Source: Escherichia coli
GTDB taxonomy: Bacteria > Pseudomonadota > Gammaproteobacteria > Enterobacterales > Enterobacteriaceae
Length of the DNA: 64,000 bases
Assembly: GCF_024223415.1 (NCBI RefSeq)
Contig: NZ_CP100500.1
Reading direction: 5' to 3' (one strand)
The notes under the pieces are model-generated. The model was given only the letters and a program-made list of their open reading frames with translations. It did not search any database and had not been told where the DNA came from. The number at the start of each line of letters is the position of its first letter. Positions within the stretch are counted from its first letter, which is position 1. Below are positions 1-64,000 of the stretch, piece after piece. Both the position numbers and the translations under genes were made by a program.

Positions 1-1
1 T

Positions 2-619
2 GAACTCTGCGCCCGGCTGGAAAAAAAGATCGCTTCGTTGCGCGTCGGACCTGGCCTGAACCAGACGCCAGAAAACGAGATGGGGCCGCTGATCTCCGCC
101 GCACACCGCAGCAAAGTGTTGGGCTATATCGACAGTGGCGAAGCTCAGGGGGCTAACCTGCGTGTGGACGGGCGTGGCCTCAGAGTGAAAGGGCACGAGC
201 AGGGCTATTTCGTTGGGCCGACTCTGTTCGATAACGTCACCCCGGAGATGACCATCTATAAAGAAGAAATTTTCGGACCGGTGCTTTCTGTGGTGCGCGT
301 AGCAGATTACGCCAGCGCGGTGGATCTGATTAACCGACACGAATATGGTAATGGCTCGGCCATTTTCACCCGTGACGGTGGCTGCGCACGCCGCTTTTGT
401 GAAGAGGTGCAGGCGGGTATGGTGGGGGTCAACGTGCCGATCCCGGTGCCAATGGCATTCCACTGTTTCGGTGGCTGGAAACGTTCCATTTTTGGCGCGC
501 TCAATGTTCACGGGAACGATGGCGTGCGTTTCTACACCCGAATGAAAACCATCACTGCACGCTGGCCGGAAATGCAGCAGGAGACAGGTGCAGCGTTCTC
601 CATGCCGACGCTGGGCTGA
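2..619 (+). CDS. iolA: methylmalonate-semialdehyde dehydrogenase, C-terminal part (5' end lies outside the window)
   Basis: Reading frame is open from the window edge; aldehyde-dehydrogenase C-terminal sequence; directly upstream of iolD. Confidence 0.8.
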
Positions 620-630
620 CAGGGGGTTTT

Positions 631-2556
631 ATGCAAACCGAACGTATGACTATGGCCCAGGCGCTGGTCAGATTTCTTAACCAACAATATGTTAGCGTTG
701 ATGGTAAAGAAACGCCCTTTGTGGAGGGCGTGGCAACGATCTTTGGGCACGGTAACGTGCTCGGTATCGGCCAGGCGCTGGAGCAGGATCCTGGTCATCT
801 GCAGGTGATGCAAGGCTGTAACGAGCAGGGGATTGCCCATATGGCGACGGGATTCGCCAAACAGCATCGCCGTCAGCGTATTTTTGCTGTCACCTCATCC
901 GTTGGGCCTGGCGCTGCCAATATGGTGACGGCGGCAGCGACGGCCACGGCGAACCGCATTCCACTGCTGCTACTGCCAGGGGATATCTACGCCTGCCGCC
1001 AGCCTGACCCCGTGTTGCAGCAGATCGAGCAGTATCACGATCTCAGCATCAGTACCAACGATTGCTTCCGCCCGGTTTCCCGCTACTGGGACCGCATCAA
1101 CCGTCCTGAACAGCTTATGAGCGCGATGTTAAGTGCGATGCGAACGCTTACTGACCCCGCAAATACAGGAGCGGTGACCATTTGCCTACCTCAGGATGTG
1201 CAGGGGGAGGCCTGGGATTACCCCCTGAGTTTCTTTGCGCGTCGGGTGCATCATATTGAACGCCGTCCGCCTGACCCGCAGCGACTGGCGCAGGCTCATG
1301 CATTGATTTCCCGCAAGCGCCGTCCACTGGTGGTGTGCGGCGGTGGCGTGCGTTACTCCGGTGCGCATGAGGCGTTACGGGAATTTGTTGAAGTGCTGCA
1401 ATTGCCGTTTGCCGAAACCCAGGCCGGTAAGGGGGCGCTGGTAAGTGACCACCCGCTTAATCTGGGCGGGGTGGGCGTGACGGGCGGAATGGCTGCCAAC
1501 CAGCTTGCGCCGCAGGCTGACTTAGTGATTGGCATCGGCACGCGCCTGACGGATTTTACTACCGGCTCTAAGGCGCTCTTTTCTCATCCCGACGTCGAGT
1601 TCCTGCTGCTGAACGTGGCTGAGTTTGACTCCCTGAAGCTGGATGCCACCGCGCTCATTGCCGATGCCCGAACTGGTCTGACAGCGTTGACCCACGCACT
1701 GAAAGATTATCGTAGTGGCTGGGGGGAGGCGATTGCCCATGCGAAATCCGCTTGGCACGATGAATGCTGTCGACTGTGGGAACGCCAGTGGCATCCTGAC
1801 GACGTTCCCGAAGTGGCAGGGCACCTTGATGCACAGCTAATGGAATACGGTGAAACGCTCAACACACACCTGACCCAGACGCGGGTGTTGGGGCTCATTA
1901 ACCAGCATATTGAGGATAACGCCATTGTGGTGGGGGCGGCCGGATCGCTGCCAGGGGATTTGCAACGCCTCTGGCAGGTTAAAACGCCTGACAGTTACCA
2001 TCTGGAGTATGGTTACTCCTGCATGGGGTATGAGGTCGCAGCGGCTATTGGTGCGAAGCTGGCAAAACCTCAGCAGCCGGTGTATGCCATGGTAGGCGAT
2101 GGTTCGTACATGATGCTGCACTCAGAGCTGCAAACTGCCGTACAGGAGGGAATTAAGGTCACCATTCTGCTGTTTGATAACGCCAGCTTCGGCTGCATTA
2201 ATAACCTGCAGATGGGGCACGGAATGGGGAGTTTTGGCACAGAAAATCGTTACCGTAATCCGAAAACAGGTCAGCTTGACGGGCCGTTGGTGAAGGTCGA
2301 TTTTGCGCAAAACGCGGAAAGCTACGGTTGCCGCGCATGGCGGGTACATAATGAGAAAAGCCTGCTGGCGGCGCTGGAAGCCTCGCGCGCTCACCCGGGA
2401 CCGACGCTCCTCGATATCAAAGTGCTACCAAAAACCATGACCCATGATTACGCGTCATGGTGGCGAACCGGCAACGCACAGGTGGCAGAGTCGCCAGCAG
2501 TGCGCCAGGCCGCCGAGCAAACACAGGCTCAGGTGAAAAAAGCTCGTCAGTATTGA
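631..2556 (+). CDS. iolD: 3D-(3,5/4)-trihydroxycyclohexane-1,2-dione hydrolase (TPP enzyme)
   Basis: 641-aa ORF with thiamine-pyrophosphate enzyme architecture; GGGGG RBS 5 nt upstream of ATG; iol context. Confidence 0.85.
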
Positions 2557-2607
2557 GTTTTCCTGTCGTAACGAAATTTTCATTTCATTTTTCTTTTTTC
2601 CCCTCAC

Positions 2608-2638
2608 CCATCCCCTCTCCCAACGGGAGAGGGGATGG
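2608..2638 (+). terminator. GC-rich hairpin (CCATCCCCTCTCC / GGGAGAGGGGATGG) followed by T-rich tract
   Basis: Perfect 13-14 bp stem directly after the iolD stop; a second CCCTCC/GGAGGG hairpin follows at 2651-2677. Confidence 0.4.
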
Positions 2639-2840
2639 TACAGTTTTTATTCCCTCCCCCCCTTGTAATGGAGGGACATATCTTCCTCGGCGTTGTGAGA
2701 TTGATAACAAAATTTATCTAATACATCTCAAAAGTGTTAACTGGCACTCAAAATATAATTTTCACTATTTATAAAAATGAAATAAATGTTTTATTTGTAG
2801 TGTCGTTAGTTCACCGCATTCATCAACACCGGGAGCCGTT

Positions 2841-3827
2841 ATGTTTAACATTGCTTTACTGGGCGCTGGCCGAATTGGCCAGGTACATGCAGCTAACATC
2901 GCCAGCCATAGTGCGACCACGCTCTGGTCTGTGGTAGACCCGAATCAGGAGTTCGCCACGCGTCTAGCGACACAGTATCAGGCGCGCCAGCAGAGCCTGG
3001 ATGAGGCGATGACCGATCCGAACGTTCATGCCGTATTGATCGCCTCCGCGACCGACACCCACGCGGATCTGATTGAAATGGCCGCCCGTTACGGCAAAGC
3101 CATTTTCTGTGAAAAACCGGTACACCTTGATCTTGCCCGCGTACGCGACTGCCTGAAAGTGGTCAAAGAGTATGACGTACCGCTGTTTATCGGTTTTAAC
3201 CGCCGCTTTGACCCACAGTTCCGTCGCGTGAAAACCGACACTCAGGCCGGGCGTATCGGCAAACCGGAATCACTGCTGATCATCTCCCGCGATCCGTCTC
3301 CACCGCCTGCGGAGTACGTGCGTGTTTCCGGCGGCATGTTCCGTGATATGACCATCCACGACTTTGACATGGCACGCTTCATCATGGGTGAAGAGCCGGT
3401 GTCGGTGTATGCCCAGGGCAGCAATCTGGTGGATCCGGCGATTGGCGAAGCGGGAGATATCGACACCGCATTTATCGTTCTGAAATATGCCTCCGGCGCG
3501 ATGGCGACCATCGTCAACAGTCGCCGTTCTTCATACGGCTACGACCAGCGCCTGGAGCTACACGGTTCCGAAGGGCTGCTGTGCGCGGGCAATATCCTTG
3601 AAAACCAGGTGCAGCACTACGGCAAACAGGGTTGCACCAGCGCGCTGCCGGAACACTTCTTCCTGCAACGCTACAAATCCGCTTACGCAGCGGAATGGGA
3701 GCACTTTGTTGCGGTTCTGCGCGGCGAAGCGGTGCCTGATTGCAGCGGCGATGATGGTGAACGTGCGCTGTACCTCGCGGATAAAGCGCTGGAATCACTG
3801 CGTTGCCAGCGTGAGATCGTCCTCTAA
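2841..3827 (+). CDS. iolG: myo-inositol 2-dehydrogenase (Gfo/Idh/MocA family)
   Basis: N-terminal Rossmann motif LLGAGRIGQVHA; 328 aa; iol context. Confidence 0.8.
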   Translation: MFNIALLGAGRIGQVHAANIASHSATTLWSVVDPNQEFATRLATQYQARQQSLDEAMTDPNVHAVLIASATDTHADLIEMAARYGKAIFCEKPVHLDLARVRDCLKVVKEYDVPLFIGFNRRFDPQFRRVKTDTQAGRIGKPESLLIISRDPSPPPAEYVRVSGGMFRDMTIHDFDMARFIMGEEPVSVYAQGSNLVDPAIGEAGDIDTAFIVLKYASGAMATIVNSRRSSYGYDQRLELHGSEGLLCAGNILENQVQHYGKQGCTSALPEHFFLQRYKSAYAAEWEHFVAVLRGEAVPDCSGDDGERALYLADKALESLRCQREIVL

Positions 3828-3858
3828 ACACAACAACCCTACACAGAGAGACATAATA

Positions 3859-4788
3859 ATGAAAAAACTGATCTTAGCCGCCCTAATCGCCATGACATCC
3901 GGGGCCGCCATAGCCGAAAACGAGCAAATTGTTTTCAGTACGCCAAACCTGGCCATGCCGTTTGAAGTTCACATGCAGCGCACGGCGGTGAAAGCCGCAA
4001 AAGAGATGGGGGTGAAACTTCAGGTACTGGACGGTCAGGGCAGCTCACCGAAGCAGGTGGCTGACCTGGAAAACGCCATCACCCGTGGTGCGCAGGGCTT
4101 TATCGTCTCCCCGAACGATGTGAACGCGGTCTCCAGTGTGGTAGATGAAATTCAGGATACGAAGCTGCCGGTCGTTACGCTTGACCGCTCTGTCGACAGC
4201 CAGAAAAAAGTGCCGCACTTTGGTGCCAACAACTACAAGGGCGGCCAGGCGATTGGCGACTTCGTCAAAACCAAATTCCCCAACGGCGCGGAGATCATTC
4301 TGTTGACCGGTCAACCGGGTTCCTCCTCCAACATTGAACGCACCAAAGGGATCCGTGACAGCCTGAAGGCTGGCGGGGATATGTACAAGATCGTCGCCGA
4401 TCAGACCGGCAACTGGATGCGCTCGGAAGGGATGCGCATTGTCGAAAGCGTTTTGCCGTCGCTGCCAAAACGTCCTCAGGTGATCCTCTCTGCCAACGAT
4501 GATATGGCGCTGGGGGCGATTGAAGCGCTGCAGAGTCAGGGTGTGAAACCGGGTGAAATCCTGGTCACCGGTTTTGATGCGGTACCGGAAGCACTGGCCC
4601 GCGTGCGCGACGGCTGGCTGGCGGTTACGGCGGATCAGCGTCCCGGCTTTGCGGTGACCACGGCGATGAGCCAACTGGTGGCTAACGTGCGTGAGAAAAA
4701 AACTATCACCGGGGCGGACTATCCGCCGACGCTGATCACCAAAGAGAACCTGCAACAGGCTGAGCGTATTGCTGAGGCCGGTAACTGA
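3859..4788 (+). CDS. periplasmic sugar-binding protein of an ABC transporter
   Basis: Signal peptide MKKLILAALIAMTSGAAIA then periplasmic binding protein fold; start chosen at ATG 3859, not the long track ORF that overlaps iolG. Confidence 0.8.
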   Translation: MKKLILAALIAMTSGAAIAENEQIVFSTPNLAMPFEVHMQRTAVKAAKEMGVKLQVLDGQGSSPKQVADLENAITRGAQGFIVSPNDVNAVSSVVDEIQDTKLPVVTLDRSVDSQKKVPHFGANNYKGGQAIGDFVKTKFPNGAEIILLTGQPGSSSNIERTKGIRDSLKAGGDMYKIVADQTGNWMRSEGMRIVESVLPSLPKRPQVILSANDDMALGAIEALQSQGVKPGEILVTGFDAVPEALARVRDGWLAVTADQRPGFAVTTAMSQLVANVREKKTITGADYPPTLITKENLQQAERIAEAGN

Positions 4789-4839
4789 TTTGTCTGGAGC
4801 CGCCGTACGGGCGGCTCCCCATAAATAAGGAGCAGGCTG

Positions 4840-6062
4840 ATGTCGCAACCCTTACTGAAAGTAACCGACCTGGCAAAAAGCTTTTCCGGCGTATGGGCGC
4901 TGAGCAGCGCCCAGCTCACCGTCGGCACGGGTGAAATTCACGCTTTGCTGGGCGAAAACGGCGCTGGGAAATCCACGCTGTTGAAGGCACTCGCGGGCGC
5001 ACAGCCACAAACGCGCGGGGAGATCTGGTTCAATGGCGAAACGCTGCCGGTGGACGACTCCCCGGTAGAACGGCAGAACAAGGGCATTATCACCATCTAT
5101 CAGGAATTCAACCTGCTGCCCAATATGACCGTTGCGGAAAACATGTTTCTCGGACGCGAACCGCGTAAACGTAACCTGATCGTCGACGAAAAAGCGGTCA
5201 ATCAGGAAGCGCAGGTGATTCTCGATTATCTGCAGCTGAATGTCGCACCCACCACGCCAGTCGCCCGTCTGAGCGTGGCCCAGCAGCAGATGGTGGAGAT
5301 TGCCCGGGCGCTGACCCTCAATGCCAGGCTGATCATCATGGATGAACCCTCCGCCGCCCTGAGTGACAGCGAGGTGGAAAGCCTGCACCGCGTGGTGCGG
5401 GAGCTTAAAAACCGCGGCGTGAGCATTATTTACGTTACTCACCGTCTGCATGAAGTTTTCCAGCTTTGCGATCGTTTCACCGTTTTCCAGGATGGCCGTT
5501 TCACCGGCACCGGCGCAGTGACGGAGACGAACGTAGAGCAGTTGATCCGCCTGATGGTAGGGCGTGATGTGGCCTTTAACCGCCGCCCTGCCAGCGAAAC
5601 CCACCATGAAGACAAACCTGTCCGTTTGTCGGTGAAGGGGTTAAGCCGGGAAAAACCGCCGCTGGATCCACACGGCATCGCCCTGCATGACATCAGTTTT
5701 CACGTCCATGCAGGGGAAGTTCTGGGTATCGCTGGGCTGGTGGGGGCTGGTCGTACTGAGGTAGCGCGCTGCCTGTTTGGCGCCGACGCCTTTACCACCG
5801 GCAGCTTTGAGCTGGACGGCGTGCCGTACCAGCCGCGTGACCCACTTTATGCGCTGGAGCAAGGGCTGGCGCTGGTGCCGGAAGATCGCAAAAAAGAGGG
5901 GGCGGTGCTGGGTCTGTCGATTCGCGACAACCTGTCGCTCTCCTGCCTCTCCTCGCTGTTGCAGTGGCGCTGGTTTGTGAATACCCGCAAAGAGGACGAC
6001 CTGATTGAGTCCTACCGCCAGGCGCTGCAGATCAAAATGGTCAACAGCACGCAAGAGGTGCG
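4840..6062 (+). pseudogene. sugar ABC transporter ATP-binding protein, 5' part, interrupted by prophage insertion
   Basis: Walker A GENGAGKST, first signature and second Walker A present; homology stops after ...STQEVR at the prophage end; the 3' part resumes at 43682. Confidence 0.85.
6057..6062. repeat. target-site duplication, left copy (GGTGCG; exact length 5 or 6 bp)
   Basis: Both prophage junctions share the octamer AGGTGCGT; duplicated bases flank the element. Confidence 0.6.
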
Positions 6063-6140
6063 TGATGCGCCGCGCGATAAATGCGCTCTATCTTGTGCGA
6101 TAAATGACAACCAATCGGCGTTTCATTATTTGAAAAAGAA
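6063..6140. repeat. prophage end on the gin side (attR-like) with transposase-binding-type motifs
   Basis: TGATGCGCCGCGCGATAAATG...GCGATAAATG plus CGTTTCATTATTTGAAAAAG resembling the Mu end consensus; mirrored at the other end. Confidence 0.6.
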
Positions 6141-6700
6141 TTACATTTCAGGTTGCGTTATGACTGTCCCAGCGGGGTGATAGCGGTAGATCGTTGACAG
6201 TCCAATATCATAGATAATTACCAGCCGCTTTCTGTCATACCCTTTCTGGAGCAATCTTGCGATCTGCTCATGCTGCTCCTTCGTCAGTTTCGGGCGACGC
6301 CCTCCAACTCTCCCTTGTGCTCGCGCAGCAGTCAGTCCTGCCAGCGTGCGCTCAACTATCAGTTCACGTTCCATTTCTGCCAGTGCACCCATCATATGAA
6401 AAAAAGAACCTTCCCATCGGAGTGCTGGTATCGATTAAATCCGTCAGACTGCGAAAATTGACACCTTTTGCGCGTAGCTCTTCTGTGAGCGAAATGAGGT
6501 GTTTCATTCTTCTACCCAACCGTTACAGCTTCCAGACCACCAATGTATCCCCTCTTTTAAGGCACCTTAAAGCGCGTTTCAGGCCTGGTCGTTGCGACTT
6601 AGTTCCGCTCATTTGTCCTCAAAAATTTGTTCACATCCTGCGCACATTAATACATTGCGTTTTGGTCATTTGTTGACACACGTATGTAGCCAATCAGCAT
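6141..6700 (-). pseudogene. gin: Gin/Pin-family serine DNA invertase, inactivated
   Basis: Translation gives MLIGYIRVSTNDQN, CAGCEQIFEDK, RPGLKRAL..GDTLVVWKL, HLISL..GRFFF and the C-terminal HTH in different frames; in-frame TAA, a 7-A homopolymer frameshift (6399-6405) and further indels. Confidence 0.8.
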
Positions 6701-6770
6701 CAAAAACACTCCCTTTTGAGTGGTTAAAGTAGTGAGATAATGTGGGGAAGATTTGAGAGATAACCCGCCC

Positions 6771-6803
6771 CCGCAATATCGCATTTAACTATATTGTGAG
6801 GGC
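6771..6803. repeat. 33-bp inverted repeat, copy A
   Basis: CCGCAATATCGCATTTAACTATATTGTGAGGGC; 31 of 33 identical to the reverse complement of 7437-7469. Confidence 0.7.
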
Positions 6804-6815
6804 GCGTGATACCGT

Positions 6816-7430
6816 TCAGCCAGCAAGCGCCAGTGGCGCTTCCGGCCAGCTGATTTCAGGTGCCTTGCTGATATCCAGTGCGTTCAGATCGTCGATATAA
6901 TCCAGCACGGCATTCAGTTTTGCCGTTTCTTCTGGTGTCAGACTGCGACCTGCCCGCAACTTAAGGTTGATGAGGTCGATGGACTTCATCGCCTGATCCA
7001 CCCGTTCCTGGCGTTGCTGTCTGGCAACCTCCAGCTCTTCGGCTTGCTGCCGTTCTGTATCGGTTACCCACGCCTCACCGTTCCAGGTATCCCATGGTGT
7101 GGCAGGCTGTTTTGTCGTTGTCCCTTCCGGGTAGTCACCTGGTTGGGTAATCTGGACCGGATTACCGTTCTCTGTGCTGTATACCGTCTCTCCACGATGA
7201 TCGGGGACATACTCCCACCCGTCCAGCGTGGACGTCCGGCAAATCACGTAACCCGGCATTGCCTCTGGCGGGGCATCGGCGCATGAATGTGCCGGGGTAC
7301 CCACCCCCAGGGCCAGATACTCCACAGAGGATGAGGTGTATTCCCGGGTTTCCTCATCATAGTGATATACAGTGATATCGCCTGCGAAAGTGGCGATACC
7401 GTTTTCATCCAGAACTGCAGTGTTACTCAT
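6816..7430 (-). CDS. tail fibre assembly protein (Mu U-like)
   Basis: 204-aa tail fibre assembly protein sequence; start ATG overlaps the tail-fibre stop (TAATG). Confidence 0.8.
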   Translation of the reverse strand: MSNTAVLDENGIATFAGDITVYHYDEETREYTSSSVEYLALGVGTPAHSCADAPPEAMPGYVICRTSTLDGWEYVPDHRGETVYSTENGNPVQITQPGDYPEGTTTKQPATPWDTWNGEAWVTDTERQQAEELEVARQQRQERVDQAMKSIDLINLKLRAGRSLTPEETAKLNAVLDYIDDLNALDISKAPEISWPEAPLALAG

Positions 7431-9268
7431 TAAACTGCCCTCACAATATAATTAAAAGCGATATTGCGCGGTCTGATCGCTATCCATCTGTCTTTTTCAT
7501 TACTCACCAGCTTACCGGCTCTGGCTATTGCCCATCTGTCAACTGGTTTTGTGCCGTACAGGATGCCGTTACCGGTTCTGGGTTGATCAGGGGTTATGTT
7601 TATGATGTCGTTATCATGTGATGCAAATGAAATCCCTGCCTGAATATCTGCACCTCCCGCTACGCCGTGGTACGCCTGTATGGAGGTACAAATATATGTT
7701 GCTTCCTGTGTGGATAACAATAAGCGTCCCCTGTCAATCATTCGCAGGTCATCCCATCCACGAATAAATTCCCCGCGCAAATCTGGTAGCCTGAGGTCAG
7801 GGTAGGCCACCGCCAGTTTTGGGTATTTTGTACGCGTGAATGCGGCACCGTTGCACTGTAACCACCCCTCAGGTGGTCTTGACGAAGGCCACGGAACGGG
7901 TACGCCAACTGGCAGCGTCGAGCCTTCTCCTAAACCAAGGTAATCAAGAATATCTTTTATGCTTTGTTTACCCATGATGACGCGGGCAACAGACGAAAAA
8001 ACAGGGGCGTCTGTGATCTGAGCCCAGCGATGAGTGTGGGCTGCCGAGGCTTTGCTGTTGGCAAGGTCATACGCAGCTTTAACAGCTTTTGGTGTGGCCG
8101 CCAGCATTTCGGAATTGCTGTTTGTGGCGCTGCTTAGCTGTACGATGCCTTTGCGTCCGGTGGTTGCATCCTGTCCTGTATACTTGCTCGTCAGCATATC
8201 GTGTAAGGCTTTAACCGCTTTGGGGGTGGCGGCCTCAGTCTCTGACTCACTGTTTGTGGCACTGCTCAGCTGTACGGTGCCTTTTGCCGTCAGCGAGGCT
8301 GATGGCACACCTGTTATCTGATTCCACGGGTGGGTGTGGCTGGCGGGTGCTTTACCGGCTGCAAGGTCATATGCAGCCTTGACGGCTTTTGGTGTGGCCG
8401 CCAGCGTTTCGGAATTGCTGTTTGTGGCGCTGCTCAGCTGTACGATGCCTTTGCGTCCGGTGGTTGCATCCTGTCCTGTATACTTGCTCGTCACCATATC
8501 GTGTAAGGCTTTAACCGCTTTGGGGGTGGCGGCCTCAGTCTCTGACTCACTGTTTGTGGCACTGCTCAGCTGTACGGTGCCTTTTGCCGTCAGCGAGGCT
8601 GATGGCACACCTGTTATCTGATTCCACGGGTGGGTGTGGCTGGCGGGTGCTTTACCGGCTGCAAGGTCATATGCAGCCTTGACGGCTTTTGGTGTGGCCG
8701 CCAGCGTTTCGGAATTGCTGTTTGTGGCGCTGCTCAGCTGTACGATGCCTTTGCGTCCGGTGGTTGCATCCTGTCCTGTATACTTGCTCGTCACCATATC
8801 GTGTAAGGCTTTAACCGCTTTGGGGGTGGCGGCCTCAGTCTCTGACTCACTGTTTGTGGCACTGCTCAGCTGTACGGTGCCTTTTGCCGTCAGCGAGGCT
8901 GATGGCACACCTGTTATCTGATTCCACGGGTGGGTGTGGCTGGCGGGTGCTTTACCGGCTGCAAGGTCATATGCAGCCTTGACGGCCTTCGGTGTGGCGG
9001 CCAGTGTTTCAGAAGTGCTGTTTGTGGCGCTGCTCAGTTGGGTGAATCCTTTTTCTGTCAGTGTCGCGTCAGGGTGGTTACGGGAACGTGCGTGTTCAGC
9101 CAGTGACTGTGCGACTTCCTCCGTTTTCTTCTTCAGCCATTTCGTCCTGTTTGCCAGTTGCCGGGGGGCTCGATTTGATATCCCGTCTGCACCACCCAGA
9201 ACCGGATCTGATGTCTCCAGTTGATAGATATTTTCTTCCCACTTTTCTGTTTCATTCAGGTTTCCCAT
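7430..9268 (-). CDS. tail fibre protein (Mu S-like) with internal 100-aa repeats
   Basis: Repeated SSATNS..ETLAATPKAVKAAYDLA..HTHPW motifs; GGGAG RBS before ATG at 9268. Confidence 0.85.
   Translation of the reverse strand: MGNLNETEKWEENIYQLETSDPVLGGADGISNRAPRQLANRTKWLKKKTEEVAQSLAEHARSRNHPDATLTEKGFTQLSSATNSTSETLAATPKAVKAAYDLAAGKAPASHTHPWNQITGVPSASLTAKGTVQLSSATNSESETEAATPKAVKALHDMVTSKYTGQDATTGRKGIVQLSSATNSNSETLAATPKAVKAAYDLAAGKAPASHTHPWNQITGVPSASLTAKGTVQLSSATNSESETEAATPKAVKALHDMVTSKYTGQDATTGRKGIVQLSSATNSNSETLAATPKAVKAAYDLAAGKAPASHTHPWNQITGVPSASLTAKGTVQLSSATNSESETEAATPKAVKALHDMLTSKYTGQDATTGRKGIVQLSSATNSNSEMLAATPKAVKAAYDLANSKASAAHTHRWAQITDAPVFSSVARVIMGKQSIKDILDYLGLGEGSTLPVGVPVPWPSSRPPEGWLQCNGAAFTRTKYPKLAVAYPDLRLPDLRGEFIRGWDDLRMIDRGRLLLSTQEATYICTSIQAYHGVAGGADIQAGISFASHDNDIINITPDQPRTGNGILYGTKPVDRWAIARAGKLVSNEKDRWIAIRPRNIAFNYIVRAV
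7437..7469. repeat. 33-bp inverted repeat, copy B (inside the last codons of the tail-fibre gene)
   Basis: GCCCTCACAATATAATTAAAAGCGATATTGCGC; partner of 6771-6803. Confidence 0.7.
7985..9000 (-). repeat. in-frame tandem repeat, 300-bp unit, about 3.4 copies
   Basis: Near-identical 95-aa antisense ORFs at 8034, 8334, 8634 and 8934 reveal the 300-bp period; sense strand encodes repeated 100-aa units. Confidence 0.7.
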
Positions 9269-9270
9269 AA

Positions 9271-9849
9271 TCAACTTCTCCCGTGGTTATAACTGCCATC
9301 ATGGATGGCGGTATTGTTATAGCGAATGGCCACAGACTGATACTCCAGGCTGGCCAGATGGCAGCGGGCCGGTGCAAATGCAGTGAGCGTCTGACGCAGC
9401 ATCGCGGCCTGATCGTTAGTAATGGGCTGTTTCAGAATAACGCGATAAACCGCCCAGCCTGCTGTATCTCCATGAACAAACAGTCCGTTATGGCTGCGAT
9501 TGCCGTCGTAACTGAGACGACCTGTGCCTTCAATCAGATCCACTTCACCAAAGCCAAAACGGCGGATAACTTCCCGGATTGACCACGGCGTCCCTTTATA
9601 CCGGTGCAGTTCGATGGCTGCTTTTATAAGCATGCGGCGAACATCGTCCGATTCCGCCAGCTCCCAGCCATCGCCAGACAGTGAGAACTGCTCGCCCAGC
9701 CATGGCAGCGCGGAACTGTCGACGATATCGACGAGAAAGACCATCAGTACGCTCAGGTCGATGTTATCCAGCCGTCCTGCCAGTCTTCCCAGCGTCCTGA
9801 GACTGATATCACCCTCAAGCGGTGGCGGGAGTTGTAATGGCTCAGTCAT
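9271..9849 (-). CDS. baseplate/tail protein (P2 gpI-like, Mu gp48-like)
   Basis: 192 aa; position between baseplate J and tail fibre. Confidence 0.75.
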   Translation of the reverse strand: MTEPLQLPPPLEGDISLRTLGRLAGRLDNIDLSVLMVFLVDIVDSSALPWLGEQFSLSGDGWELAESDDVRRMLIKAAIELHRYKGTPWSIREVIRRFGFGEVDLIEGTGRLSYDGNRSHNGLFVHGDTAGWAVYRVILKQPITNDQAAMLRQTLTAFAPARCHLASLEYQSVAIRYNNTAIHDGSYNHGRS

Positions 9850-10945
9850 CAGACACTCCAGTCATGTTAAGTGTGATCGCCGTACAGTTTGCCCATTCGT
9901 TTTCTGCCACCACCCTCAGTGCCGGTGTCACCAGCTCAACCTGGTACACCCCGGAAACGGACAATGCACTGATAATCTGGCTGGGGACAATATCACGCCC
10001 CAGCGCGGTGGCACGTGATGCCACCCAGTTCTGTATGGCGCTGTTAGCGTTGTCCTTTACCAGCCTTGCATCCTGGTCACGATAGATCGTAATCCTGGCT
10101 TCAATGGTGTAATCCACCTTCACTGGTGTTTTAGCCCGCACGGTATCAGTGAGTGGTCTGACTTTTTCGTCCGAACAGAAACTCTCTACCAGCGTCAGAA
10201 CACCGCTGTCCGGCAGGCCGGTGCTCAGCAGCGGATAAATTTCTACTGTGCCGGGAACCGGGGAAAGTACAGCAACATCGACAATGCCGGGATGGGCCTG
10301 CATGGCATGAAAGCGGTATGCGCCACGGCTTCCGGCATTGGTGAATGACTCCGGGGCCAGCCTGATACGCTCCCGGAGCCTGTCATCGTCTTCCTGTTCT
10401 GAACCGCCGGAGCTGGCCGTCAGATTGCTCACCAGCAGGTCGACGTTATCAATCTCATCGAGTAACTGACTGACCTGCGCAGGTTGCCAGCCGTTACCAG
10501 CAGTACCGGGTTCGGTACAGGTGGCCGTGACATTGACCAGTAGCAATCCGGCCTTCAGTACCACATCTGTATCGGTGGCAAAAATAACGCTGTCGGAAGC
10601 GCTGACGCGGGTGCCTGCCGGGATCAGCACATCAATGGCCAGTGCCTCATCCACAGAGAACTGGAGCGTGGTGGTGGCAGGCTGCGCGGCAAGGCGGTAT
10701 ACACCGACCAGTTCACCGAGGTAATCAATCATCGGCTCACGGGCAAAGGCGACAAGATTCTGCTTTGCTGCCTCCTGTACCGCAACCCTGACCAGCATTT
10801 CGCGATAGGCCCACAGGTCAATCAGCAGACGTTCTGCCTGTGCCGGGTACAACGTTTTGCCGGTATCCGCTTCATATTTCGCAATTATTTCTGCCGTGAT
10901 TTTATCGGCATCGCGTTCAATAAAATCGGGTTCTGTCAGCGCCAT
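9842..10945 (-). CDS. baseplate J-like protein (Mu gp47-like)
   Basis: 367 aa; baseplate J family sequence and position. Confidence 0.85.
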   Translation of the reverse strand: MALTEPDFIERDADKITAEIIAKYEADTGKTLYPAQAERLLIDLWAYREMLVRVAVQEAAKQNLVAFAREPMIDYLGELVGVYRLAAQPATTTLQFSVDEALAIDVLIPAGTRVSASDSVIFATDTDVVLKAGLLLVNVTATCTEPGTAGNGWQPAQVSQLLDEIDNVDLLVSNLTASSGGSEQEDDDRLRERIRLAPESFTNAGSRGAYRFHAMQAHPGIVDVAVLSPVPGTVEIYPLLSTGLPDSGVLTLVESFCSDEKVRPLTDTVRAKTPVKVDYTIEARITIYRDQDARLVKDNANSAIQNWVASRATALGRDIVPSQIISALSVSGVYQVELVTPALRVVAENEWANCTAITLNMTGVSDD

Positions 10946-11283
10946 AGCAGCTCCTGAGTCCGGGTCTGTCCGTCTGAGCCTTTCCAGCTCACCCGGAGCG
11001 TAAGATGTTCGCCGTCGACGGCGGGTTTAACCGACATAAGCTGGCAGCGGGGTTCCCAGCGCCGGATGGCATCGACGGATTCGCGCACCACATGCGGAAT
11101 GGCCCGGTCTACAGGCCAGTCGATATAAAGATGCAGATTGCTGCCGAACTCCGGGCGATGCGGGTCGCTGCCGCGGGGAGTCCGCAGGATAATTTGAATC
11201 GCCTGCCGGATATCATCCAGCCCCCGGACAATTTCGCCGGGAGCCTGCAGGGCTGGTTGCCAGAATACTGAGGTGGTTTTCAT
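10936..11283 (-). CDS. baseplate protein, GPW/gp25 family (Mu gp46-like)
   Basis: 115 aa; family-typical sequence; overlaps J start. Confidence 0.8.
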   Translation of the reverse strand: MKTTSVFWQPALQAPGEIVRGLDDIRQAIQIILRTPRGSDPHRPEFGSNLHLYIDWPVDRAIPHVVRESVDAIRRWEPRCQLMSVKPAVDGEHLTLRVSWKGSDGQTRTQELLWR

Positions 11284-11339
11284 GGGGGCAGTATTGCCCC
11301 CGGGAAGTAAGCGCCGATATTAAAGGCGTTTAAGAAGGT

Positions 11340-11867
11340 TCAATGGGAATGGTGATTAGAGTTCTGACCATCAGCAAATATGTCACCCGTTGCATGGGCG
11401 CTTCCGTTGATTTCCAGATCACCATTGAGTGTCGCGTTGCCGTTGATTGTGGTAACTCCCGTGAGGTCAATGTCTTTCCCTTTGAGAGAGATATCAGCGG
11501 CAACCTCCACCACGATACGCTCAATACCTCCTCTGACCGTCAGCGTATGGGTCGCGCGGTTATAACTGAACTCCGCGCCATCAGCGTATTTCGTACCCCG
11601 GACGCTTTTATCACTGAACGGCGGTTTATCGACGTCTGAGTACACCGCGCCCAGAATAACACCGTCCTCGCCGTTGGCATCGAGCAGCACCTCAACCTGC
11701 TCCCCCACGTCAGGGAGCCAGTAATCCTTGTTATCCTGGGTATTGCGCTGCAGCACGTTAAGCCAGTTTGTGCGCAGGTTATCGCATTCAGGCAGACGAA
11801 CGCGGGCCTGAACCCTGTCGGCATCAACGGCACTGACCGTACCGACCTGACGAGTGACACCAGTCAT
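11340..11867 (-). CDS. baseplate assembly/spike protein (gpV-like, Mu gp45-like)
   Basis: 175 aa; N-terminal OB-like region then Gly/Asn-rich C-terminus. Confidence 0.75.
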   Translation of the reverse strand: MTGVTRQVGTVSAVDADRVQARVRLPECDNLRTNWLNVLQRNTQDNKDYWLPDVGEQVEVLLDANGEDGVILGAVYSDVDKPPFSDKSVRGTKYADGAEFSYNRATHTLTVRGGIERIVVEVAADISLKGKDIDLTGVTTINGNATLNGDLEINGSAHATGDIFADGQNSNHHSH

Positions 11868-13018
11868 TTTTTCTTCTCCTTAATCACCGTCGATGTACTG
11901 CCATCCGGGTGATAAACCGTGAGTTTCTGAGTTTTTTGTTTTTTCCCTCTTGTGACTGGCCCCCGTGCCACTTCCAGCTCTGTGGTGTAGCCGCTGTTAC
12001 GGTCAAACGCATGGCGGGCAGTGGTTATGAGCCATGGCCCGGATAACTGCCCAAAACCCACCAGTTCAATTTTGTTGCCTGCTGTCAGTTGAGGCGTTCC
12101 CGTCAGCGTCAGGGAGCCGTTCTGCTGGTATTCGTTATGTCTGGCCAGTGCTGAATCCGCTTTAATCCGGGCACTGTCCGGGTCGCTGACGCGGCTGTTA
12201 ACTTTAAGTGAGTCAGCGCTGGTAACCTTACCACCTTTGAGCTTTTTGTCGCTTTCACGGGTACCACCATCAGCTTCGTAGACGATCAGTTTTTTACTGC
12301 TGCTTTTCTGGTGTTTTACCTTTGCAGATTTATAGACCCGGTTGATGGTGTCACGCAGGGAAAAGCGGGCCACATCCTGCGGTTTTAACTGCCTGACCGG
12401 CTCCTGACTGCGCAGTGTGGCCAGATGAGAAAAAATCAACTGGTCACTGACCACTTTCACTGCATAACCATACTCGCTGGCCAGCCGGCGCAGAAAACCC
12501 ACGTCGGTTTCAGCATACTGGGTCACCCGGTCGATTCTGATGGACTCAATGCTGCCCACCAGTTTCAGTCGGTGCTTTCTGGCAATCCGCCCCGCAACAG
12601 CTGCCAGAGTGGTGTTCTCAAAACCACGGCTGGATTTAGTCCGCAGAGCACTGTTAACCGAGGTGGCCACCCCACGGATAGCGACAACGGACGCGGGCGA
12701 ACTCACTTCGATCTCGTCTATTGAGAATGTACCGCAGGACAGCAGTTTCTCGCCCTGATAACCCATTTTCAGCGTCAGCGTGTCACCCTTGCCCGGATAC
12801 CACTTATCCAGCCAGCGGCCATCGGTGTCGTCCAGCTCCACCTCAATGGTATCGGACTCATTTTTGATGTTATCGCTCCAGACCACACGGGTGACATAAG
12901 GCGCGATATCAGAGGTGATGTTTTTCTGCAGATACCACATAGTGAACACCGGCGTCAGCACCTCGCTGACGCCGGTTAACGCTGATGTGGCTTGCGCAGT
13001 GCTGTTTATCTCAGCCAT
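11864..13018 (-). CDS. tail/baseplate hub protein (P2 gpD-like, Mu P-like)
   Basis: 384 aa; conserved position after tail protein X. Confidence 0.75.
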   Translation of the reverse strand: MAEINSTAQATSALTGVSEVLTPVFTMWYLQKNITSDIAPYVTRVVWSDNIKNESDTIEVELDDTDGRWLDKWYPGKGDTLTLKMGYQGEKLLSCGTFSIDEIEVSSPASVVAIRGVATSVNSALRTKSSRGFENTTLAAVAGRIARKHRLKLVGSIESIRIDRVTQYAETDVGFLRRLASEYGYAVKVVSDQLIFSHLATLRSQEPVRQLKPQDVARFSLRDTINRVYKSAKVKHQKSSSKKLIVYEADGGTRESDKKLKGGKVTSADSLKVNSRVSDPDSARIKADSALARHNEYQQNGSLTLTGTPQLTAGNKIELVGFGQLSGPWLITTARHAFDRNSGYTTELEVARGPVTRGKKQKTQKLTVYHPDGSTSTVIKEKKK

Positions 13019-13221
13019 GGGGCAATATCCTCTTCTGTACGGGCATCTTCAGCCTCAATAACCGGGATCAGTAACAACAACCCGGAGGGCAGCACCGGCG
13101 TGATAGCCACGTGCGGATTGGCTGCAATAATCCGGGGATAGCCCAGCGGGTCACCGTAGTACTGCCATGCCAGCGAATCCCAGCGCTCTCCGTCACGGGT
13201 AATATGTTCAAGAAACATCAC
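13006..13221 (-). CDS. tail protein X-like
   Basis: 71 aa; small protein between gpU-like and gpD-like genes. Confidence 0.7.
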   Translation of the reverse strand: MMFLEHITRDGERWDSLAWQYYGDPLGYPRIIAANPHVAITPVLPSGLLLLIPVIEAEDARTEEDIAPWLR

Positions 13222-14102
13222 ACACTCCTCGTCAGTATTCTGGCGGCCATTGCACTTAATCGCGGAGACATGCGGTTGAATGCTGTGCCGGCGGCGTTAA
13301 GCTGCCCGGAAACGGTATCCAGAGCACCTGCAATATTTCTTTTGTCCACACCACTCAGCGCAGACTGTGCCTGCTGTATATACGTGGCTGCTTCGCTGGC
13401 TGTTCTGGCCAGACTGATGGCATCGGGCATGGATTCAGAGAGTGCATTAAATGCCGGCACACTTTTCCCCAGAGCGCCGGATATATTACCCAGTCCGCTC
13501 ATCAGTCCCGGCACACGGGTCAGCGCGACAACGGGGTTATCCTTCATTTTCTGCGCCACCCGAACGGCACTGATGGTGGTCTGGAGTACAGACTGCGCCT
13601 GTTTCGCATAGTTGACACCGTTGCGGATGAACTGTGCCCCCCCGGAAGGCGATGGAACGGCACCAGATACGGCCCCGGCACCGGGAACCTGCCTGCGTAT
13701 TGCCGGTGGTTTCAGGGGATTCTTCGGGTCACCGGTGTATTCCCGGAGAGACACGGTTGCGCTGACAGCCAGTACGTTGCCGGTACTGTCAGTCTGCTCG
13801 CTGGTTGCAGTCACATCGGTAATCACGAACCAGGCGCGATAGTCACCGTTGCCGAAGACCAGCGCCAGTGCCTGATGGGCTTTCATGGCTGCCCGAAGTC
13901 TCGCCAGCTCCACGTCGGGCACACAATAATGCTGATGGAAGACCAGACTTATCTGGATTTCGTCCAGCCTGTCGCCGACGAACTGCAGACCGGGCTTACT
14001 CCCGATGCGGGCATGCTCCGCATAATCGACGCCAGACGTGGCCTCGAAGCCGTCCCAGTAGGTAATCAGCTCAAACTCAATATCACCCAGTACGGCAAAC
14101 AT
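13218..14102 (-). CDS. tail protein (P2 gpU-like / Mu N-like)
   Basis: 294 aa; immediately downstream of the tape measure gene. Confidence 0.65.
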   Translation of the reverse strand: MFAVLGDIEFELITYWDGFEATSGVDYAEHARIGSKPGLQFVGDRLDEIQISLVFHQHYCVPDVELARLRAAMKAHQALALVFGNGDYRAWFVITDVTATSEQTDSTGNVLAVSATVSLREYTGDPKNPLKPPAIRRQVPGAGAVSGAVPSPSGGAQFIRNGVNYAKQAQSVLQTTISAVRVAQKMKDNPVVALTRVPGLMSGLGNISGALGKSVPAFNALSESMPDAISLARTASEAATYIQQAQSALSGVDKRNIAGALDTVSGQLNAAGTAFNRMSPRLSAMAARILTRSV

Positions 14103-17100
14103 CAGCGGTACTCCTTACGTTGTTTCTGAGCCAGCAGACGCTCCAGCATTTTTTCCAGCTCATGCAGACTCATATTCAGGGCACCAGTCAGTCCTGCAGG
14201 CGCTGTGGTTTCCCTGCCATTGAGGAAAAACTGAGGATTAAAGCTGACCTGGATACCACCAGACGTTCCACCGCCGGTTGCAGCTGCACCACGGCCTGAA
14301 TATCCGGCAGCCAGGATTTCAGGCGAGGGGATACGGGGAATATCCGGTGCCATCTCATTTGCCAGACGTTGCCCTGGTAAAATCGATGCCCGGGTGGAGA
14401 GCGGAATAGCGGGCATGGAAGACAAACTATTGATTACGGCTCCGATCGCATTTTTAGCAGACGACATAAACCCATTGATATCGGGCAACGGCATACTGAA
14501 GCGAACACCTGAAGTGTTATCCCGTATTTCTGGCCCCTGAATGCTCACGGGCATTTTGGGGAGCAGTTCACTGGCCATTCGCTGCCCGGCCAGAGCTGCA
14601 AGCGGAGTAGTCCGCTGCAGGCCAATGGCGGCCCCCTGCGCGATATTGTCGCCAAAGACCATAAACACGCGGCTCGGCGAATGAATGCCCAGCTTTTCGC
14701 TGAACCAGCCACTGATGCTGTCACCCATTCCGGTTACACTGGATTTGAGCGACTCCCATTTGTTTTTGATACCGTTAATCAGACCATCGACAAGATGGCC
14801 ACCGAAGTCGGTAAACTTTGCCGGCAGATCAACACCAAGATATTTCATCGCAGCTGCAAAGGCTTTATAGAGCAGACCTGCCGGCGACCAGTTAATCAGC
14901 AACTTACCAGTTCCCACAATGCCGCCGTTAAAGGCTTCCTGAATGTCAGCCCAGCACTGTTTAAACCAGCTACTGATGCTGTCACCCATTCCGGTTACAC
15001 TGGATTTGAGCGACCCCCATTTGTTTTTGATACCGTTAATCAGACCGTCGACAAGATGGCCACCGAAGTCGGTGAACTTTGCCGGCAGAGCAACGCCGAA
15101 ATATTTCAGCGCAGCTGCAAAGGCTTTATAGAGCAGGCCTGCCGGCGACCAGTTAATCAGCAACTTACCAGTTCCCACAATGCCGCCGTTAAAGGCTTCC
15201 TGAATGTCAGCCCAGCACTGTTTAAACCAGCTACTGATGCTGTCACCCATTCCGGTTACACTGGATTTGAGCGACCCCCATTTGTTTTTGATACCGTTAA
15301 TCAGACCGTCGACAAGATGGCCACCGAAGTCGGTGAACTTTGCCGGCAGAGCAACGCCGAAATATTTCAGCGCAGCTGCAAAGGCTTTATAGAGCAGGCC
15401 TGCCGGCGACCAGTTAATCAGCAACTTACCAGTTCCCACAATGCCGCCGTTAAAGGCTTCCTGAATGTCAGCCCAGCACTGTTTAAACCAGCTACTGATG
15501 CTGTCACCCATTCCGGTTACACTGGATTTGAGCGACCCCCATTTGTTTTTGATACCGTTAATCAGACCGTCGATAAGATGGCCACCGAAGTCGGTGAACT
15601 TTGCCGGCAGAGCAACGCCGAAATATTTCAGCGCAGCTGCAAAGGCTTTATAGAGCAGACCTGCCGGCGACCAGTTAATCAGCAGCTTACCAGTTCCCGC
15701 GATACCGCCGTTAAAGGCTTCCTGAATGTCAGCCCAGCGCTGTTTAAACCAGCCACTGACTGCCCCCCAGTTGCGGTAGATAAGGTAAGCTGCTGCCGCG
15801 ACAGCGGTGATAACGAGACCGATGGGATTCATCATCAGCGCCCGGCCAATCCAGAGAACGGCACGCCCGGCGATCATAATGCCGCGAACCAGTCCCCCGG
15901 AGAGCACACCACCCAGTGTTCTGACTCCTCTGGCGACGGCACCAAAGCCGGTCACCAACCAGCGAAGCTTACCGCCTTCCCCCAGTGCAAGCGTCAGACG
16001 AAGCCAGTTGGTCCGGAGTAAAACAGCAGTTTTCCAGACGTTCACAAAGGGGGAAATAAGGAGATTCAGCCCCAGTTTGAGACCAATAGTCGCTATCTTA
16101 ATCGCAAGGAGCGCACTGATGAGCTTAAAAGCCCCACTGACAAATTGCGGGTGAGTCGCCACCCAGTGTTTTGCCCCCTGAATGACTGGGATCAGCTCCT
16201 GAGTCAGAGAAATAAAAGAAGGGGCGAGCTGATCGCCCAGCGTAATAGCCAGATCGCGACTGCTGACCATAAGCGCTTTAGTGGCTTCAAGGGGAGATTT
16301 CAGCCGCTGATCGTAAGCACTGGCAAGCAAATCGTTATCCGCAGCCCTGAGAGCACCGGCACGGATCTCGCGATATCTGTCCATGTTGGCCAGCATCGGG
16401 CGGATAAATGCCATGACCTGCATATCCGCGAACATATCGCCCAGACCAAAGTTTTTCGCCAGAGCCTGAAGTGCCTCATCTCTTGCCGTATCATTCTTTA
16501 TTTTCATGGCGGATTTGAAGCCGGCCAGCGCTTCGGGGCTTTTGGCATTGAGGTAACGTTCTATAACACTCAACATCCCTTCAATCGGAGAGATCCCCGC
16601 AGCCTTATAACTCGCAACAGAACCCTGCAAATCAATACCCAGATCAGCAAACTGTTTCTGAGTATCGCGGGCAAAAATTTTGGTAAGAAAGTTTTTAAAA
16701 TTATTGGCTGCTTCGTCGGTGGAGCCCGCACCGATTTTTGCTACCTGGAGACTGGCCCCGATTTCAGCAACAGCCTCTTTTCCACTGGCAATACCCGCCA
16801 TCATTGGGGCCAGGGACTGCATCCACTTGACCTGATCCGGGATTTCAAATGACCCCTGGTCACCGGCATAAGCCATAATATTCTGGACGGCACTAAAATC
16901 TCTGGCGGCACCTTTCAGGGAGTTTTGCCAGACTGCGGCCACTTTTGCCCAGTCCTGAGATGACGTGCGTGTTGCCGTTGCCGCGCGGGCAATATCCGGC
17001 ATCAGAAAACCGATATCTGACAAGTTATCAATATTGTCGCTGATGAGCGAACCCACCGCCTCCTGCAGTTCATCCTGATACTGATTGTATTTTAGCGCCC

Positions 17101-17575
17101 AGCCTTTTATCTGTCCGGCAAGTGCATCCCGCGTTTTATTGTCATATTTTGCGGTGATCGACATATCAATCATTTTGTCCTGAAAAGACATGGACTGCTG
17201 AACGGCAGGGGAAACCGTATGATAAACAGTCTGTGCCATGCCATACGCTTCAATCCCCTGACCATACAGCGCCATGCGGTTAGCTTTCAGCGCATCACTG
17301 GTGGCTGATGCCGCTGACAGACGGCGCTGCTGGCGCTCAATTTGCTCCATGGTGCGGCTTACCCGCAGCAGCTCGCTGTTGAGATGCTGCATCCGGGAAG
17401 AGCCCAGTTGACCATAACGTTCTGTTGCACGGGTTAAAGCGTTCTGACGTTCCTGCAGGCGGCGTGAGGTATCGCTCAGGGAATCAAGCGCACGGCGGGT
17501 ACCGCTCATTGCAGAACGGAATGTGCTGCCAATCATCCCGCCGATAACAACGCCGACTGAAAACTGTCCCGACAT
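14102..17575 (-). CDS. tail tape measure protein with five tandem 87-aa repeats
   Basis: About 1157 aa; coiled-coil N-terminus, hydrophobic core, repeated WFKQCWADIQEAFNGG... unit; start taken at ATG 17575 with GGAGG RBS (track ORF extends to 17635). Confidence 0.85.
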   Translation of the reverse strand: MSGQFSVGVVIGGMIGSTFRSAMSGTRRALDSLSDTSRRLQERQNALTRATERYGQLGSSRMQHLNSELLRVSRTMEQIERQQRRLSAASATSDALKANRMALYGQGIEAYGMAQTVYHTVSPAVQQSMSFQDKMIDMSITAKYDNKTRDALAGQIKGWALKYNQYQDELQEAVGSLISDNIDNLSDIGFLMPDIARAATATRTSSQDWAKVAAVWQNSLKGAARDFSAVQNIMAYAGDQGSFEIPDQVKWMQSLAPMMAGIASGKEAVAEIGASLQVAKIGAGSTDEAANNFKNFLTKIFARDTQKQFADLGIDLQGSVASYKAAGISPIEGMLSVIERYLNAKSPEALAGFKSAMKIKNDTARDEALQALAKNFGLGDMFADMQVMAFIRPMLANMDRYREIRAGALRAADNDLLASAYDQRLKSPLEATKALMVSSRDLAITLGDQLAPSFISLTQELIPVIQGAKHWVATHPQFVSGAFKLISALLAIKIATIGLKLGLNLLISPFVNVWKTAVLLRTNWLRLTLALGEGGKLRWLVTGFGAVARGVRTLGGVLSGGLVRGIMIAGRAVLWIGRALMMNPIGLVITAVAAAAYLIYRNWGAVSGWFKQRWADIQEAFNGGIAGTGKLLINWSPAGLLYKAFAAALKYFGVALPAKFTDFGGHLIDGLINGIKNKWGSLKSSVTGMGDSISSWFKQCWADIQEAFNGGIVGTGKLLINWSPAGLLYKAFAAALKYFGVALPAKFTDFGGHLVDGLINGIKNKWGSLKSSVTGMGDSISSWFKQCWADIQEAFNGGIVGTGKLLINWSPAGLLYKAFAAALKYFGVALPAKFTDFGGHLVDGLINGIKNKWGSLKSSVTGMGDSISSWFKQCWADIQEAFNGGIVGTGKLLINWSPAGLLYKAFAAAMKYLGVDLPAKFTDFGGHLVDGLINGIKNKWESLKSSVTGMGDSISGWFSEKLGIHSPSRVFMVFGDNIAQGAAIGLQRTTPLAALAGQRMASELLPKMPVSIQGPEIRDNTSGVRFSMPLPDINGFMSSAKNAIGAVINSLSSMPAIPLSTRASILPGQRLANEMAPDIPRIPSPEILAAGYSGRGAAATGGGTSGGIQVSFNPQFFLNGRETTAPAGLTGALNMSLHELEKMLERLLAQKQRKEYR
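14640..15750 (-). repeat. in-frame tandem repeat, 261-bp unit, about 4.5 copies
   Basis: Antisense ORFs at 14685, 14943, 15204 and 15465 are near-identical; sense strand repeats an 87-aa unit. Confidence 0.7.
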
Positions 17576-17650
17576 AGTGGTTAACCTCCGGGGAAGGTGA
17601 AAAGACGTGAGGGGATAACGCAGAACAGCCGCCACTGGCGGCTGTCTGTA

Positions 17651-17735
17651 CTACGATTTGTCGCCGTACTCGCTTTTGATTTGCTCTTCAGCCTGCTCCA
17701 GCCACATCTCCAGATCGTCAGTATCGAGGGCATCA
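17651..17735 (-). other. frameshift extension of the tail assembly chaperone (+1, equivalent to -2, frame)
   Basis: Overlapping ORF 17651-17908 is offset by +1 from the chaperone frame; a GGGGG run lies just before the chaperone stop. Confidence 0.5.
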
Positions 17736-18068
17736 ATCTCCCCCGGCTGAAACCGGAACCATCTCGCCAGCAGCCCCTGCGCCTGCGTCAGCGCCCTGGT
17801 TGCTCTCACCCATCCCCGTGATGAGCTGAAATCGTTTCTGTAACTGCAGGTAATCAGCCAGATCCATATTGTCGAGATCTTCCGGGAGAAGACCAGTACT
17901 GCGGGCAATCAGCGGTTCGTCCCAGTCTGCCGGGTTTTTGCTGATTTTGCGCACCTGCTTCAGGTCTTTTACCGTCAGGCGTTTCAGTTCAACCTGCTCA
18001 ATTCTGGTGCCTGCAGCAGTGGTGAAGGGATAAGACAATTTAAAAGTATCGGATGGGGTCTGTGACAT
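17733..18068 (-). CDS. tail assembly chaperone (P2 gpE-like)
   Basis: 111 aa; sits between tube and tape measure genes as in P2/Mu tails. Confidence 0.7.
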   Translation of the reverse strand: MSQTPSDTFKLSYPFTTAAGTRIEQVELKRLTVKDLKQVRKISKNPADWDEPLIARSTGLLPEDLDNMDLADYLQLQKRFQLITGMGESNQGADAGAGAAGEMVPVSAGGD

Positions 18069-18165
18069 GATTGTGCTCCTGTGTAAGTTCAGGGCAGTAT
18101 GTCGGGAGAAGCGCGTGACGGATATTAAAGGAGATTAAGAAGAAGGGGCCGGAGCCCCTGTGATG

Positions 18166-18447
18166 TCAGCAAGTGCGAAAACCCTTGCAGTTACGCAGGA
18201 AAGCGATGAGAAGCGTCTTTCCCTCAGATTTGCCGGTGCCGGAGAACCAGTGGTCAGGCGGCTCCCATGCTTCAATCAAATCGGCCAGTTTGCGGGCCTT
18301 TGAACGTGTGCAGTCAATCGGGTCATTCGTTTTCTGTGTATTAAACAGCGTTTCAACCCCGGGAATATCCAGGATTGCAAACCACGTACCGTTTGACATG
18401 CCCAGTGACGCACAGCGCCCCCCTTTGTCAGTCAGTTCAACGCTCAC
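18166..18447 (-). CDS. hypothetical protein
   Basis: 93-aa ORF with GTG start and GGAGG RBS 6 nt upstream, between tube and chaperone genes. Confidence 0.5.
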   Translation of the reverse strand: MSVELTDKGGRCASLGMSNGTWFAILDIPGVETLFNTQKTNDPIDCTRSKARKLADLIEAWEPPDHWFSGTGKSEGKTLLIAFLRNCKGFRTC

Positions 18448-18449
18448 CG

Positions 18450-18971
18450 TCAGCCTCCGATATTGATACGGTAGTCAGTCAGTTGATCAACGCCACCGAC
18501 GCGGAAGATGTTAGCCAGGTAGTCCAGTTGCAGCAGCTCTTCACCATCCAGTACCTGTCTGATATACGTGCAGGTGAAGCTACTGGAGAACTCGGCGTTC
18601 TCGTGCTGTTTGAACGTCCCCAGCGGGTTCTTCTTGAACATAATCGTCAGGAAGGTGACCAGCGGGATTTCGTCAATCAGCCCCTGCGAGCTGTAGCGCT
18701 GGACGCTGGAGCGACACTGCAGTGCCAGAGACCTGTACGGGTTCGCGACAGACAGCATCGCATCGCGGTAAAAGCTGTTCCATTTGATTTCGCCTTCCAG
18801 TTTGTCAAAACCAGCCGGGAGTTCCACCTTACCCACCATCCCCAGCGCCTTGTGTTCCTGCATAATCATGGAGACATCGGGGAGTTTAACTTCCTCAGCC
18901 CGTCCCAGCAGGTTAGTACCATCCAGATAGATGTTGGCATTCGTGATGCGGTTTATCTCAATCTTTGACAT
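18450..18971 (-). CDS. major tail tube protein (Mu M-like)
   Basis: 173 aa; start overlaps sheath stop (ATGA). Confidence 0.8.
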   Translation of the reverse strand: MSKIEINRITNANIYLDGTNLLGRAEEVKLPDVSMIMQEHKALGMVGKVELPAGFDKLEGEIKWNSFYRDAMLSVANPYRSLALQCRSSVQRYSSQGLIDEIPLVTFLTIMFKKNPLGTFKQHENAEFSSSFTCTYIRQVLDGEELLQLDYLANIFRVGGVDQLTDYRINIGG

Positions 18972-20398
18972 CAGTTGCCCCCTTTCAGGGTTAACAGGTA
19001 TTCCGAGGTGATCTCAGTCTCATACGTCAGTCGCTCCAGCGGTGGCGGCGGCGTGTATTTGTAGCTCAGCAACAGGTGACCGGCTGCCAGTTCCGTCTCC
19101 GGATTACGGGCCGGATCAAACCAGCAGTTGAAACCCAGCAGCGCACCATCACTAATCATCTTTCGACCGTAGGCGTTGACCGACTCCGTCAGTGCATCAA
19201 TCAGCGCCTGAGTAATCGGCATGTCGATGTACTGCTGACTGAAGTAACGAATGGACTCGTTGATCACATCACCGGTGCGGCGAACGTTCTCAAAGTTACG
19301 CATATGGGTGACCGTTGGCCATGCTGCCGTCCGGTTACCCCACAGACGAAGGCCGCTGCCATAACTGCTGAATACCGTGGTGATCCCCTGTTCGTTAAGC
19401 AGGTTCACCTCACTCTGCGGGTCATCAATCATCGCGGACAGCTGGCGCTCCACACCGGTGATCCCCAGAATCTCCTGATTGGAGGACGACCACCAGTAGC
19501 CCTTGTCCAGATCGACTCTGGCACGCAGACCTGCTGCACGCTGGCTGAGCGGCTCCAGACGCTCCGTGTTTGTCACCGGGTCATATACCTTCACATGCGG
19601 ATAGCACAGACGGACGCGGTCGGAGCTGGTATTGAAGTTAATGGTGCCTTCCGGGCCACGACCTGCCAGAGCCTGTGCAAAGGTGGTACCGACAGGCGCA
19701 TCAATGTAGGTTACCGCGCCCAGCTTCTCTGTCATGGCGATAAGCTCAACTGCGACACTCTTCTGGGTGCAGAACACCGGCGCAATCAGAATTTTGGCAA
19801 AATAGCCGTACAGGTTGAAGCTGTCGTTAAGCAGCTTCATGCCGGTTCGGTTTCCGGCGCTGTTCACCCCGCCGATGATGTCCGCCGCAGTCACCTTCGA
19901 CGGGTCCGCGTACTCATAGCTCACCTTCACGCTGCCACTGGCCTCAATAGCCTTGCCCAGGTTCGTGAGCACACCCGTCTGCGCATCAACACGGTAGTCC
20001 GTGTTCGCCGTGTGGGTGGTGCTGCCTTCACTGTTTTTCACCACCACATTAGCGACAACCGGATGCGCCAGTCTGGCCTGCCCTGTCGATTTGTCAAAGG
20101 TAACCACTTCACCCTGGATCGCCGTTTTATGTTTCGCCGGGTCGAGGACGTTAATGACCAGAACGGTGCCTGCACCATGGTCATAAATCGCATCCAGCGC
20201 CTGCGGAATGGTAAAGCCGGTGAACTGGCTGCCAAATGCCGCTGCGTCTTTCTCAGACAGGCACTGTACCAGCGTATTGACGTCCCCCATCGGGGCGGTA
20301 CCAATCAGGCCAATAACGGCAGATTTCACCGTTTTAACCGGGCGGGCTCCGTTTTCCACCTCAATGGTTTCGACGCCATGCAGATAGTTAGCTGCCAT
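18971..20398 (-). CDS. tail sheath protein (Mu L-like)
   Basis: 475 aa contractile sheath family. Confidence 0.85.
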   Translation of the reverse strand: MAANYLHGVETIEVENGARPVKTVKSAVIGLIGTAPMGDVNTLVQCLSEKDAAAFGSQFTGFTIPQALDAIYDHGAGTVLVINVLDPAKHKTAIQGEVVTFDKSTGQARLAHPVVANVVVKNSEGSTTHTANTDYRVDAQTGVLTNLGKAIEASGSVKVSYEYADPSKVTAADIIGGVNSAGNRTGMKLLNDSFNLYGYFAKILIAPVFCTQKSVAVELIAMTEKLGAVTYIDAPVGTTFAQALAGRGPEGTINFNTSSDRVRLCYPHVKVYDPVTNTERLEPLSQRAAGLRARVDLDKGYWWSSSNQEILGITGVERQLSAMIDDPQSEVNLLNEQGITTVFSSYGSGLRLWGNRTAAWPTVTHMRNFENVRRTGDVINESIRYFSQQYIDMPITQALIDALTESVNAYGRKMISDGALLGFNCWFDPARNPETELAAGHLLLSYKYTPPPPLERLTYETEITSEYLLTLKGGN

Positions 20399-20642
20399 GG
20401 GAGTCCTCCGTTTTCACTTCGCTGTCACTGCTGCTTCTGCGCTTTGGTGACTGCACAGCCGGTGCGCCGGCGGGTTTAGTCTCTTCTGGTACCGGCGTCA
20501 GGTGCTTCAGTGCCACCAGTACCTTCACATAGTCATGCTCCTCCGGCAGGGAAACAGTCTTCCCCGGCCAGAGCAGGATTTCGGTTCCGTCCGACAGCGT
20601 GACGCCGCTGGCCGGGCCGGAATAGCGGTATGCTTTCATCAC
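20388..20642 (-). CDS. small Mu-like virion protein
   Basis: 84-aa ORF directly upstream of the sheath gene. Confidence 0.55.
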   Translation of the reverse strand: MMKAYRYSGPASGVTLSDGTEILLWPGKTVSLPEEHDYVKVLVALKHLTPVPEETKPAGAPAVQSPKRRSSSDSEVKTEDSHGS

Positions 20643-21103
20643 TCGCTTTCCTCATAGTTCACTTCGGTTAACAGCGGGCCGGACGGTAAATCGCTGTCTT
20701 CGATAAAGACGCTTTCAGTCGCGAAGTCGAGGGCGTATTGCCACAGCCCCCTGACTTCACCGATAAACACCTCGCGGGTCAGCCAGATACGACGGCGGCA
20801 GCCGGGCGGGGTGTAGCCACCGAGAATGCGGCGGACAGCATCCAGGACATTAATCGCCCCTTTTTTACCGTTGAGCTGGCGGAAGACCACCGTGACGCAG
20901 AGCTGGATAGTCTGAGGCTGGATCACCGCACCGGTATCATCCGGCCTGTCAAAGCGCGAACCGGCATAGCTCAGCAGCAACGCGCCAACCGGATGGTTCA
21001 GGCGATATTCAGCCGGTTTCTCCGGGAAGTACTCCACCTGCAGTTGCGGCAGCTTCTCGCGTAACCGGGCCAGTACCGCATCAAGGACGGGCAGAACGTT
21101 CAT
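20639..21103 (-). CDS. Mu gp37-like head-tail joining protein
   Basis: 154 aa; conserved position. Confidence 0.6.
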   Translation of the reverse strand: MNVLPVLDAVLARLREKLPQLQVEYFPEKPAEYRLNHPVGALLLSYAGSRFDRPDDTGAVIQPQTIQLCVTVVFRQLNGKKGAINVLDAVRRILGGYTPPGCRRRIWLTREVFIGEVRGLWQYALDFATESVFIEDSDLPSGPLLTEVNYEESE

Positions 21104-21549
21104 CAGTATTTCTCCAGTAAACCGTCACGACCGCCGAAAGTGGCCGGGCGACTGCGTACACGAAACTCTCCTGGCTCAGGCACATCTTTCTGAGTGGACG
21201 GCAGCCCCAGCGTGAGCCTGTTATCACGTAACTCCCTGAGTTGCCGCAGCGCTTCTTTGTGGTCATCCTTCACCGTATCCGGGAGGTCACCTTCCGGGCG
21301 GCGGGCGTAGAGCCGGTAACGGACCAGCGTGATGGCAATGTCCCGCAGAACGGTCGGTATCTCCGCCAGCGGCAGGATATAGCGTCCGCGCAGATGGGCA
21401 TCAATCAGCTCGTCGGCATAGCGGATACAGCTGTCCACCACACGGGTATTCACTGTTGCAGGCGAGTCGAAGTCCATATCTTCACTGGTGAGCTCGATCA
21501 GCGTTCGTTCCGGCACCTGCGCAAGCAAATCCTCCAGGGTGCAGTACAT
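21103..21549 (-). CDS. Mu gp36-like protein
   Basis: Start set at ATG 21549 (MYCTLEDLL...), immediately after the stop of the upstream gene. Confidence 0.6.
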   Translation of the reverse strand: MYCTLEDLLAQVPERTLIELTSEDMDFDSPATVNTRVVDSCIRYADELIDAHLRGRYILPLAEIPTVLRDIAITLVRYRLYARRPEGDLPDTVKDDHKEALRQLRELRDNRLTLGLPSTQKDVPEPGEFRVRSRPATFGGRDGLLEKY

Positions 21550-21550
21550 C

Positions 21551-21886
21551 TCACACCCCGCGCAGGATACGGATGATGTCGCCTTCGGCCTTTGCCTCAT
21601 CCAGTGCAATGCCACAGGATTTACCACTGTCAGCCTGAGGAACAGCCCTTGATTTGGCATCAGACTGTACCAGTGCCCCTCTGGAAACTGCCGCTCCCGT
21701 TTCAACTGCAAGGATCCCAGTCACACTCACCGGGGTCAGATCACCTGCACGGGCATCCACCTGGGCGACACCGACGGCAACGGCACCCTGCTTACATGCG
21801 CCGTTATCTGCTCCCACAAACCTCTGCTGAGTAAGTGCAGTACTGGCTGTGACTGTCATGGTCAGAGTGACCTGCTGTGTAGTCAT
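21551..21886 (-). CDS. small Ala/Val-rich head-associated protein
   Basis: 111-aa ORF between major head and gp36-like genes. Confidence 0.5.
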   Translation of the reverse strand: MTTQQVTLTMTVTASTALTQQRFVGADNGACKQGAVAVGVAQVDARAGDLTPVSVTGILAVETGAAVSRGALVQSDAKSRAVPQADSGKSCGIALDEAKAEGDIIRILRGV

Positions 21887-21896
21887 AGACTTCTCC

Positions 21897-22850
21897 TTAC
21901 TTCACTATATTTGTAACGAGATAACCGGCATCCCCGCCCACGACCGCCACCTTATAGATGTCGGTATAACGGCAGTACTTCACCTTTCCGCCCACTCCAT
22001 CGTATTTATCTGCCACCGGCATCCCCTTACGTCGCAGGGTATACCCGAACGATGGTTCATTTTCGTCGGCACTTTCGGCACCTTCTCGCGGTGGAGTGAC
22101 ATAGAAGAGCATGAGATTATCTCCCCAGATGTCCACCGGATATTTGTTCCGGTTGCCTGCATCAGTCATGGATGCCATGGAAACAGGCTCACCCACAATG
22201 ACCTTGTCCAGACCAAAAAGCTCCCTGAGGATTTGCGGGGTGATCCGTTTTCTCTCATTAAGTCCCAGAGCAGTGGTGATGGCTGGATGATATCTCAGCA
22301 GGGGCATCACACTGGCTCCCATGACCATCAGATTGGGTCTGACCCCGATCTTACTTCGCACAGCTTCAATGCCTCCCTCAATGACCTCAACAGGATCACC
22401 ATGGCCTCCTTCCCAGCGTTCAACAGACGTCATCGTCTTTACCGAAGATGCCGGGTACACTTTTTTGTCCTGCGCAAGACGGGCAGCAATAAGCTCACGG
22501 CGAAGATGAATGCCATTTGTCACCCGCCGGATTGCCTTGGCCTCTTCGTTGAACATTGACTCCGTCTGTTCACGGTAGTCCACAGGTGCAGCAAGATCGT
22601 GCTCATGCAACACCAGATCCAGCGTACTGCTCTTTTCCCTGATCAGAACATTACTGTCTGCCCCCACAGCACGGACGGTATCAACTTCCACAAACGCTGA
22701 TCTCCCGAAAACGGGGACCGTTACCGCTTCTTTGTCCGTATACACAACCGGAAATATATGTTCTCCGATGAAGGCTGCATTCCTGTAGCCACGCGCGATG
22801 CTGGTCATAACAGGATCAACAACGCGTTTACTTTTTAAGTAATCAGACAT
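21897..22850 (-). CDS. major head subunit (Mu T-like)
   Basis: 317 aa; Mu-type major capsid protein sequence. Confidence 0.85.
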   Translation of the reverse strand: MSDYLKSKRVVDPVMTSIARGYRNAAFIGEHIFPVVYTDKEAVTVPVFGRSAFVEVDTVRAVGADSNVLIREKSSTLDLVLHEHDLAAPVDYREQTESMFNEEAKAIRRVTNGIHLRRELIAARLAQDKKVYPASSVKTMTSVERWEGGHGDPVEVIEGGIEAVRSKIGVRPNLMVMGASVMPLLRYHPAITTALGLNERKRITPQILRELFGLDKVIVGEPVSMASMTDAGNRNKYPVDIWGDNLMLFYVTPPREGAESADENEPSFGYTLRRKGMPVADKYDGVGGKVKYCRYTDIYKVAVVGGDAGYLVTNIVK

Positions 22851-22859
22851 GCTTTCTCC

Positions 22860-23975
22860 TTACAGGCAGCGTGTGACAGCAGCCTCATAGCTGATGCCTT
22901 CTTTTTTCGACAGTTCCACAGCCTTCTGGTGCAGTGCCAGACGGTCAGGGTCGGCTTCTGCAAACTCCGTCACATCCACTTTCACCGTGTCGCCGACACG
23001 CTCCTTCGTGGCCTGTTCGGCGAAGTTCATCACCGGCTCCCCGTCGGAGAGCAGCGAACGGAAGGCGGTGGCCAGCGGTGTGCGGCTTTCCCCCTCAGCA
23101 AACTCCACCGGCTTGTCGCCACCGGCGACGGCATCCAGCAGGGCAACCACCACGGAGGAGGCGCGGGGAGCCAGACGGCCCTCTGCGACCAGTTTTTCTG
23201 CAAAGGCCACATTGTCCTTATGCAGTTGCTCCTGTCTGACCTGTGCATCACGCGCATCGCGATCAGCAGCCTGCTGCTTCAGGCGGCGGTTCTCCGCCTG
23301 AAGGGCTTCAATCTCTTCTTTTGTCATCGATGATTCCTCGTTACTTGCGGAAGACGGCACCTGGCCTGTCTCACTGAATTGCGCACCTGCTGCATCCTGC
23401 GACGGTGTGTCGCGGTACGCCTCTTCGCGCAGACTGTTGAGCTGCCATTCCGGCAGAACTTTTTCTGCTTCGTCCAGACTGAAGCGGGCGATCAGAAAAT
23501 CGCGCAGCTTTCCCCACAGTGAGGCATTCGTGATGGCCTGCCAGTCGGCGAACTCCACCACACCTTCTTCCTGCTCACTGAAGGAGACCTGTTTCAGCCC
23601 CTTGACGGAAGGTGGCTGTGCCCCGAGAAAGCCCACATGGCGCAGGTAGAGCACGCCGGGCTTCGGATTGGACGGTGAATCCGGGAGGTAGAAAGAGGCA
23701 GACACTTTTTTGAATCGTCCGTCGGTGACCATCTCAGCAAACTGCGGGTCCAGCTGGGCAGGCTCTGCCATCAGATCGACGCCGCTGAGCGACAGGGCTT
23801 TCACCCAGCCCCACGCCGGGTCTTCCGTTCTGGGATGACCAATCACGAGTGGTGCTTCATGGACGGACGGGTCATAGGCTTTCACGCAGGCGGCAAGATC
23901 GTCTGGCGTGAACGGCAGTTTTTTGCCGTGCATATCGGTATGAGTACCGGCTTTAAAAATGTGAATGGCTGACAT
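22860..23975 (-). CDS. head maturation protease / scaffold (Mu I-like)
   Basis: 371 aa; protease N-domain plus coiled-coil, acidic C-terminal scaffold region. Confidence 0.8.
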   Translation of the reverse strand: MSAIHIFKAGTHTDMHGKKLPFTPDDLAACVKAYDPSVHEAPLVIGHPRTEDPAWGWVKALSLSGVDLMAEPAQLDPQFAEMVTDGRFKKVSASFYLPDSPSNPKPGVLYLRHVGFLGAQPPSVKGLKQVSFSEQEEGVVEFADWQAITNASLWGKLRDFLIARFSLDEAEKVLPEWQLNSLREEAYRDTPSQDAAGAQFSETGQVPSSASNEESSMTKEEIEALQAENRRLKQQAADRDARDAQVRQEQLHKDNVAFAEKLVAEGRLAPRASSVVVALLDAVAGGDKPVEFAEGESRTPLATAFRSLLSDGEPVMNFAEQATKERVGDTVKVDVTEFAEADPDRLALHQKAVELSKKEGISYEAAVTRCL

Positions 23976-24189
23976 TTTGCTGTCCCGCGTTATGTTGTCG
24001 GAGACAGTTTGTGAGAAATGCGGGCCCGGCGATTTTAATCTGCTTTAGAAAACATCAGGGGAGAAGGACAGGGAAAGCAATGTGGTGAACCGGAGGCAGT
24101 TATAAAACAGAGGCTGTAAAGCCTTTATAAAGGTAATACAGCCCCTCATTCGCTGGCAATGATAAATCACCCGCCTGAAGAGAGAAAAC

Positions 24190-24648
24190 TCAGCGACGGG
24201 CCGCTGATTCAAGATGGCGGACAATGGTATCGAGGATGGGGATTACCACTTCAGGCTGTAGTTCTCCATCCCCCGTCACCGGCAGGAACGGGCGGGCCGG
24301 AAGTTCAACAGACTCATTACGCCCCGTTTTACCCCCGAACTGGTGAATGGCACCGTAAACAACGTTGGTCCCCACAACCGCCTGCCGGTCGTCATGGTCG
24401 GTTGATACTGACCCCATCAGACGCCCGGTATCCTGCAGTGTCTGTCCGTCACGTTCTTCCGCTGCCAGCGAGGGCATCCACCCCGGACGCCCCTCATCAA
24501 GAAAGTTAAACTGTGTTTCCGCCAGCAGGGTTCCGGCGATTTTGCGCATCGCGGGCTCCATGTCTGTGGCAGCCAGATCCAGCGCACGGAGGCTCCGGCG
24601 CAGGGATTTATCATTAATGGTGATACTGACCAGGTTATCGGAAGCCAT
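24190..24648 (-). CDS. virion morphogenesis protein (Mu G-like)
   Basis: 152 aa; position between F and I. Confidence 0.7.
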   Translation of the reverse strand: MASDNLVSITINDKSLRRSLRALDLAATDMEPAMRKIAGTLLAETQFNFLDEGRPGWMPSLAAEERDGQTLQDTGRLMGSVSTDHDDRQAVVGTNVVYGAIHQFGGKTGRNESVELPARPFLPVTGDGELQPEVVIPILDTIVRHLESAARR

Positions 24649-24650
24649 TG

Positions 24651-25472
24651 TTATCCTCTCAGTTCCTGTTGTGCCAGTGTCTGAAGCGTACCCTGATAGC
24701 GGGCCAGGTCGGGACGGTATGCTGCCCCCGGTGCATAAGACCAGCCGACGTCGGTGGTCACCTTCGTGGTGCCGGTATTAAAGGTGGCCACGTTCCGCAT
24801 TTCGCCGGTTTTCTCTGAGACCAGTTTCAGTTCCTGGCCCATGGCAGAGCCGGAGCTGATAACCTTCAGGCCACGGGCACGTACATCCGCCGCACTCAGG
24901 GCAATTACACTACAGCGGCAGCGCCAGCCGTTCGGCGGGTAAAATGCCTGCCAGAACGGGTCATCCCAGCGCAGCACCAGACCATGCAGCGCCAGATGGC
25001 TCCTGCGGGTATGGCTGTCGTTGATGCCGGTATACATCCAGTACGGCCTGTCGTCGACGTTTTCCATCTGCTCCGCCCAACGACCGGCGCTGTAGAGTAC
25101 GGACATATTGGTGCGAAAGATGGTATCGAGCCGCCACGGACTGCCCTGCTGAATGGTGACCGGCTCACCCGTTACCGGGTCAGTCGTGTCACGCGGTCCC
25201 CACCATCCCCTGCGCTTCAGCGCCGGCTCCAGCTCCTGCCGGAACCAGCGATCGGTTTTTCCTTCATCAACAGCCTGCTGCAGTGTCCCGCGAATATCTT
25301 CCAGAATATCCAGGCGGGTCACTTTAGCGACGGTAAAGGCGCGGGCATGGGCTTCCTGCCACATTTCTTCCTGGTCCCAGGTAATCTGATACCCTTTGGA
25401 CTTCAGGTAGCTGACTGCCCGCTTCGGGGGAAGCGTCATGCAGTACGCCAGTTCAGCCGTTGTCACGCTCAT
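24651..25472 (-). CDS. minor head morphogenesis protein (Mu F-like)
   Basis: About 273 aa; start at ATG 25472 overlapping the portal gene end. Confidence 0.75.
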   Translation of the reverse strand: MSVTTAELAYCMTLPPKRAVSYLKSKGYQITWDQEEMWQEAHARAFTVAKVTRLDILEDIRGTLQQAVDEGKTDRWFRQELEPALKRRGWWGPRDTTDPVTGEPVTIQQGSPWRLDTIFRTNMSVLYSAGRWAEQMENVDDRPYWMYTGINDSHTRRSHLALHGLVLRWDDPFWQAFYPPNGWRCRCSVIALSAADVRARGLKVISSGSAMGQELKLVSEKTGEMRNVATFNTGTTKVTTDVGWSYAPGAAYRPDLARYQGTLQTLAQQELRG

Positions 25473-26949
25473 GCAGATGCCCCCAGATATTTGCCACAAA
25501 GAGAATGCGGGCCAGCCGCTCCTGCAGATCGTCCGTGTTCATCTGAGGGTAGAGCTCCGCCAGTTCGCCCAGCAGCTCAGACGGGTTAACCCCGTTTTCG
25601 ACCCGTCTGAACAGAGGTGCCAGGACGGGTTCCAGCGTGCCATTTAACACACCTCCGTTCATCAGAATGTCCAGCGCGTCGTCAAGCTGCTGCTGAGCCT
25701 GAATATCGGCATCAATCGCCTCGGCAAATGACAGCGGCAGCATGTTCTTCTCGCATTCTGACGGTGGTGTCTCGTCAATATCGCCGTCCTGCAGCTGGTA
25801 CTCACGCTTGAAGTATTGCGGGGTCAGACGCAGACCCGCCCGGGTGAGTTTTTCATCGCGGGTGGCACGGGTGTCATCAATGGCCTCCTGTTCCCACATG
25901 GCCCAGACCGGACACGGCACATCGCCGAAGTTCAGGGTGACCACCGTTCTTATGACCTGATTCACTGCCGCCTGAATGATGTCCGCATCCGCATCGCGGA
26001 TATCAGCCGTCACCTCCAGCCCGGCCTGTGCAGAGGCCTTGTTACTGTTCGCTTCCGTGGTCTGATTCTGACCGAGTAATGCAATGGAGATCTCACTGCG
26101 TGACAGTGTGATCAGCTCGCGGAATACCTCGCTGCTGTCCGCCTTGCCATCCGCTGCTTTGAGTTCGATGCTGCTGTCATCAGGGATGGCGGCCACCGCG
26201 TCCTCCACCATCTGCTCCATGGAGTCCAGCAGTTTTTCAATCTCTGCATCATTTGCACCCCTCGGGTGCTTACCGATGACCCAGGGGGAGCCAAACTTTT
26301 CGGCAAAGCGGAGCCAGAATTTCATCCCGCCTTTCTTGAAGGCGACCGGCCAGAAGCACATGGACAGGTCCGGGAAACCGTAAGGATTGTCATACGAGGC
26401 ATCCTGTGCCGGCACCACGAATTTTGACGGTGACAGCAGCTCACCCTCCACACCCGCATCACGAGCCCGGAAGCGCAGGCAGTTGTCCGTATCAAACTGA
26501 AACCACTCAGGCGGTTTGCCGACAATATCCGTCACCGTCCACGCCCTGACCGAACGGCCCCACATGATTTCACAGGGCTGATACCCGTAGAGCACGGCAT
26601 CGCTCATCTCACCGATGATGCGGGACAGATCCAGATCGTCGAGCATGTCGCGGATGAAACGGAAGACCCGGGCAGAAGCGTGACCGCGCTCCAGTCCACG
26701 CTCCAGTGATTTGAGCGCTGCTTTACGTCTGCGGATACAGCCCCCGACCAGCGGGTCGGTGCGCAGTTCGCGGTAGATACGGATATCCCGTCCCTGAGCC
26801 TTGAGAATGGGATCAGGATTGGGCAGATACATGCCCAGAGCGTAAAAATCAATGGCTCGACTGCGGGAGGCAATCTGCGCGGTCAGTGATTTTTTGGGTT
26901 CGGCGAACGCCACGAACTCATCGGGTGAAACCCAGATGCCTTTTGCCAT
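25453..26949 (-). CDS. portal protein (Mu H-like)
   Basis: 498 aa; follows the large terminase gene. Confidence 0.85.
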   Translation of the reverse strand: MAKGIWVSPDEFVAFAEPKKSLTAQIASRSRAIDFYALGMYLPNPDPILKAQGRDIRIYRELRTDPLVGGCIRRRKAALKSLERGLERGHASARVFRFIRDMLDDLDLSRIIGEMSDAVLYGYQPCEIMWGRSVRAWTVTDIVGKPPEWFQFDTDNCLRFRARDAGVEGELLSPSKFVVPAQDASYDNPYGFPDLSMCFWPVAFKKGGMKFWLRFAEKFGSPWVIGKHPRGANDAEIEKLLDSMEQMVEDAVAAIPDDSSIELKAADGKADSSEVFRELITLSRSEISIALLGQNQTTEANSNKASAQAGLEVTADIRDADADIIQAAVNQVIRTVVTLNFGDVPCPVWAMWEQEAIDDTRATRDEKLTRAGLRLTPQYFKREYQLQDGDIDETPPSECEKNMLPLSFAEAIDADIQAQQQLDDALDILMNGGVLNGTLEPVLAPLFRRVENGVNPSELLGELAELYPQMNTDDLQERLARILFVANIWGHLHERDNG

Positions 26950-28265
26950 CAGAATCCCTCCAGCATGCGGGCGGCTTCACGGCGGCGGCGCGAACGCGCC
27001 ACTACCGGCCCTGACGGTCCGTCAGTGGCGTTAATAGCCAGAAAACAGGCCCATGTACGGTCGGCGTGACCTGCTGCATCACTTTCCGCCACAAAGCGAG
27101 GCGCTCCGGTAGGTCCGGTGATCTTACGGAGCTTATGCAGATCACTGCGCAGTACCACATCTCCCGCGGGAATACGCAGGCGGCGGTCCTCAAACATCTC
27201 CCTGCCACGGGTCGCGAGGGTGAGCTTGTTCGGGCTGTTAAATATCACCCCCTCCACACGACTCCTGCCGTGGCGCTCCTGAGCATCTTCCACAGGCTTT
27301 TCCCCCATTCCTGTCTGATCCATACAGCAGCGCAGCACGCGATAACGGAAAAATACGTCATCCAGCAAAGCATCCTGCTCAGCAAAGGTGGCCCGTTTAC
27401 GGGTGATGATTTCCCGGGTCCAGTAGACATCCCCCACCTGTTCAAGCACCCAGATGACAAACAGGTCATTACGAACAGCAATATCCACCCCCACAAAGCA
27501 GGGGCCACCCGTATAGTGCACCGGCAGCCCGGCAGCATCGTGCTCCACGCCGTCAATCAGTTCAAACGTCAGCCAGGCCGATGCCTCATCCAGCCACTTC
27601 AGTTCAAACTCCTGTGCCCAGGCGTCATCATCGTTGAGCGCCTGTCGCATCTGTGCAATATCACGCGGAAGGCCGTCGCGCACGGCACGGTAAATATCCA
27701 CGATGTGACGTGACCAGACATTTTCAAGGGCGTTGCTGGTCATCAGTTCATAAAACTTGTTTCCCTTGCCGTTCGGCGTCGATGTCACACGCAGTCTGTA
27801 GCCGTTGGAAATGACCGGAAACAGAGCGGTCCAGATTTTGCGACTGTCGGCATGGAAGGCGAACTCATCCAGAAAGACGTTAGCCGCAAACCCACGGGCC
27901 GTGTCGGCATTGGCCGGCAGGGCCGTGATACGGGAGCCACCGGGTAACTCCACCTCAAGCATGGTATAGCGTTCGCCACTTTCGGCCCTGTAATAACTCT
28001 CCATTTCACGGGCTGCCATCCGGTAGGCGCTGCAGTGTTTTTTCACCCCCTCCACCATGGCTTCTTTTGCCTGGCGCTCCCCGCGCGAGAGGATCACCCA
28101 GCGTGTACGTCCCCCTGAGGCCTCCGTTTCAAAACAGTCATCAACCAGCTCCAGCGTGGTGGTGAACGTCTTGCCCGTCTGACGGGCAAACATACCAATC
28201 TTGAAACGGGCACGATCCAGAAACCACGACTGCTGATAGGGATACAGCTGAATGGCCGCTGTCAT
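26949..28265 (-). CDS. terminase large subunit
   Basis: 438 aa; Walker A-like ARQTGKT near the N-terminus, nuclease-like C-terminus. Confidence 0.8.
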   Translation of the reverse strand: MTAAIQLYPYQQSWFLDRARFKIGMFARQTGKTFTTTLELVDDCFETEASGGRTRWVILSRGERQAKEAMVEGVKKHCSAYRMAAREMESYYRAESGERYTMLEVELPGGSRITALPANADTARGFAANVFLDEFAFHADSRKIWTALFPVISNGYRLRVTSTPNGKGNKFYELMTSNALENVWSRHIVDIYRAVRDGLPRDIAQMRQALNDDDAWAQEFELKWLDEASAWLTFELIDGVEHDAAGLPVHYTGGPCFVGVDIAVRNDLFVIWVLEQVGDVYWTREIITRKRATFAEQDALLDDVFFRYRVLRCCMDQTGMGEKPVEDAQERHGRSRVEGVIFNSPNKLTLATRGREMFEDRRLRIPAGDVVLRSDLHKLRKITGPTGAPRFVAESDAAGHADRTWACFLAINATDGPSGPVVARSRRRREAARMLEGF

Positions 28266-28816
28266 GAGATCACCCCGTAAATCTGTTCCCGCACCATCTT
28301 CAGGGTTTCCAGACTCAGGCGGGTGTCGCCGGACTTCGCCTGTTTTTCCAGAGCATTCATCCGTGCCTCAATTTTTGCCAGCACCTCGGCCCGGAATCGC
28401 TTGTGGGTCACCGAAGCACGGACAAGAGTGGCTATGCTTTCCGAAGCAGTGGCCAGCAGTTTTGCGCGTTTTGCAGGATCATCACTTTCTCCGATTTCCT
28501 GCAGACGCATCAGAACATCCAGCATCTCGGTCTGAATCAATGCCATCATCCCGGCAGAACGATCGTCCGCCTCGTCACCGGCTTCCTGCGCCATCAGACG
28601 CGCGGCCTCGGTGGCGGCGCGGATGCGGGCCAGTTGTCGCTCCATTTTGTACCCGAACCGCTGCAGGGAGGAACGGGTGATGACGTATCCCTTCTCCTTC
28701 AGCAGGGCTTCCAGCCGGGCGTAGCCGCTGAAGTTATTCTCCGTCAGGGCTCGCTCCAGCCAGCGGCTCACCTCTGTCGGGAGGGTATCAATGCTGCTGC
28801 GACGTCCCATAATCAC
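28262..28816 (-). CDS. Mu gp27-like protein (terminase small subunit candidate)
   Basis: 184 aa; overlaps the large terminase start. Confidence 0.65.
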   Translation of the reverse strand: MIMGRRSSIDTLPTEVSRWLERALTENNFSGYARLEALLKEKGYVITRSSLQRFGYKMERQLARIRAATEAARLMAQEAGDEADDRSAGMMALIQTEMLDVLMRLQEIGESDDPAKRAKLLATASESIATLVRASVTHKRFRAEVLAKIEARMNALEKQAKSGDTRLSLETLKMVREQIYGVIS

Positions 28817-29124
28817 TCACTCCAGTACTTTTCCGGGCGGGCAATACCCGGGCCGCATTCCACGGTGTATTCCACAATATCCACACCAAGGCGACTCAGA
28901 TCGGCAAACCAGTCACCGGAAGGTCTCTTCTCCAGCTCCACCATTTTGCGATCTGCCAGATAATCAAGCTCCCGGCGCAGCTCCAGTTGCGTGGTGTCCG
29001 GGTAGATGGCGCGGGACACTTCCAGCAGCAACGTCTCGCTGGCGGTGTAAGGGCGGGTTTTGTTAAGGGCAACCAGCAGACTCCAGCGCAGGGATTCACG
29101 GCGTACCCGGGTAATATCGACCAT
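28813..29124 (-). CDS. hypothetical phage protein
   Basis: 103-aa ORF in the operon, overlapping stop/start codons. Confidence 0.5.
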   Translation of the reverse strand: MVDITRVRRESLRWSLLVALNKTRPYTASETLLLEVSRAIYPDTTQLELRRELDYLADRKMVELEKRPSGDWFADLSRLGVDIVEYTVECGPGIARPEKYWSE

Positions 29125-29450
29125 TATTGACCTCCGGTATTGCGGTACTGCTGTACCACTTCCAGTTTGTTGTAAAGCGCGTCCAGTTTGGCCTCGATGA
29201 CTGTCTGGCCACGGATATAATCCTCGCGACGGACATAATTCAGCGGTAAATCCGCTTTAAATCGCATCAATTCTTTTTCCAGCTCGCCCCAACTGGAGGC
29301 GGACTGCTGCAGTGACTGCTCAAGAGAGGCAAAACGTGCAGCCTGACGTTCCTCCGCTTTACTGAACAGCCATTTGGCCATACCGCCAACAAAGCTCATG
29401 AAGGTGATGAGAAAGCCCACCACCGTCCAGAATTCAACCTGCAGTGTCAT
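29124..29450 (-). CDS. membrane protein with N-terminal TM helix (Mu gp25-like)
   Basis: 108 aa; hydrophobic N-terminus then charged coiled-coil. Confidence 0.55.
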   Translation of the reverse strand: MTLQVEFWTVVGFLITFMSFVGGMAKWLFSKAEERQAARFASLEQSLQQSASSWGELEKELMRFKADLPLNYVRREDYIRGQTVIEAKLDALYNKLEVVQQYRNTGGQ

Positions 29451-30100
29451 TTATGTAATCCTTCCCGTTCATCCAGCAACGCGTTTATCTGGTTCCGCCA
29501 GCGACGACATTGTCCTGCGTTGTCGATGATGTTGGCGAGAACGTCACGCTGGGAGACACCCGAATCGCGTAACCGGGTATCAGCGGTTTCAGGTTGCCCG
29601 GTCGCTGCGCCAGTGCCGGTGCCAGCGGTGGCAGTTGCGTCTGAATGACCGGTGTCGACGGATGCGTTGTCATATCCGAGTGCGGCGTTGTACTGGCGCA
29701 CGAAACCGCGAGTAAACACGCACTCAATGGGATGGCTCTTACCTTTTTCATCAATCCAGCGCTGTGTGACATCGTTAATTTGCCCCTGTAGTTGTTTGTT
29801 CCGGCTCTCCAGTTGAGCAATCTGCTCAAGGTAACTGGCTTCAGCCCGTTGCCCGGCGGCTACCTGCTCCTGATACCGTTTTGCCCATGCTCGCAATGCA
29901 GCGTTCTCAAGCATTGCCTGCTCCGTTTTGTATGTGTCGAATGCTGACTGCAACTCACTGATCGCCTTATCGCCGTTGCGCGTGGCGTTTTCATGCCCGC
30001 TTTTGTAGCCCAGGTAATAAAGTCCAATCAGAAAAGCATTTATGAGCACTGCCAGCAGCAGACTGCGCCACGGCAGATTTTTTAGCAGGTTAGTCCACAC
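29447..30100 (-). CDS. inner-membrane spanin candidate (Rz-like)
   Basis: N-terminal TM helix, long coiled-coil, sits after the endolysin; contains an embedded lipoprotein ORF. Confidence 0.6.
   Translation of the reverse strand: MWTNLLKNLPWRSLLLAVLINAFLIGLYYLGYKSGHENATRNGDKAISELQSAFDTYKTEQAMLENAALRAWAKRYQEQVAAGQRAEASYLEQIAQLESRNKQLQGQINDVTQRWIDEKGKSHPIECVFTRGFVRQYNAALGYDNASVDTGHSDATATAGTGTGAATGQPETADTRLRDSGVSQRDVLANIIDNAGQCRRWRNQINALLDEREGLHK
29485..29751 (-). CDS. outer-membrane spanin candidate (Rz1-like lipoprotein), embedded in the Rz-like gene
   Basis: MKKVRAIPLSACLLAVSC lipobox-type signal then proline-rich sequence, in the +1 frame inside 29447-30100. Confidence 0.5.
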   Translation of the reverse strand: MKKVRAIPLSACLLAVSCASTTPHSDMTTHPSTPVIQTQLPPLAPALAQRPGNLKPLIPGYAIRVSPSVTFSPTSSTTQDNVVAGGTR

Positions 30101-30824
30101 AGCTGCCGCCCCCCCATGTCAGATAACGGGGGGCCAGTTCGTGCAGGATGCGCTGCGGATAATGACGGTTCTCCCGCCAGCTGGCAGCATTGCGTCCGGC
30201 ATTCACCGTGGCGACATGTCCGAACCAGCGCTGACTGTCCAGCCCCAGATTTGCGGCGAGCCGCTGGTCACGACGCACCCAGCCCGGGCCACCGTTATAG
30301 CCCGACAGTGTCATGGCCATACGCTCGCAGTCACTGGCGGCGCTGATGCGCTGCCACAGCCAGCGGTCATAGCTGACCAGCGCCCGGATGGCCCATGCCG
30401 GATTAAACGGCTCACGACTGCTCAGCGCCGGCATCAACTGGCTTATCCAGTCAGCGGTGGCGGGCATAAACTGCGCCAGCCCCTGAGCGCCCACCGGCGA
30501 GACCGCATCAGGCCGCCAGCCGCTTTCCTGATGCAGTTGCGCGGCGAAATCGGCCACCGGCGCAGACAGCCCCCATTCAAGCCGGGCATTACGGATCACA
30601 TCATCGCGATACTGCAGCGCAGCCTGCGGAGGCTGCGCTGCGCGGGCCTGACTGAAGAAGCCGCCACACCAGAGCAACATTGCGACAAAGAATACCCATG
30701 CCATATGAACCAGAAAGGTCCCGACACGGACTGACAGGCGTTCGGTTCTGATGAAGACCAGAAAGGCTTCGAAAGCCAGTTTCAGGGACATGCATACAAT
30801 CCAGGTGCTCTGTGGCCAGTTCAT
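30090..30824 (-). CDS. endolysin, lytic transglycosylase type, with N-terminal membrane anchor/SAR-like segment
   Basis: SLT-like catalytic region (..EWGLSA..QLHQESGW..); hydrophobic N-terminus; true start may be ATG 30704. Confidence 0.75.
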   Translation of the reverse strand: MNWPQSTWIVCMSLKLAFEAFLVFIRTERLSVRVGTFLVHMAWVFFVAMLLWCGGFFSQARAAQPPQAALQYRDDVIRNARLEWGLSAPVADFAAQLHQESGWRPDAVSPVGAQGLAQFMPATADWISQLMPALSSREPFNPAWAIRALVSYDRWLWQRISAASDCERMAMTLSGYNGGPGWVRRDQRLAANLGLDSQRWFGHVATVNAGRNAASWRENRHYPQRILHELAPRYLTWGGGSCVD

Positions 30825-30826
30825 GA

Positions 30827-31177
30827 TTAAAGCCCCATCGCAACAGCCAGACAGACAGCTGCAACAATCAGTGCACGGCGGATTAACGCAGCAGAAAAAA
30901 CCAGGTGAAGGCCGGTCTGTACGGGCCAGCGCCCCTCAGCCATGAGGCGCTCGTCATGCTTCAGGTACTGCCCCGGACGGGCCTTCGGGAAGAGTGAGCG
31001 GTCCAGCCAGTAGCCGAGCACGGCGGCGAGGGAGATGAGAGAGAGCTTGTACACCACCACCGGCAACTGCTGGGGCGAGACCAGCGCGATGATGAGGAGT
31101 AGCAGCACGGCCGCAACAAGCCATCCACGCAGGCGGGTTTTTTGTACGTCAGCGATAAGGGAAGTGAATGGTTTCAT
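30827..31177 (-). CDS. holin-like membrane protein, first gene of the leftward late operon
   Basis: 116 aa with 2-3 predicted TM helices directly upstream of the endolysin. Confidence 0.55.
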   Translation of the reverse strand: MKPFTSLIADVQKTRLRGWLVAAVLLLLIIALVSPQQLPVVVYKLSLISLAAVLGYWLDRSLFPKARPGQYLKHDERLMAEGRWPVQTGLHLVFSAALIRRALIVAAVCLAVAMGL

Positions 31178-31308
31178 GAAAATGTCTCCTTGTTGTGTGG
31201 AGACAGCATGGCAAAAGCGTGGCGCGGAGGATTTTAAAGCGCGTTAAGAGAGAGGCGTGTTCGGGGTATGCAGAATACACGCTGGATCACTCACAAAGGA
31301 GATACAGA

Positions 31309-31857
31309 ATGACAGTCACACCGAAGCCGACCATCACCGTCAGAGTGTCCGGGCCTGTGGGCAGCGGTAAAAGTTACGTTCTGACGCGTATAAAAGAGAT
31401 GGTGAAAAAGGAATTTGGAAAAAGCGTCATTGTCGATGCCGCAGTTGTGGACGACGAGCGTATCTGTCGGACGAATGAGCTGCTTCAGGAGCAACTCATG
31501 AAGGTGTTACGCAAACTCACCGGTCAGACAACAAAATGTTTTTCAGCCCCGGAGTACGGGATACAGGAACACATCCCGGTGAACATGCCCCCCGTTAACC
31601 AGCCTCCCCGGTTCTTCGACGAATACATTCTGACACCGGAAAATAAAGCTGAGCATGAAGAGATCAAAGCGGCGTTGTTCCGGGAAATCAGGAAGATTGC
31701 TGAAATGCAGCTGGAGGGCGGGCTGGACAGAGTGATGGCGAGAGGAGAATGGGAATCGCTGTTTGAAAGAGTTTCCCCGGAATTGCTTCCCCTCGCACTG
31801 GCTATCGGGATTATGCAGACAGCGGATAAACCTCACTTACGTTCATTAAACACGTAA
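31309..31857 (+). CDS. small P-loop NTPase/kinase-like protein, unknown function
   Basis: Walker A GPVGSGKS at residues 14-21, hhhhDD-type VIVDAAVVDDE; AAGGAG RBS 7 nt before ATG; opposite strand to the flanking late genes. Confidence 0.6.
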   Translation: MTVTPKPTITVRVSGPVGSGKSYVLTRIKEMVKKEFGKSVIVDAAVVDDERICRTNELLQEQLMKVLRKLTGQTTKCFSAPEYGIQEHIPVNMPPVNQPPRFFDEYILTPENKAEHEEIKAALFREIRKIAEMQLEGGLDRVMARGEWESLFERVSPELLPLALAIGIMQTADKPHLRSLNT

Positions 31858-32237
31858 CGCATAATCCGGGATACGCATTCAGCGATGACTGCATTTTCAC
31901 CGGTTTTTACTGCATCCAGAAGTGACTCTTTAAATGGTACGGGCCGGGGCTGCAGAAAGGTCGGCATGGCATTGAGCAGACAGAGCGTTTTTTCCGTGAG
32001 GACGACATCAGCCGCTCCCACAGCCAGCAACTGAGAGTAACGAATATAGCTGTTATCCCGAAGCCATATCAGCGTATCAATAAAATACCGGCACTTTTTC
32101 TGATCGTGATCAACCTGGTCCGGGATATCGAAAAAACCAGAATAAATCAAAACCTGAGGAGCCGGATGCGTGTTCAGTAATCGGCAGAATATTTTGCCGG
32201 TGAGTACATAAAAATCATCATTTAAGGAGTGCATCAT
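31833..32237 (-). CDS. hypothetical protein (134 aa)
   Basis: ORF convergent with the P-loop gene (25-nt 3' overlap) and divergent from the next gene; weak RBS; coding status uncertain. Confidence 0.4.
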   Translation of the reverse strand: MMHSLNDDFYVLTGKIFCRLLNTHPAPQVLIYSGFFDIPDQVDHDQKKCRYFIDTLIWLRDNSYIRYSQLLAVGAADVVLTEKTLCLLNAMPTFLQPRPVPFKESLLDAVKTGENAVIAECVSRIMRYVFNERK

Positions 32238-32451
32238 GAATCCCCGATTAACGTTAACAGAACATCAGCGCCGTGCCGAAGCAGTGAACAATGTTCTGGA
32301 AGATATTATCCGGTTACATCGCGGAGAACTGAGTGTCTGTCGTGCCACTGTTCATTTTCAGGAAATACAAAAGCAGTTTGATACTTCTGTTTTTGCAGAA
32401 GGGATCACTTATGCCCTGGACCAGATAAGGTCAGAAAATCGCCCCGGATAA
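32236..32451 (+). CDS. small hypothetical protein (71 aa)
   Basis: AAGGAG RBS 6 nt upstream of ATG; start overlaps the start of the divergent ORF by 2 nt. Confidence 0.5.
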   Translation: MNPRLTLTEHQRRAEAVNNVLEDIIRLHRGELSVCRATVHFQEIQKQFDTSVFAEGITYALDQIRSENRPG

Positions 32452-32643
32452 TCCCTAAACCACATTAACAGAAATCACTTCATCCCTGCCGCATCATGAA
32501 AGAACGACCAGCCCGGTGCTTCGGACCCACCAGGCTGGCCATCGTCCCACAGGAATGCGCTGTGAGCCGACCGGGGTTCAGTCAGTCTCGCGAGACCAGA
32601 CTAGCCTGCCATATTTTTAATAATTGTAAAAGGCTTACAGATT

Positions 32644-33408
32644 ATGAAAATGCAGACATTACCCATCGTTCCATGGATTGGTGGCAAACGTCGCCTGGCA
32701 AAACACATCCTGCCGCTGTTTCCGGCGCATGAATGTTACGTGGAGCCGTTCTGCGGCGCAGCAGCGCTCTATTTTCTTAAGACACCTGGTAAGCTCGAAG
32801 TCATTAACGATATCAATGGTGAACTGGTAAATCTGTATCGGGTGGTAAAACATCATCTGGAAGAATTTGTCCGCCAGTTCAAATGGGCGCTGGTCAGCCG
32901 GCAGATCTACAAATGGCTGCAGATCACCCCGACAGAAACACTGACGGATATCCAGCGTGCAGCACGGTTCTACTACCTCCAGAAGCAGGCGTTTGGCGGC
33001 AAGGTGGCAGAGCACAGCTTCGGCACCTCCACCACATCCCCGCCACGCTTCAACCTGCTGCGTATCGAGGAAGAACTGTCAGCGGCACACCTGCGGCTTT
33101 CCAGAACGGTGATAGAACACATGGACTGGCAACAGTGCATTGAGCGCTATGACCGTCCGCACACGCTGTTCTACTGTGACCCGCCGTATCTGGGTACAGA
33201 AGGCTATGGTGTGGATTTTCCTGAAGGGAACTACTCGCGGCTGGCAGAGCTGGCCCGGTGCATCAGAGGAAAGATGATAATTTCGGTGAACGACATCCCG
33301 CAGATGCGCGAGGTGTTCACTGGACTGAACATACAGACAGTGAACATCAACTACAGTCTGGCAGGCAAATCAACTCCACGCCGTGAGCTGGTGATCTGCA
33401 ATTTCTAA
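32644..33408 (+). CDS. DNA N6-adenine methyltransferase (Dam-like)
   Basis: Motifs FCGAAALYF and DPPY; 254 aa; no partner nuclease gene adjacent. Confidence 0.85.
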   Translation: MKMQTLPIVPWIGGKRRLAKHILPLFPAHECYVEPFCGAAALYFLKTPGKLEVINDINGELVNLYRVVKHHLEEFVRQFKWALVSRQIYKWLQITPTETLTDIQRAARFYYLQKQAFGGKVAEHSFGTSTTSPPRFNLLRIEEELSAAHLRLSRTVIEHMDWQQCIERYDRPHTLFYCDPPYLGTEGYGVDFPEGNYSRLAELARCIRGKMIISVNDIPQMREVFTGLNIQTVNINYSLAGKSTPRRELVICNF

Positions 33409-33526
33409 AAGCCATAACCGGAAAGTACAGTGCTTTCCGGTAAGCCCGCCGATTTCTGCCATGCTACTGACGGCGTTTTCTGAAAGCATCCAGATCAACC
33501 ACCTGTCCTTTCTGTCCAGGTCAGAA

Positions 33527-33865
33527 TCAGCCTGCGAGTTTGCCTGGTTTGGGTTGAATGAAGACTTTGCCGACCTCAAGAATTGCCCTCCGTTGTTCGG
33601 GGCTCATCTCGTCGAATGCATCCATTAACTCTTTCTTTTCTTGTGACATATAAGGTGCAACAACAGGCTGACTCCGCACCCCAGTAACTACATACAAAAC
33701 ATCTACACCGATTTCTGATAGTGCAGATAACTGCACTGCAGTAGGAGAAGTGCGATCTTTTTCCCAATCAATAAAAGTTCTCTTTGCCACACCGATAGCA
33801 TCAGCCAACCCTTGCTGTGTAAGAGATAGACGCTCTCTTTCTTCTTTAATACGTAACCCGATCAT
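33527..33865 (-). CDS. XRE-family HTH regulator, prophage repressor candidate (c-like)
   Basis: Cro/CI-type HTH (LTQQGLADAIGVAKRTFIDWEKDR); divergent from the early operon; start set at ATG 33865 so it does not overlap the Ner-like gene. Confidence 0.65.
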   Translation of the reverse strand: MIGLRIKEERERLSLTQQGLADAIGVAKRTFIDWEKDRTSPTAVQLSALSEIGVDVLYVVTGVRSQPVVAPYMSQEKKELMDAFDEMSPEQRRAILEVGKVFIQPKPGKLAG

Positions 33866-33965
33866 GTGAGTTTTTCTGCACTCTTTAAGTTGACTGGTGA
33901 GATAATCTGCACCATAATCTATCACACATAAGGCAAACATCATTGCATCAACAAAGGAGACAACG
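33866..33965. promoter_or_regulatory. divergent early control region between repressor and Ner-like gene
   Basis: 100-bp AT-rich spacer with repeated CTGCAC motifs; geometry matches the Mu c/ner switch. Confidence 0.4.
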
Positions 33966-34154
33966 ATGACTGCAGAACAAGTCAAAGCTCTCTTCCGCCA
34001 GCGCGGGATCACTTTCACCCGCTGGGCAGAAGAAAACGGCTACAACCGCAATGAGGTATACCGCGTTCTCAATGGGCAGAGCAAAGCACGTTACGGTAAA
34101 TCCCATGAAATCGCCGTGAAACTGGGGCTGAAATCAACAGCTCAGGCAGCCTGA
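33966..34154 (+). CDS. Ner-like small DNA-binding protein
   Basis: 62 aa; residue pattern parallels Mu Ner; AAAGGAG RBS. Confidence 0.55.
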   Translation: MTAEQVKALFRQRGITFTRWAEENGYNRNEVYRVLNGQSKARYGKSHEIAVKLGLKSTAQAA

Positions 34155-34206
34155 ATATTTTGATTCTTTGTAAAAGGTTATCACATATCGCAAAAGAGGT
34201 ATGCAG

Positions 34207-34515
34207 ATGAGTAAGACGAATGTTTCAAGCTCCGGCAGTCGCATCCTCCGGGTACTCAAAGCGCTGCGCGGTCATGCCCTGAACGGTATTTCCAATGGTG
34301 AACTGGCGGCAGCACTGCACGAGTCACCGGCAAACATCAACCGGGCACTCAACACCCTCATTGAAGAAGGACTGGCCCTGAAACTGGAAAACGGGCGTTT
34401 CGCACCGGGCATCCAGTTGCTGCAGATCGCCATGGCCCACAGTAACGAGATGGCACGTGCACAGGATCGCATTAACGAAATCAACCAACGTGTCATTTCA
34501 GGTAGTCGTTTGTAA
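34207..34515 (+). CDS. winged-helix DNA-binding protein, hypothetical
   Basis: About 102 aa; HTH-like ISNGELAAALHESPANINRALNTL. Confidence 0.5.
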   Translation: MSKTNVSSSGSRILRVLKALRGHALNGISNGELAAALHESPANINRALNTLIEEGLALKLENGRFAPGIQLLQIAMAHSNEMARAQDRINEINQRVISGSRL

Positions 34516-34525
34516 GGAGTAATCA

Positions 34526-35443
34526 ATGGGACGCACCAAATCACCGGTTAACACTGAACTGAACGCCGAGGTACCGCTGTCGGATGATCTCAACGTCAGC
34601 CTGAATGCCATGACACAGCATCGCATGGAGATCATGCAGCAGTTTGGTGATGGACTGCCTTATGAACGTGATCGCATCGTTCACGAAGCACGTTTTTATA
34701 TGGCGCAGAGTGCTGAATCTATGCTGGAAGCGGGTAAACGGCTGATCATCTTAAAAGAAAATGAGCCACACGGGGACTTTGTTGGAATTGTAGAAGAACA
34801 ACTTGGTTTGCACGTGCGCGCAGCACAACGAATGATGAAAGCATCTTTGAAATACCTTTCACCAAAACTAGAGCCAAAAGCGACAACGTTGTCGCTTTTG
34901 GGTAAGGCAAAATTATTTGAACTTGTTGCTGAAGACGATGAAGACCTTGCCGAACTGGCCGACGGCGGCACAGTTGCCGGCCTGACGCTTGATGATGTTG
35001 ATCGCATGTCAGTACGTGAACTTCGCCAGGCCCTGCGTGAAGCGCGCGAAACTAACGCAGCTCAGCAACAGGTGCTTGCCGGAAAGGACGAAAAAATCAA
35101 CGAACTGGCCACAAAACTGGAGAAGAAATCCCGTATTCAACCGCCTGAGCCTGATGAAGAGGTGAAGAAGCTGCGGGCGGAAGTGACCGCATTAGCGGTT
35201 GAGGCGGAATCTGCCATCGCCGTCCGGCTCTCCGGTGCCTTTGAAACCCTGTGTGAATACTGCAGTAAAAACATGATTGATACCCCCAGAGATTTCATGG
35301 CCGGTCTGGTCTGCCAGATTGAACGCAGTGTTCATGCATTGCGTGAGACGTTCGACCTTGATGCCGCACCATCGGGTAACGATGCCCCCGCCTGGCTGAC
35401 CGAACCGGAGCCTGAAATCAACCGACCGGAGGGCATGCAGTAA
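34526..35443 (+). CDS. hypothetical early protein (305 aa)
   Basis: ORF in the early operon; acidic coiled-coil regions. Confidence 0.55.
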   Translation: MGRTKSPVNTELNAEVPLSDDLNVSLNAMTQHRMEIMQQFGDGLPYERDRIVHEARFYMAQSAESMLEAGKRLIILKENEPHGDFVGIVEEQLGLHVRAAQRMMKASLKYLSPKLEPKATTLSLLGKAKLFELVAEDDEDLAELADGGTVAGLTLDDVDRMSVRELRQALREARETNAAQQQVLAGKDEKINELATKLEKKSRIQPPEPDEEVKKLRAEVTALAVEAESAIAVRLSGAFETLCEYCSKNMIDTPRDFMAGLVCQIERSVHALRETFDLDAAPSGNDAPAWLTEPEPEINRPEGMQ

Positions 35444-35760
35444 TGAACACGGATAACACACAAAATATCCTGATGGACAGCCCGGAAGCACTGGGGCACG
35501 CACTGTGTAATCTGCTGCCGGAGATGGTGCAGGGTTTCCGCGTGGTGACACCTTCCGGTGAAATCTGCGTACCCGCACAGGAGGCGCATCCGTTTGTACT
35601 GACGATGGAAGTGATGCTGATGCAGCAGATAAGACGTCTGCAGCATCAGTCAGCATTGCGCCCGGCAGTTGCGCCGCAACCGGTAAATAACGTGGTGAAA
35701 ACCTGCGATGGCGAAACACTGTACGACCTCGCCAGAAAAATTGCCGCCAGAATCGGATAA
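35443..35760 (+). CDS. hypothetical early protein (105 aa)
   Basis: ATGA stop-start overlap with the upstream gene. Confidence 0.5.
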   Translation: MNTDNTQNILMDSPEALGHALCNLLPEMVQGFRVVTPSGEICVPAQEAHPFVLTMEVMLMQQIRRLQHQSALRPAVAPQPVNNVVKTCDGETLYDLARKIAARIG

Positions 35761-35775
35761 CAGGGAAGACAAGCT

Positions 35776-37545
35776 ATGACCCCGGCACTGACTGAAAAAC
35801 TTGTTGAAACAGCCCGCGCGGCACGTAATGCAGGGCATGGTAAACGCGGTGCAATATACGACGCTGCCTGTGCTGAACTTGGCATGTCCCGCGCCACTCT
35901 GCTGCGCAGGCTGAAGGAGGTCTCTGTGACTGATAAACGCAAAAAACGCGCCGATGCCGGACGCAGCACCCTGACCCGCGACGAAGCCGCGCTGATATCT
36001 GCCACACTACGTGAGGCCACCCGCAAGAACGGTAAGCGTCTCTATTCCATCGCGGATGCAGTGGAAACCCTGCGGGCTAACGGCTTTATCTCCGCAGGCA
36101 GAACAGATGAAACCACCGGTGAGTTTTTCCCGTTGTCCGAAGATGCCATCAGTCGTGCCCTGCGTAACTATGGCCTGCACCCGGAACAACTGGATGCCCC
36201 TGCACCGCATACCGAAGTGGCCAGTCTGCACCCCAATCATGTCTGGCAGATTGACGCCTCACTCTGCACGCTTTACTACCTGAGCAATGGACATAAAGGG
36301 CTGCAGGTGATGGACAGCGCGAAATTCTACAAGAACAAGCCCGCTAACCTTGCCCGTATCGCCAGTGACCGCGTGTGGAGTTACGAGATTACCGACCATG
36401 CCAGCGGCTGGATTTACGTTGAGTATGTGACGGGTGCGGAATCCGGTGAGAACCTGTGTTCTGTGCTTATCAACGCCATGCAGGAGCGTGGCGGCGCAGA
36501 CGTGCTGCACGGCGTGCCAAAAATACTCTATCTCGACCCCGGCTCGGCAAACACCGCGGGTATGACGAAAAACATGTGCCGCTCACTGGGCATCGACCTG
36601 ATAGCGCACAAGCCGCATAACGCCCGCGCCACCGGACAGGTGGAAAAGGCGCGTGACATTATCGAACGCAAGCTGGAGCCGGGTCTGAAGTTCCGGCCGG
36701 TTCACAGTCTGGAAGAACTCAACGCGCTGGCCGCGAAATGGCGCAGCCACTTTAACGCCACGGCTGTTCACAGCCGCCACGGTAAAACCCGCACGGATAT
36801 CTGGCTGAAGATTACTGCTGAGCAGCTGAAAAAAGCGCCTTCCGTTGAGGTATGTCGTGAACTGGCTGTGGCGGCACCAGAACTCCGCAAAGTCACGCCA
36901 AAACTTCGTGTCTCGTTCCGGGGCACTGAATTTGACGTATCAACGGTACCGGGCGTACTGGTCGGTGAAAAACTGATGATTACCCGTAACCCGTGGCGCA
37001 GCGATGTGGCACAGGTGGTTCTGACCGGTGAGGACGGCCACGAGACGTTCTTCCTGGTCGAAGAGGTCAGAAAGAACGAGTTTGGCTTTGCTGAAGGCGC
37101 GGCGGTATTTGGCGAAAGTTACAAAGCCCTGCCGGAAACCCCGGCGCAGATGGCGGCAAAAGAAACCGAAGCGCTGGTCACCGGTACAGACAACGCCGCA
37201 GATGCAGCTGCCGCACGCAAGGCGAAGGCGCTGCCGTTCGGCGGGCGGCTTGACCCGTATAAACATATTGATGACGCCACACTTCCGGCCTGTATACCGA
37301 AGCGTGGTCAGGCCTCTGACGTACGCGGACCGCGCACTGAACAGCGTCCCATGACTCATGTGGAGGCCGCGAAAGCCCTGCGCGGGAAGTTTAGCGCAAA
37401 CGGCCTGACCTGGACGCCGGAACATTACCGCCAGTTAACGGCACAGTACCCGGACGGCGTACCGGAAGCCGCACTGGATGAAGTCATGGCCACGCTGACC
37501 ACGCCGGCCCGCAGCAGCGTTATCAGCATTGTTAACGGCAACTGA
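35776..37545 (+). CDS. DDE transposase (Mu A-like)
   Basis: 589 aa; N-terminal HTH, integrase-core-like region (HVWQIDASL...), followed by the B-like ATPase. Confidence 0.85.
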   Translation: MTPALTEKLVETARAARNAGHGKRGAIYDAACAELGMSRATLLRRLKEVSVTDKRKKRADAGRSTLTRDEAALISATLREATRKNGKRLYSIADAVETLRANGFISAGRTDETTGEFFPLSEDAISRALRNYGLHPEQLDAPAPHTEVASLHPNHVWQIDASLCTLYYLSNGHKGLQVMDSAKFYKNKPANLARIASDRVWSYEITDHASGWIYVEYVTGAESGENLCSVLINAMQERGGADVLHGVPKILYLDPGSANTAGMTKNMCRSLGIDLIAHKPHNARATGQVEKARDIIERKLEPGLKFRPVHSLEELNALAAKWRSHFNATAVHSRHGKTRTDIWLKITAEQLKKAPSVEVCRELAVAAPELRKVTPKLRVSFRGTEFDVSTVPGVLVGEKLMITRNPWRSDVAQVVLTGEDGHETFFLVEEVRKNEFGFAEGAAVFGESYKALPETPAQMAAKETEALVTGTDNAADAAAARKAKALPFGGRLDPYKHIDDATLPACIPKRGQASDVRGPRTEQRPMTHVEAAKALRGKFSANGLTWTPEHYRQLTAQYPDGVPEAALDEVMATLTTPARSSVISIVNGN

Positions 37546-37555
37546 GGAGGGAAAC

Positions 37556-38722
37556 ATGCTGGTACTGAAGCAGCAACTGAAAGAGGCCCGTATTCCACAG
37601 GCGGTGGCGGCGAGAGCTGTCGATGTTTCTGAGGCCACGCTGGCCCAGATTGTGAATCATAACGCGTGGCCCCGCACCAGCCCCGGAGAAGTGCGCCGGC
37701 GTCTTGCGTCCTGGCTGGAAAGTCAGGGGATTGATACAACGAAGAGTTTTGATGCTGTACAGGGCGCGGCCACGCCCCGTACAGCGAGTACCACAGATAA
37801 AACGAGCCTCAGTGAGGAAGAGAATATGTTACTCAAAAAACAGGTGTTATTTCCAGCAACCAAAAAAGCGTTTGGTCTTTTCCGTGACCCGTTCGCCGAC
37901 GAAGCCATGCAGGGTTCTGATGATGTGTTCACCACCCCGGACATTCGCTACGTGCGTGAGGCGCTGTACCAGACAGCCCGTCATGGTGGGTTTATGGCCG
38001 TCATCGGTGAGTCCGGTGCGGGTAAATCCACGCTGCGCCGCGACCTGACTGAACGTATTAACCGCGAGAATGCGCCGGTAATTGTTATCGAGCCATACAT
38101 CATTGCCATGGAAGACAACGATGTGAAAGGGAAAACCCTGAAGGCTGCAGCGATTGCCGAAGCCATTATCAGTACCATCGCACCACTGGAAAGCATCAGA
38201 CGCAGTCAGGACGCCCGCTTTCGCCAGTTGCATCGCGTCCTGAAAGGCAGCAGCCAGGCGGGGTTCAGCCACGTTCTGGTGATTGAGGAGGCCCACAGTC
38301 TGCCCATTCCGACACTGAAACACCTCAAACGCTTTTTTGAGCTGGAGTCCGGTTTCAAAAAACTGCTGTCCATCGTGCTGATTGGCCAGCCGGAACTGGC
38401 GACAAAACTGTCTGAACGCAATATGGAAGTCCGTGAAGTCGTTCAGCGCTGTGAGGTGGTCGAACTTCTGCCTCTGGACAATAACCTTGAAGAATTTCTG
38501 ACGTTCAAACTGCAACGGGCCGGTAAACAACTGACGGACATTATGGACGCCAGCGCAGTGGATGCCATACGTGCCCGCCTGAGCAATCCGGGAAGTCATC
38601 GTAAAAATATGGTCAGCCTGCTGTATCCGCTGGCCGTCAGTAACCTGGTAATAGCCGCCATGAATCTGGCCGCTGAAATCGGGGTTCCACAGGTCAACGC
38701 TGACGTTGTCAAAGGAGTTTAA
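37556..38722 (+). CDS. transposition ATPase (Mu B-like, AAA+)
   Basis: Walker A GESGAGKST, Walker B HVLVIEEAH; GAGGAGG RBS before ATG 37556. Confidence 0.85.
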   Translation: MLVLKQQLKEARIPQAVAARAVDVSEATLAQIVNHNAWPRTSPGEVRRRLASWLESQGIDTTKSFDAVQGAATPRTASTTDKTSLSEEENMLLKKQVLFPATKKAFGLFRDPFADEAMQGSDDVFTTPDIRYVREALYQTARHGGFMAVIGESGAGKSTLRRDLTERINRENAPVIVIEPYIIAMEDNDVKGKTLKAAAIAEAIISTIAPLESIRRSQDARFRQLHRVLKGSSQAGFSHVLVIEEAHSLPIPTLKHLKRFFELESGFKKLLSIVLIGQPELATKLSERNMEVREVVQRCEVVELLPLDNNLEEFLTFKLQRAGKQLTDIMDASAVDAIRARLSNPGSHRKNMVSLLYPLAVSNLVIAAMNLAAEIGVPQVNADVVKGV

Positions 38723-38724
38723 TA

Positions 38725-38994
38725 ATGAAATCCACCACAGGTATCAACCAGCAAATCAGCAAAGTGCAGTCAGCCATTATGGCGCTTAAGGCGACGAACA
38801 CGGATGTACAAAGCATCACCATCAGGGGTAACAAACCTGTCATCCGCGTTTCCCGGAGTGCGCATTGCATGCGCATGCTTGAGCAGGGAAAGGCCTGTTA
38901 TCTGTATACCGGACATGACCACAGGGGATATTTCCGTCAGGGCGTTTTCGAACTGCACGGCTGTCGCGTCGTGTGGCCGGAATCTTTGTGGTAA
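38725..38994 (+). CDS. hypothetical early protein (kil-position)
   Basis: 89-aa ORF between B and gam. Confidence 0.5.
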   Translation: MKSTTGINQQISKVQSAIMALKATNTDVQSITIRGNKPVIRVSRSAHCMRMLEQGKACYLYTGHDHRGYFRQGVFELHGCRVVWPESLW

Positions 38995-39021
38995 TCAGCA
39001 CAACCGGAGAAATCATAAAAT

Positions 39022-39552
39022 ATGGCAAAAAGTACAAAAGGGGCAAAACGTATCAAGGCCGCAGCGGCACTCTGGGTACCAGGGACACGCGAAGAGGTCA
39101 TTGAGGGAATCAGACTACTCGGTGACGCACAACGTGAACTGGTCAGGGCTGAAACAGAAATGAATGACGCCATTGGCGATATCACCGCACGTTATGCCCC
39201 GCTCACCGAGAGCCTGAAAAAACGCATGGCCGAACTGCAGTCCGGTATTCAGACATGGTGTGAGGCACACCGTGATGAACTGACCGGCAACGGGAAGGTG
39301 AAGTTCGCTAACCTCACCACCGGCGAGGTGCAGTGGCGAAACCGTCCGCCATCAGTCAGTATCCGTGGGGCGGATAATGTTATTGAATTACTGAGACGTC
39401 TGGGGCTTGAGCGCTTTATTCGTGTAAAAGAGGAAATAAATAAAGACGCTATCCTGAATGAAAAAGAGGCCGTGAAAAATATTCCCGGTATTTCCATTAA
39501 AAGCGACATTGAGGATTTTTCAATAATTCCTTTTGAGCAGGATGTGCAGTAA
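39022..39552 (+). CDS. gam: host-nuclease inhibitor Gam
   Basis: Closely parallels Mu Gam along its length (..SIRG.D.V.E.L.RLGL.RFIR.K.EINK.AIL.. and C-terminal IEDFSIIPFEQ). Confidence 0.85.
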   Translation: MAKSTKGAKRIKAAAALWVPGTREEVIEGIRLLGDAQRELVRAETEMNDAIGDITARYAPLTESLKKRMAELQSGIQTWCEAHRDELTGNGKVKFANLTTGEVQWRNRPPSVSIRGADNVIELLRRLGLERFIRVKEEINKDAILNEKEAVKNIPGISIKSDIEDFSIIPFEQDVQ

Positions 39553-39649
39553 ACACACCACGTTAATTATTTAATAAAAACATTTTCTTTTTTATTCCGG
39601 CGTCAGCGCCGCGGGCTTCTGCACGCCGGAAACAGAGGAGAATTAAATC

Positions 39650-39844
39650 ATGATATTTAAATGTATTCAGTGCGAGAGGGATATAACAGCCCTGCGTTTT
39701 CACAGCGCCATCGCCGTGATGTCCGGTAAATACCACATCCCTGCGGTACGCGTCACCCTGGTCTGTCCGTACTGCAGCCAGCATTTTTCGGCAGACGTGC
39801 CCGTCATGGAATTCTCCCGCCCTGACAGGGAGGACGCGCAATGA
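39650..39844 (+). CDS. Com-like zinc-finger protein candidate
   Basis: CxxC...CxxC (CIQC..CPYC) in 64 aa; stop overlaps the start of the next ORF (ATGA). Confidence 0.5.
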   Translation: MIFKCIQCERDITALRFHSAIAVMSGKYHIPAVRVTLVCPYCSQHFSADVPVMEFSRPDREDAQ

Positions 39845-40113
39845 TTACCCCACAGGAAGCACGACAGCGCACCCGAACCCTTGTTGAACACTATGTCAAC
39901 GAGTGTGAATGTCGCGACCTCACCGATGTGAAGCACGTCCTGACGGCGCTAATCAGCATGGCCACACAGGCCATTGTGGCAACCAACGGAAAGGCGGCTG
40001 CCCTGCAGGTACTGATGAACACACTCACCCACACGGCAGAGCATGAGGTGCCGTACCGGATGGAAACCACTGCAGAAGGCGGCCTGCACATCACCGTCAG
40101 CCGGAAGCACTGA
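39841..40113 (+). CDS. hypothetical protein (90 aa)
   Basis: Translationally coupled to the Com-like ORF. Confidence 0.5.
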   Translation: MITPQEARQRTRTLVEHYVNECECRDLTDVKHVLTALISMATQAIVATNGKAAALQVLMNTLTHTAEHEVPYRMETTAEGGLHITVSRKH

Positions 40114-40122
40114 GGGTGCGGC

Positions 40123-40419
40123 ATGACACGAAACACCGAACTCACCCGCACCGCCCTCTACCGTCTGGCCCTGCAGCGTTTCGGGCCGGATGCACAGGCC
40201 CTGAAACTGACAGAAGAGGCCGCTGAACTGGCGGCCAGTGCTGCCCGCAACCTGAACGGACAGGGCAGCGAAAGTGACCTCGCGGCAGAGCTGGCAGACG
40301 TGGAAATCATGACAGAGCAACTGCGCCTTCAGGGGATGGACCGGCTGATTGACTTCCACAAACAGAAAAAACTGGAACGTCTGGCTGCACGACTGGGCGT
40401 GATTTACACGAACGAGTAA
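40123..40419 (+). CDS. MazG-like nucleotide pyrophosphohydrolase candidate
   Basis: EExxE ... ExxD acidic motif pattern (EEAAELAAS ... AAELADVE) in a 98-aa all-alpha protein. Confidence 0.5.
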   Translation: MTRNTELTRTALYRLALQRFGPDAQALKLTEEAAELAASAARNLNGQGSESDLAAELADVEIMTEQLRLQGMDRLIDFHKQKKLERLAARLGVIYTNE

Positions 40420-40645
40420 CCGGGAGGCATTCAATGGCTGACATACTCAGGGAAATCACCGCATGGACACTGATTCTTACTGGTCTGGCGACATGCCTCA
40501 GTGCGGGAGCAGCCCTGGCTGCCCTGCTGATGCACATAACAACACAGTGGTTATGAGAAAAGCTTAAAGCAGCATACAGCCTGAAAGAGCTGTCCGACGC
40601 TGTCCGGGCATGGAAACGGCAGAAAAATACCGGAGATACAGAACA

Positions 40646-41329
40646 ATGACAGACCAGAATAAACACATTGAGAAACTGAAAAAGTTGCTGGCGCTGGCCG
40701 CATCCGGCAACCCGCATGAGGCTGCTCTGGCACTGCGCCGCGCCCGTAAACTGATGGATGTTCACGGCATCACACATTCCGACATCGCCATGAGTGATAT
40801 TGATGAAACCATCAGTCACTACTGGCCGACAGGCAGCCTCCGTCCGCCGCGCTACATGCCAGGGCTGATGAACATCATCCGCGAGGCATTTGGTGTTAAC
40901 TCCATCATTCACCCCGGCACATATCCGGGTGTGGGGTTCTACGGCAAACGGGAACGGGCCGCACTGGCCGCGTACACCTGGGAAGTGCTGGCCCGTCAGC
41001 TGAAAAAGGCGCGTCAGCAGTATATCAGTGCACAGAACAAAAGAATAAAAACCGCCACCCGCACCAGCCGTGGAGACCAGTTTGCTGAAGGCTGGGTGCT
41101 GGCCGTTATCAGTGAAATACAGTCCTTCGCCCTGACCAATGACGAACGTGAACTGATGCAGCAGTGGCTGGAACATAAATACCCGCAGACGCAAACCACC
41201 AGGGCGCGTAAACCGGGAAGAAGTCGCAATGGCGACGCCTCGCGCTATGCGGGGTTTCGAGAAGGGCAGAACGTCAGACTGCACCGACCGGTCAGTGGGC
41301 GGGAACAGCAGAAACTGGAGGCCAGATGA
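40646..41329 (+). CDS. hypothetical early protein with conserved N-terminal helical domain
   Basis: Start at ATG 40646; N-terminal IEKLKKLLALAASGNPHEAALALRRARKLM. Confidence 0.55.
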   Translation: MTDQNKHIEKLKKLLALAASGNPHEAALALRRARKLMDVHGITHSDIAMSDIDETISHYWPTGSLRPPRYMPGLMNIIREAFGVNSIIHPGTYPGVGFYGKRERAALAAYTWEVLARQLKKARQQYISAQNKRIKTATRTSRGDQFAEGWVLAVISEIQSFALTNDERELMQQWLEHKYPQTQTTRARKPGRSRNGDASRYAGFREGQNVRLHRPVSGREQQKLEAR

Positions 41330-41556
41330 TGACGTTATCAGGTAACAGCCGGAAATTAAAAGCCTGCCGAATATCTGCCAGATACCTTTTTGCCCGCGCC
41401 TTTTTTAAGAACGTCAGGCCGGGGATCACAATTGGTGTTATTGCCGGACGCGAACAGGTTGAAAAATACATGTCAGGTGCATGGTGGAATAAAGACCCTG
41501 TCATTGCTGCCCGTAATATTCATATCAGTTGGGGAGATATTCAGAATGACTGCTGA
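41326..41556 (+). CDS. hypothetical small protein
   Basis: 76-aa ORF; weak support. Confidence 0.35.
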   Translation: MMTLSGNSRKLKACRISARYLFARAFFKNVRPGITIGVIAGREQVEKYMSGAWWNKDPVIAARNIHISWGDIQNDC

Positions 41557-41761
41557 ATCTGTTGTATGTGCCCTGTTCTGGTATTGTTTTGTCGGTTGGT
41601 GTACTGCTGAACTGCACCGCCGTTCAGGGTTTTATTCACGTTACAGTGGTGCCGGTTACTGGATTAGCTGGTCGGTGATGTTCCTGTGCTGGCCTGTGGC
41701 ATTTCCTTTATATGTCGATTATATCGGTGATGCAGGCAGAAGGAGCAACGATGATGACTAA
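41546..41761 (+). CDS. small membrane protein
   Basis: GGGGAG RBS; two hydrophobic helices in 71 aa. Confidence 0.45.
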   Translation: MTAESVVCALFWYCFVGWCTAELHRRSGFYSRYSGAGYWISWSVMFLCWPVAFPLYVDYIGDAGRRSNDDD

Positions 41762-42203
41762 ACAACGTCTTATCCAGCTTATCCATATTGCCCGTAATGA
41801 ACTGGGTATGGATGAAGACACCTACCGCCAGATGTTACAGGGGCTGACCGGTAAAGCCTCAACCAAAGGAATGGATACCACACAACTAAACTGCGTGCTG
41901 GAATCCATGAAAAGGAAAGGCTTTCGCGTTAAGCCTGCCGGAAAAGCCAGCTCCGGTTTACCGCTGGATAACCATCCGCAGTCCAGGAAAATCCGTGCGC
42001 TATGGCTTGAAATGGCTGCTGCCGGCATTGTTCGTGACCGTTCAGAAAATGCATTAGCGCGGTGGATCAAGCGGGAAACGGGCATCAGCGCCCTGCGCTG
42101 GCTCAATACTGAACAGGCAAGCAGTGTTATTGAGAAACTGAAGAAGTGGCAGCACAGAGCTGCGGGAGTAAAACATGAGCGACCTGAATCAGTTTCGAAG
42201 TAA
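41751..42203 (+). CDS. gemA: GemA-like regulatory protein (Mu gp16 family)
   Basis: AGGAG RBS before ATG 41751; GemA-family N-terminal sequence; directly upstream of mor. Confidence 0.7.
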   Translation: MMTKQRLIQLIHIARNELGMDEDTYRQMLQGLTGKASTKGMDTTQLNCVLESMKRKGFRVKPAGKASSGLPLDNHPQSRKIRALWLEMAAAGIVRDRSENALARWIKRETGISALRWLNTEQASSVIEKLKKWQHRAAGVKHERPESVSK

Positions 42204-42573
42204 AGGGCCGGAACTCCTGGTGGAGCTGGCACAGCATACCTCTGAGACCGTTCGCGAGATTATTGATATTGAGCCCGCAATTGCCGACCAGATTGGTCAG
42301 GCCGTCGCGAACCGAATGATGCAGGTCTGGGGCGGGCAAAACGTTTATTTCCCGATGGGCATGGTATGGAAGGTCAGTCAGCGCGACCGGGAAATCTTCA
42401 GGGAGTTTAACGGACGCAACCACCACGAACTGGCCCGCAAGTTTGGTGTTTCGCTTCAGTGGGTCTACAGCGTGGTTAAGCGGGTCAGAAAAGAAGAACT
42501 GGATCGGATGCAGGGCAGGTTGTTTGATGAAGATCTGCCAGAGGAGACGAAAGACGTTAACAAATCCAGATAA
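42175..42573 (+). CDS. mor: Mor-family transcriptional activator
   Basis: 132 aa; C-terminal ..FNGRNHHELARKFGVSLQWVYSVVKR.. parallels Mu Mor (..FNGRNVSELTTRYGVTFNTVYKAIRR..). Confidence 0.75.
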   Translation: MSDLNQFRSKGPELLVELAQHTSETVREIIDIEPAIADQIGQAVANRMMQVWGGQNVYFPMGMVWKVSQRDREIFREFNGRNHHELARKFGVSLQWVYSVVKRVRKEELDRMQGRLFDEDLPEETKDVNKSR

Positions 42574-42618
42574 TTCCTGCTTGTTAAAGTCCTTTCAAAA
42601 ATCTCCTTATTGTATAAA

Positions 42619-42650
42619 AGCACGGTAGACCCCGTACCGTGCTTTTTTTA
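42619..42650 (+). terminator. rho-independent terminator
   Basis: AGCACGGTA-loop-TACCGTGCT stem followed by 7 T. Confidence 0.6.
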
Positions 42651-42687
42651 TGCTCTCTCTTTAGTATTCAGGATGCAGGGAGAAAAT

Positions 42688-43320
42688 ATGTTTGACGTTT
42701 CGTTGTTAAATCTGCCATGGGCAACACTGGTGACCCTGACCAGTGGCTATATTGGGTATTTTATTGCGAATGTGGGACTGAAGGATCACCACAAGCCCAT
42801 TGAGGTGACTTTTTCTTCGCTGATTTTTGGCCTGACAGCAATGATGGCTTACCAGGCTGTTATGTGGGCAGGTCTGAATGCCTGGCTGGCAACACCACCA
42901 GCACTTCTGTGTGCCGTTACATGCGGTGCGTGGTGGCGCAGGTACGGTCGCAAATGGATGTACAGATTACTGTGGAATAATGATATTTCATGGTCTGACG
43001 ATACCAGCTCAGCATGGCAGGCAATGTTTGATCAAACAGGCTTCAGCGTTACCGAGGTCAGAGTGATTCTTCGCGATGGTTCCGGTATGATGTCACGGCT
43101 GCCAGGGAACTTTGAACAGTGGCCTAACGGTCCGTTTACCCTGGGGAATAAAGGCGATATGGTTCTTTACGTCACGCACAGCAGCCCTTCAGGCAGTAAC
43201 GAATGGGAAGAGTATAAAGGCGTGGTTGATAAGTACTGGGGAGCTCTGGCAACCTATATTCCAGCAGATCAGATTGCCAGAGTGGAGATCAGGCGCGTTC
43301 GTGCAACGAACGATGAATGA
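42688..43320 (+). CDS. membrane protein of unknown function (moron candidate)
   Basis: 210 aa; 2-3 N-terminal TM helices plus soluble C-terminal domain; downstream of the mor terminator, about 360 bp from the prophage end. Confidence 0.6.
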   Translation: MFDVSLLNLPWATLVTLTSGYIGYFIANVGLKDHHKPIEVTFSSLIFGLTAMMAYQAVMWAGLNAWLATPPALLCAVTCGAWWRRYGRKWMYRLLWNNDISWSDDTSSAWQAMFDQTGFSVTEVRVILRDGSGMMSRLPGNFEQWPNGPFTLGNKGDMVLYVTHSSPSGSNEWEEYKGVVDKYWGALATYIPADQIARVEIRRVRATNDE

Positions 43321-43599
43321 TGTTTATTTTTTCCCTGGGGCAGGGGCTGCCGGCATAGTGGTTTTATTGGCAGAGGAAGACGATTCTCCTTTTCTACCGG
43401 AATCGCGCTCGAACGTCACGATGTGCTTGCTTTTGGGATTTTCTGAGTAATCCAGGCTATCATGCTTATTGTTTTGAGTAGTCATTGGAATCATCCTTTT
43501 TGTTGCGGGTCATGTTTCAGCAAACTCGATTCTAAGTTGCCAGGAAGGATGATTTCAATGCCCGACTTATCTATCGTATAGCGGAAAAGAATTTCAGTT

Positions 43600-43681
43600 C
43601 TGTTCACCAGAACCCATGTTAACCCACTCCAATTCGTTATTTATCTCACGGATCCCCCTTCATTTATCTCATGTCTGATCA
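43600..43681. repeat. prophage end distal to gin, with transposase-binding-type motifs
   Basis: Reverse complement reads TGATCAGACATGAGATAAATG...GTGAGATAAATA, mirroring the other end (TGAT, 9 nt, GATAAATG, 15 nt, GATAAAT). Confidence 0.55.
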
Positions 43682-43687
43682 GGTGCG
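43682..43687. repeat. target-site duplication, right copy (GGTGCG)
   Basis: Matches 6057-6062. Confidence 0.6.
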
Positions 43688-44012
43688 TAAGCTCTCTGGC
43701 GGCAACCAGCAGAAAGTTATCCTCGCGCGCTGCATGGCGCTCAATCCACGGGTGTTGATTGTCGATGAGCCGACGCGTGGCATCGACGTTGGAACCAAAT
43801 CGGAAGTGCACCAGGTGTTGTTTGATATGGCGAAAAAGGGCGTGGCGGTGATCGTGATCTCCTCCGATCTGCTTGAAGTGATGGCGGTGTCTGACCGGAT
43901 CATCACCCTTAGTGAAGGCCGGTTAACTGGCGAGATCCACGGTGACGACGCTAACGAAGAACGGCTGATGACGATGATGGCTATCAACCACAACGCCCTG
44001 AACGCGGCATAA
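43682..44012 (+). pseudogene. sugar ABC transporter ATP-binding protein, 3' part
   Basis: Begins in frame with the second ABC signature (LSGGNQQKV) and Walker B (LIVDEPT); continues the ORF broken at 6062. Confidence 0.85.
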
Positions 44013-44023
44013 CGGAGTTTCTC

Positions 44024-45052
44024 ATGACGCAGATGATTCCTAAAACGCAGGTCCCGGTAAAACGCGTCGGACGCATCGATCCCATTGCCTTCTTCGAGCG
44101 CTTCGGGGTACTGATTTTCATGATCCTGCTGCTGATCTTCTTTCAGTCGCAGAACAGTAATTTTTTCTCTGAACGCAATATTTTCAACATCCTGACCGAA
44201 GTCTCCATCTACGGGATCATGGCCGTGGGGATGACCTTCGTCATTCTGACCGCTGGGATCGACCTCTCCGTGGGCTCTATTCTGGCAGTGTGCGCCATGA
44301 CAGCGGCGTACGTGATCAAAGGCGACAATTTCACCACAGTCGATCCGAACGCTTGGGGCGGTATGAGCTGGCTGATTGGGCTGGGGATTTGTCTGACCAT
44401 GGGTACAGCGATTGGCTTCCTGCACGGTCTGGGCGTCACTCGCCTGCGCCTACCACCGTTCATCGTCACCCTTGGCGGGATGACCATCTGGCGTGGTCTG
44501 ACGCTCGTGATTAACGACGGTGCGCCGATTGCCGGCTTCGATCAGGGTTATCGCTGGTGGGGACGAGGGGAATTGCTCGGCATCTCCATTCCGATCTGGA
44601 TCTTCGCCATCGTTGCCATTGGTGGTTATCTGGCACTGCATAAAACCCGTTGGGGGCGCTTCGTCTATGCCATCGGTGGCAACCCGGAGGCGGCACGTCT
44701 GGCTGGGGTAAACGTGAAGCGTGTGCTGGTTAGCGTCTATGTGCTGATTGGCTGTCTGGCGGGGCTGGCGGGCTTCATCCTGAGCGCTCGTCTGGGGAGC
44801 GCTGAGGCGGTTGCCGGGATCTCCTTTGAGCTGCGTGTTATTGCCTCGGTGGTTATTGGCGGCACGTCGTTGATGGGGGGATATGGGCGCATCGGCGGCA
44901 CTATCATCGGCTCCATCATCATGGGCATTCTGATTAATGGCCTGGTACTGATGAACGTCTCGGCCTACTACCAGCAAATTATCACCGGATTAATTATCGT
45001 TCTGGCGGTGGCATTCGACACCTATGCCAAGAGCCGTCGCGGCGCACTGTGA
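44024..45052 (+). CDS. sugar ABC transporter permease
   Basis: 342 aa; multiple TM helices; RbsC-type permease sequence. Confidence 0.85.
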   Translation: MTQMIPKTQVPVKRVGRIDPIAFFERFGVLIFMILLLIFFQSQNSNFFSERNIFNILTEVSIYGIMAVGMTFVILTAGIDLSVGSILAVCAMTAAYVIKGDNFTTVDPNAWGGMSWLIGLGICLTMGTAIGFLHGLGVTRLRLPPFIVTLGGMTIWRGLTLVINDGAPIAGFDQGYRWWGRGELLGISIPIWIFAIVAIGGYLALHKTRWGRFVYAIGGNPEAARLAGVNVKRVLVSVYVLIGCLAGLAGFILSARLGSAEAVAGISFELRVIASVVIGGTSLMGGYGRIGGTIIGSIIMGILINGLVLMNVSAYYQQIITGLIIVLAVAFDTYAKSRRGAL

Positions 45053-45060
45053 GGATCACG

Positions 45061-46194
45061 ATGAAAGAGGTTCGTATTGGATTGATTGGCACCGGGTATA
45101 TTGGCAAGGCGCATGCCATTGCCTATGCCCAGGCACCGACGGTGTTCAATCTGCGCGGCAAACTGGTGCGCGAGATGGTGGCTGAGGTGAACCCGGCGCT
45201 GGCGGCAGAACGCGCGCAGGCGTTTGGCTTCAATCGCTCAACCGGAGACTGGCGGGTGCTCGTGGCCGACCCGGCCATTGATGTGGTGGATATTTGCTCC
45301 CCTAACCATCTTCACAAAGAGATGGCGCTGGAGGCGATCCGCCACGGCAAGCACGTCTATTCGGAAAAGCCGCTGGCACTGAATGCCCACGACGCGCGTG
45401 AGATGGTCGACGCTGCGAAGCGGGCAGGGGTGAAAACGCTGGTGGGTTTCAATTACATGAAAAACCCGACGGCACAGTTGGCGAAAGAGATTATTGCGCG
45501 CGGCGAAATTGGTGAGGTGATCCACTTCTACGGAACCCACAACGAAGACTATATGGCCGACCCGCTTTCCCCTATTCACTGGCACTGTTTTAAAGAGACC
45601 GCCGGACTGGGGGCTCTGGGTGACTTGGCGGCACATATCGTCAATATGGCCCAGTATCTGGTGGGAGAGATTGAGCAGGTCTGTGGCGATCTGAAAATTG
45701 TGGTGCCGGCACGTCCGGCAAAGGCCGGATCGTCGGAAATGGTCACCGTGGAAAATGAAGATCAGGCCCACGCGATGGTGCGCTTTGCGGGCGGGGCGCA
45801 GGGCGTCATTGAAACTTCCCGCGTCGCCTGCGGCCGCAAGATGGGGCTGTCATATGTCATTACTGGTACCAAAGGAGCGATCAGTTTTACCCAAGAGCGG
45901 ATGGCAGAGATAAAGCTCTATCTACATGATGATCCGGTGAACCGTCAGGGGTTCCGGACACTGTTGGTCGGTCCGGCACACCCGGATTACGGCGCGTTTT
46001 GCATGGGCGCAGGTCATGGTATCGGCTTTAACGATCAAAAAACGGTGGAAGTGCGTGATCTGGTAGACGGCATTGCCACCGACGCACCGATGTGGCCGGA
46101 CTTCGAAGAGGGCTGGAAGGTCTCGCGCGTGCTGGATGCCATCGCACTCTCACACCAGCAGGGCCTCTGGCTGAACGTGAATGACATTGTCTGA
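45061..46194 (+). CDS. Gfo/Idh/MocA-family oxidoreductase (inositol dehydrogenase-like)
   Basis: Rossmann motif GLIGTGYIGKAH; GAGGA RBS before ATG 45061. Confidence 0.8.
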   Translation: MKEVRIGLIGTGYIGKAHAIAYAQAPTVFNLRGKLVREMVAEVNPALAAERAQAFGFNRSTGDWRVLVADPAIDVVDICSPNHLHKEMALEAIRHGKHVYSEKPLALNAHDAREMVDAAKRAGVKTLVGFNYMKNPTAQLAKEIIARGEIGEVIHFYGTHNEDYMADPLSPIHWHCFKETAGLGALGDLAAHIVNMAQYLVGEIEQVCGDLKIVVPARPAKAGSSEMVTVENEDQAHAMVRFAGGAQGVIETSRVACGRKMGLSYVITGTKGAISFTQERMAEIKLYLHDDPVNRQGFRTLLVGPAHPDYGAFCMGAGHGIGFNDQKTVEVRDLVDGIATDAPMWPDFEEGWKVSRVLDAIALSHQQGLWLNVNDIV

Positions 46195-46206
46195 AGAGGG
46201 TTCAAC

Positions 46207-48111
46207 GTGGAAAAGCAGTTTGATGTGATATGCATGGGCCGCGTGGCGGTAGACCTCTACAGCCAGCAAATTGGTGCCCGCCTGGAGGATGTGTCGAGCT
46301 TCGCCAAATATCTCGGCGGCTCGTCCGGCAACGTGGCGTACGGTACCGCGCGTCAGGGCTTACGCTCGTCAATGCTGGCGCGCGTTGGCGATGAACATAT
46401 GGGGCGCTTCCTGCGGGAAGAGTTAAACCAGGTGGGCTGCGATACCAGCCATCTGATCACCGATAAAGAACGCCTTACGGCGCTGGTGCTACTCGGCATT
46501 AAAGACCGGGACACCTTTCCTCTGATTTTTTATCGCGATAACTGCGCGGATATGGCGATTACTGCCAGCGATGTGGACGAAAGCTACATTGCCTCCGCAC
46601 GGTGTATTGCCATCACCGGGACTCACCTTTCTCACCCGCAGACCCGCGAGGCGGTGCTGACGGCGCTGAATTACGCCCGCCGTCACGGCGTGCGCACGGT
46701 GCTGGACATCGACTACCGTCCGGTGCTGTGGGGACTAACCTCTCTAGGAGACGGCGAAACGCGTTTTATCGTTGCCGAACAGGTTACCCGTGAACTTCAG
46801 GAGGTGCTACACCTTTTCGACGTCGTTGTCGGCACCGAAGAGGAGTTTCACATTGCGGGGGGCAGCACCGATACGTTGCAGGCGCTGGCGCAGGTGCGCC
46901 ACGTCAGCAAGGCGACACTGGTTTGCAAGCGCGGCGCGCTGGGCTGTTCGGTGTATACCGATGCCATTCCACCTCGGCTGGATGACGGTCTGACGGTGAC
47001 CGGCGTGCGTGTGGAGGTGCTTAACGTCCTTGGCGCGGGAGATGCGTTTATGTCTGGCCTGCTGCGCGGTTACCTGAACGACGAGGGCTGGGAGCAGGCG
47101 TGCCGCTACGCCAACGCCTGTGGGGCGCTGGTGGTCTCGCGCCACGGCTGTGCACCGGCGATGCCGAGCAAAATTGAGCTGGATGATTACCTCTCCCGCG
47201 CCGCGCTCGTTCCGCGCCCGGACATTGACCCGCGTCTTAACCATCTGCACCGGGTGACCACCCGCCGCCGCGAATGGCCGGAGCTGTGCGTGATGGCGTT
47301 CGATCACCGCAGTCAACTGGAAGATATGGCGCTGCAGTGCGGCGCGTCGCTTAAGCGTATTCCGGCGCTGAAACAGCTGATCCTGCAGGCCAGCCGAGAG
47401 GCGGCAAGCTCTGCCGGGCTGGAGGGGAAAGCCGGCCTGCTGTGCGATGGCACCTTTGGTCAGGATGCGCTGAACGCCATTACCGGCGAAGGGTGGTGGA
47501 TTGGTCGTCCCATTGAACTGCCAGGCTCGCGTCCGCTGGAGATGGAGCACGGTAACATTGGTACCCAGCTTATCAGTTGGCCGCAGGAGCATGTGGTGAA
47601 GTGCCTGGTCTTTTTCCATCCGGAAGATGCCCACGGCTTGCGTCTGGAGCAGGAGCAGAAAATCGCCGAGGTGTACCACGCCTGCTGTCAGTCCGGACAT
47701 GAACTGCTGCTGGAGGTGATATTACCCGCCACTATGCCGCGCAGTGACGAACTTTATCTGCGTGCCATTTCCCGCTTCTACAACCTTGGCATTTACCCCG
47801 ACTGGTGGAAACTGCCGCCGCTCTCCGCCGAAGGCTGGACGGCACTGAGCGAGATTATCGCGCGCCGGGACCCGCACTGCCGCGGCGTGGTGATCCTCGG
47901 TCTGGATGCTCCGGCGGAACAGCTGCGTGCCGACTTCAAAGCTGCCGCGGGGCAGGCGCTGGTGAAAGGCTTCGCCGTGGGGCGCACGCTGTTTGGCGAT
48001 GCCTCCCGCGCATGGCTGAAACACGATATTGACGATGCGCAGCTGGTGGCGCGCATCCGGGACAACTACCTGCAGCTTATCGCCTGGTGGCGCGAGCGCG
48101 GACACGCATAA
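46207..48111 (+). CDS. iolC: 5-dehydro-2-deoxygluconokinase (PfkB kinase with C-terminal extension)
   Basis: 634 aa; PfkB motifs (GGxxxN, VLGAGDAF); GTG start with AGAGGG RBS. Confidence 0.8.
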   Translation: MEKQFDVICMGRVAVDLYSQQIGARLEDVSSFAKYLGGSSGNVAYGTARQGLRSSMLARVGDEHMGRFLREELNQVGCDTSHLITDKERLTALVLLGIKDRDTFPLIFYRDNCADMAITASDVDESYIASARCIAITGTHLSHPQTREAVLTALNYARRHGVRTVLDIDYRPVLWGLTSLGDGETRFIVAEQVTRELQEVLHLFDVVVGTEEEFHIAGGSTDTLQALAQVRHVSKATLVCKRGALGCSVYTDAIPPRLDDGLTVTGVRVEVLNVLGAGDAFMSGLLRGYLNDEGWEQACRYANACGALVVSRHGCAPAMPSKIELDDYLSRAALVPRPDIDPRLNHLHRVTTRRREWPELCVMAFDHRSQLEDMALQCGASLKRIPALKQLILQASREAASSAGLEGKAGLLCDGTFGQDALNAITGEGWWIGRPIELPGSRPLEMEHGNIGTQLISWPQEHVVKCLVFFHPEDAHGLRLEQEQKIAEVYHACCQSGHELLLEVILPATMPRSDELYLRAISRFYNLGIYPDWWKLPPLSAEGWTALSEIIARRDPHCRGVVILGLDAPAEQLRADFKAAAGQALVKGFAVGRTLFGDASRAWLKHDIDDAQLVARIRDNYLQLIAWWRERGHA

Positions 48112-48122
48112 TGGAGACGACA

Positions 48123-49013
48123 ATGAGTGTACAACTGGGCATCAACCCGCTGACGTGGACGAACGATGATCTGCCTTCACTGGGCGCGGAGACATCTCTG
48201 GAGACCTGCCTGAGTGAAGGGAAAGAGGCCGGTTTTGCCGGCTTCGAACTGGGCAATAAATTCCCGAGAGAAGCGCGCCTGCTCGGCCCCATTTTGCAGC
48301 GCCACGACCTGCAGTTGGTCTCCGGCTGGTATTCCGGCCGCCTGTTGGAACGCAGTGTAGAGGACGAGATTGCTGCTGTGCAGTCGCATCTGACGCTGCT
48401 GCGAGAGCTGGGTGCAAAAGTACTGGTTTTTGCGGAAGTGAGTGGCTGCATTCACGGTGAGCAGCAGACGCCGGTTCACCTGCGCCCACGTTTCCCGCAG
48501 GAATGCTGGAAAGAGTATGGTGAGAAACTCACCGTGTTCGCCCGCTATACGCAGCAACAGGGGGTACAGATTGCTTACCACCATCATATGGGCACGGTGA
48601 TTGAGTCCGCTCAAGACGTGGACAACCTGATGCTCCACACGGGTGAGGAGGTTGGTTTACTGCTGGATACTGGCCACCTGACCTTTGCCGGGGCCGATCC
48701 GCTGGCGGTGGCACAGCGATGGGCATCGCGCATCAATCATGTTCACTGCAAAGATGTGCGCGCCGACGTGCTGGCGGACGTCAAAAACCGTAAAACCAGC
48801 TTCCTCGACGCGGTGCTGAGCGGCGTGTTTACCGTGCCGGGTGACGGCTGCGTGGATTATCCGCCGATTATGCAACTGCTGAAAACGCAGGATTATCACG
48901 GTTGGCTGGTGGTGGAGGCTGAACAGGACCCGGCGATCGCCCATCCGCTGACCTACGCCCGTCTGGGATATAACAATCTGAGCCGCCTGGCGCGCGACGC
49001 CGGGCTTATCTGA
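48123..49013 (+). CDS. iolE: inosose dehydratase (xylose-isomerase-like TIM barrel)
   Basis: About 296 aa; start at ATG 48123 just after the iolC stop. Confidence 0.8.
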   Translation: MSVQLGINPLTWTNDDLPSLGAETSLETCLSEGKEAGFAGFELGNKFPREARLLGPILQRHDLQLVSGWYSGRLLERSVEDEIAAVQSHLTLLRELGAKVLVFAEVSGCIHGEQQTPVHLRPRFPQECWKEYGEKLTVFARYTQQQGVQIAYHHHMGTVIESAQDVDNLMLHTGEEVGLLLDTGHLTFAGADPLAVAQRWASRINHVHCKDVRADVLADVKNRKTSFLDAVLSGVFTVPGDGCVDYPPIMQLLKTQDYHGWLVVEAEQDPAIAHPLTYARLGYNNLSRLARDAGLI

Positions 49014-49022
49014 GGAGGTGAC

Positions 49023-49844
49023 ATGTCACGTCTGTTATCACGCTGGCAACAGCCGAACGCTGAGGGGCGGACTCAGTCTGTCACGCCGGAAAGCGCCGGA
49101 TGGGGATATGTTGGCTTTGAGGCCTATGAACTTGAGGAAGGGCAGCAACTGACGCTGCCCGCTGTCAGTGAAGAGCGCTGTCTGGTGCTGGTGGCCGGGC
49201 GCGCTTTCATCAGCACTCCTTCTGCACAGTTTATTGATATCGGGGAGCGGATGAGCCCGTTCGAGCGCATCAAACCTTGGGCGGTTTACGTCACCCCGCA
49301 GGAGGCAGTGCAGGTGAAGGCGCTGACGAAACTGGAGCTGGCAGTCTGTACCGCTCCGGGAAAAGGGACATACCCGACGCGGTTGATTGCACCTCAGGAT
49401 ATCGATGGCGAAGCGCGCGGTAACGGCCACAACCAGCGTTATGTGCATAATATTTTGCCGGAAGACAAGCCCGCTGACAGCCTGCTGGTCGTCGAGGTCT
49501 GGACCAACGAAGGCTGTACCAGTTCGTACCCGAGCCATAAACACGATACGAATAACCCGCCTCAGGAGAGCTATCTGGAGGAGACCTATTACCATCGCCT
49601 CAACCCGGAACAGGGGTTCTGCATGCAGCGGGTGTATACCGATGACCGCACACTTGATGAATGTATGGCGGTCTATAACCGTGACGTGGTCATGGTGCCG
49701 AAAGGGTACCACCCGGTGGCGACGATGGCCGGGTATGACAGTTATTACCTTAACGTGATGGCCGGACCAGTACGTAAATGGATATTCACCTGGGAAAAGG
49801 AACACTCATGGATAAACACAGAGTATTCTGCCATTTCTTTATAA
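49023..49844 (+). CDS. iolB: 5-deoxy-glucuronate isomerase
   Basis: 273 aa; IolB-type sequence; last gene of the cluster. Confidence 0.8.
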   Translation: MSRLLSRWQQPNAEGRTQSVTPESAGWGYVGFEAYELEEGQQLTLPAVSEERCLVLVAGRAFISTPSAQFIDIGERMSPFERIKPWAVYVTPQEAVQVKALTKLELAVCTAPGKGTYPTRLIAPQDIDGEARGNGHNQRYVHNILPEDKPADSLLVVEVWTNEGCTSSYPSHKHDTNNPPQESYLEETYYHRLNPEQGFCMQRVYTDDRTLDECMAVYNRDVVMVPKGYHPVATMAGYDSYYLNVMAGPVRKWIFTWEKEHSWINTEYSAISL

Positions 49845-49859
49845 ACTGAGTACCTAAGC

Positions 49860-49886
49860 TAAAAAAGGGGAATGACTCCCCTTTTG
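49860..49886 (+). terminator. rho-independent terminator after iolB
   Basis: AAAAGGGGA-loop-TCCCCTTTT hairpin. Confidence 0.55.
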
Positions 49887-50588
49887 TATAATATGACTCG
49901 ACAATGTTATTTCAAAGTCTGAGTGATGATTTTTCTCTCAGGCAGTATGTTCCTCAATAAGGATGAGAATGTATTCTGTTCATTGGCATATGCATTTATA
50001 TTCTAATGAGCTGAATTTTATAAAGGTTGTGGCTATTCTGGAGTATAAATATTTTTTTTCATTAGACATGAAAGTCTATATGATGGTGTATTAATATTTT
50101 TAGCAATTATGAACGGTTTGTCATGAACCAGTGACCAATTCGTTATGGTGGTGTGCGGTTATATGGTACCTGCTTATGGTGTTATGTTTTTGTCACGTTT
50201 TTGCTGGGGGGTAACATATGTATTGTTTATTTTATATGGTTTATTAAAAAGCTATGAACTCTTTTCAGAGTAATCTCTCACAGTTTTTTTTAATGTTTTA
50301 AAGTTGGTAGTGGTTTGTTATTTTATTTAACTATGTGTTCTTGAAAAAGAACAATGTTTTAAGTGTTGGTTTTTTATCCTTATGATTTTTTAAATGAACT
50401 ATTCAACAATTTACGCTGTGCTGTCCTACAGTTAAAGAGCGTTAATGTAATATCAAATGTAATTATTACGGACAGGCTGAAATCTGGTTGTGTACATCAG
50501 TTGGTGCAAAAAGGCTTATCAAAGTACTGAAATAATAGTAAGTACAATAATAATGATGAATATTGCTACATGGAGATTGGATTTGCCC

Positions 50589-51494
50589 CTATATTTCCAG
50601 ACACCTGTTATCACTTAACCCATTACTGGCTTGCTGCCGTAGATATTCCCGTGGCGAGCGATAACCCAGTGCACTATGCGGATGCCATTCGTTATAATGC
50701 TCGAACGCCTCTGCAAGGTTCTTTGCTGCCGTTAACCCGTCTGGTTTGGGCATGACACTGATGTAGTCACGCTTTATCGTTTTCACGAAGCTCTCTGCTA
50801 TGCCGTTACTCTCCGGACTCCGCACCGCCGTGCTCTTCGGTTCAAGCCCCAACATCCGGGCAAACTGCCGTGTTTCATTAGCCCGGTAGCATGAACCATT
50901 ATCCGTCAGCCACTCTACTGGAGACGCCGGAAGCTCGTTGCCGAAGCGGCGTTCCACCGCTCCTGGCATGACGTCCTGTACTGTTTCACTGTTGAAGCCG
51001 CCCGTAGTGACCGCCCAGTGCAGTGCCTCACGGTCACAGCAGTCCAGCGCGAACGTGACTCGCAGTTTTTCTCCGTTATCACAGCGGAACTCGAACCCGT
51101 CAGAGCACCATCGCTGATTACTTTCTTTCACAGCCACTCTGCCTGTATGTGCCCGTTTCGATGGCGGTACAGCAGGTTTTCGCTCAAGCAACAGCGCATT
51201 CTGGCGCATGATCCGGTAAACACGTTTGGCATTGATCGCAGGCATACCATCAAGTTCGGCCTGTCTGCGAAGCAGCGCCCATACCCGACGATAACCATAC
51301 GTGGGCAGCTCTCCGATAACATGGTGTATACGGAGAAGCACATCCGTATCATCAGTGTGACGACTGCGGCGGCCATCCATCCAGTCATCGGTTCGTCTGA
51401 GAATGACGTGCAACTGCGCACGCGACACCCGGAGACAACGGCTGACTAAGCTTACTCCCCATCCCCGGGCAATAAGGGCGCGTGCGCTATCCAC
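50589..51494 (-). CDS. insD: IS2 transposase OrfB (DDE domain)
   Basis: 301-aa IS3-family integrase-core sequence. Confidence 0.85.
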
Positions 51495-51817
51495 TTTTTT
51501 GCCCGTCCATATTCAACGGCTTCTTTGAGGAGTTCATTTTCCATCGTTTTCTTGCCGAGCAGGCGCTGGAGTTCTTTAATCTGCTTCATGGCGGCAGCAA
51601 GTTCAGAGGCAGGAACAACCTGTTCTCCGGCGGCGACAGCAGTAAGACTTCCTTCCTGGTATTGCTTACGCCAGAGAAATAACTGGCTGGCTGCTACACC
51701 ATGTTGCCGGGCAACGAGGGAGACCGTCATCCCCGGTTCAAAGCTCTGCTGAACAATTGCGATCTTTTCCTGTGTGGTAAGCCGTCTGCGTTTCTCCGGT
51801 CCTAAGACATCAATCAT
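51452..51817 (-). CDS. insC: IS2 OrfA (HTH protein)
   Basis: [12 protein letters not shown]... HTH/leucine-zipper protein overlapping OrfB. Confidence 0.85.
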
Positions 51818-52030
51818 CTGCTCTCCAATGACTAGTCTAAAAACTAGTATTAAGACTATCACTTAAATAAGTGATACTGGTTGTCTGGAGATTCAGGGGG
51901 CCAGTCTAGAGATATAAAGAGCGTCTAGCTCCGGATATATCTTTGACACTACGACAGTACTTGCAAAACGGGGTTGGTAATGCTGCCAACTTACTGATTT
52001 AGTGTATGATGGTGATTTTAAGGTGCTTGC

Positions 52031-52306
52031 GTGGCTTCCATTTCCATCAGATGTCCTTCCTGCTCCGCTACTGAAGGCGTGGTGCGTAACGGCAAAAGCA
52101 CTGCCGGACATCAGCGCTATCTCTGCTCTCATTGCCGTAAAACATGGCAACTACAGTTCACTTACACCGCCTCTCAGCCCGGTACGCACCAGAAAATCAT
52201 TGATATGGCCATGAATGGCGTCGGATGTCGCGCCAGTGCACGCATTATGGGCGTTGGCCTCAACACGGTTTTACGTCACTTAAAAAACTCAGGCCGCAGT
52301 CGGTAA
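52031..52306 (+). CDS. insA: IS1 InsA
   Basis: 91-aa zinc-finger protein typical of IS1. Confidence 0.85.
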
Positions 52307-52728
52307 CCTCGCGCATACAACCGGGCAGTGATGTGATTGTCTGCGCTGAAATGGACGAACAGTGGGGCTACGTCGGTGCTAAATCACGTCAGCGCTGGCT
52401 GTTTTACGCGTATGACAGGATACGGAGGACGGTTATGGCGCACGTATTCGGTGAACGCACTCTGGCCACACTGGAGCGTCTTCTGAGCCTGCTGTCGGCC
52501 TTTGACGTGGTGATATGGATGACGGATGGCTGGCCACTGTATGAATCCCGCCTGAAGGGAAAGCTGCACGTAATCAGCAAGCGATATACGCAGCGAATTG
52601 AGCGGCATAACCTGAATCTGAGGCAGCACCTGGCACGGCTGGGACGGAAGTCGCTGTCGTTCTCAAAATCGGTGGAGCTGCATGACAAAGTCATCGGGCA
52701 TTATCTGAACATAAAACACTATCAATAA
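52225..52728 (+). CDS. insB: IS1 InsB (expressed as an InsAB' frameshift fusion)
   Basis: Overlapping -1 frame ORF with IS1 transposase sequence. Confidence 0.8.
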
Positions 52729-52743
52729 GTTGGAGTCATTACC

Positions 52744-53432
52744 AGGAACGAGTACAGGAAAAATTCAGTTCTTTTTTAATTGCCTTTAAAGATGGTGTCA
52801 TCGGAGGGATACTGTCAGGTATTACCACAACGCTGTTAAATATATTCCTGACGACGGAAAGAATGATTGTCCGGCTTATCAGGGAAATGTGGAACAACCT
52901 CGTTCAGGCCTTTAAAGTCCTGGTATTTAACCCGGAGGGATTATCGCCGGGGCAGTTAGCCAAAGCGGTCACTAAACTGATAGCAGCAGGTGTGGCTGTT
53001 GCCGGTGGGGTGATGATAAATGAGGCGATGGCGCAGATCCTTATTTTTCCATTTGGTTCAGAGCTTGCTGCCTTTTGTGGTGCGCTGACGACAGGTATTC
53101 TCGGGCTGGTGATGAATTATTATCTCGAATATAGCGAGGTTATGCAGCGGGTATGGGCATTTCTGGACAAATTTAAGGACAAATTCCAGCGGTCACTGGA
53201 ATACTTTCAGGCAGTCAATGCTGAACTTGATCGCTATCTTGTGGAACTTACTGCACTGGAATTTTCTGTTGATGCTGCCGCGTTAAATCATTTTTCACTT
53301 CATCTGGATAGCGTAAACAGTGAGATAGAGCGCGGACTTCTGCTGAGAGAAGAAGTCAGCCGACGAGGGATTGCGTTGCCGTTTGAGTCAGGAAATGTGG
53401 CTTCTGTTCGTGACTGGTTAAATAAGCGATGA
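52744..53432 (+). pseudogene. 3' fragment of a gene truncated by IS1
   Basis: Reading frame is open from the IS1 boundary; no start codon or RBS until internal ATG 52863. Confidence 0.5.
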
Positions 53433-53695
53433 AATTACACCCTCCATTTCCCTGTAACCAGTGTGGGGCCTGTTGTCGTCATGTCAACAGGGCGGGTGAA
53501 ACGCAATGTCTGGATCGTGGTGACGGTATTTGCCGTCACTATCAGACTGATTCTCATTTGTGTGCAATTTATGATAAACGCCCACAGATTTGCCGGGTTG
53601 AAGACCAGTATTTACTGAATTATCAGTCTCAGTACAGCTGGCAGGAGTTTATTGCATTAAACCAGGCCGCCTGCCTTATTCTGAATAAACTGTAA
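53429..53695 (+). CDS. small Cys-rich protein (CxxCxxCC motif)
   Basis: 88 aa; CNQCGACC ... CAIY pattern typical of small metal-binding proteins. Confidence 0.5.
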   Translation: MKLHPPFPCNQCGACCRHVNRAGETQCLDRGDGICRHYQTDSHLCAIYDKRPQICRVEDQYLLNYQSQYSWQEFIALNQAACLILNKL

Positions 53696-53834
53696 TGCCA
53701 TTAATGGCGGCGTCAGGACAGAAACTGAGAGAACATAAAACAGTAAAATGTCATTCCGTTCAGCAGCCAGCGTTGCTTTCTCCGGCTGCTGTTATTGTAA
53801 GGCATTTTCGTTAAGAACGCAGAAGGAGAGGATC

Positions 53835-54032
53835 GTGAGATTGCTGTTAAAAGGGCTCGTCGGAATGGCGCTGGTCTGGCTTGTTATTGGTTTCGGGATG
53901 GAGTTATTTTTTCTCGCCGATCGGGTTCATCCGGCATTAAGAGTAATCGTTGGCCTGGGGATGTTATTCCTGATGATAATGATTGCGGGTGGTATGTGCG
54001 GTTCTCTTCTGTCACGAAAGAAAACATCATGA
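53835..54032 (+). CDS. small membrane protein
   Basis: GTG start with GGAGAGG RBS; two hydrophobic helices. Confidence 0.35.
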   Translation: MRLLLKGLVGMALVWLVIGFGMELFFLADRVHPALRVIVGLGMLFLMIMIAGGMCGSLLSRKKTS

Positions 54033-54166
54033 CGTTCCTGTTTACGCCGTTACATTTGTGGCGGCGGATGATACCTGTTTTATGATTATTCAGAAAAATG
54101 TATTTACCTGTCACGGCATGTTCAGCGAGCGGCGCCGGACAGAAATATCGCTTTTACTCAATTATT

Positions 54167-55771
54167 ATGAAAATTAATCTTCCATTCATACACTGGCCAC
54201 GGATTAGCAATGATAAGCGCCTCGTGTTATCAGTGGTTGTCTTTATCCTTTTTAATCTCCTTGTATCCTCAGGAGCGCATCTGATTTACCGGATATTATT
54301 CTTTATCCTGGCGCTTCTTATTATTAAGGCAATGAAATCGCTTACGTTGCGTTTGATTCTTGCCTTCCCGTTCACATTACTGACTGCTGCAGATATCAGT
54401 ATCAGCCTGTATTCATGGTGTACATTTGGCACAACATTTAATGATGGTTTTGCAATCAGTATCCTTCAGACAGATCCTGATGAAGTAATAAGAATGTTCA
54501 GGATGTATGTTGTTTATGTTATCGCATTTATTATCCTCTTTTTATTGTTCTTCTGTTCAGCAATAAATAAAACGTCCTCATTGCCATCGGAAAAGGTCAC
54601 GGTAATTACATTTTTATTGTTAATTACAGTAACGTTATATTCTTCCTTCCAGTTTGCGTTGAAGAAACAGTATCAAATAAATGAAGTTGATCCTTACATA
54701 GTCGCTTCCCGGTTTGCCACATATACCTCTTTCTTTAATCTGAACTATTTTGCACTGGCCGCAAAGGAGCATCAGAGATTAATGACGATTGCTGATACCA
54801 TACCTCACTACGATCTGGTGATTACGGATAACAACACTGACGTATTTGTTCTGGTGATTGGTGAATCTGCAAGGACTGATAACATGTCCATTTACGGGTA
54901 TTCGCGCCCTACCACACCAGAGCTTCAGAAACAGAAATCACGACTGAAACTGTTCACTCAGGCAATCAGCGGGGCACCTTATACCGCTCTTGCGGTACCG
55001 CTGGCATTATCTGCTGATACCGTGCTGCATCATGATGTTCGCCGTTACCCCGATAATATTATCAACATGGCGAATCAGGCGGGGTTCGATACCTGGTGGC
55101 TCAGTGCGCAGTCCGCTTTCCGACAGAACGGAACGGCTGTGGCCAGTATCGCCATGCGGGCCAGAAACAGAATTTATGTCAGAGGCTATGATGAATTACT
55201 GCTCCCACACCTGGCTGAAGCACTGAACAGTAATCCGGGGAGCAGGAAACTGATTGTTCTGCATCTGACGGGCAGCCATGAGCCAGTCTGCAGTAACTGG
55301 CCCAGAGATAAAGCCGTGTTTAAACCGCTGGATACAGAAGAAGTCTGCTACGATAATTCCATTCATTATACCGACAGTTTGTTGGGACAGGTTTTCACCA
55401 TGCTGGAAACGCGTCAGGCATCCGTCATGTATTTTTCAGATCATGGCCTGGAGTATGACCCGACAAAAGAGCATGCCTATTTTCATGGCGGAATAAAACC
55501 CAGCCAGCAGGCTTATCATGTTCCGATGTTTATCTGGTACAGCCCGGCACTGGGAGAGCATGTCGATCGCCAGACGGTGAACAGCGTTTTTTCCACTGCG
55601 TATAATGATTATCTGATTAATGCATGGATGGGCGTAACCAGACCGGCTCAACCGAAAACGCCGGAGGAGGTGATTACCCGCTGGCAGGGGAAATCCGTGG
55701 TTTTTGATGCCAGTCATAACGTGTTTGATTACAAAGTATTACGAAAGAACTTTAATGAACTCCAGGAATAA
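54167..55771 (+). CDS. phosphoethanolamine transferase family protein (sulfatase-like)
   Basis: N-terminal multi-TM region then sulfatase-type domain (VIGESARTD ... LHLTGSHEP ... SDHG); start at ATG 54167 is approximate. Confidence 0.7.
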   Translation: MKINLPFIHWPRISNDKRLVLSVVVFILFNLLVSSGAHLIYRILFFILALLIIKAMKSLTLRLILAFPFTLLTAADISISLYSWCTFGTTFNDGFAISILQTDPDEVIRMFRMYVVYVIAFIILFLLFFCSAINKTSSLPSEKVTVITFLLLITVTLYSSFQFALKKQYQINEVDPYIVASRFATYTSFFNLNYFALAAKEHQRLMTIADTIPHYDLVITDNNTDVFVLVIGESARTDNMSIYGYSRPTTPELQKQKSRLKLFTQAISGAPYTALAVPLALSADTVLHHDVRRYPDNIINMANQAGFDTWWLSAQSAFRQNGTAVASIAMRARNRIYVRGYDELLLPHLAEALNSNPGSRKLIVLHLTGSHEPVCSNWPRDKAVFKPLDTEEVCYDNSIHYTDSLLGQVFTMLETRQASVMYFSDHGLEYDPTKEHAYFHGGIKPSQQAYHVPMFIWYSPALGEHVDRQTVNSVFSTAYNDYLINAWMGVTRPAQPKTPEEVITRWQGKSVVFDASHNVFDYKVLRKNFNELQE

Positions 55772-55867
55772 TTCATTAAAGTAATTTACTTCGCTATCCT
55801 TTTTCCAGTTACTCACAAAGAAAAATATTCAGAAAATAATTCCCGGGTTGGCAGCCCGGGATGATTA

Positions 55868-56143
55868 CTATTTTAATGGATTGTTAATCTTTGCATATTC
55901 AAACGGGCTGATACATTGTTCTCTGTTCGCATCCAGAAAATCTGCCCACCACTGTAGCATCAGTCGACGTTCTTCCAGATGTTCTGCTTTATGGATATAC
56001 GCAGCACGTACACCATTACGCTCCTGATGACTCATCTGACGTTCCACTGCATCGCGGGACCACAAACCTGATTTAATCAATGCACTGCACGCCATCGCCC
56101 GGAATCCATGGCCACAGACCTCTTCCTGCGTATTGTATCTCAT
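55868..56143 (-). pseudogene. C-terminal remnant of a tyrosine integrase
   Basis: ..GHGFRAMA..RQMSH..R..YIH..LQWWADFLD.. parallels the C-terminus of the intact integrase at 59068-60252; no N-terminal domain. Confidence 0.6.
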
Positions 56144-56451
56144 CAGTCTCAGTGCGTTATTGACCGTATTTTAACTAACGAGCTTGTGCCTGATTACCAA
56201 TAATTATCAGTTCATATTTTATGCAGACTTGTGCCAATCACTTGTTTTGAAAGAGGTTCTAAGATTCGTTGCATGCATTCTTGACCCTCAATGGTAATGT
56301 CTCGTTAAATATGATAGATATTAGCCGTAATTTTATTTTAGCGGGGTCGGTAAATTGGGGTGGAATTAGTCGATAAAAATATTAGAATACACTATTTTGC
56401 AGGCAAAATAGTGATATGATACATTTTTGTGTAAATTTATAAGGAGATAAG

Positions 56452-57375
56452 ATGGATAAGTTAAGGGCGCTAATTAGCCGAGCATCTAAGCTTTATAACA
56501 GGAATATAGATCATCTTCCAATAACTTTAGAACTAATCGAGTATTCAATGGGGCTTTTGGATAAGAAAGCAAGTTACGGTTATTTTGGTTCATTTGAAGG
56601 GAAAAAAGAAATAGACTACTATGCATTCTTTAGTAATAACGAGATCTCAAGACCTATTAGAGATGATTTATATATCAGAGATGTAAGTATCTATAAGAAA
56701 TTAAGTGACAACTTGTTTGTCGATTTAAAACAGTTCCGTTCTGTCTGGAGTTCAGATAAATCAATAGTAGCAAATAAAATTATATATACATCAGTTATGT
56801 CAGTTGCCTGCGCTTTTGATTTGTGGAAGAAAGGTAGTAGAAAAACACCTGGTACATTTTTTGAGATTTATATTGCTGCTCTATTGAAAGTAATGCTTCC
56901 GAATGAAGTTTTTTCAAAGCATATCCCATTGATTGATTCGATGAAAAATGATGAGGGGCTTAGAGATTCGGCGAATATTTCTACTGATCTGGTAATAAAA
57001 AGCCGCGCAAATGTTAATCGCGGAGTAGTTATCCCATTAAAAATAACAACAAGAGAGCGTATTGTTCAGCCATTTGCTCATCAACGAATTCTGGATTCAT
57101 ATTTTGGGAATGGTTTTTTTCATTCTTTCTTGGCATGCATTAGTGAAACTCAACAAGATAAGTTTAATCGAGAAGTAAACCATATATGTGTTCCTGGAAC
57201 AATACGATTGTATCAGAAATATTTATCAAGTATTGCGGGAATATATTATTGTGATATTCCAGAGAGATATTTACAAGCTGATTTGACCAGTATAATACCG
57301 GTCAAATCAATGGGGGAGTTTTTGTCAGATATAAATGATTTTTTTATGGAAATAGCTGAATCTGATCCTCATTAG
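56452..57375 (+). CDS. hypothetical protein, candidate restriction endonuclease
   Basis: 307-aa ORF in AT-rich DNA, convergent with and overlapping the cytosine-5 methyltransferase gene by 32 bp; no recognisable family by eye. Confidence 0.6.
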   Translation: MDKLRALISRASKLYNRNIDHLPITLELIEYSMGLLDKKASYGYFGSFEGKKEIDYYAFFSNNEISRPIRDDLYIRDVSIYKKLSDNLFVDLKQFRSVWSSDKSIVANKIIYTSVMSVACAFDLWKKGSRKTPGTFFEIYIAALLKVMLPNEVFSKHIPLIDSMKNDEGLRDSANISTDLVIKSRANVNRGVVIPLKITTRERIVQPFAHQRILDSYFGNGFFHSFLACISETQQDKFNREVNHICVPGTIRLYQKYLSSIAGIYYCDIPERYLQADLTSIIPVKSMGEFLSDINDFFMEIAESDPH

Positions 57376-58468
57376 TCTTCTCAACAGGGTTTTGATAGTT
57401 GCTTTTTTCATAATTTTGTTTATTAAGACATTTAATAATTGCTGTTCCTGCCGCTTTAGCTACTGGCGGCGGAACAGCATTCCCAATTTGTAATCTTATG
57501 GCATCTCTTTTACCATAAAACCGATAGTCAACAGGGAATCCTTGTAACATTGCACCCTCTCTAAGAGTTATAGCTCTGTTCTGAGAAGGATGTCCATATC
57601 TGCCTCTGGTGAAGCTATCAAATCCCGCAGTAATTGTTGGACATTGTTTATCCCATTCAAGCCTCCCGTACACGTCAGGCCATCCGCCGGAGTTAGTATC
57701 AACATTTTGATGGCATTTTAGTCTCAAATCATGCGGAATATCCTTCCACCCCCCTCCGGGGGGAACATAAGAGAACCTTTCTTCATTAAGTTTAGTTATT
57801 TTACACTTAATATGATTAGGTATCTCGCAATGTTCACTATAATCGTCAGGAGGGGGAGGAAGATTACCAATAACATCTTTGATAGTAAGTTCGTTATCAA
57901 CTTTCTCCAGTTTAGGATAATCGCAGTTCTCAGATTTATCTATTCCGATCATAATAAAGCGCCCTCTCTTCTGGGCAACGCCAAAATCTGAAGAGCAAAT
58001 GAAAAAAGTGAATATGTTATATTTAAATAATTTCTCTTTTACTTCTCTTATTAAATCCTGTCCTCTCTTTTGTCCAAAAATTTCGACATTTTCAAACAGA
58101 AAAGCCCGGGGGTTTAGCTCATTTACCAGTCTGGAATATTCCAGTACTAACTTATTTCTTTCATCATTTAACAGATGAGCTCCTTTTCTTTGTTTGGAAA
58201 AGCCCTGACATGGCGGCCCGCCGCTAAAAAGATCCAGTCGGGAGTTTATTCCCGCTTTGTCTAAAAGAAACTTACCGCTAATAACCGAAGCATCTAATTG
58301 AAGACAATGCCCTCCAAGATTATTATTATATGTTTTCACGGCATCCTCATTGATATCAAATGCTAATTTGATATCGAACCCCGCTTGCTTAAGCCCAAGG
58401 GACATTCCTCCAGCACCACAGAAGCCTTCAATGCATGTAAGTTTTTGAACAGTATCAGCTTTACTCAT
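57344..58468 (-). CDS. DNA cytosine-5 methyltransferase
   Basis: Motif I FCGAGG, motif IV PPCQGFS, motif VI ENV, motif VIII QKRGR, motif X GNAV. Confidence 0.85.
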   Translation of the reverse strand: MSKADTVQKLTCIEGFCGAGGMSLGLKQAGFDIKLAFDINEDAVKTYNNNLGGHCLQLDASVISGKFLLDKAGINSRLDLFSGGPPCQGFSKQRKGAHLLNDERNKLVLEYSRLVNELNPRAFLFENVEIFGQKRGQDLIREVKEKLFKYNIFTFFICSSDFGVAQKRGRFIMIGIDKSENCDYPKLEKVDNELTIKDVIGNLPPPPDDYSEHCEIPNHIKCKITKLNEERFSYVPPGGGWKDIPHDLRLKCHQNVDTNSGGWPDVYGRLEWDKQCPTITAGFDSFTRGRYGHPSQNRAITLREGAMLQGFPVDYRFYGKRDAIRLQIGNAVPPPVAKAAGTAIIKCLNKQNYEKSNYQNPVEKTNEDQIQLFP

Positions 58469-59067
58469 GTTAACTCACTTAATGCTCATTAATCTTCCTA
58501 GTATAACGATATTTATCAAACAAAACCATAGCTACATTTTAAACTAAAAGTAGCTAATAAGAACGATTGAATGACTTAATTTATATAAATAAGATATCCA
58601 GTATTGATACATCATGTGTTCAGCATGATGTATGTGCAACTGAAGCATCATTCGAAGTTTTCCTCAATATTCATATTCTGCATATATGCTATTCCAGATA
58701 ACTGGCCTGCCATTCGATATTATGACGAAGCCTGATTATGCTAATGCATCATACGCTATAACCCGGTATTTATGGCCACAGATATTTTGGATTGTGTCAT
58801 CTCCTGTAACCTTAAGGGGGGGATTGACGGTGTTTTATCTGCTTGCCCTGTGAGTACATGCATTTCCATAACATTCAGGCTATTTTCACCTACCGGAATC
58901 TGAAGTTCAGTCAGTATGCCTGCAACCTGTTTATGGTGTTGAACAGGGTTCAATAGCAGAATTTGGGCTTCTGGAGTGAGTTCAGAATGTGTTGGTAAAT
59001 CAAGCCACAATAAAACCGTTCAGTGGTCTGACTGGATGGCTCGTTATTATATCCACAGAGCTCTCAT

Positions 59068-60252
59068 TTATAGTGCGCACCTGGAGAGCGAATCAATGTA
59101 ATCTGCGTACCATTGCATCATTTCACGACGACCATCCAGGTACTGCGCATGGTTATAGGTACCCCTGATGGAATTTTTATCCACATGAGCTAACTGCATT
59201 TCAATCCAGGCAGAATTAAAGCCCTGTTCGTGCAGAATGGTACTCATGGTGTGACGAAAACCATGACCGGTTGCCCTGCCATCGTAACCGATACGTTTGA
59301 GCACCATATTGATGCTGGCTTCGCTCATTGGCTTGTTGATATCACAACGTCCCGGAAAAACCAGCCGGTATTGCCCGGAGAAAGTTTTGAGCTGCAGCAG
59401 AATGTCAGTGGCCTGTCGTGACAGTGGTACGACATGTTTACGTCGCATTTTCATGCGGCTTTCAGGGATTGTCCACAGGGCATTATCAAAATCAATTTCT
59501 GACCATTCAGCGAACCGTAGCTCAATGGTTCTGAGACCTGTCAGAAGCAGAAGATTTGTCGCCATGCGGGTAACAGGACTGCCATGATATTCAGCGAGCT
59601 TCCGGATAAAAGCTGGGAGCTCATCTGCTCTCAGGTGAGGGAAATGCGCCGCTTTTGGTGCCGCCAGTGTACTGGTCAGTTCAGATGCCGGATTGACAGT
59701 GGCTCGTCCGGTGGCGATGGCATAACGAAAAATCTGATTACAGTATTGGCGTACCTTACGAAGTTTCTCCAGCGAGCCACGTTTTTCTATGCGGCGCAGA
59801 ATTTCCAGCATTTCCAGCGGGAGGATATCAGTAACGCTTCGTTTGCCCAGATACGGAAAAATATCTTTATCCAGAGCCTCCAGTACGCTTCTGGCGTAAC
59901 TTTCAGACCATGACAAAGATTTATGCTGGTGCCATTCCGTAGCGAGGGCATGGAACGTATTGGTGGCAGAGATTTTCTGAGTGAGTTTTTCCTTTCGCTT
60001 CTTTTCGCCCGGGTCACCACCTTCGGAGATGATTTTTCGGGCATCGTCGCGTTTGATTCTGGCCTCAGCAAGGGAGACGTCGGGATAGACGCCGAGGGCC
60101 AGTTTTTTCTCTTTTCCTGCTATCCGGTATTTAAGCCGCCAGTAGCGGGCTCCCGTGGTTTTTACCAGCAGATATAAACCACGTTCGTCAGAGAGTTTAT
60201 AGTCTTTTTCTTTAGGTCTGGCTGTTTCGACCTGTCTGGCTGTAAGTGCCAT
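59068..60252 (-). CDS. P4-type tyrosine integrase
   Basis: MALTARQVETARPKEKDYKLSDERGLYL... N-terminus and HxxR...Y catalytic region; AGGAG RBS; adjacent to the tRNA-Phe 3' end. Confidence 0.85.
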   Translation of the reverse strand: MALTARQVETARPKEKDYKLSDERGLYLLVKTTGARYWRLKYRIAGKEKKLALGVYPDVSLAEARIKRDDARKIISEGGDPGEKKRKEKLTQKISATNTFHALATEWHQHKSLSWSESYARSVLEALDKDIFPYLGKRSVTDILPLEMLEILRRIEKRGSLEKLRKVRQYCNQIFRYAIATGRATVNPASELTSTLAAPKAAHFPHLRADELPAFIRKLAEYHGSPVTRMATNLLLLTGLRTIELRFAEWSEIDFDNALWTIPESRMKMRRKHVVPLSRQATDILLQLKTFSGQYRLVFPGRCDINKPMSEASINMVLKRIGYDGRATGHGFRHTMSTILHEQGFNSAWIEMQLAHVDKNSIRGTYNHAQYLDGRREMMQWYADYIDSLSRCAL

Positions 60253-60320
60253 ATGGGGGCTCCTGAAACTGACTGAACACAATGAGCCCCCACCGGTGCC
60301 CCCAATGAACGCTTGATTGA

Positions 60321-60410
60321 GAGAGAGTTCAGTAGAGTTCGGTGGAGTTCAGGATGTTCAGATTGCTTGTAACGATGTGATTATACTTGAGTTTCGTGGA
60401 GTTCGGGAGA
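60321..60410. repeat. phased GAGTTC-type direct repeats (candidate integrase arm-type sites)
   Basis: GAGTTC at 60325, 60335 and 60345 with 10-bp spacing, further GTTC variants to 60407, between int and tRNA. Confidence 0.4.
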
Positions 60411-60428
60411 TGAATCTGGAAGTGAAAG

Positions 60429-60504
60429 TGGTGCCCGGACTCGGAATCGAACCAAGGACACGGGGATTTTCAATCCCCTGCTCTACCGACTGAGCTATCC
60501 GGGC
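60429..60504 (-). tRNA. pheV: tRNA-Phe (anticodon GAA)
   Basis: 76-nt sequence identical to E. coli tRNA-Phe with CCA end; named pheV from yqgA/speC synteny. Confidence 0.95.
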
Positions 60505-60609
60505 AACGGGGCGAATTAAACCTGATTCGCCTCGTCTCGTCAATCAAATTTCTTCAATTTACTGCAGACTGCACAATCTATCATCACTTTGCCGCTATTG
60601 CACGCATTG

Positions 60610-61317
60610 TCAGGCAAACCAGGCGGTCCAGGCGGCGGAAAGCGGCATTGCCAGAAGGAGTGCTGGAAGCATGTTGACCACCGGGAACATTTTAATGCCA
60701 CAGATGCGTAATCCGGTTGCCAGCAGCAATAAACCGCCTACGGCGCTGAAGTCTGCCATCATCGACGGTGTGGTCAGCGGTAATATCAGCGCGGCAGCCC
60801 ACGCCAGCGTTAACTGGATGATCAGTAATGGGATACTAATCACCGATACCGCAATACCCAGCGAGCAGGCGAAGATCATCGCCGTAAAGAAATCAAGAAA
60901 TGACTTGGCGATTAAAATACTCGGATCGCCGGTCATCCCTTCGTTCATCGCCCCGAAGATCCCGGTGCCGCTGGCGCAAAACAGGACAATAATCGCGACA
61001 TAATTCTGAATAAAAGATTCATGCGCTGGCTTCTTACGTGAGTGACGAAACAGATTTTGTGCTTTGGCGACCGCTGTATTGACGCCTTTCTCCAGCAGAC
61101 AAATTTCGCCGATTAATGCTCCGAGTAAGGTTGCTAAAACCATCGCTGGAAGGTTGGCGCATTTCACCACCAGTAAAATACCAATCCCCAGCGATGCCAG
61201 ACCAAAAATTGATGTCATGGAGACGCGGATACGTTCCGGTAAGCGTTGGCTAAGCAGTGCACCGAGCATGCCACCCAGTAATATTGCACTTGCGTTGATA
61301 AAAGGGCCGATGACCAC
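60610..61317 (-). CDS. yqgA: inner membrane protein YqgA-like
   Basis: 235 aa; multi-TM; conserved position between speC and pheV. Confidence 0.8.
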   Translation of the reverse strand: MVIGPFINASAILLGGMLGALLSQRLPERIRVSMTSIFGLASLGIGILLVVKCANLPAMVLATLLGALIGEICLLEKGVNTAVAKAQNLFRHSRKKPAHESFIQNYVAIIVLFCASGTGIFGAMNEGMTGDPSILIAKSFLDFFTAMIFACSLGIAVSVISIPLLIIQLTLAWAAALILPLTTPSMMADFSAVGGLLLLATGLRICGIKMFPVVNMLPALLLAMPLSAAWTAWFA

Positions 61318-61715
61318 AAGAGTTCCTGTTAACTGTATTGTTTGATTTTCTTATTATGAACTTTTTGCCTTGTTGATGGCTTGTCTGGTCGCAAAGTCCT
61401 GGCTTGCACGTCTTAGCGAAAGGTGCCATGATTGCGCGAATTTTCTCCTCTCTGTACGGAGTTTGCCCGATGCACGCCATCTCCTTACATTCTCTCGCTT
61501 ATCGCCGTTTCGCGCGAAACCCTTCTCTTTTTATGCTACTGCTCATGCGGTGAAGTTAACGCACGTTCACTGCAGGACAACAGTAAAATCAGAGCGTTTC
61601 TGCTTTTACTGATGTCTGGCGGTCGGAGCTGGTGACCAGTTTGACCCATATCTCATGGGGCAGGGTTTTACACCTTGTCCGGTATTCTTACTTCCCCGAA
61701 ACGGGTTTTGCGCTT

Positions 61716-63851
61716 ATGAAATCAATGAATATTGCCGCCAGTAGTGAACTGGTATCCCGACTTTCTACTCATCGCCGCGTGGTGGCGTTGGGAGATACTG
61801 ATTTTACGGACGTCGCGGCAGTCGTCATTACCGCTGCGGATAGTCGCAGTGGCATTCTTACGTTGCTTAAGCGCACCGGTTTTCATCTACCGGTGTTTTT
61901 GTATTCCGAACATGCTGTTGAATTACCTGCGGGCGTTACGGCGGTAATCAACGGCAACGAGCAGCATTGGCTGGAGCTGGAATCCGCAGCCTGTCAGTAT
62001 GAAGAGAATTTGCTGCCACCGTTTTATGACACGCTGACGCAGTACGTTGAGATGGGCAACAGCACCTTTGCTTGCCCTGGGCATCAACATGGTGCGTTTT
62101 TTAAAAAGCATCCTGCCGGACGCCATTTTTACGATTTCTTTGGTGAGAACGTCTTTCGCGCCGATATGTGTAACGCTGACGTAAAATTGGGCGATCTGCT
62201 TATTCATGAAGGATCGGCGAAAGATGCGCAGAAATTCGCAGCCAAAGTCTTTCATGCCGATAAAACCTATTTTGTACTGAACGGCACATCGGCAGCGAAT
62301 AAAGTGGTGACGAATGCGCTGTTAACGCGTGGCGATCTGGTGCTCTTCGACCGTAACAACCATAAGTCGAATCATCACGGCGCGCTGATTCAGGCGGGGG
62401 CGACGCCGGTCTATCTGGAAGCTTCACGCAACCCGTTTGGTTTCATTGGCGGTATTGATGCGCACTGTTTTAATGAAGAGTATCTGCGCCAGCAAATTCG
62501 CGACGTTGCGCCAGAAAAAGCCGACCTGCCGCGCCCGTTTCGCCTGGCGATTATTCAGCTGGGAACCTATGACGGCACTGTCTATAACGCCCGTCAGGTG
62601 ATCGATACCATTGGGCACCTGTGTGATTACATTCTGTTTGATTCCGCGTGGGTCGGTTACGAACAGTTTATCCCGATGATGGCGGATAGCTCGCCGCTGC
62701 TGTTAGAACTTAACGAAAACGATCCAGGGATCTTTGTGACTCAGTCGGTGCACAAACAGCAGGCGGGATTCTCACAGACGTCGCAGATCCATAAAAAAGA
62801 TAACCATATCCGCGGACAGGCGCGTTTTTGCCCGCATAAGCGATTGAATAACGCCTTTATGTTCCATGCTTCTACCAGCCCTTTCTATCCGCTGTTTGCT
62901 GCACTGGATGTTAACGCCAAAATTCATGAAGGGGAGAGTGGGCGTCGGCTGTGGGCTGAGTGCGTTGAGTTGGGTATTGAGTCGCGCAAGGCTATTCTTG
63001 CGCGCTGTAAGCTGTTCCGCCCGTTTATCCCGCCCGTTGTTGATGGCAAATTGTGGCAGGATTATCCGACATCAGTGTTAGCCAGCGACCGCCGTTTTTT
63101 CAGTTTTGAGCCGGGGGCGAAGTGGCACGGCTTTGAAGGATATGCCGCGGATCAGTATTTTGTTGATCCGTGCAAGCTGTTACTCACTACACCAGGTATC
63201 GATGCCGAAACCGGCGAATATAGCGACTTTGGCGTTCCGGCGACGATTCTGGCGCACTATCTGCGTGAGAACGGCATTGTGCCGGAGAAGTGCGATCTCA
63301 ACTCCATTCTGTTCTTATTAACTCCGGCGGAAAGCCACGAGAAGCTGGCACAACTGGTGGCGATGCTGGCGCAATTTGAACAGCATATTGAGGATGACTC
63401 GCCGCTGGCTGAGGTGTTGCCGAGCGTTTATAACAAATATCCGGTGCGCTATCGCGACTACACCCTGCGCCAGTTGTGTCAGGAGATGCACGATCTGTAT
63501 GTCAGTTTCGACGTCAAAGACCTACAAAAAGCGATGTTCCGCCAGCAGAGTTTCCCGTCAGTGGTGATGAACCCCCAGGATGCGCATAGCGCTTATATTC
63601 GCGGTGACGTGGAGTTGGTGCGGATTCGTGATGCCGAAGGGCGAATTGCGGCAGAAGGGGCGTTGCCTTATCCACCTGGCGTGCTTTGCGTGGTACCCGG
63701 GGAAGTCTGGGGTGGGGCGGTTCAACGTTATTTCCTTGCACTGGAAGAAGGGGTGAATTTGTTGCCGGGATTTTCGCCGGAGCTGCAAGGTGTTTATAGC
63801 GAAACCGATGCGGATGGCATGAAACGGTTGTACGGTTATGTGTTGAAGTAA
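61716..63851 (+). CDS. speC: ornithine decarboxylase, constitutive
   Basis: 711-aa protein starting MKSMNIAASSELVSRL..., near-identical to E. coli SpeC. Confidence 0.9.
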   Translation: MKSMNIAASSELVSRLSTHRRVVALGDTDFTDVAAVVITAADSRSGILTLLKRTGFHLPVFLYSEHAVELPAGVTAVINGNEQHWLELESAACQYEENLLPPFYDTLTQYVEMGNSTFACPGHQHGAFFKKHPAGRHFYDFFGENVFRADMCNADVKLGDLLIHEGSAKDAQKFAAKVFHADKTYFVLNGTSAANKVVTNALLTRGDLVLFDRNNHKSNHHGALIQAGATPVYLEASRNPFGFIGGIDAHCFNEEYLRQQIRDVAPEKADLPRPFRLAIIQLGTYDGTVYNARQVIDTIGHLCDYILFDSAWVGYEQFIPMMADSSPLLLELNENDPGIFVTQSVHKQQAGFSQTSQIHKKDNHIRGQARFCPHKRLNNAFMFHASTSPFYPLFAALDVNAKIHEGESGRRLWAECVELGIESRKAILARCKLFRPFIPPVVDGKLWQDYPTSVLASDRRFFSFEPGAKWHGFEGYAADQYFVDPCKLLLTTPGIDAETGEYSDFGVPATILAHYLRENGIVPEKCDLNSILFLLTPAESHEKLAQLVAMLAQFEQHIEDDSPLAEVLPSVYNKYPVRYRDYTLRQLCQEMHDLYVSFDVKDLQKAMFRQQSFPSVVMNPQDAHSAYIRGDVELVRIRDAEGRIAAEGALPYPPGVLCVVPGEVWGGAVQRYFLALEEGVNLLPGFSPELQGVYSETDADGMKRLYGYVLK

Positions 63852-63857
63852 GAATAA

Positions 63858-63895
63858 AAAAAACGGGTCGCCTTCTGGCGACCCGTTTTTCTTTG
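63858..63895. terminator. bidirectional rho-independent terminator
   Basis: AAAACGGGTCGCC-loop-GGCGACCCGTTTT with A-run before and T-run after; between convergent speC and the next gene. Confidence 0.6.
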
Positions 63896-63902
63896 CGTAA
63901 TT

Positions 63903-64000
63903 AGTGGCTAACCGTCTGTGTACCTGTCGGGACACGAACGTGTTTATATTTGAACATCGCCATGAACGCGAAGGCCAGAACCACGGAGTAACCAGCGAAA
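63903..64000 (-). CDS. nupG: 3' end of a membrane transporter gene, likely nucleoside permease (5' part outside the window)
   Basis: Hydrophobic C-terminal peptide ...FAGYSVVLAFAFMAMFKYKHVRVPTGTQTVSH; classical nupG-speC linkage; symbol is tentative. Confidence 0.5.

Follow-up and report, generated by a model that had tools for sequence, protein, structure and literature searches.

The three ORFs between the holin gene and dam of a BcepMu-like transposable prophage are accessory cargo in a prophage hotspot, and two of them, ORF2 and ORF3, almost certainly constitute an accessory mobile cassette that diverges from a single shared CATG. The first of these conclusions is well supported by the variable content of the corresponding slot in related prophages, and the second by the recurrence of the pair in unrelated phages. 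The prophage (Bcepmuvirus) lies in the Escherichia coli chromosome within the 64,000-nucleotide stretch of DNA that was analyzed here as a whole (the window), and the features discussed below are collected in Table 1.

ORF1, ORF2, and ORF3 are real genes and not chance ORFs, as supported by their PHROG matches (Table 1), the confidently predicted fold of ORF2, and measurable purifying selection. Their presence, the 25-nt overlap between the 3' ends of ORF1 and ORF2, and the overlapping starts of ORF2 and ORF3 had been described in a first-pass annotation of the sequence and were confirmed both from the sequence and from the same three CDS that RefSeq annotates in the identical genome NZ_CP158426.1. 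The AAGGAG ribosome-binding sites that it had assigned to ORF1 and ORF3 are likewise present, each 6 nt 5' of the ATG. However, the prophage, which had been taken for a Mu-type element, is BcepMu-like and not Mu proper, and the described break in strand polarity holds for only part of the module: ORF1 and ORF3 share the orientation of dam and the early genes, opposite to that of the late operon, whereas ORF2 is co-oriented with the late operon. The winged helix of ORF2, the mobility of the ORF2-ORF3 pair, and the fused nature of ORF1, which are treated below, did not feature in that annotation.

Table 1. Coordinates of the cargo module, its flanks, and its sequence elements within the window.
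Feature	Position	Strand	Evidence and remarks
Conserved block 5' of the holin gene, left slot boundary	31178..31252	.	Aligns in the window, L003, L010, L011, L012, and Klebsiella KP12, whatever the slot content
Cargo insert	31253..32507	.	Slot empty in L012; other relatives carry unrelated genes there
Dyad GCGTGT...ACACGC	31255..31282	.	Perfect 6-bp arms; fold z -1.7 / -1.2; absent from repeat finder output at minimum length 10
ORF1, 182 aa (usual length 247 aa), Walker A N-domain with fused helical C-domain	31309..31857	+	PHROG 3787, E 6e-89
Walker A GPVGSGKS, ORF1 residues 15-22	31351..31374	+	Invariant in 17/17 aligned family members
ORF1 C-terminal helical domain, residues ~99-182	31603..31854	+	Nearly invariant among E. 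coli alleles
ORF2, 134 aa, DUF2513-like winged helix and two C-terminal helices	31833..32237	-	AF2 pLDDT 90.7; PHROG family match, E 3e-44
Near-perfect 18-bp palindrome CGGCAGAATATTTTGCCG, ORF2 codons 13-19, 37 nt upstream of the ORF3 ATG	32182..32199	.	z -3.6
CATG common to the divergent ORF2 and ORF3 start codons (2-nt overlap)	32235..32238	.	Same offset in other loci
ORF3, 71 aa, small partner of ORF2	32236..32451	+	PHROG 4490, E 5e-51; AAGGAG upstream
Strong hairpin followed by a U-rich tract, terminator-like, right slot boundary	32497..32550	-	-34.3 kcal/mol; z -5.4; 0/200 shuffles; terminator scan
dam (DNA adenine methylase), right of the slot	32644..33408	+	PHROG 56, E 4e-100; RefSeq annotation

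A holin-dam slot of changing content

The cargo insert of ~1.25 kb (~31253-32507) occupies a slot whose content varies between related prophages and which is flanked by conserved anchor genes, the arrangement that defines prophage hotspot cargo (morons). At least 5 alternative contents, empty included, were found among related E. coli and Klebsiella BcepMu-like prophages. L011 carries a 107-aa gene together with DUF2441, Klebsiella KP12 a 188-aa gene, and L010 the N-domain of ORF1 together with 2 other genes, while the slot is empty in L012, where the left conserved block directly abuts the hairpin that forms the right boundary and that is kept there as well. Since the content of the slot differs or is absent in relatives, the module is accessory cargo, as the first-pass annotation had anticipated; the presence of the pair in the gpA-gpQ hotspot of P2-like phages (see below) bears this out further. 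The left block is presumed to be the late-promoter region, and the region as a whole is best read as a composite accessory (moron) insert placed between this late (holin) promoter block and the terminator hairpin upstream of dam. We found no earlier description of the holin-dam slot of BcepMu-like phages as a hotspot.

BcepMu-like prophages were found in ~630 of 5,426 complete E. coli genomes, some of them from strains labelled O25b:H4-ST131, and the module was identified in ~490-500 of the 5,426, with all three ORFs intact in nearly all of the ~490. This integrity argues against the module being decaying, functionless DNA that merely hitch-hikes with the prophage, as do the strong purifying selection on the P2-type pair, the confident fold of ORF2, and the large size of its family. 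We consider decay very improbable, even though it would be in line with the 5 different lengths found in the ORF1 family (247, 242, 182, 158, and 141 aa), with the occasional deletion or truncation of ORF2, and with an ORF2 pN/pS of 0.66, a value that derives from very few substitutions.

The insert also contains a 28-bp dyad, which had been placed at 31254-31281 and is in fact found at 31255-31282. With arms of only 6 bp, it folds no better than shuffled sequences, and it is not conserved in L003 or L010, the closest relatives with ORF1. The dyad is probably a chance occurrence, and it was rejected as an operator for being weak and not conserved. An Rfam search yielded no RNA family match.

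The divergent ORF2-ORF3 pair

The AF2 model of ORF2 shows a winged-helix fold (Table 1), and the corresponding protein family comprises 844 cluster representatives. A Foldseek comparison of this model with AFDB entries annotated as DUF2513 revealed similarity over the full length (E 1e-9 to 1e-8, TM 0.8-0.87), and a Serratia homologue that is 53% identical to ORF2 is labelled DUF2513 by UniRef. The likeness to DUF2513 (PF10711) thus extends to size (~130-150 aa), to the predicted winged helix with C-terminal helices, and to a Foldseek TM of ~0.8. However, the Pfam HMM PF10711 matched neither ORF2, even at E<=10, nor any of 136 relatives, and an hhalign comparison with one genuine DUF2513 protein was not significant. 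A PDB sequence search gave no match, and a literature search on DUF2513 / PF10711 found no paper on the family. We lean slightly towards ORF2 binding nucleic acid; its near-neutral charge, counted from the sequence, is not what a strong DNA binder typically shows.

In 3 loci (L064, L065, and L021) and 7 of 498 genomes, ORF1 and ORF3 are intact but ORF2 is deleted or truncated, and the reverse loss, with ORF3 absent and ORF2 present, was not seen in the same loci and genomes. This pattern consists of few events, which are possibly clonal. The more remote members of the winged-helix family have no partner gene.

ORF3 is the small, fast-evolving partner of ORF2 and is probably helical. Its homologue in L023, a Serratia-type relative, is 35% identical (E 2e-12). 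Using search patterns for related loci that were derived from a 6-sequence alignment, the CATG start-codon layout was found in all 52 viral loci examined. It is also present in L004, L005, L007, L009, L073, and L074.

Pairs of the ORF2/ORF3 type are recorded on thousands of contigs from enterobacterial P2-like and BcepMu-like prophages. In P2-like phages, ORF2 homologues (30-34% identical) with a small divergent partner are located in the gpA-gpQ hotspot, where the pair adjoins a reverse transcriptase or a COG2184 (Fic-type) protein. The gpA-gpQ locus has been described as a reservoir of antiviral systems (Rousset et al. 2022, PMC9122126), and such hotspots also hold non-defence cargo, e.g., partition systems and toxins (PMC9122126). 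The P2-type pair was found in 79 of 5,426 E. coli genomes and is, therefore, accessory in P2-like phages as well. Among P2-type pairs, the winged-helix gene has a dN/dS of 0.08, and the small partner at the position of ORF3 one of 0.15. No homology was detectable between the E. coli-type and P2-type small partners (hhalign probability 0.15%), which would make them counterparts by position only. Moreover, a second Mu-like phage carries, 5' of its holin gene and beside an AbiJ/Abi_C gene, a homologue with 28% identity to ORF2, which is joined to a small partner in the same CATG arrangement.

In three Mu-like lineages, ORF2 is located just upstream of the holin/late operon and co-oriented with it, and no terminator-like site was found between them. 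This placement, together with the transcription-factor-like winged helix of ORF2 and a head-to-head layout analogous to the face-to-face promoter switches of P2 and 186, would suit a regulator of the phage's own affairs (late/lysis genes, dam, or host transcription) or a counter-defence function, neither of which would protect the host. We regard such a role of the cassette as unlikely, considering that the slot is empty or filled with unrelated genes in otherwise similar prophages, that the P2-like pair resides in an accessory hotspot and in so few genomes, and that the phage encodes its own Mor/C-type activator, repressor, and Ner-like genes. The Mor/C-type late activator gene is found at 42175-42573 (phrog_532, E 2e-45), so that ORF2 is not needed for late transcription. 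Given this separate gene and the possibility of an empty slot, ORF2 was rejected as a late activator; Pfam and PHROG gave no Mor match that would place it in the Mor/C family.

With respect to control elements around the CATG, the palindrome within ORF2 is a possible, if weak, candidate for an operator. Its symmetry is incomplete in L023 and some of the P2-type loci. A conserved operator was rejected, since other lineages preserve the palindrome only in part and its sequence may stem from the G/A-K/E-I-F codons. When the CATG surroundings of seven loci, drawn from four lineages, were scanned with a sigma-70 promoter PWM, the scores stayed at chance level and no position was common to the loci.

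ORF1 and its Walker A motif

In ORF1, a strand is predicted at residues 8-14, directly before the GPVGSGKS motif, and VIVDAAVVDDE follows C-terminal to it. The motif agrees with the Walker A consensus GxxxxGK[ST] after a beta-strand; throughout the family it is invariant and followed by hhhhD. VIVDAA is a candidate Walker B segment; the prediction gives 3 strands for the long form and 2 for the window allele, compared to the core sheet of at least 5 strands that would be expected (model pLDDT 42.8). According to the family alignment, the window allele lacks residues 52-87 and 96-124 of the long form, i.e., 65 aa that include the third predicted beta-strand. No curated NTPase profile matched ORF1 significantly. 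The weak matches that were obtained (E 4e-4 to 0.2, the best at E 4e-4 to 1e-2 over ~40-120 residues) cover the motif region only and include Pfam AAA_30 (E 0.0077), NCBIfam UreG (E 0.0018, 18 bits versus a cut-off of 204), and PADLOC SngB (E 3.8e-4, 17.6 bits). The AF2 model of ORF1, built on a 17-sequence alignment, is unusable at the above pLDDT; the alignment is shallow because the family is confined to E. coli.

Of the 'clear' P-loop NTPase described in the first-pass annotation, the Walker A motif therefore stands, while the identification as an NTPase was overstated; by its motif, the N-domain would classify as a P-loop. Profile and structure searches of the kind suggested there established the winged helix of ORF2 and left ORF1 with neither a significant profile nor a usable model. 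An active ORF1 NTPase serving as effector or motor of a three-gene system, with ORF2 and ORF3 as sensor and regulator, would explain why the Walker A motif and the subsequent hhhhD are retained in all alleles, why pN/pS is ~0.3, and why diverged relatives of the 182-aa short allele are still in frame (P0023 and P0027), and it would fit the weak SngB, UreG, and AAA_30 matches. Nevertheless, we judge this quite improbable, not only because of the failed profile searches, the small number of predicted strands, and the residues missing from the window allele, but also because the E. coli-only N-domain and the pair each occur without the other: the N-domain is found without ORF2 and ORF3 in L010, and an ORF2/ORF3-type pair without the N-domain in L023, in P2-like phages, and in L009.

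The C-domain has a different affiliation. It is missing from the 141- and 158-aa forms of ORF1, and residues 117-168 of ORF1 are 48% identical (E 7e-13) to a separate 102-aa gene in L023, which is convergent with the ORF2 homologue of that locus. Judged by sequence comparison, ORF1 is a fusion protein, and it is to the ORF2-ORF3 pair that its C-domain belongs.

A possible role in the lysogen and known counterparts

The module is most likely lysogenic-conversion cargo that acts in the lysogen, and its functional core would be the mobile two-gene cassette in which the winged-helix ORF2 and the small ORF3 diverge from their common CATG. Taken as a whole, with the control and the role set out below, this reading has nearly an even chance of being right. 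If the minus-strand hairpin stops incoming minus-strand transcripts, the ORF2 promoter would have to lie within or just after ORF3, and the ORF3 promoter would be situated inside ORF2, unless ORF3 is read through from ORF1. The ORF2 and ORF3 mRNAs would then be mutually antisense at their 5' ends, and mutual interference could allow the cassette to switch itself on and off. A third protein, helical and represented by the C-domain of ORF1, is encoded convergent with ORF2 in BcepMu-type phages, and in E. coli it is fused to the Walker A N-domain. The genomic position suggests defence or exclusion as the likeliest role of the cassette, which we regard as a serious possibility, albeit one that falls short of being probable. 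ORF2 might in that case act as the active, costly component and ORF3 as its modulator, in superinfection exclusion or anti-phage defence. More tentative still is the notion that ORF2 and its partner represent a new, widespread phage-borne system that excludes other phages, with a winged-helix effector or sensor being held in check by a fast-evolving partner under head-to-head antisense control.

If the pair is active, it would add a new two-gene system to the catalogue of prophage-encoded lysogen protection, the DUF2513-like winged-helix family would gain its first functional handle, and the holin-dam interval of BcepMu-like phages would become a second, easily anchored hotspot for the mining of accessory systems. 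Furthermore, the strictly kept head-to-head CATG would offer an unusually clean natural setting in which to study how two protein genes control each other through antisense transcription. Should the pair be inactive, the region would be an ordinary moron without an assigned role.

A defence-system scan, which had been suggested along with the profile searches, gave no credible match: ORF2 and ORF3 matched nothing in PADLOC-DB 2.0, and the matches of ORF1 were confined to the P-loop motif. Pfam and NCBIfam likewise contained no defence, toxin, or antitoxin family that matched the module. The latter result bears on a further explanation, namely that the pair (or a trio with the C-domain of ORF1) is an addiction or toxin-antitoxin (TA)-like module that stabilizes itself or the prophage and plays no role against other phages, with ORF2 being toxic and ORF3 the antidote. 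While the compactness of the two genes, the rapid divergence of the small partner, the loss of ORF2 but never of ORF3, and the mobility of the pair between unrelated phages are compatible with this explanation, ORF2 and ORF3 are divergent, unlike the co-transcribed genes of type II TA systems, no toxin or antitoxin family was matched, winged-helix proteins are usually DNA-binding antitoxins or regulators and not toxins, and distant ORF2 family members stand alone. A TA-like function thus appears rather improbable.

Compared to established P-loop NTPases (SIMIBI-type UreG/HypB, AAA_30, and Shango SngB), ORF1 shows the same order of strand, P-loop, helix, and hhhhD-strand, and the P-loop of UreG is near-identical to GPVGSGKS. 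It differs from them in that the matches are restricted to the motif, too few strands are predicted, the fold could not be recovered, and the window allele carries internal deletions.

In the switches of P2 (Pe/Pc, C/Cox) and 186 (pR/pL, CI/Apl), face-to-face promoters produce transcripts that are antisense to each other at their overlapping 5' ends and lead to transcriptional interference. By analogy, ORF2 and ORF3 are divergent genes whose promoters would face each other, and one of the products would be a small protein of a DNA-binding type. However, the coding regions of ORF2 and ORF3 abut at one CATG, so that their promoters must lie inside the coding sequence of the respective partner, there are no downstream operons to be controlled, the module is unrelated in sequence to C, Cox, CI, or Apl, and the scan found no promoters.

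Finally, the gpA-gpQ cargo of P2-like phages (old, tin, retrons, PARIS, etc.; PMC9122126) differs from the module in the window, which is carried in the holin-dam slot of a transposable BcepMu-like phage and matched no validated or candidate PADLOC system; the portion of the supplementary tables of PMC9122126 that was searched did not contain the ORF2/ORF3 pair. What the two have in common is a small cassette between conserved anchors that is carried by a minority of prophages.

Cargo in the holin-dam interval

The element under study is a BcepMu-like transposable prophage. In the interval between its holin and dam genes, the three ORFs described by the first-pass annotation are all present, with the overlaps it gave. 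E. coli NRZ14408 (NZ_CP158426.1) is 100% identical to the window and carries the same three CDS, annotated in RefSeq as hypothetical proteins, while Escherichia phage PhiKM (genus Bcepmuvirus) is the only related phage record that spans most of the module.

Features of the module and its prophage (window coordinates)
Feature	Position	Strand	Details
Tail-fibre gene	7430-9274	-	614 aa
Tail-fibre repeat	8061-9037		300-nt unit x3.3, in frame, 98% identity
Left of module		-	holin, SLT endolysin, structural genes
Conserved left block	31178-31252		~75 nt
Dyad	31255-31282		perfect arms of 6 bp
ORF1	31309-31857	+	182 aa; AAGGAG 6 nt before ATG; GPVGSGKS at residues 15-22, followed by VIVDAAVVDDE
ORF2	31833-32237	-	134 aa; 3' end overlaps ORF1 3' end by 25 nt
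ORF2 region compared	31858-32233
Near-palindrome	32182-32199		18 bp; 37 nt upstream of ORF3 ATG
CATG	32235-32238		common to ORF2 and ORF3 start codons
ORF3	32236-32451	+	71 aa; own AAGGAG
ORF3 region compared	32239-32500
Hairpin	~32497-32550	-	-34.3 kcal/mol; U-rich tract follows
Right of module			dam, HTH repressor, Ner-like protein, DDE transposase, transposition protein, Gam-like protein, Mor/C-type late activator
GATC-free region	35003-41424		6.4 kb, early/transposition region
Mor/C-type late transcriptional activator	42175-42573		end of early operon; phrog_532, E 2e-45

When the region upstream of the holin gene was aligned across six related prophages, the left block was conserved in all six, followed by divergence up to the hairpin, where conservation resumes. 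This hairpin is unusually stable (z -5.4; 0 of 200 shuffles as stable) and is kept even in E. coli cS51a (locus L012), whose empty slot brings it directly against the left block; it probably shields the late operon from leftward transcripts that would otherwise run into it. Other relatives hold different genes: a 107-aa gene and a DUF2441 gene in E. coli 730V1 (L011), a 188-aa gene in Klebsiella KP12, and, in E. coli SCU-172 (L010), which is without dam, a 158-aa form of the ORF1 N-domain together with two unrelated genes. Some part of the region was matched in 634 of 5,426 complete E. coli genomes, and at least 80% of the module in 488. Since the content of the slot varies and the module occurs in 488 of the 5,426 genomes, it represents dispensable cargo, as the first-pass annotation had proposed; the module is very likely accessory and mobile. 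The holin-dam interval of BcepMu-like phages behaves as a cargo hotspot.

Among the 498 E. coli genomes with the module, 418 match the window at 99% identity or more across the ORF2 region and 464 match it at 95-99% across the ORF3 region, and the N-terminal part of ORF1 has diverged further than the ORF3 region. The sharp shift in divergence at the CATG junction implies recombination breakpoints at gene junctions, so that the module in the window is a mosaic. A 28-bp dyad, which the first-pass annotation had pointed out upstream of ORF1, lies one nucleotide further right than described, folds no better than shuffled sequences (z -1.7 and -1.2) and is not kept in the closest ORF1-bearing relatives; given its short arms, weak fold and lack of conservation, we treat it as a chance occurrence.

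A second variable slot is the dam-repressor interval, which in L012 (4905-7120) encodes a 401-aa protein with a weak match to KwaA of Kiwa (E 8e-5) and a 335-aa 'nucleoid-associated protein', and which is without an annotated gene in the window prophage. Furthermore, the prophage, which encodes its own Dam, has an early region free of GATC, a site found 206 times in the whole window (approximately 1 per 310 nt); Dam sites in the early operon may possibly be selected against. The high similarity of the tail-fibre repeat copies suggests a recent expansion in the receptor-binding fibre.

ORF2 and its head-to-head partner

Sequence searches of Pfam, NCBIfam, PADLOC and the PDB gave no match for ORF2. 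An exhaustive profile search (E<=1e-3) identified 844 cluster representatives, nearly all stand-alone proteins of 125-150 aa, with every cluster member named 'hypothetical protein'. The AF2 model, built from an alignment of 136 family representatives (pLDDT 90.7, pTM 0.85), matched many AFDB50 models annotated as DUF2513 over its full length (Foldseek, TM ~0.8). Because the Pfam DUF2513 model itself matches neither ORF2 nor its relatives, we refer to ORF2 as DUF2513-like, a winged helix by its predicted structure and a member of a large uncharacterised family. In the literature searched, no paper contained the term DUF2513, and the accession PF10711 was matched in a single one, with an unrelated title. 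On a P2-like metagenomic contig (L008, 4001-5354, P2 hotspot), an ORF2-family member without a partner has as its opposite-strand neighbour a protein that truly belongs to Pfam DUF2513, placing two winged-helix paralogue families side by side. A GenBank note likening ORF2 to T7 gp5.5 is unsupported (hhalign probability 0.2%), and a role as late activator is ruled out, as the prophage encodes its own of the Mor/C type.

ORF2 homologues with 30-34% identity were found by tblastn in the P2-like phages Midge, FSL SP-004, Klebsiella ST147-VIM1phi7.1 and relatives, and every annotated P2-like record among them shows a gene of 63-64 aa reading away from that same start. A scripted check of the layout in 54 fetched viral loci revealed a small opposite-strand ORF (63-86 aa) in all 52 loci where the 5' part of the ORF2 homologue survives, with both ATGs in one CATG in 52 of 52, although these loci correspond to about four independent lineages rather than 52. 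The same layout is present in L073 (small gene unannotated), L074 and L009, the last being a metagenomic Mu-like phage whose winged-helix protein is only 28% identical to ORF2 and whose pair is flanked by an AbiJ_NTD4/Abi_C gene on one side and the holin gene on the other. More distant winged-helix family members have no such divergent partner. In the P2-type pair, purifying selection acts on both genes, with a median dN/dS of 0.08 for the one encoding the winged helix and 0.15 for its small neighbour. No homology could be detected between the small partners of the P2 type and those of the E. coli/Serratia type (hhalign probability 0.15%), nor does the L009 partner show BLAST similarity to ORF3; the small partners have either diverged past recognition or been replaced. 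The ORF2/ORF3 cassette is mobile and widespread, with a strict CATG head-to-head layout in two unrelated temperate phage families.

In P2-like phages the pair lies between portal gpQ and replication gpA, and it is accessory there as well, being carried by only 79 of 5,426 E. coli genomes. This cos-proximal locus is a hotspot for antiviral systems that also holds non-defence cargo (Rousset et al. 2022, PMC9122126). Genes found next to the pair in this locus encode, among others, a ComEC-like protein, a COG2184 (Fic-type) protein and a reverse transcriptase, the last accompanied by an XRE/HTH gene. Defence, as the first-pass annotation had suggested, is a candidate role only, and we propose exclusion or defence tentatively, as a possible function of the module.

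ORF1 as a domain fusion

The usual E. coli relative of ORF1 has 247 aa, of which residues 52-87 and 96-124 are missing from the allele in the window. Diverged in-frame relatives of the short form exist (family members P0023 and P0027), and it is therefore an established allele and not a one-off lesion. Forms of 158 and 141 aa are without the C-terminal 90 residues. A Serratia-type BcepMu-like prophage (L023) has an ORF2 homologue of 54% identity, and the gene that converges on it encodes a free-standing protein of 102 aa whose homology to ORF1 is confined to the C-domain (48% identity over 54 aa, E 7e-13). Judged from these sequences, ORF1 is a domain fusion, whose helical C-domain belongs with the ORF2/ORF3 pair and whose Walker-A N-domain is an independent unit confined to E. 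coli. Indeed, the N-domain accompanies other cargo in L010 and is absent from L023, P2-like phages and L009.

The initial assignment of ORF1 as a P-loop NTPase was overstated. The Walker A motif is present and invariant and is followed by an hhhhD strand, which is the whole of the NTPase evidence; profile matches are marginal (SngB, E 3.8e-4; UreG, E 1.8e-3, 18 bits where the cut-off is 204; AAA_30, E 7.7e-3), the AF2 model reaches a pLDDT of 42.8, and the long form has only three predicted strands, the third of which is missing in the window allele. A pN/pS of ~0.3 argues that ORF1 is still constrained.

Proposed working of the cassette

The insert is accessory and encodes a real protein of predicted winged-helix fold, a conserved small partner diverging from it and, in ORF1, a further partner that is a fusion. 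New among these findings are the mobility and CATG layout of the cassette, the fold class of ORF2, the ORF1 fusion and the holin-dam hotspot; nothing in the region is categorically new, and it is a good candidate for functional study.

Losses within the cassette bear on its activity. ORF2 is deleted to its first 18 codons in two viral contigs with ORF1 and ORF3 intact (L064 and L065), truncated to 40 codons in another locus (L021) and reduced to its start (about 47 nt) in 7 of 498 complete genomes, while ORF3 is never missing from loci with ORF2. This hints at a costly or active ORF2 and a harmless modulator in ORF3, from few events that may be clonal. Addiction or toxin-antitoxin-like behaviour, one of the two main rivals to exclusion or defence, seems improbable to us. 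The other, phage-internal regulation, is slightly less so, though still unlikely.

The minus-strand terminator at the right edge of the slot should stop leftward transcripts from the dam/repressor side, and the ORF2 promoter would consequently have to lie inside or just after ORF3. For ORF3 there would be two routes, a start within ORF2 itself or transcription continuing out of ORF1 and running antisense through ORF2. Consensus and PWM scans for promoters of both genes gave only chance-level, non-conserved matches; the near-palindrome, which other lineages keep only in part, could be an operator. By either route to ORF3, the two mRNAs would be mutually antisense around both ribosome-binding sites. 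Phages P2 and 186 have face-to-face promoter switches, and the antisense layout proposed here for ORF2 and ORF3 would resemble theirs.

Follow-up and report, generated by a model that had tools for sequence, protein, structure and literature searches.

A stand-alone Dam-family methylase of BcepMu-like prophages in Escherichia coli and its conserved, putatively bistable leader RNA

E. coli Dam, T4 Dam, and DpnM (M1.DpnII) are GATC-specific methyltransferases with solved structures, and the methylase of the E. coli prophage analyzed in this study belongs to the same family, has the same fold, and shows the same alpha-class order of motifs. It shares with these enzymes the DPPY motif, an FxGxG-type AdoMet motif, and an N-terminal W-x-G-G-K. 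However, the identity to them is only 22-25%, the residues of the GATC-reading beta-hairpin are not conserved, and the subfamily has signature residues of its own (H29, E52, R86, R151, and E158), which set it apart from Dam and DpnM. The mom/com system of phage Mu offers another comparison. The mom gene is a late DNA-modification gene, the translation start of which is masked by an mRNA stem and opened by Com, and its product is an acetamido-transferase-type enzyme unrelated to methyltransferases. Like mom, the methylase gene is a DNA-modifying gene of a transposable phage, is apparently under a late activator, and has its ribosome site in a predicted RNA helix. Unlike mom, it does not lie at the mom position, and its leader is far larger, has three hairpins, and is predicted to be bistable. 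No ORF for a Com-like zinc-finger protein was found upstream of the methylase. The 71-aa ORF located there was considered as a Com-like regulator and rejected, since it encodes a single Cys, has no Pfam match, and is absent in relatives. It has also been proposed that the Mom function is taken over in Mu-like (FluMu-type) prophages by Hia5, Hin1523, and Nma1821, which are non-specific alpha-class adenine methyltransferases (PMC3299994). The methylase resembles this group in being D12 related, in belonging to a Mu-like prophage, and in combining DPPY with a divergent target-recognition region. Membership in the Hia5/Hin1523 family was rejected, as a BLASTP comparison with the com-linked gp53 of SuMu gave a best E value of 0.023 over 47 residues, with agreement in the motifs only. 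In addition, unlike the Hia5/Hin1523 genes, the methylase gene has no com gene and is located not at the phage's right end but between the lysis cassette and the repressor gene.

The methylase gene occupies positions 32644..33408 on the plus strand of the window, that is, the whole 64-kb stretch of DNA that was analyzed, and encodes 254 aa from an ATG start. The protein matched PF02086 (MethyltransfD12) of Pfam with an E value of 9.6e-29 and 101.3 bits against a cut-off of 22, the alignment spanning residues 11-234 of the protein and positions 1-248 of the 253 in the profile, and it matched TIGR00571 ("Dam family") of NCBIfam with 116.8 bits against a cut-off of 114.85. Motif I (EPFCGAAAL) is found at aa 34-42 (motif I codons, 32743-32763, plus strand) and DPPY at aa 179-182 (codons 33178-33189, plus strand). 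Since the AdoMet motif I precedes DPPY and the target-recognition region lies between them, the enzyme is assigned to the alpha class. Among 78 family representatives with 36-63% identity, G13, K15, G38, D56, E158, D170, and D179-P-P-Y182 are invariant. The same alignment was used for an AlphaFold (AF2) model, which reached a pLDDT of 93.8 and a pTM of 0.91. With Foldseek, this model gave TM scores of 0.81-0.82 to EcoDam, 0.79 to DpnM, about 0.70 to T4 Dam, and 0.80 to PDB entry 7m6b. By sequence, the closest solved structures were DpnM (6.5e-17) and E. coli Dam (3.5e-14), and the family profile matched DpnM, 7m6b, and EcoDam with E values of 6.8e-38, 4.8e-37, and 1.1e-32, respectively. The start codon is supported by the conservation of ATGAAA and the upstream AAAAGG in 43 distinct relatives. 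Based on the family matches, the alpha-class motif order, the invariant motifs, and the confident EcoDam-like model, the methylase looks intact and full length and is predicted to be active, in agreement with the first-pass annotation of the locus, which had described a full-length DPPY methyltransferase of the Dam kind. Its chemistry is presumably adenine N6. The homologue gp27 of phage phiE125 has reportedly been shown to produce m6A. The methylase itself is an ordinary stand-alone enzyme that is already in databases. RefSeq names the gene "DNA adenine methylase," and its PHROG label is also Dam-like. Orphan methylases of the Dam family are common in prophages, and the enzyme alone adds little.

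The target of the enzyme is a separate question from its family. The methylase may be a GATC-specific isoenzyme of Dam that tops up the methylation of fast-replicating phage DNA, either against cleavage of the MutH/DpnII type or in the service of Dam-dependent regulation, although we consider this explanation rather doubtful. An enzyme of this kind would add no new methylation motif in a Dam+ host. The membership in the Dam family, the EcoDam-like fold, and the Dam-like names in PHROG and RefSeq are in its favor, as is the fact that most characterized D12-class enzymes read GAT-containing sites. However, the methylase does not reach the EcoDam equivalog NF008152, scoring 67.2 bits against a cut-off of 441. 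Residues K9, L122, R124, and P134 of EcoDam, located in the N-terminus and the beta-hairpin, are reported to read GATC (Horton et al. 2006). In a sequence alignment, their columns hold P10, K120, A122, and S132 in the methylase and, family-wide, P/G/S, K/R, V/D/gap, and S/R/G. The hairpin signature of EcoDam, NG-x-R-x-N-x-x-G-x-FNVP (NLRGEFNVP), is absent throughout the family, which has F-G-G-K/R...F-G instead. Because the equivalog threshold is not reached and the GATC-reading residues are not conserved, a GATC target cannot be assumed for this subfamily on alignment evidence. The earlier label "Dam-like" holds for the family and the fold and should not be taken to mean GATC specificity. These arguments against a GATC target, like the site depletion described below, are all indirect.

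Two further observations bear on this point. PDB entry 7m6b ("Mcbe1"), which we take to be the alpha-class N4-cytosine methylase M.CbeI from Caldicellulosiruptor bescii, has a D12-class fold with DPPY, lacks the hairpin signature of Dam, and has the segments RFY-L...F-G/S-G and DPPY...YG in common with the methylase, although the identity is about 22% and the organism is of another type. If 7m6b is M.CbeI, a DPPY-bearing D12-class enzyme can be a cytosine-N4 methylase, and this branch would not necessarily be specific for adenine or GATC. The other observation, which is indirect, is that GATC is depleted in the phage lineage. The prophage contains 104 GATC sites where 184.5 are expected, and a tract of 6.4 kb in the window (35000-41424) contains none, against 18.9 expected. 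In 31 relatives, the early regions have 172 sites against 581 expected (O/E, 0.30) and the late regions 407 against 1013 (O/E, 0.40). No such shortage is seen in BcepMu, the host of which is a Burkholderia (122 sites, 127 expected). Reliable methylation of GATC would ease the pressure for loss of these sites; the depletion therefore speaks against GATC self-methylation and weakly suggests a phage in which GATC sites are not reliably self-protected.

The window carries a BcepMu-like transposable prophage, and the gene of Escherichia phage PhiKM (genus Bcepmuvirus) is 98% identical to the methylase gene. Homology with a prophage inserted at another chromosomal site stops at 43682, where terminal repeats of the transposase type are found. 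The structural genes and the lysis cassette, including the holin gene (30827-31177), are on the minus strand. The holin gene is followed by three ORFs on the plus, minus, and plus strands (31309-32451), the methylase gene on the plus strand, a repressor-like HTH gene on the minus strand, and a rightward early operon for an IclR-type HTH protein, DUF3102, a DDE transposase, an ExeA-type B protein, Gam, GemA, and Mor (the Mor-family gene being at about 42.2 kb). The three ORFs encode a P-loop NTPase (31309-31857, plus), a protein of 134 aa (31833-32237, minus), and one of 71 aa (32236-32451, plus), and they form a variable block that separates the holin gene from the methylase cassette. All three belong to PHROG families of unknown function.

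We searched this neighborhood with Pfam, NCBIfam, PADLOC, and the PDB sequences and found no nuclease or defense signature in the three ORFs. A cognate endonuclease beside the methylase, or a partner constant across the relatives, was likewise not found. Since no partner gene is constant across the relatives, the methylase appears, as far as these tools can test, to be an orphan with no recognizable restriction partner. The earlier statement that no nuclease is adjacent is thereby borne out: the neighbors have no nuclease match, and those on the left vary between relatives. It is conceivable, but extremely improbable, that the methylase supplies the modification activity for a restriction or defense system to which the P-loop NTPase and the small ORFs also belong. 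Restriction enzymes are diverse and often unannotated, and the NTPase has faint PADLOC matches to SngB (6e-4) and HerA (2e-3). However, the three-ORF block is missing or replaced in relatives that retain the methylase and its leader, and PADLOC matched the methylase with generic MTase models only, for which reason a defense-system reading of the methylase itself was also rejected.

Of 5426 complete E. coli genomes, 634 contain the 2.3-kb methylase region, and the members of the methylase family number in the thousands. The gene keeps its orientation and its slot, with the holin gene on one side and the immunity region on the other, in Klebsiella KP12 and in prophages of Salmonella, Citrobacter, and Yersinia/Enterobacter. 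In these enterobacterial relatives, the interval between holin and methylase is filled by a DUF2441 gene, by other small ORFs, or by nothing; in one relative (L013), 250 bp separate the two genes. BcepMu has three unrelated genes at this slot and lacks the methylase. These arrangements indicate that the enterobacterial BcepMu-like lineage carries the methylase as a fixed gene and that the variable part is what lies to its left. The first-pass annotation had placed the methylase beside an accessory module, a description that fits its left-hand neighbors and not the gene itself.

Full-length homologues with 64-98% protein identity occur in phiE125 (gp27), KS9 (gp25; locus tag, gp45), VP882 (gp37), PhiKM, and KP12. 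No nuclease is annotated beside the methylase in any of these five phages. The carriers differ in kind, comprising lambda-like siphoviruses, a linear-plasmid hapunavirus, and BcepMu-like myoviruses, and the homologues of phiE125 and KS9 (Burkholderia), VP882 (Vibrio), PhiKM, and KP12 have the same leader motif directly upstream as the gene in the window. The homologue is located after the lysis cassette in phiE125 and KS9 and after the tail genes in VP882, in the direction of late transcription. In these three phages, the methylase continues the late operon, whereas in the window it diverges from the lysis genes and converges on the repressor gene.

A late-promoter-like element, CTAA-N5-ATTAA-N22-CATCAT, was recognized upstream of the leader (32455..32497, plus strand). 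The lysis, head, and tail operons of the prophage are each preceded by yTAA-N5-wTTAA-N18-CAwrCT. A relaxed form, yTAA-N5-wTTAA-N22-24-CAnnmT, has five matches in the 64-kb window against 0.1 expected, the motif having been defined partly on the methylase site that it supports. Three of these matches mark the starts of the lysis, head, and tail operons, and a fourth is the lysis dyad read in the opposite direction, toward the P-loop NTPase gene. The remaining one, at 32455, is upstream of the leader and points into it. The motif also precedes the leader in six relatives (KP12, PhiKM, and four others), and it precedes the holin gene of BcepMu, although BcepMu was not used in defining it. In L013, the holin and methylase genes diverge from each other with a single dyad between them. 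The -10 sequence of the methylase element (CATCAT) departs from the late consensus. Together, the late-promoter motif and the position of homologues at the ends of late operons indicate late lytic expression, and we infer that the methylase is transcribed late, in a Mor-dependent manner, from a start near 32503.

This predicted expression pattern bears on the suggestion, made in the first-pass annotation, that the placement of the methylase beside the lysogeny switch is notable. The methylase gene adjoins and converges on an HTH_3 repressor-like gene (33527..33865, minus strand, with the PGAP start; a longer ORF extends to 34018), and a hairpin with a U-run lies between the two genes (33417..33441, minus strand), which is likely the terminator of leftward transcription of the repressor gene. 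The terminator scan found no clear plus-strand terminator 3' of the methylase. Since a leftward terminator is the only one evident, methylase transcription could, speculatively, run convergently into the repressor gene and be antisense to it. These features would suit an epigenetic regulator acting in lysogenic conversion on host or prophage genes, including the adjacent lysogeny switch. We consider such a role improbable, since a motif of the late-promoter type lies upstream, the homologues end late operons in unrelated phages with other switch architectures, and a leader predicted to sequester the Shine-Dalgarno (SD) sequence argues for restricted expression. In a methylome study of E. coli, two prophage methylases were transcriptionally silent in the lysogen (PMC4659465), which also speaks against a lysogenic regulator, although these two were not matched to the gene at 32644-33408. 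The meaning of the proximity to the repressor gene is weakened because homologues in unrelated phages sit elsewhere, in the late direction, and the position probably does not tie the methylase to the lysogeny switch.

The spacer between the 71-aa ORF and the methylase is 192 bp long, and most of it is taken up by a conserved structured leader of about 150 nt, the dam leader (32496..32643, plus strand), which ends directly upstream of the ATG. The nucleotide identity to relatives is 87% in the leader (32496 to the ATG), 79% in the methylase coding sequence, and 59% farther upstream, and the differences among the leaders of relatives concentrate in hairpin loops. The first-pass annotation did not mention this leader, which is the most informative feature of the locus. 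A profile of the leader segment matched upstream of the VP882 gene (3e-10) and upstream of homologues with 62-77% protein identity. Our covariance model of the leader (R1) gave matches directly upstream of 77 of 84 homologous genes, in each case on the coding strand. In the window, R1 has a single match (32496-32647, 144.5 bits); the scores were 86.7 bits in VP882, 49.7 in phiE125, and 41.2 in KS9. Searches of BcepMu and SuMu gave no leader match, so the com-linked SuMu gp53 differs from the methylase in this respect as well.

The leader did not correspond to a known RNA family. Rfam 15 gave no relevant match for the window leader at E<=10, the only hit being a chance match to a miRNA, and none for the phiE125, VP882, and KS9 loci at E<=1. 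A link to VpdS, an sRNA of VP882, is unsupported, as VpdS is about 50 nt long and acts in trans. We also considered that the leader might be coding, as part of a 78-aa ORF (32496-32732). This was rejected, since the start of the ORF varies among ATG, GTG, TTG, AAG, and GAG in the relatives, and the indels in the loops are not multiples of three. By these searches, the leader is an uncatalogued RNA element and the new part of the finding.

The leader contains helix H1 (32508..32538; arms 32508-32518 and 32528-32538, with a variable loop), helix H2 (32548..32564; CACAG at 32548-32552 and CUGUG at 32560-32564), and helix H3 (32574..32607), in which outer, middle, and inner stems surround a GUCUCGCGAGAC palindrome, with support from a comparison with VP882, all on the plus strand. 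A further pairing, P_long, joins CUGUGAGCC (32560..32568, plus strand) to GGCUUACAG (32632..32640, plus strand), and its 3' strand covers the GG of the SD sequence AAAAGG and reaches -4 of the AUG. Folding of the single sequence was no better than that of shuffled sequences (z, -1.09), and the case for the leader therefore rests on the comparison between sequences. When 23 diverse sequences were aligned with MAFFT alone, compensatory changes appeared in 19-21 pairs, and 88% of the cells were paired, compared with 75% after shuffling and 29-46% with the partners slid. In 76 distinct sequences aligned to the model, an alignment that is biased toward the modeled helices, compensatory changes were found in 26 of 32 pairs, and 85.5% of the cells were paired (69% shuffled, at most 43% slid), with a covariation score of 0.418 (0.177 shuffled, at most 0.078 slid).

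The individual helices are supported to different extents. Compensatory changes in H1 affect 10 of 11 pairs in the 76 distinct sequences and 4 of 11 in the close set. In H2, 95% of the cells are paired and 50 cells are compensatory, as scored on an alignment whose covariance model excluded H2. In H3, compensatory changes were found in 4 of 4 inner, 3 of 3 middle, and 4 of 5 outer pairs; H3 is testable only through distant homologues, the leader being too invariant within the close lineage. A scan of the collection without the H3 constraint gave nearly identical loci. The distal pairs of P_long are gapped or unpaired in many distant members.

H2 and P_long both use the CUGUG nucleotides and are mutually exclusive because this strand is common to them. 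When the shared strand changes from CUGUG to CUGCG, CUGCA, or CAGUG, both of its partners are altered along with it: the 5' arm of H2 changes from CACAG to CGCAG or CACUG, and in the SD strand UUACAG is replaced by UUGCAU/UUGCAA or UUUACUA. The two forced conformers of the window leader are nearly iso-energetic, with energies of -46.4 and -44.9 kcal/mol, a difference of 1.5 kcal/mol. The sharing of one strand by H2 and the SD-pairing helix, together with this three-way covariation, suggests that the leader can fold in two ways, a pattern characteristic of a bistable switch that acts on the ribosome-binding site.

An element conserved at this position might instead act as DNA or on the minus strand, either as a leftward terminator that shields the lysis genes from read-through out of the repressor gene or as a set of protein-binding sites. 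There are signs of this kind: in the close enterobacterial set, C.A cells in H1 (24) outnumber G.U cells (2), and a C.A cell corresponds to G.U on the minus strand; when that strand is read, H1 is followed by an invariant UCGUUCUUUCA; and the terminator scan marks the leader site there. However, H3 and P_long each need about 70 plus-strand G.U pairs that the opposite strand would present as C.A, the motif always precedes the methylase directly, on its coding strand, across quite different gene orders, and the SD strand takes part in the three-way covariation. We therefore regard this explanation as quite improbable for the element as a whole. H1 could serve both as a leader helix and as a leftward terminator; H1 purely as a leftward terminator was set aside as a minor rival only, since the helix belongs to the motif in other gene orders.

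Building on the family, the intact motifs, the fold, the orphan context, the conserved position, and the leader structure with its alternative pairing, all of which were established by computation, we suggest that the gene encodes a late-made, translationally gated, stand-alone methylase that is fixed in enterobacterial BcepMu-like phages and marks the phage DNA before packaging. The probability of this reading is in our estimate about 0.55. According to it, late lytic transcription of the methylase would begin at a promoter of the lysis/head/tail type, and its mRNA would start with a leader of about 150 nt that has two mutually exclusive folds. In the OFF fold, CUGUGAGCC would pair with GGCUUACAG and bury the SD region. 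In the ON fold, CUGUG would pair with the upstream CACAG in H2 and leave the ribosome site free. The leader presumably gates translation in vivo in this way, and the switch would limit or time the synthesis of an enzyme whose overproduction is probably harmful. Candidate triggers of the switch are the kinetics with which the nascent RNA folds, binding by a protein (perhaps the methylase itself), and a small molecule or metabolite. In the kinetic case, H2 would form first and P_long later, so that only young transcripts would be translated. The enzyme would then methylate replicated phage DNA before packaging. To judge from the general biology of phage orphan methylases, this methylation most plausibly protects the DNA against restriction in the next host, and we assume an anti-restriction role on these grounds. 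A more far-reaching proposal is that the leader represents a new class of sensing RNA, either a riboswitch that might respond to SAM or SAH, metabolites of the methyl cycle, or an autoregulatory operator bound by the methylase, which travels with one methylase subfamily across phages of Enterobacteriaceae, Vibrio, and Burkholderia, and that the enzyme has a non-GATC or relaxed specificity and serves anti-restriction in transposable phages lacking Mom. We regard this combination, a tentative extension of the late, gated methylase, as unlikely.

The subfamily is found in more than 600 complete E. coli genomes and in many phages of Salmonella, Citrobacter, Klebsiella, Vibrio, and Burkholderia. 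As it lacks the residues with which Dam reads GATC, the annotation "Dam," or a GATC target predicted from homology, is unsafe for its members. Methylome studies of lysogens may miss the enzyme if it is made only in lytic growth. The leader is a candidate cis-regulatory RNA of phages with unusually clear comparative support for a two-state switch, and it offers a testable model of how a potentially toxic DNA-modifying enzyme may be restrained without a Com-like protein.

The motif yTAA-N5-wTTAA-N22-24-CAnnmT has five matches in the window against 0.1 expected, a count that includes a site, 32455, on which the motif was itself partly defined. Three of the matches lie on the minus strand (31247, 24048 and 18138) and two on the plus strand (31234 and 32455), and the genes 3′ of them are the lysis, head and tail operons, the NTPase gene and the leader of the methylase. 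The same architecture is present 5′ of the holin gene of the related Burkholderia phage BcepMu, a site that was not used for the definition. The motif is a candidate promoter and binding site of the Mor-family late activator.

To the left of the methylase, a 134-aa minus-strand ORF, which matches PHROG 2266 (E = 2.6e-44) and is annotated by PGAP in some strains only, and a 71-aa plus-strand ORF (PHROG 4490) stand back to back with overlapping start codons (CATCATG, window 32235-32238), and therefore there is no intergenic room for a promoter of either. In the first helix of the leader, H1 (window 32508-32538), the close enterobacterial set shows G.U in 2 cells, versus 24 with C.A, which is G.U on the opposite strand. 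The invariant UCGUUCUUUCA comes after the helix on the minus strand. H1 may have a second role, as a terminator that halts leftward repressor transcripts ahead of the lysis genes.

The whole prophage (window about 6700-43682) carries 104 GATC sites versus 184.5 expected, and across the phage lineage the observed/expected ratio is 0.30 in early regions and 0.40 in late regions, indicating that the depletion is lineage-wide. The same count comparison did not find it in BcepMu of Burkholderia. A tract of 6424 bp (window 35000-41424; 18.9 sites expected), which holds the transposase, B, gam and subsequent early genes, is free of GATC; eight sites lie ahead of it, in the opening kilobase of the early operon.

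Repeated transposase-binding sites of the TTATCTCAC type occur at both prophage ends (right end, window 43600-43682), with GTGAGATAA at the left. A recombinase/invertase-family gene (window about 6150-6560, minus strand) adjoins the tail-fibre and tail-fibre-assembly genes and is possibly a Gin-like host-range switch. Two structural genes contain near-perfect tandem repeats. The tape-measure gene (14102-17635) has 261 bp × 4.0 (14703-15759), and its product is 1177 aa long, compared with the 983 aa of strain LH10-b-1; the tail-fibre gene (7430-9274) has 300 bp × 3.3 (8061-9037).

Five proteins matching the methylase family (P0123, P0139, P0142, P0152 and P0176) are giants of 1056-1635 aa with three or four tandem methyltransferase domains, 29-34% identical to the window methylase domain, and they are multi-methylase fusions. 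In the Yersinia/Enterobacter-type prophage L016 (CP199846.1), the DUF3102-family gene is shortened to 243 aa and is directly followed by DUF3164/GemA/Mor, the transposase and B genes being absent. L016 is a transposition-defective deletion derivative in which the methylase and its leader are retained.

Follow-up and report, generated by a model that had tools for sequence, protein, structure and literature searches.

A gene in the early operon of a BcepMu-like prophage of Escherichia coli that probably encodes a single-domain all-alpha NTP pyrophosphohydrolase

What is made from a 98-codon gene in the early region of a transposable prophage of Escherichia coli, and what could the product do for the phage? 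The question was raised by a stretch of 64,000 nucleotides of contig NZ_CP100500.1 (hereafter the window), in which an earlier note had proposed a small MazG-like pyrophosphohydrolase with an anti-defence or host-takeover function. The analysis presented here indicates that the gene quite likely encodes a single-domain all-alpha NTP pyrophosphohydrolase (NTP-PPase) of the MazG/HisE superfamily, which is predicted to be catalytically competent.

As read from the sequence, the open reading frame starts at the first ATG after an upstream stop codon and ends with TAA. When it was compared with its homologue from Klebsiella phage KP12 (73% identical), a dN/dS ratio of 0.16 was obtained and the differences were distributed 17/20/50 over codon positions 1, 2 and 3. 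This ratio and the third-position bias identify the ORF as a genuine gene on which purifying selection acts. Two ORFs antisense to it (39949..40434 and 40307..41284) were taken as by-products of the GC-rich coding strand. The Shine-Dalgarno-like GAGGG before the ATG shares nucleotides with the stop codon at 40111-40113, where the previous ORF ends, showing that the gene is tightly packed in a polycistronic array.

The prophage that carries the gene, ~37.6 kb long, is transposable and BcepMu-like (genus Bcepmuvirus). In this region the sequence shares 97% identity with Escherichia phage PhiKM and 98-99% with prophages of many E. coli chromosomes. When the locus was compared with an E. coli copy that has no insertion, the host sequence was seen to end at ~6062/6063 and to resume at 43681/43682. 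The prophage (about 6063..43681; junctions at 6057-6063 and 43680-43687) begins with 5'-TG, ends with CA-3' and has a 6-bp direct repeat, GGTGCG, on either side. Its insertion splits a gene of the myo-inositol (iol) cluster that encodes the ATP-binding component of a sugar ABC transporter; ORF 4840..6180 contains the N-terminal part and 43671..44012 the C-terminal one. The proposed assignment of the gene to an early operon agrees with the gene order (Table 1): transposase, MuB-like ATPase, Gam, GemA and Mor are all encoded on the + strand, and the one strong + strand terminator-like site follows mor, three weaker + strand matches being present between the transposase gene and mor. The gene had also been described as lying beside Gam. 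This is correct in so far as it is located three genes after gam, but two small ORFs and 570 bp intervene.

Table 1. Position of the NTP-PPase gene, its sequence elements and its neighbours in the window.
Feature	Position	Strand	Basis
Promoter-like site	33890-33918		
DDE transposase	35776..37545	+	
MuB/ExeA-like ATPase	37529..38722	+	
89-aa ORF	between MuB/ExeA-like ATPase and Gam	+	
Gam	39022..39552	+	Pfam Phage_Mu_Gam, 1e-40
64-aa CxxC...CxxC (zinc-ribbon-like) ORF	39650..39844	+	PHROG 3401
90-aa ORF	39841..40113	+	PHROG 3691
GAGGG, Shine-Dalgarno-like, 6 nt before the ATG of the 98-aa gene	40112..40116	+	sequence
Gene for predicted single-domain all-alpha NTP-PPase (MazG/HisE superfamily), 98 aa	40123..40419	+	
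Codons E31-E32-A-A-E35, putative first metal-binding motif, on predicted helix 9-44	40213..40227	+	sequence
Codons E56-L-A-D59, putative second metal-binding motif, on predicted helix 50-91	40288..40299	+	sequence
Codons K83..R86, conserved basic residues of the last helix	40369..40380	+	homologue conservation
40-aa hydrophobic ORF, directly 3' of the NTP-PPase gene	40434-40556	+	PHROG 3958
DUF2786/DUF7168 protein (followed by small ORFs, then GemA)	40610..41329	+	
GemA	41712..42203	+	
Mor	42175..42573	+	
Terminator-like hairpin, 12 pairs then T run, at the end of the early operon, 3' of mor	42616-42646	+	consensus match only

The MazG-like reading had been based on the EExxE...ExxD spacing of acidic residues, and this spacing is indeed present, 20 residues separating the two halves given in Table 1; LKLT precedes E31 and VEIM follows D59. 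With E32-x2-E35-x20-E56-x2-D59, and E31 in addition, the protein fits the superfamily pattern E-x2-E-x(12-28)-E-x2-D. By itself the motif is weak evidence, because the pattern arose in 0.35% of composition-preserving shuffles of the protein and because it was detected in two of the 441 stretches of the window that are free of stop codons over 60 aa or more, the 98-aa ORF and Gam. In Gam, an unrelated protein, the EExxE-x(12-28)-ExxD string is clearly fortuitous, which demonstrates that the motif alone cannot identify MazG-type proteins.

It is conservation that gives the motif weight. An exhaustive HMMER scan returned 1,596 cluster representatives of the family at E<=1e-3, and residues were counted in 140 of the representatives listed, aligned to the family HMM. 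The homologues of ~90-110 aa share only ~35-50% overall identity with the query. E31 was kept in 140/140 representatives, E32 and E35 each in 135/140, E56 in 133/137 and D59 in 134/137. The other highly conserved positions were G21 (139/140), Q25 (138/140), A58 (136/137), Q66 (132/135), K83 (128/135) and R86 (121/135). Thus the five motif acids are retained in 96-100% of the 140 representatives, and the range is 90-100% when K83 and R86 are added. Since the acids are conserved across diverged homologues, the motif of the 98-aa protein is meaningful beyond chance. By their likeness to K76 and R83 of MazZ from phage S-2L (PMC8342488), K83 and R86 are candidate triphosphate ligands. This pattern also bears on the idea that the protein is a non-catalytic helical hairpin, for instance a small regulator or binding partner of an early protein, and that its resemblance to MazG is superficial. 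The near-invariance of the five acids and of K83/R86 at 35-50% identity, when most other positions vary freely, argues against it, and so do the profile and structure comparisons described below; we regard such a hairpin as very improbable.

The strongest profile match was to PHROG 2245, 'nucleoside triphosphate pyrophosphohydrolase' (E=4.8e-34, 119 bits, residues 1-97), a score that also stands against a superficial resemblance. Three other NTP-PPase/MazG PHROGs matched weakly. No curated Pfam or NCBIfam model reached its threshold with the protein: PRA-PH (PF01503) scored 15.1 bits against a cut-off of 21.3 and the HisE model TIGR03188 14.5 bits against 42.7, and Pfam MazG (PF03819) was not reported. 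When 69 diverged homologues were submitted to the same type of search, 13/69 matched Pfam MazG, 2/69 PRA-PH and 1/69 MazG-like (PF12643), at E<0.01 only. A sequence search of the PDB with the 98-aa protein alone gave no significant match; IWS1 and EsrB, which came up in the single-protein Pfam, NCBIfam and PDB sequence searches, were discarded as irrelevant. With the family profile, a marginal match to a MazG protein was obtained among PDB sequences (5ie9, E=0.027). A STAS protein and designed coiled coils outranked the MazG entries in that search and were read as low-complexity helical noise. E. coli MazG did not recover the family by tblastn. In an hhalign comparison of the family with E. 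coli MazG, which was not significant (E ~0.1), EEAAE lined up with EEIDE and ELAD with EMGD, both in the C-terminal domain of MazG. Taken together, the profile searches place the protein in no unrelated helical family, and the informative ones lead to the MazG/HisE superfamily.

The earlier note had suggested structure prediction as a check, and the AlphaFold2 model, computed from a 69-sequence alignment (pLDDT 96.4, pTM 0.81), has the fold of the superfamily: a long helical hairpin of two helices (residues 9-44 and 50-91) that superposes on solved members. The top Foldseek matches in the PDB were DCTPP1, iMazG, HISN2, Bacillus MazG, AF1178, S-2L MazZ and E. coli MazG, with E-values of only 0.1-3. 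These matches are consistently members of the superfamily and no random mix, which again argues against a non-catalytic hairpin. Searching BFVD returned models of phage 'nucleoside triphosphate pyrophosphohydrolase' proteins (E 4.5e-5 to 4e-4, TM 0.73-0.81, ~30% identity). The MazG-like reading is thus borne out by PHROG 2245, by Foldseek against the PDB and BFVD, by the sub-threshold matches to the PRA-PH and MazG Pfam families, and by names already in use: an identical protein is called 'NTP pyrophosphatase (non-canonical NTP hydrolase)' in IMG, and recent PGAP/RefSeq records have 'nucleoside triphosphate pyrophosphohydrolase family protein' where older ones have 'hypothetical'.

Members of the superfamily are known that serve one pathway, and the protein could in principle be such an enzyme: HisE, the phosphoribosyl-ATP pyrophosphatase of histidine synthesis; a MazZ that turns dGTP into dGMP for phages with 2-aminoadenine genomes; or a dUTPase of the all-alpha type. 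HisE was rejected on the score of TIGR03188 and the lack of pathway context, no histidine-pathway neighbours being annotated and the gene lying in a phage early operon instead. The gene for MazZ lies between datZ and purZ; neither is annotated in the closely related prophage of strain NR301, which is 99.2% identical over 39000-43600 of the window, and MazZ was rejected as well. In the window itself the neighbours are small PHROG-unknown ORFs and the DUF2786/DUF7168 protein, which are unrelated to datZ and purZ. As for dUTPases, the dimeric dUTPase family gave no Pfam match with the 98-aa protein. A pathway-dedicated enzyme is accordingly the least credible of the readings considered, with only a slight chance of being correct.

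How does the protein compare with characterized NTP-PPases? It is a direct member of the family to which the phage proteins of PHROG 2245 and BFVD named 'nucleoside triphosphate pyrophosphohydrolase' belong, these names being annotation-level. Relative to the archaeal and bacterial single-domain MazG-like enzymes of known structure (Sulfolobus SSO MazG, 1vmg; Vibrio integron iMazG, 2q5z; Bacillus YpjD, 2gta; BA MazG, 5ie9), its similarity is below the significance of curated models. Moreover, its model has two uninterrupted long helices whereas these enzymes have four or five shorter ones, and its gene is carried by a transposable prophage whereas theirs occupy cellular or integron loci. E. 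coli MazG (263 aa, PDB 3cra/3crc) has two tandem MazG domains, the window protein one; there is no significant sequence match between them, and the gene in the window is without the mazEF/relA context. The mammalian dCTP pyrophosphatase DCTPP1 (RS21-C6), which matches with E of only 0.1 and TM ~0.5, has extra helices and aromatic base-stacking residues. Cyanophage MazG, S-2L MazZ and Atd1 of Pectobacterium phage PcCB7V are, like the window protein, small phage-borne NTP-PPases with the same motif logic, but none is detectably related to it in sequence. The substrates reported for these three differ: S-PM2-type cyanophage MazG prefers dGTP and dCTP (PMC6850273), S-2L MazZ is (d)GTP-specific and converts (d)GTP to (d)GMP (PMC8342488), and Atd1 degrades ppGpp with a Km of ~50 uM (bioRxiv 10.1101/2022.06.09.495361). 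The substrate of the window protein is not readable from its sequence.

A mechanism may nevertheless be proposed from these relatives. Each 98-aa chain would form a long helical hairpin, and two chains would pack together as a helical bundle. Such dimers would probably pair in turn to a tetramer, the form taken by other single-domain members. S-2L MazZ is a tetramer in which the pocket lies at a tight dimer interface and the ion ligands are on one chain (PMC8342488). A two-copy AlphaFold2 model of the window protein, in which the copies were joined by a 30-residue Gly-Ser linker, gave pLDDT values of at least 93 for the copies and a pTM of 0.79, the linker alone being disordered; the result, a prediction on an artificial fusion, is compatible with a homodimer. 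E31, E32 and E35 of the first long helix, together with E56 and D59 of the second, would coordinate Mg2+ or Mn2+, with two or three divalent cations held by the acids of a single chain, and K83 and R86, probably from the partner chain, would hold the phosphates. The enzyme would then cut the alpha-beta phosphoanhydride bond of a nucleoside triphosphate, yielding NMP and PPi. As the gene would be transcribed with the early operon of the BcepMu-like prophage, the protein would act at the onset of lytic, transposition-driven replication; its most likely role, by analogy with cyanophage MazG and the house-cleaning MazG enzymes, would be to reshape or clean the (d)NTP pool from which the phage makes its DNA.

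The anti-defence or host-takeover function put forward in the earlier note is speculation by analogy. It would make the protein an Atd1-like enzyme that hydrolyses (p)ppGpp or another defence nucleotide early, and so averts alarmone-triggered toxins or abortive infection. Host-takeover genes of Mu-like phages are found in the accessory part of the early operon (the semi-essential early region of Mu), and the gene does occupy this part, amid small genes of unknown function. A precedent exists in Atd1 itself, a ppGpp-degrading MazG-like phage protein that protects cells against the toxicity of TIR-STING and retron-TIR (bioRxiv 10.1101/2022.06.09.495361). The published Atd1 is probably QQG33500.1 of PcCB7V (MW367417; L009 2104-2364, - strand), whose neighbourhood matches the paper's account of how the screen library was chosen. 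This protein has 86 aa with a GTG start in the record, is annotated 'phosphoribosyl-ATP pyrophosphatase', lies two genes from an annotated nucleotidyltransferase and carries EEVEE...EMSD. Its similarity to the window protein was not significant (BLASTP E=0.24, hhalign E=0.11), EEAAE of the 98-aa family being placed opposite EEVEE in the non-significant hhalign alignment, and it falls in PHROG 6408 (listed as 'unknown function') as against PHROG 2245. Cyanophage MazG, long assumed to degrade ppGpp, neither binds nor hydrolyses (p)ppGpp (PMC6850273). PADLOC gave no match, and none of the linked genes was recognised as acting in defence or anti-defence. For these reasons an Atd1-like enzyme appears unlikely. 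The same low probability is given to the broader idea that the enterobacterial subfamily of BcepMu-like early regions, the gene for which is often coupled in translation to that of a small CxxC...CxxC protein, is a dedicated counter-defence enzyme distinct from general pool cleaning, the targets of which might be (p)ppGpp or a non-canonical or chain-terminating NTP made by a defence system. In the literature on MazG in Mu-like prophages, or on MazG counter-defence beyond Atd1, nothing specific to the window subfamily was found. Reshaping or cleaning of the (d)NTP pool by an NTP-PPase is the preferred reading.

The 98-aa protein is an ordinary member of a known and already annotated phage family. 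Of 5,426 complete E. coli genomes, 620 carry its gene, which is chromosomal in every case and present in as many as three copies; tblastn against phage genomes gave only four relatives, all in Mu-like elements of Enterobacteriaceae. The importance of the assignment is little beyond correct annotation: a consistent name is useful because the gene is common in E. coli and many RefSeq records still read 'hypothetical'. Its substrate could reveal what nucleotide has to be eliminated when a transposable phage begins to replicate, and only a defence-related substrate, if true, would make the protein notable.

Several homologues are larger than the window protein. Some of P0012, P0032 (169 aa), P0048, P0056, P0095 and P0052 have C-terminal extensions of ~70 aa or unrelated N-terminal extensions, one of the latter being Cys-rich, and P0082 (1,288 aa) contains eight matched stretches, so that the domain is evidently reused in larger proteins. 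An apparent 166-aa 'fusion', P0036, was set aside as it looks like a frameshifted read-through with no real domain fusion. The record containing the KP12 homologue, OM835952.1 (L011; Klebsiella phage KP12 clone KP12_2, 35-kb), is classified in Vequintavirinae and has a Mu-like transposase, a MuB-like gene and a homologue of the Mor region. It resembles a Mu-like element that was co-assembled or co-packaged more than part of a Vequintavirinae genome.

In this KP12 element (L011 3295-3483) the CxxC...CxxC gene and the beginning of the NTP-PPase gene have 4 nt in common, and the window differs in that the extra 90-aa ORF separates the two; the CxxC...CxxC protein and the NTP-PPase may form a functional pair. 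On the other side of the NTP-PPase gene, the 40-aa ORF matches the first 40 of the 71 positions of the PHROG 3958 profile, and a longer gene of 216 nt is annotated at this place in PhiKM, suggesting that the ORF may be truncated in the window. Finally, a 210-aa ORF (42688-43320, + strand; PHROG 12870) was found at the extreme right end of the prophage, after the terminator-like hairpin that follows mor. It had no Pfam match, its N-terminus looks hydrophobic by eye, and it is a candidate for a 'moron' expressed during lysogeny.

Follow-up and report, generated by a model that had tools for sequence, protein, structure and literature searches.

A cassette of two convergent genes, one encoding a 210-aa inner-membrane protein and the other a conserved 53-aa partner, occupies the last 1.1 kb of a BcepMu-type prophage, between mor and the transposase-binding right end (about 42535-43610 of the window, i.e., the 64,000-nucleotide stretch of the Escherichia coli contig NZ_CP100500.1 that was analysed). 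Both genes are under purifying selection and are linked across distant lineages, and the cassette is accessory and confined to phage DNA. That the small open reading frame is a conserved partner of the membrane gene was missed earlier, and it makes the convergent pair the unit to be explained. Our preferred reading, to which we assign a probability of about 0.4, is that the cassette acts at the membrane to exclude phages or to abort infection, under regulation by the small protein.

The host prophage is a transposable element of the BcepMu type, a group defined by MuA, MuB, Gam, GemA and Mor early genes, terminal inverted repeats and random insertion with target duplication. Its transposase belongs to phrog_310, Mor and GemA are also recognised, and the nearest named phage is PhiKM (genus Bcepmuvirus). 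The last core gene of the early operon, mor (42175-42573, plus strand), is annotated in RefSeq as a Mor family protein and matches the late transcriptional activators of phrog_532 (E 2e-45). The right end, attR (43560-43681), carries repeated motifs of putative transposase-binding type: ATTTATCTCA occurs at 43639 and 43662, the repeats are 23 bp apart at both prophage ends, and the TGAGATA and CGTGAGATAA blocks are unchanged across nine lineages. The last prophage base is 43681 (...TGATCA), and matches to E. coli genomes terminate at 43681-43685, with unrelated host genes beyond. Reading both junctions, we found the target-site duplication GGTGCG at 43682-43687 and its other copy at 6057-6062, adjoining the left prophage end (6063). 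The insertion splits a host ABC-transporter ATPase gene, the N-terminal part of which lies in the open reading frame 4840-6062 and which resumes at 43682; the genes flanking such prophages differ from genome to genome, as random insertion implies. These boundaries agree with an earlier note on this DNA, which had placed the membrane gene after mor at the right end of a prophage. The same note described the roughly 360 bp downstream of that gene as noncoding, which is wrong: the 361 bp hold the 53-aa gene with its promoter and ribosome binding site (RBS), and about 120 bp of end repeats.

The membrane-protein gene extends on the plus strand from the ATG at 42688 to the stop at 43320, exactly as predicted earlier, and RefSeq calls the same CDS (WP_000460689.1). 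Its RBS as read from the sequence, AGGGAG (42677-42682), lies 5 nt before the ATG, and a purine-rich GGAG-type motif aligns at this position in related lineages. The AlphaFold2 model has three transmembrane helices (residues 11-27, 37-60 and 65-97), so that of the two to three N-terminal helices anticipated earlier the higher number holds and the lower does not. Because of their K+R counts, loop 1 and the segment following the third helix are assigned to the inside of the cell, which gives an N-out/C-in topology and makes the beta domain (residues ~98-210), the soluble part of the earlier description, cytoplasmic. This domain is predicted to be an Sm-like beta-barrel, and the cytoplasmic loop carries a conserved KDHHK motif. 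With three apolar helices, a positive-inside charge bias and a prophage location, the protein resembles prophage inner-membrane proteins of the SieA, Imm and HK97 gp15 type. Its dN/dS of 0.09-0.17 indicates purifying selection, and the family comprises 522 clusters at 50% identity, conserved over their full length.

Upstream of the membrane gene lies a rho-independent terminator (42616-42650, plus strand), consisting of a 12-pair stem (42616-42646) and a T run to about 42650. On the plus strand it folds with -18.8 kcal/mol (z = -5.7), and none of 200 shuffled sequences folds as well. The hairpin is almost as stable on the minus strand (-16.4 kcal/mol, z -4.7) and is followed there by just UUUU, which makes the terminator weakly bidirectional in the window. 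A hairpin with a T run is found at the equivalent position in 7 of 10 related Mu-like lineages, with changed stem sequences; L013, L051 and L053 have none upstream of the membrane gene, and in L013 the space is filled by a 95-aa gene. Folding energy, shuffles and conservation thus support the earlier proposal that a strong terminator closes the early operon after mor. No sigma-70-like candidate matching at least 9 of 12 consensus positions is present between the terminator and the ATG of the membrane gene, and this spacer is unconserved among related lineages. Since no promoter was found for the membrane gene, its description as separately transcribed is unproven. As for the promoter and terminator that a moron would carry, the terminator stands upstream of the membrane gene, and the sole recognisable conserved promoter is that of the small gene on the opposite strand.

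The small gene (43324-43485, minus strand; RefSeq CDS WP_001571575.1; phrog_15726, function unknown) converges on the membrane gene, with the two stop codons 3 nt apart. It had been listed earlier as a possible minus-strand reading frame, and its conservation indicates a real gene, with a dN/dS of 0.13-0.17, no other frame open in all 22 lineages tabulated, and promoter and RBS both kept. The coordinates given then (43330-43493) were near, whereas the conserved start is the ATG at 43485 and not the one at 43494. The AAGGA RBS noticed at the time is present at 43494-43498, 8 nt before the conserved ATG, and aligns as AAGGAT in 8 of 9 lineages, the ninth (L053) having GAGGGC. The product is hydrophilic and probably disordered, with a DYSENPK motif and a proline-rich basic tail (PAAPAPGKK). 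At least 24 lineages have a convergent small open reading frame with a proline-rich basic tail, including some whose membrane protein is just 31-45% identical, and the conserved products are 41-62 aa long. A homolog search with the small protein retrieved only close relatives, none with a name, and neither its PHROG match nor its AlphaFold model gave a recognised fold or DNA-binding domain. In three lineages (L018/L050/L052, L055 and L069) the membrane gene is intact without the small reading frame, which argues against the small protein being an obligatory antitoxin.

The expression signals of the small gene are conserved as well. A sigma-70-type promoter (43529-43558, minus strand; TTGAAA, 18 nt, TAGAAT; 10/12 consensus match) faces inward from the prophage end, and across nine lineages TAGAATC is invariant and ATTG.A nearly so despite diverged surroundings. 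The promoter region also holds one arm of a 16-nt inverted repeat (43483-43560, minus strand; 94% complementary), with the arm at 43560-43545 spanning the -35 box and the arm at 43498-43483 spanning the RBS and AUG of the small gene. Both arms would be present only in transcripts that start outside the small-gene promoter. From this arrangement, the fold-back would mask the RBS in transcripts entering from host DNA. Its pairing is conserved: in nine lineages 88% of the cells are paired and five pairs have changed on both sides, while none of 500 shuffles reaches the observed pairing and slid controls reach 27-51%. No known RNA family was detected within 42400-43800.

The cassette is accessory cargo, since within the same prophage family of complete E. 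coli genomes 113 prophages carry it, a few more carry divergent alleles, and about 532 have mor joined directly to attR; carriers make up about 2% of these genomes. The early genes that flank the site show 91-98% identity. The last ~40 nt of mor differ between prophages with and without the cassette, and the matches to cassette-free E. coli prophages break off at query positions 431-434, which places the left recombination junction at about 42531-42534. The comparison of the same position in related Mu-like prophages, suggested earlier as a check, therefore found the cassette to be optional, and the proposal of a moron-like accessory gene holds, the gene being far from a core component of all related phages. 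The cassette of Mu-like prophages comes after mor in every case, also where the identity of Mor drops to 32-41%; in BcepMu-type prophages the interval from mor to the right end stands out as a hotspot for cargo. The "gene after mor" of Klebsiella phage KP12, considered as an alternative cargo, was rejected as a terminase fragment in a chimeric record.

Beyond this family, the cassette is found in Mu-like, P2-like and HK97-like prophages of Enterobacterales and Alphaproteobacteria, and all loci for which the context suffices belong to phages or other mobile DNA, in carriers with lifestyles as different as those of gut Enterobacterales, insect symbionts and soil Alphaproteobacteria. Its neighbours there vary: head-tail connector genes on either side, a tape-measure or tail-fibre gene alongside, a head decoration or MuF-like gene ahead of it, or a terminase or replication module nearby. 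One P2-like phage has it in the interval from the portal gene Q to the replication gene A, and the gpA-gpQ locus of P2 has been described as a defence hotspot (PMC9122126). One Rhizobiales locus has it immediately after ThsB/ThsA (Thoeris; E 1e-71 and 2e-132). These are the two cases of defence context, one Thoeris neighbour and one P2-hotspot locus, and the other neighbours scanned are without a PADLOC match.

For both proteins, searches of Pfam, NCBIfam, PADLOC and PHROGs were uninformative (both PHROGs are function-unknown), and PADLOC-DB v2 returned no family for either at E<=1. The membrane protein found no match in a profile search against PDB sequences and shows no similarity to transporter or channel families in family and structure searches. 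The HMM of DUF6338 (Pfam PF19865) fails to match the window protein even at E<=10; at E<=1e-3 it matches 10/33, 6/46 and 9/103 aligned homologs. On these profile matches, the membrane protein appears to be a peripheral sister group of DUF6338 rather than a clear member, and a literature search on DUF6338, PF19865 and WP_000460689 found no functional paper. Among the checks proposed earlier, topology prediction thus gave a definite answer, three helices in an N-out/C-in arrangement, and remote homology led to a peripheral DUF6338 relative and no function. Apparent domain fusions in longer homologs were rejected, the extensions being low-complexity sequence or miscalled starts.

Foldseek gave one match in the AlphaFold database (TM-score 0.81), to a protein named in UniProt as a SMODS-associating 2TM beta-strand-rich effector. 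Membership of the Cap15/OptE group was rejected, with no S_2TMBeta Pfam match in 179 distinct homologs and the query, and a Cap15-like fold was rejected too, with no Cap15 chain among the PDB fold matches to the membrane protein. The two-pass transmembrane segment joined to a nucleotide-binding barrel that characterizes the Cap15 type is thus not seen here. No nucleotide-signal synthase partner (CD-NTase or mCpol) occurs in the loci with annotated neighbours; the viral-contig loci were mostly screened just for Mu-type early genes. In fused-pair AlphaFold2 modelling on 21 cognate pairs, with a shallow alignment and an artificial linker, the small protein is unplaced (pLDDT ~30) and makes no confident contact with the barrel.

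As an exclusion or abortive-infection system, the cassette would, we infer, work as follows. Transcription of the small gene in the lysogen would start at its own conserved promoter, and the fold-back would shield its translation from host read-in transcripts. Because a folding test found no terminator or structure between the convergent genes, the small-gene transcript would run antisense into the membrane gene. The membrane protein would be made at a low level, its gene sitting behind a terminator without a recognisable promoter. It would be the effector of an anti-phage function at the membrane, either blocking incoming DNA or permeabilising the membrane in abortive infection, possibly as a ring-shaped oligomer, and the small protein, perhaps through direct contact, and/or its antisense RNA would restrain or tune it. 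Lysogenic conversion or superinfection exclusion, as suspected earlier, is suggested by the P2 hotspot, the adjacency to Thoeris and the prophage-only distribution, although location is a weak guide to a defence role. The lack of homology of either protein to known defence, exclusion or toxin families (PADLOC 0, NCBIfam none) speaks against the anti-phage reading.

A more elaborate version, which we regard as rather speculative, is a two-component phage-borne immune module in which the constitutive disordered mini-protein and/or the antisense transcript would stop the Sm-like membrane protein from forming a ring-shaped pore. Shutoff of host transcription, or binding or degradation of the mini-protein by an infecting phage, would then release the pore and abort the infection. 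By analogy, such a module would do with a protein ligand what Panoptes does with an inhibitory nucleotide.

The alternative that survives best, though we consider it unlikely, is that the membrane protein helps the lytic cycle. Incomplete termination would let the early transcript supply it (late operons would do so in other phages), and it would serve phage development, e.g., in blocking superinfection during lytic growth, timing lysis or changing the membrane, with the small gene damping it in the lysogen. The membrane gene, with no promoter found, shares the direction of the early operon in this prophage and that of the neighbouring structural genes (late operons) in HK97-like and other prophages, so it may be a lytic-cycle gene and not one expressed in the lysogen; the three lineages lacking the upstream hairpin and T run, with the 95-aa gene in L013, fit such a role, as does a holin-family match (E 8e-4) in 1 of 103 distant homologs. 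Yet about 80% of otherwise near-identical E. coli prophages do without the membrane gene, which is therefore dispensable for growth, the strong conserved terminator just upstream limits read-through, and the positions in other phages are typical moron insertion sites with no conserved functional order.

It is also improbable, in our assessment, that the cassette is a lysogenic conversion unrelated to phages, in which the membrane protein would alter host physiology (ion or solute flux, envelope stress, colonisation) under regulation by the small protein. Accessory prophage cargo with an inner-membrane product is compatible with this, and three transmembrane helices with a Sm-like cytoplasmic domain may loosely recall small channel proteins. 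But transporter and channel families offered no counterpart, and the restriction of the loci to phage or mobile DNA across such diverse hosts is easier to reconcile with a function centred on phages than with a host trait tied to one niche.

Poorer still is the prospect of a toxin-antitoxin-like addiction module stabilising the prophage, with a stable membrane toxin neutralised by the labile disordered protein or by antisense RNA. Convergent genes without an intergenic terminator imply overlapping transcripts, the small gene has a strong conserved promoter and a disordered product, and one distant homolog matched the membrane toxin family Cpta_toxin (E 4e-4). Against this, the pairing is not obligatory, as seen in the three lineages that keep the membrane gene alone, and the architecture is of no known type I or II system: the genes are convergent rather than in an operon, a DNA-binding antitoxin is lacking, and 210 aa contrasts with a short hydrophobic peptide. 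Moreover, Mu-type prophages do not excise, which leaves an addiction module little to stabilise. The idea that the stretch from mor to the end repeats is a decaying remnant or has no function, for which nothing speaks beyond the lack of known domains, is already contradicted by the selection on both reading frames, by the breadth and full-length conservation of the family, and by the conservation of promoter, RBS, terminator and fold-back.

Should the cassette be an exclusion or abortive-infection module, it would be a compact system of about 1 kb missed by current defence catalogues and carried by diverse temperate phages of Enterobacterales and Alphaproteobacteria. A first function would thereby be assigned to a DUF6338-type membrane protein and to tiny proline-rich proteins that are unnamed hypotheticals where annotated at all. 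The question of function is directly testable, since prophages with and without the cassette form natural near-isogenic pairs.

Several known systems resemble parts of this arrangement. Cap15 of CBASS and OptE of Panoptes are S-2TM-beta effectors that disrupt the membrane in anti-phage defence, and OptE is held inactive by a constitutively made ligand (PMC12657218). Like them, the cassette protein combines N-terminal membrane helices with a small cytoplasmic beta-rich domain in about 200 aa, but it has three helices instead of two, and its candidate regulator is a small protein rather than a nucleotide. In the Pseudomonas transposable phage Fc02, the exclusion genes olg1 and gene 10 lie near the phage end, and the lysogen makes one small product that keeps other phages out (PMC9936078). 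Fc02 is thus likewise a Mu-type phage with end-proximal accessory genes on opposite strands, although olg1 and gene 10 overlap, are located at the repressor end of the phage and show no sequence relationship to the cassette.

Like HK97 gp15-type morons, the cassette is optional cargo among core genes, has transcription signals at its flanks and an inner-membrane protein among its products, and is found in some but not all of the otherwise syntenic temperate phages; HK97 gp15 itself, according to Cumby et al. in 2012, is reportedly a phage moron encoding an inner-membrane superinfection-exclusion protein. The cassette is unrelated to it in sequence, however, has its terminator upstream rather than downstream and no promoter found for the membrane gene, and includes a conserved convergent small gene of its own. 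The sieB-esc genes of P22 and lambda with their antisense RNA sas, as Ranade and Poteete are said to have described in 1993, are similar in that a membrane-associated exclusion or abortive function of a prophage is under the control of a partner product and an opposing RNA, as would hold for the cassette, where antisense overlap is presumed. In contrast, the sieB partner Esc arises in frame from within that gene, and sas is a small RNA that originates there too and codes for no protein, whereas the opposing transcript of the cassette starts outside the membrane gene and encodes a conserved protein of 41-62 aa.

The fold-back has its closest parallel in IS10, where fold-back is said to inhibit translation of transposase (Davis, Simons and Kleckner in 1985). 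In both cases an inverted repeat pairs with the RBS and start codon and the upstream arm overlaps or precedes the promoter of the element itself, such that only externally entering transcripts would be silenced, and both elements insert at random into transcribed host genes. The cassette version, the function of which is suggested by covariation only, would guard a small cargo gene at the phage end and not the transposase. Whatever the function of the cassette, the conserved fold-back would offer a randomly inserting phage a way to shield a cargo gene from host read-in.

Between mor and the end repeats of the prophage (approximately 42535-43610) lies a convergent two-gene unit, composed of a 210-aa membrane-protein gene (42688-43320, plus strand; RefSeq WP_000460689.1) and a 53-aa small gene (43324-43485, minus strand; RefSeq WP_001571575.1). 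This unit is, with near certainty, an optional, phage-borne cargo cassette under selection. The transposable prophage itself spans 37.6 kb (6063-43681), and its rightward early operon encodes a transposase (phrog_310), MuB, Gam, GemA and Mor, the nearest named phage being Escherichia phage PhiKM of the genus Bcepmuvirus. It splits the gene of a two-domain sugar ABC-transporter ATPase (4840-6062 and 43682-44012), whose frame breaks off at 6062 and continues beyond 43681 with the LSGGNQQK signature; this has probably inactivated the transporter in the strain. A 6-bp duplication, GGTGCG, is present at both junctions (6057-6062 and 43682-43687), and a 10-nt motif occurs twice at each prophage end, 23 bp apart and in inverted orientation between the ends. 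Among the 5,426 complete E. coli genomes surveyed, 766 had any match to the query. Most of these carry the gemA-mor segment, and the adjoining host gene differs between nearly all strains, as random transposition would predict.

The whole 1.6-kb query was matched in 113 genomes, whereas a cassette-free junction, in which mor is followed by the prophage end within ~165 bp, was present in 532 (examples were inspected). The cassette is therefore not a core gene of all related phages, and its earlier description as a possible moron holds to the extent that it is accessory cargo. A 75%-identical allele with an extra 80-aa gene was found in 3 genomes, and one 87% identical at the nucleotide level in a few more. 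The swapped segment takes in the last ~40 nt of mor and extends to ~70 bp short of the end, where the transposase-binding repeats are homologous again. Some Mu-like lineages have an extra small gene of 80 or 95 aa, without a family match, between mor and the membrane gene (4663-4905 in comparison loci L065-L067 and 5690-5977 in locus L013); thus, the mor-to-end site gathers further cargo. The natural cassette-plus and cassette-minus prophages make the function of the cassette testable.

The membrane gene, which lies where the earlier note placed it and is annotated by RefSeq as coding for a hypothetical protein, has a good ribosome-binding site and a start conserved in homologs. That note allowed for 2-3 N-terminal transmembrane helices; AlphaFold2 (33-sequence alignment, mean pLDDT 84) favors three over two, predicting long helices at residues 11-27, 37-60 and 65-97 followed by a beta-rich domain. 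Averaged over 182 alignment rows, the number of Lys and Arg residues is 0.3-0.7 at the N-terminus, ~2 in loop 1, 0.03-0.3 in loop 2 and 4.4-5.5 directly after helix 3, and the protein is therefore predicted to be N-out/C-in with a cytoplasmic beta domain. Among the conserved positions are the cytoplasmic KDHHK loop, SWSDD, GD..YVTH and TYIP. The family is modest, with 522 clusters formed at 50% identity out of 1.84 billion representatives, and all members are ~200-215 aa long. Pfam gave no match for this protein; among aligned homologs, weak matches to DUF6338 (PF19865) appeared in 10 of 33, 6 of 46 and 9 of 103 sequences, and no other family recurred. Our literature search found no paper on DUF6338, its Pfam accession or the RefSeq membrane protein, and both cassette proteins are absent from PADLOC. 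Fold matches in the AlphaFold database were to its own uncharacterised family, three entries named DUF421 and one named "SMODS-associating 2TM beta-strand rich effector" (TM-score 0.81, 26% identity). The latter name points to Cap15 and OptE, the membrane-disrupting effectors of CBASS and Panoptes (PMC12657218). Membership in that group was rejected, as there was no S_2TMBeta match, three helices are predicted versus two, no Cap15 chain was among the PDB fold matches, and the annotated neighbourhoods contained no nucleotide synthase gene; we keep the likeness as a possible functional analogy only.

In Mu-like prophages of Enterobacterales the place of the cassette is invariably after mor, including cases in which mor shares only 32-41% identity. 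Elsewhere, an HK97-like prophage has it between a putative head-tail connector-type gene and the head-closure gene; at other loci it adjoins tape-measure and tail-fibre genes, follows head-decoration or MuF-like genes, or lies beside a DNA invertase, near a terminase or near a replication module. In one P2-like phage it is flanked by portal Q and replication gene A, at a P2 locus known as a hotspot of anti-phage systems (PMC9122126). On one Rhizobiales contig (locus L022, bacterium AFS000508, UBJO01000046.1), a Thoeris pair of TIR-like ThsB and Macro-domain ThsA (4348-6721; E 1e-71 and 2e-132) is directly upstream of, and co-oriented with, the cassette, forming a small defence cluster; PADLOC gave no match among the neighbours scanned at five other loci. 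As one precedent, the transposable phage Fc02 has exclusion genes close to its end (PMC9936078). Because of location, architecture and precedent, we favor, with a probability of about 0.4, a membrane-level anti-phage function (exclusion or abortive infection), in which the small protein and/or an antisense transcript would act as the regulator.

The early operon is closed, as the earlier note had it, by a strong rho-independent terminator, in which a 12-pair stem (42616-42646) is followed by a T run (-18.8 kcal/mol, z = -5.7; none of 200 shuffles was as good). Of 10 related Mu-like lineages, 7 (L013 not among them) likewise have a hairpin plus T run 30-45 bp ahead of the membrane gene. Its stems vary between lineages (GCACGGTA/TACCGTGC, ACACAGTGG/CCACTGTGT, GCGCAATGG/CTGTTGCGC), and therefore it is the structure that is kept rather than the sequence. 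Cassette-free prophages close the early operon with a different hairpin. The further claim that the membrane gene is separately transcribed is unproven, since no promoter was found at 9/12 or more matches and the terminator-to-ATG spacer is not conserved; the gene may instead rely on early-operon transcripts that read through into it. That the cassette is a helper of the phage's own lytic cycle, a reading which agrees with this lack of a promoter and with the co-orientation of the membrane gene with the phage operons, appears unlikely, and a conversion function unrelated to phages is rather improbable.

The 361 bp downstream of the membrane gene had been taken as noncoding, with a possible 53-aa minus-strand ORF. 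They are not: the ORF is a real gene, with a RefSeq CDS in a function-unassigned family (phrog_15726). Loci of membrane-protein relatives were collected from 100,044 species (12 loci; one genome per species), viral contigs (38 loci) and individual look-ups. At almost every locus with downstream DNA, the membrane gene is accompanied by an opposite-strand ORF of 41-62 aa that ends 0-45 nt from the membrane-gene stop codon or slightly overlaps it. The pairing spans E. coli to Bradyrhizobium, Devosia, Afipia and Pseudochrobactrum, whose membrane proteins are 31-45% identical. An intact membrane gene without the small ORF occurs in three lineages (a Pantoea-type Mu-like phage, a P2-like phage and one metagenomic phage), which weakens the reading of the pair as an addiction module, one we regard as improbable indeed. 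The dN/dS ratio is 0.13-0.17 for the small gene (four independent close pairs) and 0.09-0.17 for the membrane gene (three pairs where computable), and the small-ORF frame is the only stop-free one of six in all 22 lineages tabulated; such selection contradicts junk DNA, which is hardly credible.

The small proteins are hydrophilic and without predicted fold. Those of Enterobacterales have D(Y/F)SE(N)PK in common and mostly a proline-rich tail, often basic (PAAPAPGKK, PPAPLGKK). Those of Alphaproteobacteria (loci L010, L020-L026, L060, L062, L063 and L072) contain the element (N/S)Y-x-P-x-T one to three times and have a terminal PPPPKK or PSPKKK, and their composition may recall that of proline-rich peptides binding chaperones or ribosomes. 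SH3- and LSm-type small barrels often bind short linear motifs, and the proline-rich basic tail is a plausible ligand of the membrane protein's barrel. In AlphaFold2 models of 21 fused cognate pairs, the small protein took no defined place (pLDDT ~30, tail up to 46).

A sigma-70-type promoter (43558-43529; TTGAAA, 18 nt, TAGAAT) drives inward from the prophage end to the small gene. Across nine lineages with diverging neighbouring sequence, its -10 box (TAGAATC) does not vary and its -35 region hardly does, and 8 of the 9 keep the AAGGAT ribosome-binding site. The interval between the stop codons of the two genes showed no terminator or significant structure (z = -0.65 and -1.8), and therefore the two transcripts must overlap unless Rho intervenes. 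In a 16-nt inverted repeat, one arm covers the -35 region (43560-43545) and pairs with the other, which spans the ribosome-binding site and AUG (43498-43483). Across the nine lineages, standard pairs fill 88% of cells and five pairs are changed on both sides (0 of 500 shuffles reached the observed value; sliding the partner by 1-3 columns reduced pairing to 27-51%), with the structure being derived from one of the sequences tested. Transcripts from the gene's own promoter would start downstream of the first arm, leaving the ribosome-binding site free, and those read in from host DNA would carry both arms and hide it. Fold-back inhibition in IS10 follows the same logic, and by this analogy the repeat may shield the small gene from host read-in, which makes sense for an element landing in transcribed genes. 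Upstream of the promoter, inside the end repeats, is a weak terminator-like hairpin (43596-43614, minus strand; 7 pairs plus a T-rich tail) that related lineages do not share. Morons encoding a membrane protein are well known as a general kind; new here are the conserved mini-protein encoded convergently, the use of the interval from mor to the right end as a cargo site, and the fold-back proposed to act on read-in transcripts.

Another candidate accessory or anti-restriction gene of the prophage, located between its late and early arms, codes for a DNA methyltransferase (32644-33408, plus strand; phrog_56, E 4e-100) and adjoins that of a repressor-type regulator (33527-34018, minus strand). 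Just inside the left end, adjoining the tail-fibre genes, is a DNA invertase remnant (6170-6510, minus strand), of which the C-terminal 77 aa match phrog_125 (E 2e-29) and the upstream part lies in another frame with stop codons. Being truncated, frameshifted and without the catalytic N-terminus, it would leave any tail-fibre inversion switch locked in this prophage. Lastly, in ~149 E. coli records, among them many large plasmids, the match is confined to the final ~145 bp of the prophage (43528-43672; 89.7% identity), which comprise the small-gene promoter and end repeats. In two examples (positions 4001-4144 of L008, from plasmid NZ_CP126943.1, and L009, from chromosome NZ_CP080172.1) this stretch is unannotated, with a LysR-type gene and a degraded IS3 transposase beside it; it resembles a fossil Mu-like right end disseminated as part of an island or plasmid module.
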